From: Alphaproteobacteria bacterium
GTDB taxonomy: Bacteria; Pseudomonadota; Alphaproteobacteria; CACIAM-22H2
DNA length: 27,547 nt
Direction of reading: 5' to 3'
Assembly: GCA_031403455.1 (NCBI GenBank)
Contig: JANNTF010000037.1
Coordinates: 1-27,547 of the forward strand
Shown here one piece after another: positions 1-27,547 of this stretch; position 1 is the stretch's first letter, and every line of letters starts with the position of its first letter. The position numbers and the translations under genes were made by a program. The notes beneath the pieces were generated by a model. The model worked only from the letters and a program-made list of their open reading frames with translations. It did no database searches and had not been told where the DNA came from.

Positions 1-689
1 ATCTCGGCGGCCGATCCCTGCTCGACCGCGCGACCGAGATACATGACCAGCATCGTGCCGGCGAGTTGCCGGACCACGTGCAGATTATGCGAGACGAGAA
101 TCAGCGCGAGACGGAACTCGTCACGCAGATCCATCAGCAGATTGAGCACCTGCGACTGGATCGAGACGTCGAGCGCAGACACCGGCTCGTCAGCGACCAG
201 GATGCGCGGCCGAAGGATGAGTGCGCGTGCGATCGCGATGCGCTGGCGCTGGCCGCCCGAGAACATATGCGGGTAGCGCGTCGCCATGTCGGGCGCCAGG
301 CCGACCTTGCGCATGATCTCCTGTGCCGCCTGCGCGCGCGCATCGGCGTCGAGCGCGGTATTGATGCGCAGCGGCTCGGCGATCAGCGCGCCGGCGGTCT
401 TGCGCGGATTCAGCGAGCCATAGGGATCCTGGAACACCATCTGCACGATGCGCGGATTCGCCAGGAGTGGCGCGTCGTCAATCAGCAGCCGGCCGGCACT
501 CGGCCGCTCGAGACCCGAAATCAGTCGCGACAGGGTCGATTTGCCGCACCCGGATTCGCCGACCACGGCCAGCGTCTCGCCGGCGGCGACACGAAAGCTG
601 ACGCCGTCGAGCGCGCGGAGCTGGATCGGCGCGTGGAACGCGTCGCGACGAACGGGATAGGTCTTCGCGAGATCAATGCCCTCGAGCAT
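1..689 (-). CDS. dppF: Dipeptide/oligopeptide ABC transporter ATP-binding subunit (C-terminus runs off the window)
   Basis: Not in the ORF track; translated by hand from ATG at 689: [15 protein letters not shown]...VVGESGCGKST (Walker A)...VFQDPYGSLNPR...FSGGQRQR (signature)...ILVADEPVSALDVSIQ (Walker B)...SHNL. Overlaps the dppD stop by 17 nt. Confidence 0.93.
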   Translation of the reverse strand, partial: MLEGIDLAKTYPVRRDAFHAPIQLRALDGVSFRVAAGETLAVVGESGCGKSTLSRLISGLERPSAGRLLIDDAPLLANPRIVQMVFQDPYGSLNPRKTAGALIAEPLRINTALDADARAQAAQEIMRKVGLAPDMATRYPHMFSGGQRQRIAIARALILRPRILVADEPVSALDVSIQSQVLNLLMDLRDEFRLALILVSHNLHVVRQLAGTMLVMYLGRAVEQGSAAE

Positions 690-1644
690 CGCCTGCTCGC
701 AGCAGCGGGAAGTGGCAGCGAGCACCGGCGCCCATGGCCGGCGGCTCCGCTCGGCAGCGATCCTGGACCTGCGCACAGCGCGGCGCGAAGCGGCATCCAA
801 GCGGCCGCGGGATCAGGCTGGCCACGGCACCGGGGATCATCGCCATCCGGCGACGGCCGAGATTGCGCTCCGGCAAGGCCTCGAGCAGGCCCGCGGTATA
901 GGGATGGACAGGCCGCGCGAGGACGTCCTGGACATCTCCGGCCTCCTGACTCTGTCCGGCATACATCACGAGCATGCGCTCCGCGGTCTCCGCGACCACG
1001 CCGATATCGTGGGTGACGAGAATCAACGCCATGCCCTCGGCGCGGCGCAGCGCGGTGAGAAGATCGAGGATCTGCGCCTGGATCGTCACGTCGAGCGCGG
1101 TCGTGGGTTCGTCGGCCAGCAGCAGCCGCGGCTTGCAGGCGATCGCCATCGCGATCATCACACGCTGATTCATGCCGCCGGAGAGCTGGTGCGGGAACCG
1201 GCGCAAGGTTTCCACGGGATCGGGAATGCCGACGGTCTCGAGCAGTTCGGCCGCGCGCCGTTGCGCCACGGCACCGCTGATGCCCGCATGCTCGCGCAGC
1301 GTCTCGACGATCTGGAAGCCTGTCGTGAAGCACGGATTGAGGCTCGTCATCGGCTCCTGGAAGATCATCGCGATCTCGCCGCCGTTGATCCGCCGGCGCT
1401 CGCGCGGCCCGACCCGGGTGAGATCGATGCCATCAAAGACGAGGCGGTCGGCACGCACGCGCGCCGCCGGCGGCAACAGGCCCATGACTGCGAGGAGCGA
1501 AACGCTCTTCCCGGACCCGGACTCGCCGACGATGCCGAGCGCTTCCCCGGCATCGATGTCGAGATCGAGCCCCTCGACGGCGCGCAGCATGCCGCGGGTC
1601 GTGTCGAACTCGATCGTCAGATTGCGGATCTCGAGGAGCGCCAT
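673..1644 (-). CDS. dppD: Dipeptide ABC transporter ATP-binding subunit
   Basis: MALLEIRNL start; GESGSGKS Walker [35 protein letters not shown]; C-terminal HPYT...GCRFAPRC oligopeptide-ATPase extension. Confidence 0.94.
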
Positions 1645-1654
1645 TGCCGTCGCC

Positions 1655-2569
1655 TCAGCTGCGCCGCAGCTTGGGATCCAGCGCGTCCCTGAGTCCGTCA
1701 CCGAGCAGGTTGAGCGCGAGCACGACGATCAGGATGGCGAGGCCCGGAAAGGTGACGACCCACCATGCACGCAGCACGAACTCCCGCGCATCGGCGAGCA
1801 TCGTCCCCCATTCCGGCGTCGGTGGCTGCGCCCCGAGCCCGAGAAAGCCGAGCGCCGCCGCCTCCAGAATGGCGCCGGAGAAGCATAACGTGGCCTGAAC
1901 CAGCAACGGCGCCATGCAGTTCGGCAGCACGGTGTCGAACAGCAGGAAGCCCGGGCCGGCGCCGGAGAGCCGCGTCGCCGCCACATAGGTCTTGGACATC
2001 TCGACCATGACCGCGGCACGCGCGATGCGCACGATATGCGGCAGGAAGACGACGGATATCGCGATCACGGCGTTGAGCATGCCGGGTCCGAGAATCGCGA
2101 CCACGATGATCGCGAGCAGCAGGCTCGGCAGCGCCATCAGCACGTCCATCACGCGCGCGATCGCCAGATCGAGAAGCCCGCCGGCGAATCCGGCTGCGGC
2201 GCCGATCACGATGCCGGCGACCAGCGAGAGCGTCACCACGCCGACCGCGATCAGCAGCGAAAATCGCGCGCCATGGATCAGGCGCGACAGCATGTCGCGG
2301 CCGATCGGATCGGTGCCGAGCGGGAATTCCCAGGTGCCGCGCGCCGTCCAGACCGGAGGTTGCAACGCGGCGGCGCGGAACTGCACGTTGGGCGCATGCG
2401 GCGCGATCACATCCGCCAGGATCGCGGCGAGCACGACCAGCGCGAAGACGGCGAGCCCGAGGAGCGCGCCCTTGTGCCCAACGAAGGCGCGGAGGAACAG
2501 GCCGAGGGGAGACTGCGCCGCGCCGACGACAGCCGCGTCGAGCGCGTCGCTCCCGGCGCTAGCGCGCAT
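1655..2569 (-). CDS. dppC: Dipeptide ABC transporter permease
   Basis: QPPVW...PLGTDPIGRDMLSRLIHGAR, EAAALGFLGLGAQPPTPEWGTML, LGDGLRDALDPK. Start placed at ATG 2569, which overlaps the dppB stop (the ORF-track start at 2695 lies inside dppB). Confidence 0.93.
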   Translation of the reverse strand: MRASAGSDALDAAVVGAAQSPLGLFLRAFVGHKGALLGLAVFALVVLAAILADVIAPHAPNVQFRAAALQPPVWTARGTWEFPLGTDPIGRDMLSRLIHGARFSLLIAVGVVTLSLVAGIVIGAAAGFAGGLLDLAIARVMDVLMALPSLLLAIIVVAILGPGMLNAVIAISVVFLPHIVRIARAAVMVEMSKTYVAATRLSGAGPGFLLFDTVLPNCMAPLLVQATLCFSGAILEAAALGFLGLGAQPPTPEWGTMLADAREFVLRAWWVVTFPGLAILIVVLALNLLGDGLRDALDPKLRRS

Positions 2570-3569
2570 AACGAATGCGGGGATTGACGACTCCGTACAG
2601 CACATCGACCAGCAGATTGACGACGACGACCATGAGCGCGAGCAGCAGCACGCCGCCTTGCACGACCGGATAGTCGCGGCGATAGACGCCTTCAAGCAGC
2701 CATTTGCCGACGCCGGGCCAGCTGAAAATCGTCTCCGTCATCACGGCGCCGGTAACCAGCACGCTGACCTGCAACCCGATCACGGTGATCACCGGGATCA
2801 GCGCGTTGCGCAGCGCGTGCACGTTCACAACCCGCCAGGACGAGAGCCCCTTGGCGCGCGCGGTGCGCACATAATCGTCGTTCAGGACCTCGAGCATCGC
2901 CGAGCGAGTCATGCGCGCGATCACGGCCAGCGGATAGGTGGTGAGCACGAGTGCCGGGAGAATCAGATGCCGCACCGCCGATACGAAGGCGCCCGGTTCA
3001 TCGACGAGCAGCGCATCGATGAGCATGAATCCCGTGATCGGCTCGAAATAATACTGCACATCGAGACGCCCGGAGACCGGTGTCCAGCCCAGCGTGCCGG
3101 AGAACAGCAGGATCAACAGCAAGCCCCACCAGAACACCGGCATCGAATAGCCGGAGAGCGCGAGGGTGATGGTGGCGTGATCGACGACCGAGCCGCGCTT
3201 CACGGCGGCGAGGATGCCGGCCGGCAATCCGACGACCAGTGCGATCAGCAGCGCGGTGAGTCCGAGTTCCAGGGTCGCCGGCAGCAGCGTCAGGAATTCC
3301 GTGAGCACCGATTGCGACGTGCCGATCGAGCGCGACAGATCGCCATGCAGAAGGTTCGCGACGTAGGCAAGATATTGCTCATGCAGCGGTCGGTCGAGGC
3401 CGAGCATGGCCATCGCGCGCGCACGGCCGGTCGCGTTCAGGCCCATCTCTCCCATCATCACCACGACCGGATCGCCGGGTATCAGTCGGATCAATGCGAA
3501 CGTGACCAGCGTGATCCCGATCATCGTCGAGACGACGCGCAGCAGGCGACCGACGACGAAGCCGAGCAT
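2559..3569 (-). CDS. dppB: Dipeptide ABC transporter permease
   Basis: LIPGDP, LGLDRPL..QY, PVSGR...TGFMLID (DppB clade), EAA loop RSAMLEVLNDDYVRTARAKGL, RDYPVVQG, NPRIR end. Confidence 0.94.
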   Translation of the reverse strand: MLGFVVGRLLRVVSTMIGITLVTFALIRLIPGDPVVVMMGEMGLNATGRARAMAMLGLDRPLHEQYLAYVANLLHGDLSRSIGTSQSVLTEFLTLLPATLELGLTALLIALVVGLPAGILAAVKRGSVVDHATITLALSGYSMPVFWWGLLLILLFSGTLGWTPVSGRLDVQYYFEPITGFMLIDALLVDEPGAFVSAVRHLILPALVLTTYPLAVIARMTRSAMLEVLNDDYVRTARAKGLSSWRVVNVHALRNALIPVITVIGLQVSVLVTGAVMTETIFSWPGVGKWLLEGVYRRDYPVVQGGVLLLALMVVVVNLLVDVLYGVVNPRIRYAR

Positions 3570-3624
3570 GCGCGTCGCCTAGACTGGCTTGGATGCCGGC
3601 CGGAAACTCATCCCGCGACCGGCA

Positions 3625-4548
3625 TCAGGCGACCTTGGCGCGCGCAGCCGGCGTGCCGACCAGTCCCAGCTCCGACGCGAGCTTCCGAGCTTGTACGATC
3701 TGCTCGGCGTTCAGGAGATCGCCCGGGTTTCGCGTCGACCCGAGCGGCACACCGCGCAGACGGCAGACCTCCTTGATCCAGGCGTAATAGATGGCGGGGG
3801 TGGTCGCCATACGCTGGATCGGGTCGATGCGATCGTTGAGCGCCCGCGCCGCCTTCATGTCCTGCGCGACGCAGGTCAGTCGCCACAGTTCGACCGCGTG
3901 CTCGGGGATCATGTTCGACGGCCCTGCGACCCAGCCGACCGCGCCGAGCGCCATCGACGGAAAGGCGAGCGTATCGACGCCTTCGAAGATGGCGAAGCGG
4001 TCGCCCGCCATCGCGCGCAGCAGCGTGACATGGTCGATCACACCGGTGGTCAGCTTGACCCAGGGGATGTTGGCCCGGTCGGCGATGCGCACGATGTCGG
4101 CCGGGGTCAACAGGACCTGATGCGCATAGGGGGCGTTATAGAGCATGACCGGCGTGTCGACCGCGTCCGACACCGCGGCGTAGTGGCGGACCACCGCGTC
4201 GATCGTCGGTCGACCATAGAAAGTCGGAGTCAACAACAGGCCGTCGGCGCCGAGCGACTTCGCGTGCTTCGCCCACTGCACGGCCCCGCGCGTCGCGGCA
4301 GCGCTGGCGCCGACCAGGACCGGCACGCGGCCACGCGCATGCTCGATCGCCGTCGCCGCGAGTTGCATGCGCTCCGCCTCATCGAGGGAAGCGAACTCGC
4401 TGGTCGCGGCATTGGTGATGATCGCCTGGACGCCGCCGGCGATGACATGGTCGATCAACGCGCGATAGGCGCCAAGATCGATGCGCTCGCCATCCGCGGA
4501 GAACGGCGTCAGCAGCGGGGTCACGATTCCCTGGAGTTTCTTCGGCAT
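3625..4548 (-). CDS. Dihydrodipicolinate synthase (DHDPS/NAL) family class I aldolase/lyase, probably not a true DapA
   Basis: TPLLTPF, MLYN (catalytic Tyr), WVK (Schiff-base Lys), EGVD, GAVGWV. The GTTGE motif is AATSE and the Arg of YNVPxR is absent (YNAPYA). SD-like GAGGA upstream. Confidence 0.88.
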   Translation of the reverse strand: MPKKLQGIVTPLLTPFSADGERIDLGAYRALIDHVIAGGVQAIITNAATSEFASLDEAERMQLAATAIEHARGRVPVLVGASAAATRGAVQWAKHAKSLGADGLLLTPTFYGRPTIDAVVRHYAAVSDAVDTPVMLYNAPYAHQVLLTPADIVRIADRANIPWVKLTTGVIDHVTLLRAMAGDRFAIFEGVDTLAFPSMALGAVGWVAGPSNMIPEHAVELWRLTCVAQDMKAARALNDRIDPIQRMATTPAIYYAWIKEVCRLRGVPLGSTRNPGDLLNAEQIVQARKLASELGLVGTPAARAKVA

Positions 4549-4606
4549 GCGGCGTTCCTCTTCGCATCATCATCGAGCGGCGAGTTCGCCGCCCCGAGTG
4601 GGTGTC

Positions 4607-4636
4607 ACCGTAGGGAGTGCGCGAGGTGTCGGTCAA
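4607..4636 (-). promoter_or_regulatory. Candidate sigma70 promoter for the aldolase-dppBCDF operon
   Basis: Minus strand TTGACC-N18-TACGGT (-35 at 4636-4631, -10 at 4612-4607), about 60 nt upstream of the ATG at 4548. Confidence 0.45.
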
Positions 4637-4878
4637 ACCCTGGAGCGTTCTGCTAATGAAACCGGTCCGCCTCGATCTCTCATGTCACCCCTGCCTTGCG
4701 GGGCCCGGCCAGGTGCCGCCGGCGGCGAGCAAAACCCGCAGATACGAGACACAAACAACGCTCCCGATTGTGTAACATGAATTGACGAAACCCAGCCGCG
4801 CCGGGGGAGCGAGCGGTAGAGTCTTCAGTTGCAAGCGGCGTTGCGAGGCAGCAATGCCGTGGAAGGAGTACCCCCGGC

Positions 4879-6144
4879 GTGGACGACAGCTTCAACACTG
4901 CCGCGATGCAGAAGCCCAAGCGCAGCGCGCTGTTGCGCTGGGTGGTCTGGCTGGCGCTCATCGCCATGATCGCCGGCGCGGCGATCTGGTGGTTTCGTCC
5001 CGTGCGCGAGGCATCGGAAGCGCGGATCGGCCGCTTCCAGGCACCCGGTCCGACACCCGTGGTCGTCGCCACGGTGGAGCGGGGTGCGCTGCCGCTCGTG
5101 GCACGGGCGCTCGGCACGGTGACGCCGCTCGCGACGGTGACGGTGCGCACACAGATCAACGGCCAGATCACCAAGATCGCCTTCCAGGAAGGGCAGCGCG
5201 TCAATCAAGGCGACTTCCTCGCCGAGATCGATTCGCGTCCGTACAAGAATGCGCTCGATCAGGTCGAGGGGCAGCTGCTGCGCGACCAGGCGCTGCTGCG
5301 CAACGCCGAGACGGATCTCGCCAGGTATCGCCGGCTGTTCACGCAAGACTCGATCGCGCGCCAGCAGCTCGACACGCAGGAAAACCTGGTGCGTCAGTAT
5401 CAGGGCACGGTCAAGACCGACGAGGCGCTGGTCAGCAACGCGCGCCTCAACCTCGCCTATTGCCGCATCGTCGCGCCGATCTCGGGCCGCATCGGCCTGC
5501 GTCTCGTGGACCAGGGCAATTACGTCCAGACCGGCGACGCGAGCGGCATCATCGTGATCACGCAGACGCAGCCGATCACGGTGACCTTCACGCTGCCCGA
5601 GGATACGCTGCCGGCGATCCTCAAACGCCTGCGCGAAAACGCGACGCTGCAGGCGACGGCGCTCGATCGTCGCGGCGTGCAGACGCTCGCCACGGGCGCG
5701 CTCACCAGCATCGACAATCAGATCGATCCCGCGACAGGCACGGTCAAGCTGCGCGCGCAGTTCGTCAATGCGGACGAGAGTCTGTTCCCCAATCAATTCG
5801 TGAATATCCGGCTGCTCGTCGACACGCGTCGCGACGTCGTGATCGCGCCGACGGCGGCGATCCAGCGCGGCGTACCGGGCACCTATGTCTACGTTCTTAA
5901 CGCGGATCAGACGGTCGCGGTCAGAGCGGTCGAGCTCGGACCCGCCGATGGCGAACGGACGATCATCGAGTCCGGACTGGATGCGGGCGCGATCGTCGTG
6001 GTCGACGGCGCCGACCGCCTTCGCGAAGGCGTGCGCGTCGCCGTGCCGGATGCGGCGCGCGCGCCCGATGGCGCGGCCCCTGCCGCGCGCGGCCAGGGAC
6101 GCCGCCCAGGCGGCAGCGAGCGCCGCGGCCAGCCGGCGCCCTAG
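4879..6144 (+). CDS. mdtA: RND efflux membrane fusion protein, MdtA/MuxA type
   Basis: N-terminal TM, ALGTVTPLATVTVRTQING, FQEGQRV..GD.LAEID.RPY, IDNQIDPATGTVKLRA, LFPNQFVN, VVDGADRLREG. Start is GTG 4879 or ATG 4906. Confidence 0.92.
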   Translation: MDDSFNTAAMQKPKRSALLRWVVWLALIAMIAGAAIWWFRPVREASEARIGRFQAPGPTPVVVATVERGALPLVARALGTVTPLATVTVRTQINGQITKIAFQEGQRVNQGDFLAEIDSRPYKNALDQVEGQLLRDQALLRNAETDLARYRRLFTQDSIARQQLDTQENLVRQYQGTVKTDEALVSNARLNLAYCRIVAPISGRIGLRLVDQGNYVQTGDASGIIVITQTQPITVTFTLPEDTLPAILKRLRENATLQATALDRRGVQTLATGALTSIDNQIDPATGTVKLRAQFVNADESLFPNQFVNIRLLVDTRRDVVIAPTAAIQRGVPGTYVYVLNADQTVAVRAVELGPADGERTIIESGLDAGAIVVVDGADRLREGVRVAVPDAARAPDGAAPAARGQGRRPGGSERRGQPAP

Positions 6145-6153
6145 GTCGACGGC

Positions 6154-9100
6154 GTGAACATCTCGCGGCTCTTCATTCTCCGACCCGTCGGCACGTCCCT
6201 GCTGATGATCGCGATCCTGCTGATTGGCGCGGTCGCCTACCGCTTCCTGCCGCTCTCCGCCTTGCCCGAGGTGGATTATCCGACGATCCAGGTCCAGACC
6301 TTCTATCCCGGCGCCAGCCCCGAAGTGATGACCTCGGCCATCACCGCGCCGCTCGAGCGACAATTCGGGCAGATGTCCAACCTCGTGCAGATGTCGTTGA
6401 GCAGCTCCGGCGGCGCTTCGGTGATCACCTTGCAGTTCAGCCTCGCGATCAACCTCGACATCGCGGAGCAACAGGTCCAGGCCGCGATCAATGCGGCCGG
6501 CAACTTGCTGCCGGGCGATCTTCCCGCGCCACCGATCTACGCCAAGGTCAATCCCGCCGACGCCCCGATCCTGACGCTGGGCCTGACCTCGGCGACGTTG
6601 CCCCTGACCCAGGTGCAGGACCTCGCCGACACGCGCCTGGCGCAACGCATTTCGCAGCTGCCGGGTGTCGGCCTGGTCAGCATCAGCGGCGGGCAGCGTC
6701 CCGCCGTGCGCATCCAGGCCAATCCGACGGCGCTGGCCGCCTATGGCCTCAATCTCGACGATCTGCGCACCACCATCGCCTCCGCCAACGTCAACACGCC
6801 CAAGGGCAATTTCGACGGGCCCACTCGCGCCTACACGATCAACGCCAACGACCAGCTCAAGAGCCCGCAGGAGTACCGCGATCTCGTCGTCGCGTTTCGC
6901 AACGGGGCGCCCGTGCGCCTCGCCGAGGTGGCGCAGGTCGTGATGGGCGCCGAAAACATGCGCCTCGGCGCCTGGATGAACGAGACGCCCGCGGTGATCC
7001 TCAACGTCCAGCGCCAGCCCGGGGCGAACGTCATCGAGGTCGTCGATACGATCAAGGCCGTGCTCCCCGCCCTGCGCGGTGCGATGCCGGCCGGTATCGA
7101 GATCGCGGTGCTCACGGATCGCACCGTGACCATCCGCGCCTCGGTGCGTGACGTGCAGATCGAGCTCGGGCTCGCCGTCGGCCTCGTGGTGCTCGTGATC
7201 TTCCTGTTCCTGCGCAATGTGCCCGCGACCGTGATCCCCAGCCTCTCGGTGCCGCTGTCGCTGGTAGGCACGTTTGCGGTCATGTATCTGGCCGGCTTCA
7301 GCCTCAACAACCTGTCGCTGATGGCGCTGACCATCGCCACCGGCTTCGTGGTCGACGACGCCATCGTGATGATCGAGAACATCACGCGCCACGTGGAGCG
7401 CGGCGACTCCCCGCGCGACGCCGCCCTCAAGGGTTCGCGCCAGATCGGATTCACGATCGTGTCGCTCACGGCGTCGCTGATCGCGGTGCTGATCCCGCTG
7501 CTCTTCATGCGCGAGGTCGTGGGCCGGTTGTTTCGCGAGTTCGCCGTGACCTTGGCGGTCACGATCCTGATTTCGGCCGTCGTGTCGCTGACCCTCGTCC
7601 CCATGCTGTGCGCGCGCATCCTCCGCCGCCACGATGTGCGGGAGGAAGGCGCGATCGCACGCAGCGGGCGGCTCTGGTTCGATGCGTTGATCCGCTTCTA
7701 CGGCCGCATCCTGACACGCGTGCTCGACCACCAGGTCGCGACGCTGGTCGTTGCCGTGGCCACGCTCGCGCTCAGTGTCGCGCTCTTCGTGATCGTGCCG
7801 AAGGGCTTCTTTCCCGTGCAGGACACCGGCCTCATCCAGGGCGTCTCGGAAGCGCCTCAATCGGTCTCCTTCGCGGCCATGGCCGAGCGTCAGCAGCTCC
7901 TCGCCCGCATCATCCGGCGCGACCCCGATGTGGAGAGCCTGTCCTCCTTCATCGGCGTCGACGGCGCGAACATGACGCCCAATAGCGGCCGCTTCCTGAT
8001 CAATCTGAAGCCCCGGGAGGTGCGCTCGAGCACGGCCAGCGATGTGATCCGGCGCATCGACGCCGCCACGTCGGGCATCCCCGGACTCACGCTCTATCTC
8101 CAGCCGGTACAGGATCTGACGATCGATTCGAAGATCAGCCGCACGCAGTATCAATTCATCCTCGTAGCGCCGAACCCGGCCGAGTTCAGCATCTGGGTGC
8201 CGCGCCTCGTCGAGCGTCTGCGCAACTCGCCCGTGCTCGAGGGCGTCGCGACGAGTCTGCAGGCGGAAGGCCTCGCGCTGGACGTCACCATCGATCGCGA
8301 CACCGCCGCGCGCTACGGCATCACGCCGGCAACCGTCGACAACGCGCTCTACGGCGCGTTCGGACAGCGCATCGTCTCCACGATCTTCACGCAATCGAAC
8401 CAGTATCGCGTGATCCTCGAAGCGGATCCTGTCATGCACGACTCGATCGCCTCGTTGGCGATGATCCATCTGCCGTCTTCCGTCACCAGCGGCAAGCAGG
8501 TCCCGCTCTCCGCGATCGCCACGATCACGCAGCGCACGGCGCCGATGCAGATCGATCACCTCGGTCAGTTCCCATCGACGACCGTATCCTTCAACGTGGC
8601 GCGCGGCGCCTCGCTCGGCGAGGCGGTCGATGCCGTGCGCGATGCGGCACGCGAGATCGGCCTGCCGCCGAGCATCATGACGAGCTTCCAGGGCGCGGCG
8701 CTGGCGTTCCAGGCATCGCTCGTCAACGAGCTGCTGCTGATCCTCGCCGCCATCGTCACGATGTATATCGTTCTCGGCGTGCTCTACGAGAGCTACATCC
8801 ATCCGATCACGATCCTCTCCACGCTGCCCTCGGCGGGCGTCGGCGCGCTGCTCGCCTTGATCCTGGCCGGCAGCGAACTCGACGTCATCGCGTTGATCGG
8901 CATCGTGCTGCTGATCGGCATCGTGAAGAAGAACGCGATCATGATGATCGACTTCGCGCTCAGCGCGCAGCGCGAGGACGGCATGACGCCGCGCGAGGCG
9001 ATCTATCAGGCTTGCCTGCTGCGCTTCCGGCCGATCCTGATGACGACGATGGCGGCGCTGCTCGGCGCGCTTCCGCTGATGCTCGGCGGCGGCACCGGAT

Positions 9101-9249
9101 CCGAGCTGCGTCATCCGCTCGGGCTGACCATCGTCGGCGGGCTGATCGTCAGCCAGGTGCTGACGCTGTTCACGACGCCGGTGATCTACCTCGCTTTCGA
9201 TCGCCTCGCGACGCGGCTGCGTGGCCAGGCGGCCGGCGCCGCGCCATGA
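6154..9249 (+). CDS. mdtB: RND efflux permease, MdtB/MuxB type
   Basis: [65 protein letters not shown] (DD pair), [25 protein letters not shown]. Confidence 0.95.
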
Positions 9250-12200
9250 ATGTCTCCGAGGCGTTCATCCGGCGTCCCGTCGCGACGACGTTGCTGACCC
9301 TCGGCCTGACGCTGGCCGGCGCGGTCGCCTTCTTCCTGTTGCCCGTCTCGCCGCTGCCCAAGGTGGACTACCCGACCATCTCGGTCGCCGCGCATATGCC
9401 CGGCGCGAGCCCCGAGACGATGGCGACGAGCGTGGCGACGCCGCTCGAGCGGCATCTCGGGCAGATCGCGGGCGTCACCGAAATGACCTCGTCGAGCACG
9501 CTCGGATCGACCCGCGTGACGCTGCAATTCGATCTCGCGCGCGACATCGACGGCGCGGCACGCGATGTCCAGGCGGCGATCAACGCCTCCCGCGCGGATC
9601 TGCCCGCGAGCCTGCGCAGCAATCCGACCTACCGCAAGGTGAACCCGGCCGACGCGCCGGTCCTCATCGTGGCCTTGACCTCGCGGACGCTGGCGCAGGG
9701 CCAGATCTACGATGCGGCGACGACGATCCTCGAACAGCGACTCTCGCAGATCGAGGGCGTCGGGCAGGTCAATCTCGGCGGCAGCTCGCTGCCTGCGGTG
9801 CGCGTCGAGATCAATCCCCGCGCCTTGTTCAAGTATCGGATCGGACTCGAGGACGTGCGCGCGGCGATCGCCGCGGCGAACGCCAACACGCCCAAGGGCG
9901 TCATCGAGGAAGGGCCGCGGCGCTATCAGATCTACACCAACGACCAGGCAAGCCGCGCCGACGAATATCGCTCGCTGATCGTGGCGCAGCGCAACGGCGC
10001 GCCGGTCCGTCTCTCGGACATCGCGGAGATCGTCGACTCGGTCGAGAATCTGCGCAACCGCGGCGTCGCCAATGGCCGACCCTCCGTGCTCGTCCTGATC
10101 TACCGGCAGCCCGGCGCGAACATCATCGAGACCGTGGATCGCGTGAAGGCGGCCTTGCGCGAGATCGAGGCGTCGATGCCGTCCGATATCGACATGACGC
10201 TGGCCGTCGACCGCACCACCACGATCCGCGCTTCACTGCGCGAGGTGGAGCGCGCGTTGCTGCTCTCGGTCGTGCTGGTGATCGCGGTCGTGTTCCTGTT
10301 CCTGCGCGATGCGCGCGCGGCGCTGATTCCCAGCGTCGTGGTCCCGGTCTCCCTGATCGGGACGTTCGGCGCGATGTACCTGCTCGGCTACAGCCTCAAT
10401 AATCTTTCGCTGATGGCGCTCGCGATCGCCACCGGCTTCGTGGTCGACGACGCCGTCGTGGTGCTGGAGAACGTCTCGCGCCACGTCGAGGCCGGGCTGT
10501 CGCGCATGGAGGCCGCCTTGCGCGGCGCGCGCGAGGTCGGGTTCACGGTGCTGTCGATGAGCCTGTCGCTGATCGCCGTCTTCATTCCGATCCTGCTGAT
10601 GGGCGGCATCGTCGGCCGGCTGTTTCGCGAGTTCGCCGTCACGCTGTCGGTGGCGATCCTGATCTCGCTCGTGGTGTCGCTGACGACGACGCCGATGCTC
10701 TGCGCGCATCTCCTGTCGTCCGGCCCGCCGCGCCCACCGGGGCGCATCGGGCGCGTGATGGAGCGCGGCTTCGCGGCGTTGCGCGCCGGTTACGGCCGGA
10801 GCCTCGCCTTCGTGCTGCGGCACGGCGTGCTCGTGCTCCTCGCGCTGGCCGCAATCCTCGCGCTCAACTTCCACCTCTATGTCACCATTCCCAAGGGCTT
10901 CTTCCCGCAGCAGGACACCGGCCGCATGGTCGGCGGCATCCAGGCCGATCAGGGCATCTCGTTCCAGCTGATGCAGCAGAAGCTCGGGCAGTTCACGACG
11001 ATCCTGCAGTCGGATCCGGCGATCGACAGCGTCGTGGGATTCACCGGCGGCGGTCAGACCAATTCGGGCTTCTTCTTCATTTCGCTCAAGAGCATCGCGG
11101 AACGCAAGATCTCCGCCGATCAGGTCATCGCGAGACTGCGCGTGCGGCTCGCCACCGTCGCCGGCGCACGGCTCTTTCTGCAGCCGGTCCAGGACATCCG
11201 CATCGGCGGGCGACAGAGCAATGCGCAGTTCCAATACACGCTGCAAGGGGACGACCTCGCCGAGTTGCTGGTCTGGGCGCCGCGCATCGCCGAGGCGCTG
11301 CAATCCGTGCCCGAACTCGTCGACGTCAATTCGGACCAGCAGGATCGCGGCCTGCAGACGGATCTGGTGATCGATCGCGAGGCGGTCGCGCGCTACGGGC
11401 TCACGATGAGTCAGATCGACAATACGCTCTACGACGCGTTCGGCCAGCGGCAGGTCTCGACGATCTATACGCCGCTCAACCAGTATCACGTGGTGATGGA
11501 GGTCGCGCCGGAGTTCTGGCAATCGCCCGACACGCTGCGTGAGATCCATATCAGCACGACCGGCGGGGCGGTCGGCGGCACGCAAGGCACCAATGCCGCC
11601 GCTGGCACGGTGACCAGCACGAACACGACGCAAACGGACCCGAGCGCCGACACCGCACGCAACCGCGCGGCAAATCTGCTCGCCAATCGCGGCCGCGCGG
11701 GGGCTTCCACCGGCGCCGCGGTGAGCACCCGCGCGGCGACCATGATCCCGCTCTCCGCGGTCGCGCAATGGGGTCCGGGCCGTGCGCCCCTCGGCGTCTA
11801 TCACCAGGGGCCGTTCGTCGCCGCCACGATCTCTTTCGCCGTCCCGCCCGGCGTGTCGCTCAGCGCGGCGGTCGGCGCCATCGAGGCGGTGATGAATCGC
11901 ATCGGCGTGCCGACCTCGATCCATGGCAGCTTCCAGGGTACGGCGCGCGCCTTCCAGCGCTCACTGGACTCGCAGCCCCTCCTGATCCTCGCCGCGATCG
12001 TCGCGGTCTACATCGTGCTCGGCCTGCTCTACGAGAGCTTCATCCATCCGCTGACGATCCTGTCGACCCTGCCATCCGCAGGTGTCGGCGCCCTGCTCGC
12101 CTTGATGCTGTGCGACACCGAATTCTCGATCATCGCCCTGATCGGCGTCATTCTGCTGATCGGGATCGTCAAGAAGAACGCGATCATGATGATCGATTTC

Positions 12201-12515
12201 GCGCTCGATGCGCAGCGCACCCGTGGCATGGCGCCGGCCGAGGCGATCCGCGAGGCCTGCGTGCTGCGCTTCCGCCCGATCATGATGACGACGCTGGCCG
12301 CGCTGATGGGGGCGTTGCCGATCGCGATGGGTCTGGGTGCCGGGGCTGAGTTGCGCCAGCCGCTCGGCCTGGCGGTGGTGGGCGGCCTGGTGTTCTCGCA
12401 GGCAATCACGCTCTACATCACGCCGGTGATCTATCTCGCACTCGACCGTTTCAGCGGCAAGGGCCCGGTCACGACGCCCGAAGGCGCTGCGCTCGCCACC
12501 GAAAAATCAGTGTAG
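9246..12515 (+). CDS. mdtC: RND efflux permease, MdtC/MuxC type (last about 100 aa may come from a different RND clade)
   Basis: ATGA overlap with the mdtB stop; [98 protein letters not shown]. Confidence 0.9.
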
Positions 12516-13028
12516 GTGCGTGCCGCCGGGCGCGGTGTTCATCACTGTGAACACCGGCTGGTCGACGGTGCTGGCTTCGATCTCGGTTTCGGACGCCTCT
12601 CGCACATCGCGCACGACCAGATCCAGGCGCAGCGCGATGCCGGCGAGCGGGTGATTGCCGTCGAGCACCACGTGGCTTTCGTAGACCTCGGTCACGGTGT
12701 AGGCCAGGTCGGTTGGCATGCCCTGCGTGGTGGCGCCTTCAGGCACGCCGTCGAACTGCATGCCGATCTCGATCTCATCGGGAAACAGCGAGCGTTCCTC
12801 GAAGAAGACGAGTGCGGAATCGTAGTCGCCGAACGCGTGCTCGGGCTCGAGGTGCAAGGCCGCCTCGAAGCCGGTGGTCTGGCCGATCAGGGCCTCTTCG
12901 ACGCGGGCGAGCAGGTCGTCGCCACCGACGAAAAATTCGACCGGGTCTTCAAGTTCGTCGATGGCATTGCCTTGGGCATCTTGAAGTCGCCAGGTCAGGC
13001 TGACGACGCATGGAACGGTGATGAGCAT
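12507..13028 (-). CDS. slyD: FKBP-type peptidyl-prolyl cis-trans isomerase, SlyD-like, without His-rich tail
   Basis: [46 protein letters not shown]. Start placed at [11 protein letters not shown] (ATG 13028). Confidence 0.85.
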
Positions 13029-13053
13029 CACAAGATCATCGCACAATCACTCC

Positions 13054-14196
13054 ATGGACATCACTCGAGCCACGCCCCTGCTCGGCGGTATTTCACCGCA
13101 GACTTTCATGCGCCGGCACTGGCAAAAAAAGCCGCTGCTGATCCGCCAGGCCGTACCCGGCGGGCTGGTACTTCTGAGCCGTGCGGAACTGTTCGAACTG
13201 GCCGCGCGTGACGATGTCGAGTCGCGTCTGATCGTGCGCGCCGCTGGCGCCTGGTCGATGCGCCACGGGCCGTTCAAACGCCGCGCGATCCCGAGCCTCA
13301 AGAGCAGCGGCTGGACTTTGCTGGTTCAGGGCCTGGACCTGCATGTCGGCGCCGCGCACGCGCTGCTGCAGCGTTTTCGCTTCGTGCCCGACGCGCGGCT
13401 CGACGACCTGATGCTGTCGTATGCGAGTGACGGCGGCGGTGTCGGCCCGCACCTCGATTCCTACGACGTGTTCCTGCTGCAGGTGCAGGGCCGGCGGCGC
13501 TGGCGCATCGGCCGCGCCCGCGACAAGACCTGGGTGCCCGACGTGCCGCTGAAGATCCTGGCCCACTTCGAACCCGAGCATGAATGGCTGCTCGAACCGG
13601 GCGACATGCTCTACCTGCCGCCCGGCTGGGCCCACGACGGCGTGGCCGACGGCGAGTGCCTGACCGCGTCGATCGGCTTTCGCGCGCCGGGCCGCGACCA
13701 GCTCGGCCGCGAACTGTTGCAGCGCCTGCTCGACGATGCCGAGGCGGTGTCGGAAGAGGTGTTGTACCGCGACCCGAAACAGGCGGCGACAAGCCAACCC
13801 GGGCGCATCCCGGCCGAACTGCGTGCTTTTGCGCTCGACGCGATGGCCCGCGCGCTCGCCGACGAACAAGGCCTCGACTGCACGCTGGGCGAAGTGCTCA
13901 GCGAGCCCAAACCCGGCGTCTGGTTCGACCCGGCGGTGGCTGCGGCGGGTGCGCAGGGCGTGTCGCTCGACCGCCGCACCCGCATGCTCTACGACACGCG
14001 TCACGTGTTCATCAACGGCGAGTCTTTTCGAGCCGGCGGGCGCGACGCAAAATTGATGCACCGTCTCGCCGATCGCAGAAGCCTGAGCGCCGCAGAACAT
14101 GGTCTGCTGAGTACCGAGGCGCGCGCGCTGCTCGAGGGCTGGTCCCATGACGGCTGGTTGCATGCCGGCGCCGCAACGAACGAAGGAGAAGCCTGA
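13054..14196 (+). CDS. roxA: JmjC/cupin 2-oxoglutarate oxygenase, RoxA/YcfD (ribosomal protein uL16 arginine hydroxylase) family
   Basis: WQKKPLLIR, WTLLVQ, RLDDLMLSYA.DGGGVGPHLDSYDVFLLQ (HxD), LEPGDMLYLPPGWAHDG (distal His), SIGFRAP. Confidence 0.85.
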   Translation: MDITRATPLLGGISPQTFMRRHWQKKPLLIRQAVPGGLVLLSRAELFELAARDDVESRLIVRAAGAWSMRHGPFKRRAIPSLKSSGWTLLVQGLDLHVGAAHALLQRFRFVPDARLDDLMLSYASDGGGVGPHLDSYDVFLLQVQGRRRWRIGRARDKTWVPDVPLKILAHFEPEHEWLLEPGDMLYLPPGWAHDGVADGECLTASIGFRAPGRDQLGRELLQRLLDDAEAVSEEVLYRDPKQAATSQPGRIPAELRAFALDAMARALADEQGLDCTLGEVLSEPKPGVWFDPAVAAAGAQGVSLDRRTRMLYDTRHVFINGESFRAGGRDAKLMHRLADRRSLSAAEHGLLSTEARALLEGWSHDGWLHAGAATNEGEA

Positions 14197-14681
14197 TGAA
14201 CGTGTCCGACGCCGTGATCACTTCACGCAGCGAGTTCCACACCGCCGTGCGAGATGCCTTCGCCGAAGCTGCCGGTGTGGGCTGTCGCGAACTGCTGCTC
14301 TGCGACCCTAGTTTCGCCGACTGGCCGTTGGGGGAGCGCGCCGTCGTGGAGCATCTCGCGCTGTGGGCCGCGTCGCACCGGCGCCTCACGCTGTTGGCCG
14401 AGGACTTCTCGGAGCTCGCAAGACGCCATCCGCGCTGGGTCGAGTGGCGCCAGACATGGGCGCATGTGGTGCACTGCCGCACCAACACCGAGCTCGAAGC
14501 CGGGCAGATGCCGACCATTCTGCTCGCGCCGGGCCTGTTGAGCGTGCGGCTGTCCGACGCACTTCACCACCGCGGCCAGCGCACTCACGAGGTTGCCGAA
14601 GGCCTGCGCTGCCGCGAGCTGTTTGATGCGGTTTTGCAACGGTCGGAAGAGGCCTTTCCGGCGTCGACGACCGGCCTCTAG
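14196..14681 (+). CDS. Hypothetical protein translationally coupled to roxA
   Basis: TGATG stop/start overlap, GGAG upstream, coding-like codon use, 161 aa globular alpha/beta pattern. Confidence 0.75.
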   Translation: MNVSDAVITSRSEFHTAVRDAFAEAAGVGCRELLLCDPSFADWPLGERAVVEHLALWAASHRRLTLLAEDFSELARRHPRWVEWRQTWAHVVHCRTNTELEAGQMPTILLAPGLLSVRLSDALHHRGQRTHEVAEGLRCRELFDAVLQRSEEAFPASTTGL

Positions 14682-14707
14682 GGAATCTCCCTAGAGCTGG
14701 CTATAAT
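14676..14707 (+). promoter_or_regulatory. Perfect palindrome CTCTAGGGA-ATC-TCCCTAGAG over the -35 position, followed by -10 TATAAT
   Basis: 9-bp inverted repeat at 14676-14696; consensus TATAAT at 14702-14707, upstream of the lipoprotein gene. Confidence 0.55.
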
Positions 14708-14828
14708 CGAAGGCTAGGCACAGGAAGCGCTCGATCTTTCCATGCCTGAGAACGTTGGGGCTCTGCGAAGGCTGGGGTTCCCACAATGACCGGTAATTGT
14801 TCGACCCTAATGATCTTTGAGGACACAC

Positions 14829-15173
14829 ATGAATAAGTCGCTTCTGCTTGCTTCCCTCGTCGCCGCTGTTGCTCTTGCCGCTTGCGGCAAGAAGGAAGAG
14901 GCTCCCGCTGCTGCTGCAGCTTCGGCCGCTGCTGCGCCGATGGTGGCTGCCGCTGCTTCGGCCGCTGCCAGCGCTGTTGACACCGCCGCTTCGGCTGCCA
15001 TGGCTGCCGCTTCTGGTGCGATGGGCGCCGCTTCCGCCGGCACCGCGATGGCCGCCGATGCCATGAAGGATGCTGCTGGCAAGGCTGCCGATGCTGCCAA
15101 GGACGCTGCTGGCAAGGCTGCCGACGCTGCCAAGGACGCCGCGGGCAAGGCTGCCGACGCTGTCAAGAAGTAA
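14829..15173 (+). CDS. Small Ala/Lys/Asp-rich lipoprotein with 11-aa repeats
   Basis: MNKSLLLASLVAAVALAA-C lipobox, GAGG SD, many GCT codons (high-expression style), followed by a terminator. Confidence 0.85.
   Translation: MNKSLLLASLVAAVALAACGKKEEAPAAAAASAAAAPMVAAAASAAASAVDTAASAAMAAASGAMGAASAGTAMAADAMKDAAGKAADAAKDAAGKAADAAKDAAGKAADAVKK
15066..15164 (+). repeat. 3 x 33-bp tandem repeat encoding KDAAGKAADA(A/V)
   Basis: Units at 15066-15098, 15099-15131 and 15132-15164 differ mostly at synonymous positions. Confidence 0.92.
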
Positions 15174-15191
15174 ATCGGCTCACGCCGGTTG

Positions 15192-15221
15192 CGAAAAAGC
15201 CGCCTTCGGGCGGCTTTTTCG
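15192..15221. terminator. Bidirectional rho-independent terminator
   Basis: CGAAAAAGCCGCC-TTCG-GGCGGCTTTTTCG: perfect 13-bp stem, C(UUCG)G loop, U-tracts on both strands, between convergent genes. Confidence 0.93.
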
Positions 15222-15246
15222 TTCTTGCAGTTCTCGAGCGCAGTTC

Positions 15247-15960
15247 TCAAGCGTCGCTCTGTTGCGGCGATCTGTCGGGCGGCCCGTCACTCCGCACCTG
15301 GTACGCACCCAACATGATCAACAGGGGCAGGCAGGCCTCGAGCGTTTCCTCCATCGTCTGCGCCCAGACGGCCGCAGACAGCGGGAGCACGATCCGAAAG
15401 TCTTCCACCAGTACGCCGACGCCCCGGTCGAATGTCTTGGACGCCACCCCGATCAGGAAGAACATCAGGACCGTGATGGCCAGGGGACGTGCCTGTTTCA
15501 GAGCCCGCAGCAACGGCCCGGCGTGTCGCACGGTCAGGTAGCCCATCGCCAGCACGAACAGGCCAATGACTGCGAGCGCGACCAACTTCGTCTGCAGCGG
15601 GGCGTGGCCGTAGTAATACGACACCCGCAGCAAGCTGTCGTTGGCGTCGGTGCGGTGCAGATCGAGTTCGCGCGCGACCAGCCCAGCACTGCCGATCACG
15701 AGTGCCGCCGGTGTCTTCCAGCCCGATCCGGACCCTGCCGCGACCAGAACAGCGGCCATGGCAAAGCCGTAAAGAACGGCGGTCGCATTTTCCACCGGGC
15801 CGCCTTCGGCCACGAACGCCGCGACACTGTTAGCCGGCAAGGCGGCCCAGGCGAGCGTGGCCACCACGATGGTCACCACCGGCAACCAGAGCGAAACGAA
15901 CGGCCCCCGCAGGAAGGCCGAAGCCCGCGGCCGTGAGGGGTTGGATGGATCGTGATTCAT
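15247..15960 (-). CDS. Hypothetical integral membrane protein (about 6 TM)
   Basis: Repeated hydrophobic segments with intramembrane acidic residues (EGGPVEN, ARELD, MEETLE); codon use consistent with coding. Confidence 0.72.
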   Translation of the reverse strand: MNHDPSNPSRPRASAFLRGPFVSLWLPVVTIVVATLAWAALPANSVAAFVAEGGPVENATAVLYGFAMAAVLVAAGSGSGWKTPAALVIGSAGLVARELDLHRTDANDSLLRVSYYYGHAPLQTKLVALAVIGLFVLAMGYLTVRHAGPLLRALKQARPLAITVLMFFLIGVASKTFDRGVGVLVEDFRIVLPLSAAVWAQTMEETLEACLPLLIMLGAYQVRSDGPPDRSPQQSDA

Positions 15961-16049
15961 GGGTTGCTGCCAAGGGCAGTATCGACGGCGAATGCGAACG
16001 TATCGCAGCGCACTCTACAGCGTCAGATGGTTCGCGCCGCCCCGGACCT

Positions 16050-16826
16050 TCAGCACACGTCGAGCCAGCCGAAGCCCAGCGCCGGATCGGCCACGACGAT
16101 GTCGTTCGGCAGTGCGCCGCAAGCCTGCGCGAGCGCGGCGCGCGCCAGGTCGGGCCGGTTGTTTTGGCCACTCAGGTGCGCCGCCACCAGGTGGCGCAGG
16201 CCGCTGTGGAGGCAGGCGCGCAGGATCTCTGCGGCCGTGTCATTCGACAGGTGACCGTAGCGCCCGCCGATGCGCGCTTTCAGCGACGCCGGGTAACGCG
16301 ACTGCTCCAGCATGTCGCGGTCGTGGTTGCATTCCAGCAGCAGCGCGTCGCAGCCTTGCAGGTTCTCGAGCAGATGCGGCGTGATCGATCCGACGTCGGT
16401 CAGCACACCCAGGTGGTGGGCACCATCCGATATCCGAAGTTGCAGGGGCTCCTGCGCGTCATGGGCCACTGTATAGGGGTTGAGTATCAGGTCAGCAACG
16501 ACGATCGCCTGGCCGTCGCGCGCGAATTGCAACAGCCCTTCCATGTCGGGCTCGCCGATGGCCCGCCAGGTGCCGCGGCTCATCCACAGCGGCAGGCCGT
16601 GGCGGCGCGACAGCGTCATCGCACAGCCGACGTGGTCGCCGTGTTCGTGGGTGATGAACACCGCGTCGAGGTCCTGGCTGGACAGGCCGGCGCGGGCCAG
16701 GCGGGTTTCGAGCTCGCGGGCCGAAAAACCACAGTCGATCAACAGCCGGCTTGTGCGCGAGCCGCTGGTGGTCTCGACCACGGTGGCGTTGCCACCGCTG
16801 CCGCTGCCCAGGCTGCAAAAACGCAT
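16050..16826 (-). CDS. MBL-fold metallo-hydrolase, YycJ/WalJ-like
   Basis: SLGSGSGGN, LLIDCG, THEHGDH (HxHxDH), HDAQEP, TDVG, LECNHD, GHLSN, AHLS..NN. Confidence 0.92.
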   Translation of the reverse strand: MRFCSLGSGSGGNATVVETTSGSRTSRLLIDCGFSARELETRLARAGLSSQDLDAVFITHEHGDHVGCAMTLSRRHGLPLWMSRGTWRAIGEPDMEGLLQFARDGQAIVVADLILNPYTVAHDAQEPLQLRISDGAHHLGVLTDVGSITPHLLENLQGCDALLLECNHDRDMLEQSRYPASLKARIGGRYGHLSNDTAAEILRACLHSGLRHLVAAHLSGQNNRPDLARAALAQACGALPNDIVVADPALGFGWLDVC

Positions 16827-16850
16827 GGCCGGGCGAGCGCCGAACGCCCG

Positions 16851-17999
16851 CTACTTCAGTTCTTCGAGCAGGGTGGCGGCGATGCGTTTTCCGGCTTCGC
16901 TGTTCTCGGGGGCGCCTTGCCCGTCGAGCACGCTGACGACACTGCGTTCGCCCGAACTCTTGACCGAAACGCGGTACTTGGCCGGGCCACTGTCGTTTTT
17001 ATCCAGCCCAAACAGCTTGGCGAAGAAACCGGGTTCTTCCTTGCCCATGTTGGCGGGGTCGACGTAGCGCACGAAGTACAGGCCCTGCGTGCGGTCACGG
17101 TCTTCGACCGTGAAGCCGCTGCGGTCGAGTGCCACGCCGACACGGCGCCACGCGCGGTCGAAGCCGTCGTCGACCTGCAACGTCACTGCTGTCTGGCCCT
17201 CGACGATGCGCGCGCGCGCAGGCGCACCGGTGGCAGCCGGAGAAATGCCCGCAGCCTTCGCGGCTTCTTCCTGAGCGCCGAGCTTGAGCATCAGGCGCGA
17301 GAGGAATTCGCCTTCGAGTTGTGGCTCGGCCGGGCGTGGTTGCCAGATCGTGTTTTCCTTGCTCTGGCCAGTGACGACTTCGATCATTCCGCGGTGGGTG
17401 ATGTAGATCTCGGTGCCGGCGCCGTTGCGCTCGATGCGGGTGCGGAACTTGTCGCGCTCGCCGGTCGAGTACAGACCGTCGAGCACCTTGCCGATTGATG
17501 AGCGAATGAAGTCTTGCGGAAGCTTGGCGCGGTTTTCGGCCCAGTCGGTTTCCATCACGCCGGCCTTCGGCTCGTCGGTGGCGAGCCTGAAGCCACGTTC
17601 TTTCCAGAACGCCTGGAGCTGCGGCCAGAGTTGTTCTGGCGTCAGGCTGCTGCTTAACCAGCGCTCGTTGCCGAGCCGTTCGATGCGCATATCACCAATG
17701 GCTTGCGGCGCGATCGTGACCGGCACCGAAGCCGCGGCTGCCGGTGCCGCGGCGGACGCAGCGGTCTGGTATGACGCTGCACTCACCGCCGCACCCTGCG
17801 TTTGCTGGTAGCGCGAGTCGCGGGTCAGTTGTGTCAGGTCCGGCGGCACGTCAAGGCCGGCGGTCTTTTCACCTTTGCTGCGGTAGTCGATCTTGTCGCC
17901 ACTGAGCGTGTCGCCGACGACGGTACACCCGAACAACGACGACAGTGTGGTGGCCAGCACGAGGCCGCGCAGCGAAACGATGGAAAGGGAACGGCTCAA
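16851..17999 (-). CDS. bamC: Outer membrane protein assembly factor BamC (NlpB/DapX) lipoprotein
   Basis: TTG start at 17999 with GGAGA SD; lipobox SLFG-C; KIDY, LDVPPDLT, GVMETDWAENRAK, TGERDKFRTRIER, FDRAWRRVG.ALDR..FTVEDRDR; directly downstream of dapA. Confidence 0.92.
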   Translation of the reverse strand: MSRSLSIVSLRGLVLATTLSSLFGCTVVGDTLSGDKIDYRSKGEKTAGLDVPPDLTQLTRDSRYQQTQGAAVSAASYQTAASAAAPAAAASVPVTIAPQAIGDMRIERLGNERWLSSSLTPEQLWPQLQAFWKERGFRLATDEPKAGVMETDWAENRAKLPQDFIRSSIGKVLDGLYSTGERDKFRTRIERNGAGTEIYITHRGMIEVVTGQSKENTIWQPRPAEPQLEGEFLSRLMLKLGAQEEAAKAAGISPAATGAPARARIVEGQTAVTLQVDDGFDRAWRRVGVALDRSGFTVEDRDRTQGLYFVRYVDPANMGKEEPGFFAKLFGLDKNDSGPAKYRVSVKSSGERSVVSVLDGQGAPENSEAGKRIAATLLEELK

Positions 18000-18085
18000 G
18001 TGTTTCTCCGGAAAGGGGCGGACAAGCGATGCGCATTGGCGCGGCGCCCCGTCAGTGGGTGAGGGGTGAGCGCGGGGCGCGCGCG

Positions 18086-18967
18086 TCAAAGCAGGCCGGC
18101 GTCGAGCAGGGCCTGCCCGACCACCGCTTGCCCTGCGGGCGTGAGCGGCGTGATCGGCAGGCGCAGGGCAGGGCCGCACAGGCCGAGCTCGGCCATCGCC
18201 CACTTGGTGGGCGCGGGGCTCGGTTCGACGAACAAATGGGTGTGCAGCGGCATCAGTTTCAGGTGAATTGCTGCCGCTTCGCTGGCGCGGCCGGCCATCG
18301 CCGCCACGCACAGCTCGTGCATCAATTTCGGCGCCACGTTGGCCGTGACACTCACGTTGCCGTGGCCACCCAGCAGCATCAGCGCAACGGCCGAGCCGTC
18401 GTCGCCCGAATAGACCGAGAAGCCGGCCGGCGCGCGCTTGATCAGCCACGAGGCGCGGTCGATTTCGCCGGTGGCTTCTTTCACGCCGACGATCCCCGGC
18501 ACCTGCGCCAGACGCAGCGTGGTCTCGATCTGCATATCGGCCACCGTGCGGCCGGGCACGTTGTACAGCATCATAGGGATGTCGACCGCCTCGGCGATTG
18601 CCCTGAAGTGGCTGTAGATGCCTTCCTGCGACGGCTTGTTGTAGTAGGGCACGACCGACAGGGTGCAGTCGGCGCCGACCTTCAGCGCGTAGCGCGAGAG
18701 CTCGATCGCCTCGGCGGTCGAATTGCCGCCCGCGCCGGCCATGATCGGCACCCGCCCTTTGGCGTGCTCGACGGCCACGCGGATGATTTCACAGTGCTCC
18801 TCGACCGACACGGTCGGCGACTCACCTGTCGTGCCGACCACGCCGACGCAGTCGGTGCCCTCGGTCACGTGCCAGTCGATCAGGCGGCGCAGGCCGGGGT
18901 AGTCGATGCTGCCATCTTCCAGCATCGGCGTGACGAGCGCCACGATGCTGCCGTTGATAACTTTCAT
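18086..18967 (-). CDS. dapA: 4-hydroxy-tetrahydrodipicolinate synthase
   Basis: [55 protein letters not shown]; canonical dapA-bamC linkage. Confidence 0.96.
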
Positions 18968-18989
18968 GCGGGTTCCTCAGAATCCCGAG

Positions 18990-18995
18990 ATTTTA
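18990..18995 (-). promoter_or_regulatory. Candidate -10 (TAAAAT) for dapA-bamC
   Basis: Minus strand GGTAAAAT, about 22 nt upstream of the dapA ATG, followed by SD GAGGA. Confidence 0.45.
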
Positions 18996-19020
18996 CCTGC
19001 CCGAGCAGGCCCGGCTGGCC

Positions 19021-19572
19021 CTAGAGCCGGTAGCGCGCCGGTGCGGCCCCGCCGGCGGGTTCGCGCACGGCGACCAGCCGTTGCACGAAGCGCTCGGGGC
19101 CGCTCGCGAAACCTTCTTCGAACGCCACCACCCGCAGACCCTGCGCGGCCTGCAGAAGTTCACCCGGCTGCAGCAGAAACTTAGGGTTCGAGGGTTTGCC
19201 GACAGTCTCGTTGCCGGCGCTGAAGGTTTCGTAGATCAGCACGCCGCCCTCGGCCACGCTGCCGACCAGCGTCGGCAGCAGCTCGCGCCAGAGGTAGTTG
19301 GTGACCACCACCGCGTCGAAACGCCGGCCCGCCAGCGGCCACGGGCCCGATTCGATGTCGGCCAGCACCGCTTCGGCGATGCCTCGCGACAGCGCCAGCG
19401 CCGCTTCATCACGGTCGACGCCTGTGACTCGACAACCGCGCTGCGCAAACCAGCGCAGATGCCGGCCCGAGCCGCAGGCCACGTCAAGCACAGTAGCGCC
19501 CTGTGCCACGAGGTGCGCCCAGCGTTGCACCCACACCGATGCGGCGCCACCGCCGTGTGGCAAATTCGGCAT
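19021..19572 (-). CDS. Class I SAM-dependent methyltransferase
   Basis: VLDVACGSGRH (motif I), VTGVDRD, ADIE, FDAVVVTNYL, GGVLIYETF. Confidence 0.9.
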   Translation of the reverse strand: MPNLPHGGGAASVWVQRWAHLVAQGATVLDVACGSGRHLRWFAQRGCRVTGVDRDEAALALSRGIAEAVLADIESGPWPLAGRRFDAVVVTNYLWRELLPTLVGSVAEGGVLIYETFSAGNETVGKPSNPKFLLQPGELLQAAQGLRVVAFEEGFASGPERFVQRLVAVREPAGGAAPARYRL

Positions 19573-19695
19573 CTAGAAACAGCTCCAGAGTTGGTCCGCC
19601 AGCGTCATCGCGATCTCGGGTCGCAGGTAGGCGGCGAACACGAGCAGCAGCACGGCCGCCGACGCTGCCCACACGAGCGCGCGACGCAGCCTCAT
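19573..19695 (-). CDS. 40-aa small membrane protein
   Basis: MRLRRALVWAASAAVLLLVFAAYLRPEIAMTLADQLWSCF. Its ATG overlaps the MFS stop (ATGA) and its TAG abuts the methyltransferase ATG. Visible only as the tail of the spurious ORF 19573..21576. Confidence 0.78.
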   Translation of the reverse strand: MRLRRALVWAASAAVLLLVFAAYLRPEIAMTLADQLWSCF

Positions 19696-20906
19696 GCCGG
19701 GGCAGGCTGCGCGCGCACGATCGCCTGCTCCTTGACCGGCAGGTTGATGAGCGCGGCGAAGACGCCGAGCGCCACCGCGAGCCACCACACCACGTCGTAA
19801 CTGCCGCTCATGTTGTAGAGCCTGCCGCCGAGCCAGGCGCCGAGAAAGCTGCCGACCTGGTGGCTCAGGAACACGAAGCCGCCGAGCATCGACAGGTACT
19901 TCACACCGAAGATCTGCGCGACCAGCGCGTTGGTGGGCGGCACGGTCGAGAGCCACAGCGTGCCCATCACCGCAGCGAAGACGTACACACTCCACGGCGT
20001 GAGCGGCACGTTCAGGAACACCGTGATCGCCACCGCCCGCAGCGCGTAGATCGAAGACAGGATGTACTTCTTCGGCAAACGTTCGCCGAGCGATCCGGCA
20101 GCGTACGTTCCGACCACGTTGAACAGGCCGATCAGCGCCAGCGCGGTGGTCGCCACATCCGGCGTGAGGCCATTGTCCTTGAGGTAACTCGGCATGTGCA
20201 CACCGATGAACACCACCTGGAATCCGCAGACGAAATAACCGGCCATGAGCAACAGGAAGCTCGGGTGCGAGAAGGCCTCGCGCACCGCGGCTTGCATGCT
20301 CTGCTGTGGCCCTTTCACTGCAGCGACCGCGGGTTCTTTCAGCCCGAAGGCCAGCGGCACGATCACCAGCGCTGCAAGACCCAGGATGAACAGCGCGTAT
20401 TGCCAGCCCACGCCGTTGATCAGGCCGTTTTCGACCGGCACCATCAGGAACTGGCCGAACGAGCCCGCGGCCGCCGTGACCCCCATCGCCCAGCTGCGCT
20501 TGTTGGCCGCCACGTTGCGCCCGATCACACCGTAGACGACCGCGTAGGTCGTGCCCGACTGCGCCATGCCGAGCAGCAGGCCGGCGCTGCCCATGAAGGC
20601 AAGCGCCGAGGTGGACAAGCCCATCAAGATCAGCCCCGAAGCGTAGAACAACGCGCCGACGATCAACACTTTGAACGCGCCGAAGCGGTCGGCCAAGGCA
20701 CCGGCGAACGGCCCGGCAATGCCCCACGAAAGGTTCTGGATCGCAATCGCCAGCGCAAAGGTTTCGCGCGACCAGCCGCGGTCCATCGTGACCGGCTGCA
20801 GCCACAGCCCGAAACCGTGCCGGATGCCCATCGAGAGCGTGACGATCAGGGCGCCGCAGATCAGCACCTGTTTCATCGACAGCGGGGAGTGGGTCTCGGA
20901 GGTCAC
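19692..20906 (-). CDS. MFS transporter (12 TM)
   Basis: MGIRHGFGL, GALADRFG motif A, GYFVCGFQVVFIGVHMP, WLSTVPPT, SHQVGSFLGAWLGG. Start is GTG 20906 or the downstream ATG (MKQVL). Confidence 0.92.
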   Translation of the reverse strand: MTSETHSPLSMKQVLICGALIVTLSMGIRHGFGLWLQPVTMDRGWSRETFALAIAIQNLSWGIAGPFAGALADRFGAFKVLIVGALFYASGLILMGLSTSALAFMGSAGLLLGMAQSGTTYAVVYGVIGRNVAANKRSWAMGVTAAAGSFGQFLMVPVENGLINGVGWQYALFILGLAALVIVPLAFGLKEPAVAAVKGPQQSMQAAVREAFSHPSFLLLMAGYFVCGFQVVFIGVHMPSYLKDNGLTPDVATTALALIGLFNVVGTYAAGSLGERLPKKYILSSIYALRAVAITVFLNVPLTPWSVYVFAAVMGTLWLSTVPPTNALVAQIFGVKYLSMLGGFVFLSHQVGSFLGAWLGGRLYNMSGSYDVVWWLAVALGVFAALINLPVKEQAIVRAQPAPA

Positions 20907-20942
20907 CAGGGACTGTAGCCAATCGCCGCCTTGTCTGCAGTG

Positions 20943-23646
<2,704 letters not shown>

Positions 23647-23656
23647 GGCGGCAACA

Positions 23657-24187
23657 GTGACAGCGACTGCGGTGCGCTTGCGCCCGACGATGACCTCCGA
23701 CCTCGACTTCGTGAACTCGGTCGAGCAGGACGCAGCCAACCGCCCGTTCATCACACCCTGGGAGCGCACTCAGCACGAAGGTGCGATCCGCTTCCCCGAC
23801 TTTCGCCACTTCATCGTCGAGGCCGGTGCAGGTTACCCGTCGGCCGGTTTCGTGATCCTGCAGGGCTGCCGCAACCCGCACCGTTCGGTCGAACTGAAAC
23901 GCATCGTGCTGTTGCCCGCTGCGCAGGCGCAGGGTGTCGGCCGCGCCTGCATTCGCCTGCTGGCACAGATGGCCTTCCGCGATCTCGGCGCGCACCGCTT
24001 CTGGCTCGACGTGAAAGCGCTCAACGTGCGCGCGCAGGCCTTGTACCGCGCCGAAGGTTTCATCGAAGAGGGCCGGCTGCGCGAGAGCGTGCGCACCGAC
24101 AGCGGCTACGACTCGCTGATCGTGATGGCCATGCTGGAGCACGAACATGCGGCCCTGCTGCAGCAGCGGCTCCAGGGTGCGGCATGA
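23657..24187 (+). CDS. GNAT family N-acetyltransferase (SpeG/RimJ-like)
   Basis: ELKRIV...QAQGVGR (acetyl-CoA motif A), N.RAQALYRAEGFIEEGRLRE. GTG start chosen because GAGG lies 8 nt upstream. Confidence 0.87.
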   Translation: MTATAVRLRPTMTSDLDFVNSVEQDAANRPFITPWERTQHEGAIRFPDFRHFIVEAGAGYPSAGFVILQGCRNPHRSVELKRIVLLPAAQAQGVGRACIRLLAQMAFRDLGAHRFWLDVKALNVRAQALYRAEGFIEEGRLRESVRTDSGYDSLIVMAMLEHEHAALLQQRLQGAA

Positions 24188-24211
24188 TGGCAAAAACAAG
24201 GAGACAAGAGC

Positions 24212-25825
24212 ATGCACGCCACGATGATGAATGTGCCGCTGTCGCTGAACCATTTGCTGGACCGCGCCGGGCACCTCTTTCCTGACAACCAGGTCGTCTC
24301 GCGGCTGCCCGACAAGACGCTGCGCACGCACAGCTACGCGCAGATCCACCGCCGCGCGCGCGAGCTCGCGTCGGCGCTGCAGAAGCTCGGTTTGAAGAAA
24401 GGCGAGCGTGTCGCCACCCTGAGCTGGAACCACCACGCGCACCTAGAGTGTTACTTCGGCATCCCGGCCGCGGGCGGCGTGATGCACACGCTGAACCTGC
24501 GCCTGTCGCCCGACGAGATCGGCTGGATCGCGGGCGACGCGCAAGACCGTTTTCTCATCGTCGACGACGTGCTGTTGCCACTCTACAAGCAGTTCGCACA
24601 CCTGCACAAATTCGAACGTGTGATCGTGTTCCCGTTCTCCGGCGCGCCGGTTGCGGCCGAATTCGACAACTACGAAACGCTGCTCGACAACGCGGCGCCC
24701 GATACGTTCACGTACGCCGCGCACGACGAGAACGACCCGGTCGCCATGTGCTACACCTCGGGCACGACCGGCCGGCCGAAAGGCGTGGTCTATTCGCACC
24801 GTTCGACGGTGCTGCACACGCTGGTCGGCTGCCTCGGCGAGAACTGGAGCCTGCGCACGAGCGACGTGCTGCTGCCGGTCACGCCGATGTTCCACGCCAA
24901 CTGCTGGGGTCTGCCCTATGGCGCGGTGATGATGGGCGCGAAGCTCGTGTTCCCGGGCCCGCACCTGCACCCCGACGACCTGCTCGACCTGATCAAGCTC
25001 GAGCCGCCGACGCTGTCGGTCGGTGTGCCGACGATCTGGCTCGGCCTGATCCAGCGCTTCGAACGCGCGCTCACCGAGGAGCCCGGGCGCTGGCAGTTGC
25101 CGAGCGGCATGCGCTCGATGGTTGGCGGTGCGGCTGTGCCTGAATCCCTGATCCGCGCTTTCGACCGCCACGGCGTGTGGCTCGCGCAAGGCTGGGGCAT
25201 GACCGAAACCTCGCCGCTCGCCACGGTCTCGCCGAAGATCGAAAACGCCGGCGACGACGAACGTTTCCGCCGCGCCGCAATGGCCGGCATGCCGGTGCCG
25301 CTGGTCGACGTGCGCATCCGCGCAGACGACGGCAGCGACGCGCCGCACGACGGCACCAGCATGGGCGAGATCCAGGTGCGCGGCCCGTTCATCACCGGCT
25401 CGTACCACGAGGTGCCGGTCAGCGCCGACAAGTTCACCGCCGACGGCTGGCTGCGCACCGGCGACGTGGCGACGATGGACGCGCTGGGCTTTGTTCGCAT
25501 CACCGACCGCACCAAGGACCTGATCAAGTCCGGCGGCGAGTGGATCAGCTCGGTCGACCTCGAGAACGCCTTGATGGCCCACCCGGCGGTGGCCGAAGCC
25601 GCAGTCATCGCGATCCCGGACGACAAATGGAGCGAACGACCGCTGGCCTGCATCGTCCTCAAGCCTGGCTGCCAGGCCACAGCGGTGGAGCTGAACGCCC
25701 ACCTGCTGGAGCATGGCTTCGCGAAATGGCAGTTGCCCGAGCGCTGCGAGTTCATCGATGCGGTTCCACGCACCTCGACCGGCAAGTTCTGGAAGGTGAA
25801 GCTGCGCGAGCGCTTTCCAGCATGA
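24212..25825 (+). CDS. Medium/long-chain fatty acyl-CoA ligase (AlkK/DmdB-like ANL family)
   Basis: GGAG SD; HTLNLRL, CYTSGTTGRPKGV (AMP-binding), PMFHANCWG, QGWGMTETSP, WLRTGD, DRTKDLIKSGGEWISSVDLE, PRTSTGK. Confidence 0.93.
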   Translation: MHATMMNVPLSLNHLLDRAGHLFPDNQVVSRLPDKTLRTHSYAQIHRRARELASALQKLGLKKGERVATLSWNHHAHLECYFGIPAAGGVMHTLNLRLSPDEIGWIAGDAQDRFLIVDDVLLPLYKQFAHLHKFERVIVFPFSGAPVAAEFDNYETLLDNAAPDTFTYAAHDENDPVAMCYTSGTTGRPKGVVYSHRSTVLHTLVGCLGENWSLRTSDVLLPVTPMFHANCWGLPYGAVMMGAKLVFPGPHLHPDDLLDLIKLEPPTLSVGVPTIWLGLIQRFERALTEEPGRWQLPSGMRSMVGGAAVPESLIRAFDRHGVWLAQGWGMTETSPLATVSPKIENAGDDERFRRAAMAGMPVPLVDVRIRADDGSDAPHDGTSMGEIQVRGPFITGSYHEVPVSADKFTADGWLRTGDVATMDALGFVRITDRTKDLIKSGGEWISSVDLENALMAHPAVAEAAVIAIPDDKWSERPLACIVLKPGCQATAVELNAHLLEHGFAKWQLPERCEFIDAVPRTSTGKFWKVKLRERFPA

Positions 25826-25889
25826 GCACGCCAAGGTCGCACCGAGGCTCATGTGCCCACCCGGCAGGTTCGCGCGAAGCCTGCCGGGT
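25821..25889. terminator. Tandem hairpins between convergent genes (no U-tract)
   Basis: CATGAGC...GCTCATG (25821-25853) and ACCCGGCAGG-TTCGCGCGAA-G-CCTGCCGGGT (25859-25889). Confidence 0.55.
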
Positions 25890-25905
25890 CGGGTCCGTCG
25901 AACCG

Positions 25906-26883
25906 TCAGGTGGTGGTCGTCAGCCAGACCGCGTACTTGTAGTAGAGCGGCAAACCGAACAGCAGGTTGAAGGGCAGCGTCACTCCGAGCGATGACGTGA
26001 GGTAGATGCCCGGATTCGCCTCAGGCAGCGAAGCCCGGCAGGCTGCCGGTGCGTCGATGAAGGACGCACTGGCGCAGATGGCGCCGAAGACGAAGGCCCC
26101 GCCGACACTCAGGCCGGCCCAGTGGCCCAGCGTCACGCCGACCAGTCCGTTGACGATCGGCATCAGGATGCCAAAGCCCAGCATGAACGCACCCACCTGC
26201 TTGAAGGCCCGGATCTGCCTCGCCGCAGTGATGCCCATCTCCAGCAGGAACAGCATCAGCATGCCGCGGAACAGGCCCTCGTAGAACGGCGAGATCTGGC
26301 CCCACTGCTTGTCGGTGGCGAGGTAGCCGATGGTCATGCCACCCATCAGCAGAAGGATGCCACGGCCGCGGATCACGCTGAGGAAGAGTTCGGACGCGCG
26401 CACGCCGCCGCTCTGCCGGCCCATCGCGATGCGCGCGATCACCAGCGCGTAGATGACGCCGAACTCCATCAGCGCCACCATCGCCGCCATATAGCCCTCG
26501 CTCGGCGTGTTCATGGCACCGGCGAACGTGACCGAAGCGAAGAAGGTCGCCGTCGAGACCGAGCCATAGTGGGCAGCGATGGCCGCGGCGTTCGAGATAT
26601 CGAACTTGCCCAGGCGCCGGGTGACGAAGTAGGCCACCGTCGGGATCGCGAACGTCATCAGCAGCGTCACGCCGATCAGCGGCAGCACGGTGCCCATCTC
26701 CGCCTTGGCCAGCTCGCGGCCTCCCGTCATGCCCAGCGAGAACAGCAGGTAGATCGCCAGCAGCTTGATCACCGCCTCTGGCAGTTCGAGTTCGCTCTTC
26801 ACGAAGCCGGCAATCGCGCCCAACAAAAAGGCGAGCACGATGGGTTGCAGCAGGTTGGTCTGCAGCAGGTCGAGTCCTTGCAT
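25906..26883 (-). CDS. Sodium-dependent bicarbonate transport family permease (SbtA-like, Sbt_1/DUF897)
   Basis: P.VLAFLLG....KSELELP, YLLFSLG..GG.EL, AAIAAHYGSVS..TF, FLLEMG..A, SASFID.PAACR.SLPEANPGIYLTSSLGVTLPFN; two inverted 5-TM halves. Confidence 0.88.
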   Translation of the reverse strand: MQGLDLLQTNLLQPIVLAFLLGAIAGFVKSELELPEAVIKLLAIYLLFSLGMTGGRELAKAEMGTVLPLIGVTLLMTFAIPTVAYFVTRRLGKFDISNAAAIAAHYGSVSTATFFASVTFAGAMNTPSEGYMAAMVALMEFGVIYALVIARIAMGRQSGGVRASELFLSVIRGRGILLLMGGMTIGYLATDKQWGQISPFYEGLFRGMLMLFLLEMGITAARQIRAFKQVGAFMLGFGILMPIVNGLVGVTLGHWAGLSVGGAFVFGAICASASFIDAPAACRASLPEANPGIYLTSSLGVTLPFNLLFGLPLYYKYAVWLTTTT

Positions 26884-26952
26884 GATGGTGTGTCCCTGGG
26901 TCGTTGTTGAGTACCCGCGCCAGCGGCTTCATCGAGTGCAGGCGCAGGAAGA

Positions 26953-27060
26953 TCAGGCGATGGCAGGCTCGCCGCCGGTGGCGGCCAGCAGGTACAGAAG
27001 AGGGGCAGCGCACAAGAGCGCGGTGCGCAGCTGGGGCATGTCGGCAAGCATCGATTCCAT
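26953..27060 (-). other. 35-codon hydrophobic ORF (leader peptide or gene remnant) upstream of the SbtA-like gene
   Basis: ATG 27060, MESMLADMPQLRTALLCAAPLLYLLAATGGEPAIA*, GAGG 8-12 nt upstream, first ORF position of the operon divergent from LysR. Confidence 0.4.
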
Positions 27061-27099
27061 GTGGGAGCCCTCGGTTGGTTCAGCTGGACGCGACTGTGC

Positions 27100-27168
27100 C
27101 GGGGCTTTATCATTCCGTAAAATTCATAGTTCTTCACGTTTCGTTCACTTAAACAGATTTCATGCTTC
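27100..27168. promoter_or_regulatory. AT-rich divergent promoter/operator region between LysR and its target
   Basis: Sharp AT-rich island in otherwise high-GC DNA; repeated GTTC/GAAC half-sites (GTTCTTCACGTT, GTTCACTTAAACAGAT). Confidence 0.5.
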
Positions 27169-27547
27169 ATGTCGCGACTGAACTACCACCACCTGCACTA
27201 CTTCTGGGCCGTGGCACGCGAGGGTCATCTCACGCGAGCGGCAAACCAGCTGCACGTCTCGCAATCGGCCCTGTCGGCCCAGATCAAGCAGCTGGAAGAC
27301 CAGCTCGGCCAGCTGCTCTTCAACCGCCAGGGCCGCGCGCTGCAGCTCACCGAGGCGGGGCGTGTGGCACTAGCCTATGCCGACACCATCTTCTCGACCG
27401 GTAACGAGCTGGTGGCCACGCTGCGCGACGGGCAGCGACTGGAGCGCCAGGTGCTGCGCATCGGCGCGGTGTCGACGCTGTCGCGCAACTTCCAGGAGAA
27501 CTTCGTCGCGCCGCTGCTGCAGCGGCCCGAAGTCGAACAGGTGCTGC
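27169..27547 (+). CDS. LysR-family transcriptional regulator, NhaR-like (truncated at the window end)
   Basis: Not in the ORF track; hand translation MSRLNYHHLHYFWAVAREGHLTRAANQLHVSQSALSAQIKQLEDQLGQLLFNRQGRALQLTEAG...LRIGAVSTLSRNFQENF. Confidence 0.93.
   Translation, partial: MSRLNYHHLHYFWAVAREGHLTRAANQLHVSQSALSAQIKQLEDQLGQLLFNRQGRALQLTEAGRVALAYADTIFSTGNELVATLRDGQRLERQVLRIGAVSTLSRNFQENFVAPLLQRPEVEQVL

Follow-up and report, generated by a model that had tools for sequence, protein, structure and literature searches.

In MuxABC-OpmB, the gene for the outer-membrane factor ends the operon. In mosaic genes, such as the penA/pbp genes of Neisseria and Streptococcus, the partners are close relatives that share long tracts of high identity, and two crossovers are present. 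Interspecies chimeric contigs have been described in CAMI data, where they reportedly affected 69% of the near-complete MAGs from MEGAHIT and 20% of the MAGs from metaSPAdes (bioRxiv 10.64898/2026.10.15.759294). The window analyzed here is the whole of contig C37 (27,547 nt), the longest contig of G000, a fragmented MAG of 6.1 Mb in 1222 contigs that is 89.5% complete and 7.56% contaminated. The alphaproteobacterial part of this contig resembles the MdtABC/MuxABC-OpmB operon in harboring mdtA, mdtB and an MdtC-like second permease gene, and in the close relative L102 this operon likewise ends with an OEP gene. However, in G000 the OEP gene sits on another contig, C992, outside the window. As described below, C37 is almost certainly an interspecies misassembly, in which two unrelated bacteria are joined inside mdtC.

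Two lineages within one open reading frame

The segments of the window, and the features at and to the left of the junction, are as follows.

1-12164, no strand: alphaproteobacterial segment (Stellaceae/Telmatospirillum-like), assigned by collinearity, composition and depth
4879-6144, plus strand: mdtA/muxA-type periplasmic adaptor gene, alphaproteobacterial (NF008589, 417.8 bits, above the cut-off of 391)
6154-9249, plus strand: mdtB/muxB-type RND permease gene, alphaproteobacterial (NF007798, 1621 bits, above the cut-off of 1584)
9246-12515, plus strand: chimeric ORF read as mdtC, from per-region identities
12151-12211, no strand: crossover interval, from diagnostic sites and sliding identity
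12165-12196, no strand: identical 32-nt stretch encoding 11 residues, from the exact-run table
12197-27547, no strand: Burkholderiales segment (Rhizobacter-like, Sphaerotilaceae/Burkholderiaceae) of an abundant organism, assigned by collinearity, composition and depth

The left segment contains dppF, dppD, dppC, dppB, a DHDPS-like gene, mdtA, mdtB and the first ~973 codons of mdtC. Positions 1-12448 of the window are collinear with 713-13203 of the JGI contig L102 at 85.8% identity, and the left half is also collinear with the NCBI contig L103 and, through mdtC, with genomes of the MAG's own genus and family (G008, G011 and G010). The right segment begins with the 3′ end of an RND gene, followed by a slyD-like gene, roxA, hypotheticals, an MBL hydrolase gene, bamC and dapA, and continues with genes for a methyltransferase, an MFS transporter, a truncated AKR, parE, a GNAT protein, an acyl-CoA ligase and an sbtA-like transporter, and the start of a LysR gene. 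Its principal genes are the following.

12507-13046, minus strand: slyD-like FKBP peptidyl-prolyl isomerase gene (NF008008, 5.6e-18, below cut-off; same position in L007)
13018-14196, plus strand: roxA-type JmjC ribosomal oxygenase gene (PF08007, PF20514)
16851-18080, minus strand: bamC, NlpB/DapX lipoprotein (PF06804, 2.1e-39)
18086-18967, minus strand: dapA (TIGR00674, 339.9 bits)
21694-23646, plus strand: parE, topoisomerase IV subunit B (TIGR01055, 690 bits)

Window positions 11952-23858 are collinear with 8935-21176 of the Burkholderiaceae MAG L007 at 86-91% identity, and L008 and L010 show the same arrangement; in all three of these Burkholderiaceae/Rhizobacter MAGs the collinearity begins inside their own RND gene. 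The distance from the RND stop codon to the roxA start, 503 nt, is equal in the window and in the Burkholderiales MAGs. A search with RoxA returned 572 Burkholderiales-type loci, the best of them that of L007 at 91% protein identity, and the exact RoxA protein, looked up in public assemblies, was not on record there. The earlier note had read the left genes as alphaproteobacterial and the right side as carrying a Burkholderiales gene order; named database matches agree with the former, and the collinearity with the Burkholderiaceae/Rhizobacter MAGs with the latter.

The two lineages meet within the ORF at 9246-12515. Codons 1 to ~973 are alphaproteobacterial and MdtC-like, while from about codon 985 the ORF represents the 3′ end of an RND gene of Burkholderiaceae origin. 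Indeed, residues 1-975 show 91% identity to alphaproteobacterial homologues and 42% to the Burkholderiales proteins. Over residues 991-1089, identity to the L007 RND protein is 100%, compared with 65-70% to the closest alphaproteobacterial MdtC homologues (only 5-11% over the last 19 residues), which bears out the previous suggestion that the MdtC tail comes from another RND clade. The best model for the ORF is NF007905 (MdtC), with 1494.8 bits against an equivalog cut-off of 1774 and with its best stretch limited to residues 4-771; as the top-scoring model nonetheless falls below its cut-off, the gene is MdtC-like and not an equivalog. The last ~100 codons derive from the RND gene of another organism, and the ORF should therefore not be regarded as a natural gene. 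A hybrid MdtC of this kind was absent among the best database matches listed, in which P0003 and P0004 have alphaproteobacterial-type tails.

Diagnostic nucleotide sites are of alphaproteobacterial type up to 12150 and of Burkholderiales type from 12212, with a conserved motif of 15 residues in between. Within this interval, positions 12165-12196 are identical in the window, in the alphaproteobacterial references L102 and L103 and in the Burkholderiales references L007 and L008, and they probably correspond to the de Bruijn graph node that joins the two paths. A 26-mer previously noted as common to mdtB and mdtC indeed occurs exactly twice, at 8926-8951 and 12171-12196. Exact searches of JGI metagenome contigs with flanks specific to each lineage, 12126-12164 on the alphaproteobacterial left and 12210-12250 on the Burkholderiales right, gave no match; like the lack of listed hybrids and of the exact RoxA protein, this absence is uninformative for a rare organism.

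A rival reading is real inter-class recombination, in which the alphaproteobacterium gained at least 15 kb of Burkholderiales chromosome by a crossover in the conserved 32-nt RND word and now carries a working hybrid MdtC plus Burkholderiales core genes, with no mobile element. In its favor, the crossover falls in a stretch of identity and the frame is kept, leaving the mdtC ORF intact. However, 32 nt of identity is, in our judgement, short for RecA-type recombination between classes, and the depth and gene-content data described in the following sections make this event, hybrid pump and core genes included, very improbable.

Composition and depth across the junction

Composition changes at ~12.3 kb. 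The earlier note had reported, by rough hand count, a fall in GATC sites between two 600-nt windows on the left and two on the right, in which we count 7, 10, 2 and 3 sites, respectively. Over the whole contig, GATC density is 16.1/kb for positions 1-12200 versus 6.9/kb for 12201-27547, with a genome median of 13.1/kb; the right part falls in the lowest ~1% of the genome's 5-kb chunks, and a Poisson change-point lies at ~12780 (2dLL = 54.9). The caveat attached to the earlier count, that it was partly confounded by isoleucine content, proved unneeded, as matching local densities are found in the relatives of either lineage (15-16/kb in L102/L103 and 6-8/kb in L007/L008/L010). By TNF distance to G000, the right part lies at percentile 98-99, while the left part ranks at 56-93%, which is typical. 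The left part has a 5-mer LLR of +25/kb and the right part one of −20/kb, as in L007/L008/L010, with a change-point at 12292, though the loci used to train the Burkholderiales 5-mer model are syntenic to the right half, which may somewhat inflate its LLR. GATC, TNF and 5-mer LLR thus all shift at 12.3-12.8 kb. GC content is 65-69% in both halves and is uninformative.

The earlier note had also proposed looking for a coverage step across 12100-12300, and such a step is present in two source-like sequencing runs from freshwater sediment, X1 and X2, which cover 0.95 and 0.89 of the junction-region words. In the exact Logan contigs listed, the left side has depths of 6.8, 8.07, 6.64 and 4.47 in X1 and of 7.33, 9.18 and 4.16 in X2, while the right side has depths of 50.6, 48.9, 46.3 and 51.8 in X1 and of 45.7, 46.2, 55.9, 50.7 and 46.2 in X2, all of these being assembler word depths, which are inflated in conserved bins. 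The step is therefore 7-10-fold in each run (left 4-9, right 46-56), in contrast to the equal depth expected of one replicon under recombination. In addition, X2 Logan contig record 11 (k=31, depth 4.16) stops at 12194, the end of the last 31-mer that contains G12164 and thus precisely the point from which the 31-mers are shared. Both Burkholderiales references have C at this position; the alphaproteobacterial reference L102 also has C, and the G is thus not diagnostic of the alphaproteobacterial lineage. No Logan contig bridging the junction was found among the pieces listed, beside which there are a further 4228.

By itself, a depth step would also be produced by a very recent, identical transfer, carried either by the rare organism or by a minor strain of the abundant one.

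Redundant genes and the continuation of the alphaproteobacterial operon

Two single-copy genes in the foreign part of C37, parE and dapA, have counterparts elsewhere in the bin. A second parE on C239/C413 shows 86-89% identity to same-genus relatives and 72-77% to same-family relatives, whereas the C37 ParE is only 40-44% identical to the relatives' proteins; judged by these sequence identities, the C239/C413 parE is that of the bin's own lineage. A second true dapA is located on C608 (TIGR00674, 345.9 bits), and two dapA genes in the MAG thus score above cut-off. This redundancy argues against recombination, as does the nature of the block, which is ordinary core chromosome (bamC, dapA, parE) in its native Burkholderiales order, with neither a mobile element nor a second junction present.

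The fate of the alphaproteobacterial operon points in the same direction. C992 begins inside the OEP gene, 6 nt from the start of that gene. In L102 the OEP gene comes after mdtC, as it does in G008, G011, G010 and L103. C992 carries the alphaproteobacterial organism's true gene downstream of mdtC, as if the alphaproteobacterial locus were intact, which again counts against recombination. The arrangement seen in C37 combines elements found together in neither lineage: in the alphaproteobacteria mdtC leads into the OEP gene, and in the Burkholderiales relatives it is their own RND gene that precedes slyD.

The right half of C37 is the sole Burkholderiales-like DNA of at least 3 kb in the bin, as would be expected of a single island gained by recombination. 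Among the other G000 contigs of at least 3 kb (n=754), a Burkholderiales-like 5-mer score was sought and none lay below +4.3. The region upstream in the Burkholderiales relatives (L007/L008 1-9000) had no match in G000 at ≥78% identity, and other contigs of the Burkholderiales organism are therefore absent from the bin. The Burkholderiales fragment was binned only because it is attached to the alphaproteobacterial half.

We also considered general Burkholderiales contamination of the bin, which is ruled out by the 5-mer scores of all other contigs of at least 3 kb.

Origin of the joint and comparison with known systems

The junction, its position and its two source lineages are all as the earlier note described. 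Of the two origins that it offered, an assembly chimera formed at a shared k-mer is favored by the depth step, the end of the k=31 contig, the duplicate parE and dapA genes and C992, and by the same four lines of evidence a real homologous recombination making a hybrid pump is unsupported. The weakest reading, that a minor strain of the abundant Burkholderiales organism gained the alphaproteobacterial dpp-mdtABC block, such that the low depth on the left is strain-specific and the high depth on the right common to all strains, would reproduce the depth step but is exceedingly improbable, given that the left 12.2 kb is indistinguishable in composition from the rest of the 6.1-Mb alphaproteobacterial MAG and remains collinear with alphaproteobacterial relatives right up to the end of the contig, without any second junction, that the fragmented MAG indicates a low-coverage alphaproteobacterium in the sample, which together with ordinary graph error already accounts for everything, and that C992 shows the intact alphaproteobacterial continuation.

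We count as established that C37 has two origins, with a breakpoint at a word common to both and a step in depth, that essential genes are redundant, and that the alphaproteobacterial operon continues on the orphan contig C992; it is on these points that the case for a misassembled C37 rests. The route through the graph is inferred. One freshwater-sediment sample would have contained the low-coverage alphaproteobacterium of the MAG and a Burkholderiales organism ~7-10-fold more abundant, each with an MdtB/C-like RND permease gene encoding a nearly invariant segment of 20 residues. The two permease genes share an identical run of no fewer than 32 nucleotides (12165-12196), which would have fused the alphaproteobacterial and Burkholderiales paths in the assembly graph, and the assembler probably entered by the former and left by the latter. 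The outcome would be a hybrid-looking mdtC ORF that runs on into 15 kb of chromosome from the Burkholderiales organism. The true alphaproteobacterial continuation, presumably a ~315-nt mdtC tail and then the outer-membrane factor gene, would have lost the tail, with the remainder ending up as C992. With little room for doubt, neither the hybrid pump nor the 15 kb of foreign DNA is biology, and both are artefacts of assembly.

For data hygiene and quality control, it matters that the longest contig of the MAG is half foreign. Taken at face value, the contig would lead to 15.4 kb of genes from Burkholderiales, among them parE, dapA, bamC and the sbtA-like transporter gene, being misassigned to an alphaproteobacterium, and a fictitious full-length, in-frame MdtC may be present in protein databases. 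The truncated AKR gene and the sbtA-LysR module (within 12.2-27.5 kb) belong to the Burkholderiales organism and not to the MAG organism.

C37 resembles mosaic penA/pbp genes in that ancestry changes in-frame within a conserved gene. In contrast to these genes, its partners come from different classes, with 42% protein identity upstream of the switch, and it has one junction, with a 7-10-fold difference in depth. The likeness to interspecies chimeric contigs is closer: the joint between two lineages falls in a conserved exact repeat no longer than, or about as long as, the k-mer or read length, it coincides with a break in coverage and composition, the bin has redundant marker genes, and such joints escape marker-based quality control. 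There is no essential difference, save that the C37 joint lies in an RND permease coding motif and not in an rRNA, a tRNA or an IS element. As this joint keeps the reading frame, its product resembles a plausible full-length gene, and C37 would provide a clean example of frame-preserving chimeras seeded by conserved coding motifs, beyond those at rRNA genes and IS elements.

Two gene neighbourhoods joined within mdtC

Comparison with reference genomes reveals that the contig is alphaproteobacterial on its left and Burkholderiales on its right, as the earlier note had proposed from gene style and order. Positions 1-12448 are collinear with two alphaproteobacterial references, L102 (a 67.8-kb JGI contig) at 85.8% and L103 (a contig of an NCBI MAG) at 85%, and three congeneric or confamilial genomes (G008, G011 and G010) align collinearly with 5004-12448 at 73-76%. 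Positions 11952-23858 correspond to 8935-21176 of L007, a locus from a Burkholderiaceae MAG, collinear at 86-91% as far as the retrieved sequence extends, and two further Burkholderiales loci, L008 and L010, align likewise. The genes are as follows.

673-4548, left: DHDPS-like gene upstream of dppB, dppC, dppD and dppF, without dppA
Left: mdtA/muxA and mdtB/muxB
9246-12515: MdtC-like permease (mdtC), with the junction at 12151-12211
Right, roxA starting at 13018: slyD-like PPIase, roxA, hypotheticals, MBL hydrolase, bamC, dapA, methyltransferase, MFS transporter
20943-21686, reverse strand: aldo-keto reductase
Right: parE, GNAT, acyl-CoA ligase, sbtA-like permease, start of a LysR gene

L102 and L103 share the DHDPS-like/dpp arrangement, which is therefore a conserved trait of this alphaproteobacterial lineage and part of the genuine left side of the contig. 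The named homologues of the MdtC-like permease come from Stellaceae, Telmatospirillum and unclassified Alphaproteobacteria. On the right, RoxA is 91% identical to that of L007 and 83-84% to those of Rhizobacter MAGs, and the 80 retained loci with RoxA matches are all labelled either as betaproteobacterial (Burkholderiales-type) or as unresolved Pseudomonadota; an exact search for the RoxA protein in public assemblies returned no match. In the Burkholderiales relatives, a native RND permease gene has its end at 9498 of the locus, and roxA follows after 503 nt; the same distance separates the mdtC stop (12515) from roxA (13018) in the window. Thus, the right-hand homology starts inside an RND gene native to Burkholderiales. 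Two blocks present in L007, L008 and L010 are absent from the aldo-keto reductase gene (gaps at ~21150-21164 and ~21335-21339), of ~108 nt and ~153 nt by comparison with L007 and L008 and of other sizes by comparison with L010. Logan contigs from two source-like public runs, X1 and X2 (depth 46-52), reproduce 20762-21751/2 exactly, so the abundant Burkholderiales organism really has these deletions and they did not arise in the MAG assembly.

The switch can be placed within the protein. MdtC residues 1-975 are 91% and 90% identical to the nearest alphaproteobacterial MdtC proteins, P0003 and P0004, versus 42% to the L007 RND protein, while residues 991-1089 are 100% identical to L007 versus 65-70% to P0003/P0004, falling to 5-11% over the last 19 residues; residues 976-990 are almost invariant in all compared proteins. 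The suspicion that the tail comes from another RND clade is right: the L007 gene is a more distant member of the same RND_permease_2 subfamily and no MdtC orthologue. Diagnostic sites, at which L102 and L103 agree and differ from both L007 and L008, are alpha-type in 60 of 63 cases up to 12152, the last at 12150, and from 12212 on the window is Burkholderiales-type in nearly all. Between them sits the stretch coding for a conserved 20-residue segment, and the window and the four references share every base of its 12165-12196 part (32 nt). Base 12164, the last before this shared word, is G in the window and L103 and C in L102, L007 and L008, and so differs from both Burkholderiales references. 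A scan of JGI metagenome contigs for the exact junction flanks gave no match. The periplasmic part of the alphaproteobacterial MdtC also has a low-complexity insertion rich in Ala, Thr and Gly (11580-11700, residues ~780-860), where genomes of its own genus and family align poorly (40-57% DNA identity). P0003/P0004 retain it (90-94% protein identity), and protein identity to the Burkholderiales RND proteins is only 22% over residues 801-900.

Composition of the contig and its bin

The source assembly (6.1 Mb, 1222 contigs, 89.5% complete, 7.56% contaminated, with the window as its entire longest contig) has the profile of a short-read metagenome-assembled genome. The GATC drop noted earlier in four 600-nt windows recurs on counting (7, 10, 2 and 3), and GATC density, tetranucleotide distance and 5-mer score all shift near the junction. 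To the left of 12200 the contig has 16.1 GATC per kb and to the right 6.9 (genome median 13.1/kb), with a Poisson change-point at ~12780 (2dLL = 54.9); a density as low as that on the right is seen in only ~1% of 5-kb genome chunks. By tetranucleotide distance to the remaining genome, chunks inside 1-12500 are unremarkable (56th-93rd percentile) and 12501-27500 lies at the extreme (98th-99th percentile). GC, at 65-69% across the contig, is unchanged at the junction. A 5-mer log-likelihood ratio of the rest of the MAG against Burkholderiales loci, trained with the three nearest loci excluded, is positive in 12 of 12 left 1-kb bins and negative in 16 of 16 right ones, with its cumulative maximum at 12292. 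The left scores +25.2 per kb (bin median +23) and the right -20.0, which may be slightly exaggerated because the Burkholderiales model was trained on loci that share synteny with this side; the held-out L007, L008 and L010 give -18 to -22. All 754 other contigs of at least 3 kb score +4.3 or higher, and by this measure the bin has no Burkholderiales-like DNA of that length apart from the right half. Six other contigs (C229, C274, C872, C1011, C910 and C63) are tetranucleotide and/or GATC outliers and are not Burkholderiales-like by 5-mer score; they could represent islands or additional contaminants, in keeping with the contamination estimate.

Depth, graph fork and the intact alphaproteobacterial locus

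Four independent lines, namely depth, a graph fork, redundant genes and a missing neighbour found on another contig, point to an artefact. The junction region is present in public runs that are freshwater-sediment metagenomes, and X1 and X2 contain 95% and 89% of sampled words of 10000-14500. Among the matches listed, Logan contigs with 0-3 mismatches to the window have left-side depths of 6.8, 8.07, 6.64 and 4.47 in X1 and 7.33, 9.18 and 4.16 in X2, versus right-side depths of 50.6, 48.9, 46.3 and 51.8 in X1 and 45.7, 46.2, 55.9, 50.7 and 46.2 in X2. Binned depths show the same step when conserved-motif bins are left out. A coverage step had been proposed as a check, and one of 7-10-fold cannot occur within one replicon. 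The X2 contig of depth 4.16 spans 11258-12194 and ends there. Logan contigs are assembled at k=31, and the last 31-mer including base 12164 ends at 12194; the contig therefore stops exactly where its k-mers become common to another sequence in the X2 sample.

The MAG holds a second parE on C239 and C413, whose product is 86-89% identical to ParE of same-genus and 72-77% to that of same-family genomes; the window ParE reaches only 40-44%, no closer than to those genomes' GyrB. A second dapA, above the equivalog cut-off, lies on C608. In L102 and L103 the next gene directly follows mdtC with a 4-nt overlap of its stop (called OEP in L102, cut by the contig end in L103), and its homologue likewise comes after mdtC in G008, G011 and G010. 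In this assembly that gene lies on a separate contig, C992 (2321 nt; L104:1-1530), which codes for an OEP-family protein and is of normal composition for the bin. Base 1 of C992 corresponds to L102 13267, which lies 3 nt beyond the mdtC stop and 6 nt inside the OEP gene, and the contig's identity to L102 (85.5%) reflects the same divergence as the left half. Because C992 starts just inside this gene, the sample contains the alphaproteobacterial locus intact; the bin lacks only the alpha-type mdtC tail of ~315 nt, in whose place the window has the Burkholderiales path. C992 should be scaffolded after ~12196 plus these ~315 nt, and its outer-membrane factor gene completes the organism's mdtABC operon.

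The depth step could be imitated by a genuine, very recent transfer of identical DNA; this is very improbable, as the intact locus on C992, the redundant parE and dapA, the single junction and the graph fork would all have to be coincidences. The alphaproteobacterial block could also sit in a minor strain within the abundant organism's population, which would imitate the step too; this demands the same four coincidences and is more improbable still.

Proposed origin of the chimera

Every concrete statement of the earlier note is confirmed; of its two readings, an assembly chimera is supported and a natural hybrid pump is not. Two organisms of very different abundance share at least 32 nt in the RND motif, which occurs a third time in the alphaproteobacterial organism's own mdtB (the repeated 26-mer noted earlier is present at 8926 and 12171). 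At small k this would give the graph a node that two paths enter and two paths leave. The alphaproteobacterial path, at only ~5x, would have offered the assembler little read support for resolving it, and the assembler probably carried that contig on into the well-covered Burkholderiales exit; the chimeric contig would then have been binned with the alphaproteobacterial genome. A search of the bin for the Burkholderiales organism's upstream region found nothing at 78% identity or more. The hybrid mdtC and the 15 kb attached to it are no real biological feature; the case serves as a warning against attributing either 12197-27547 or the printed "MdtC" protein to the MAG's organism. For CAMI benchmarks, interspecies chimeric contigs, which marker-based quality control misses, are reported from 69% of near-complete MAGs built with MEGAHIT and 20% of MAGs built with metaSPAdes (bioRxiv 10.64898/2026.10.15.759294).
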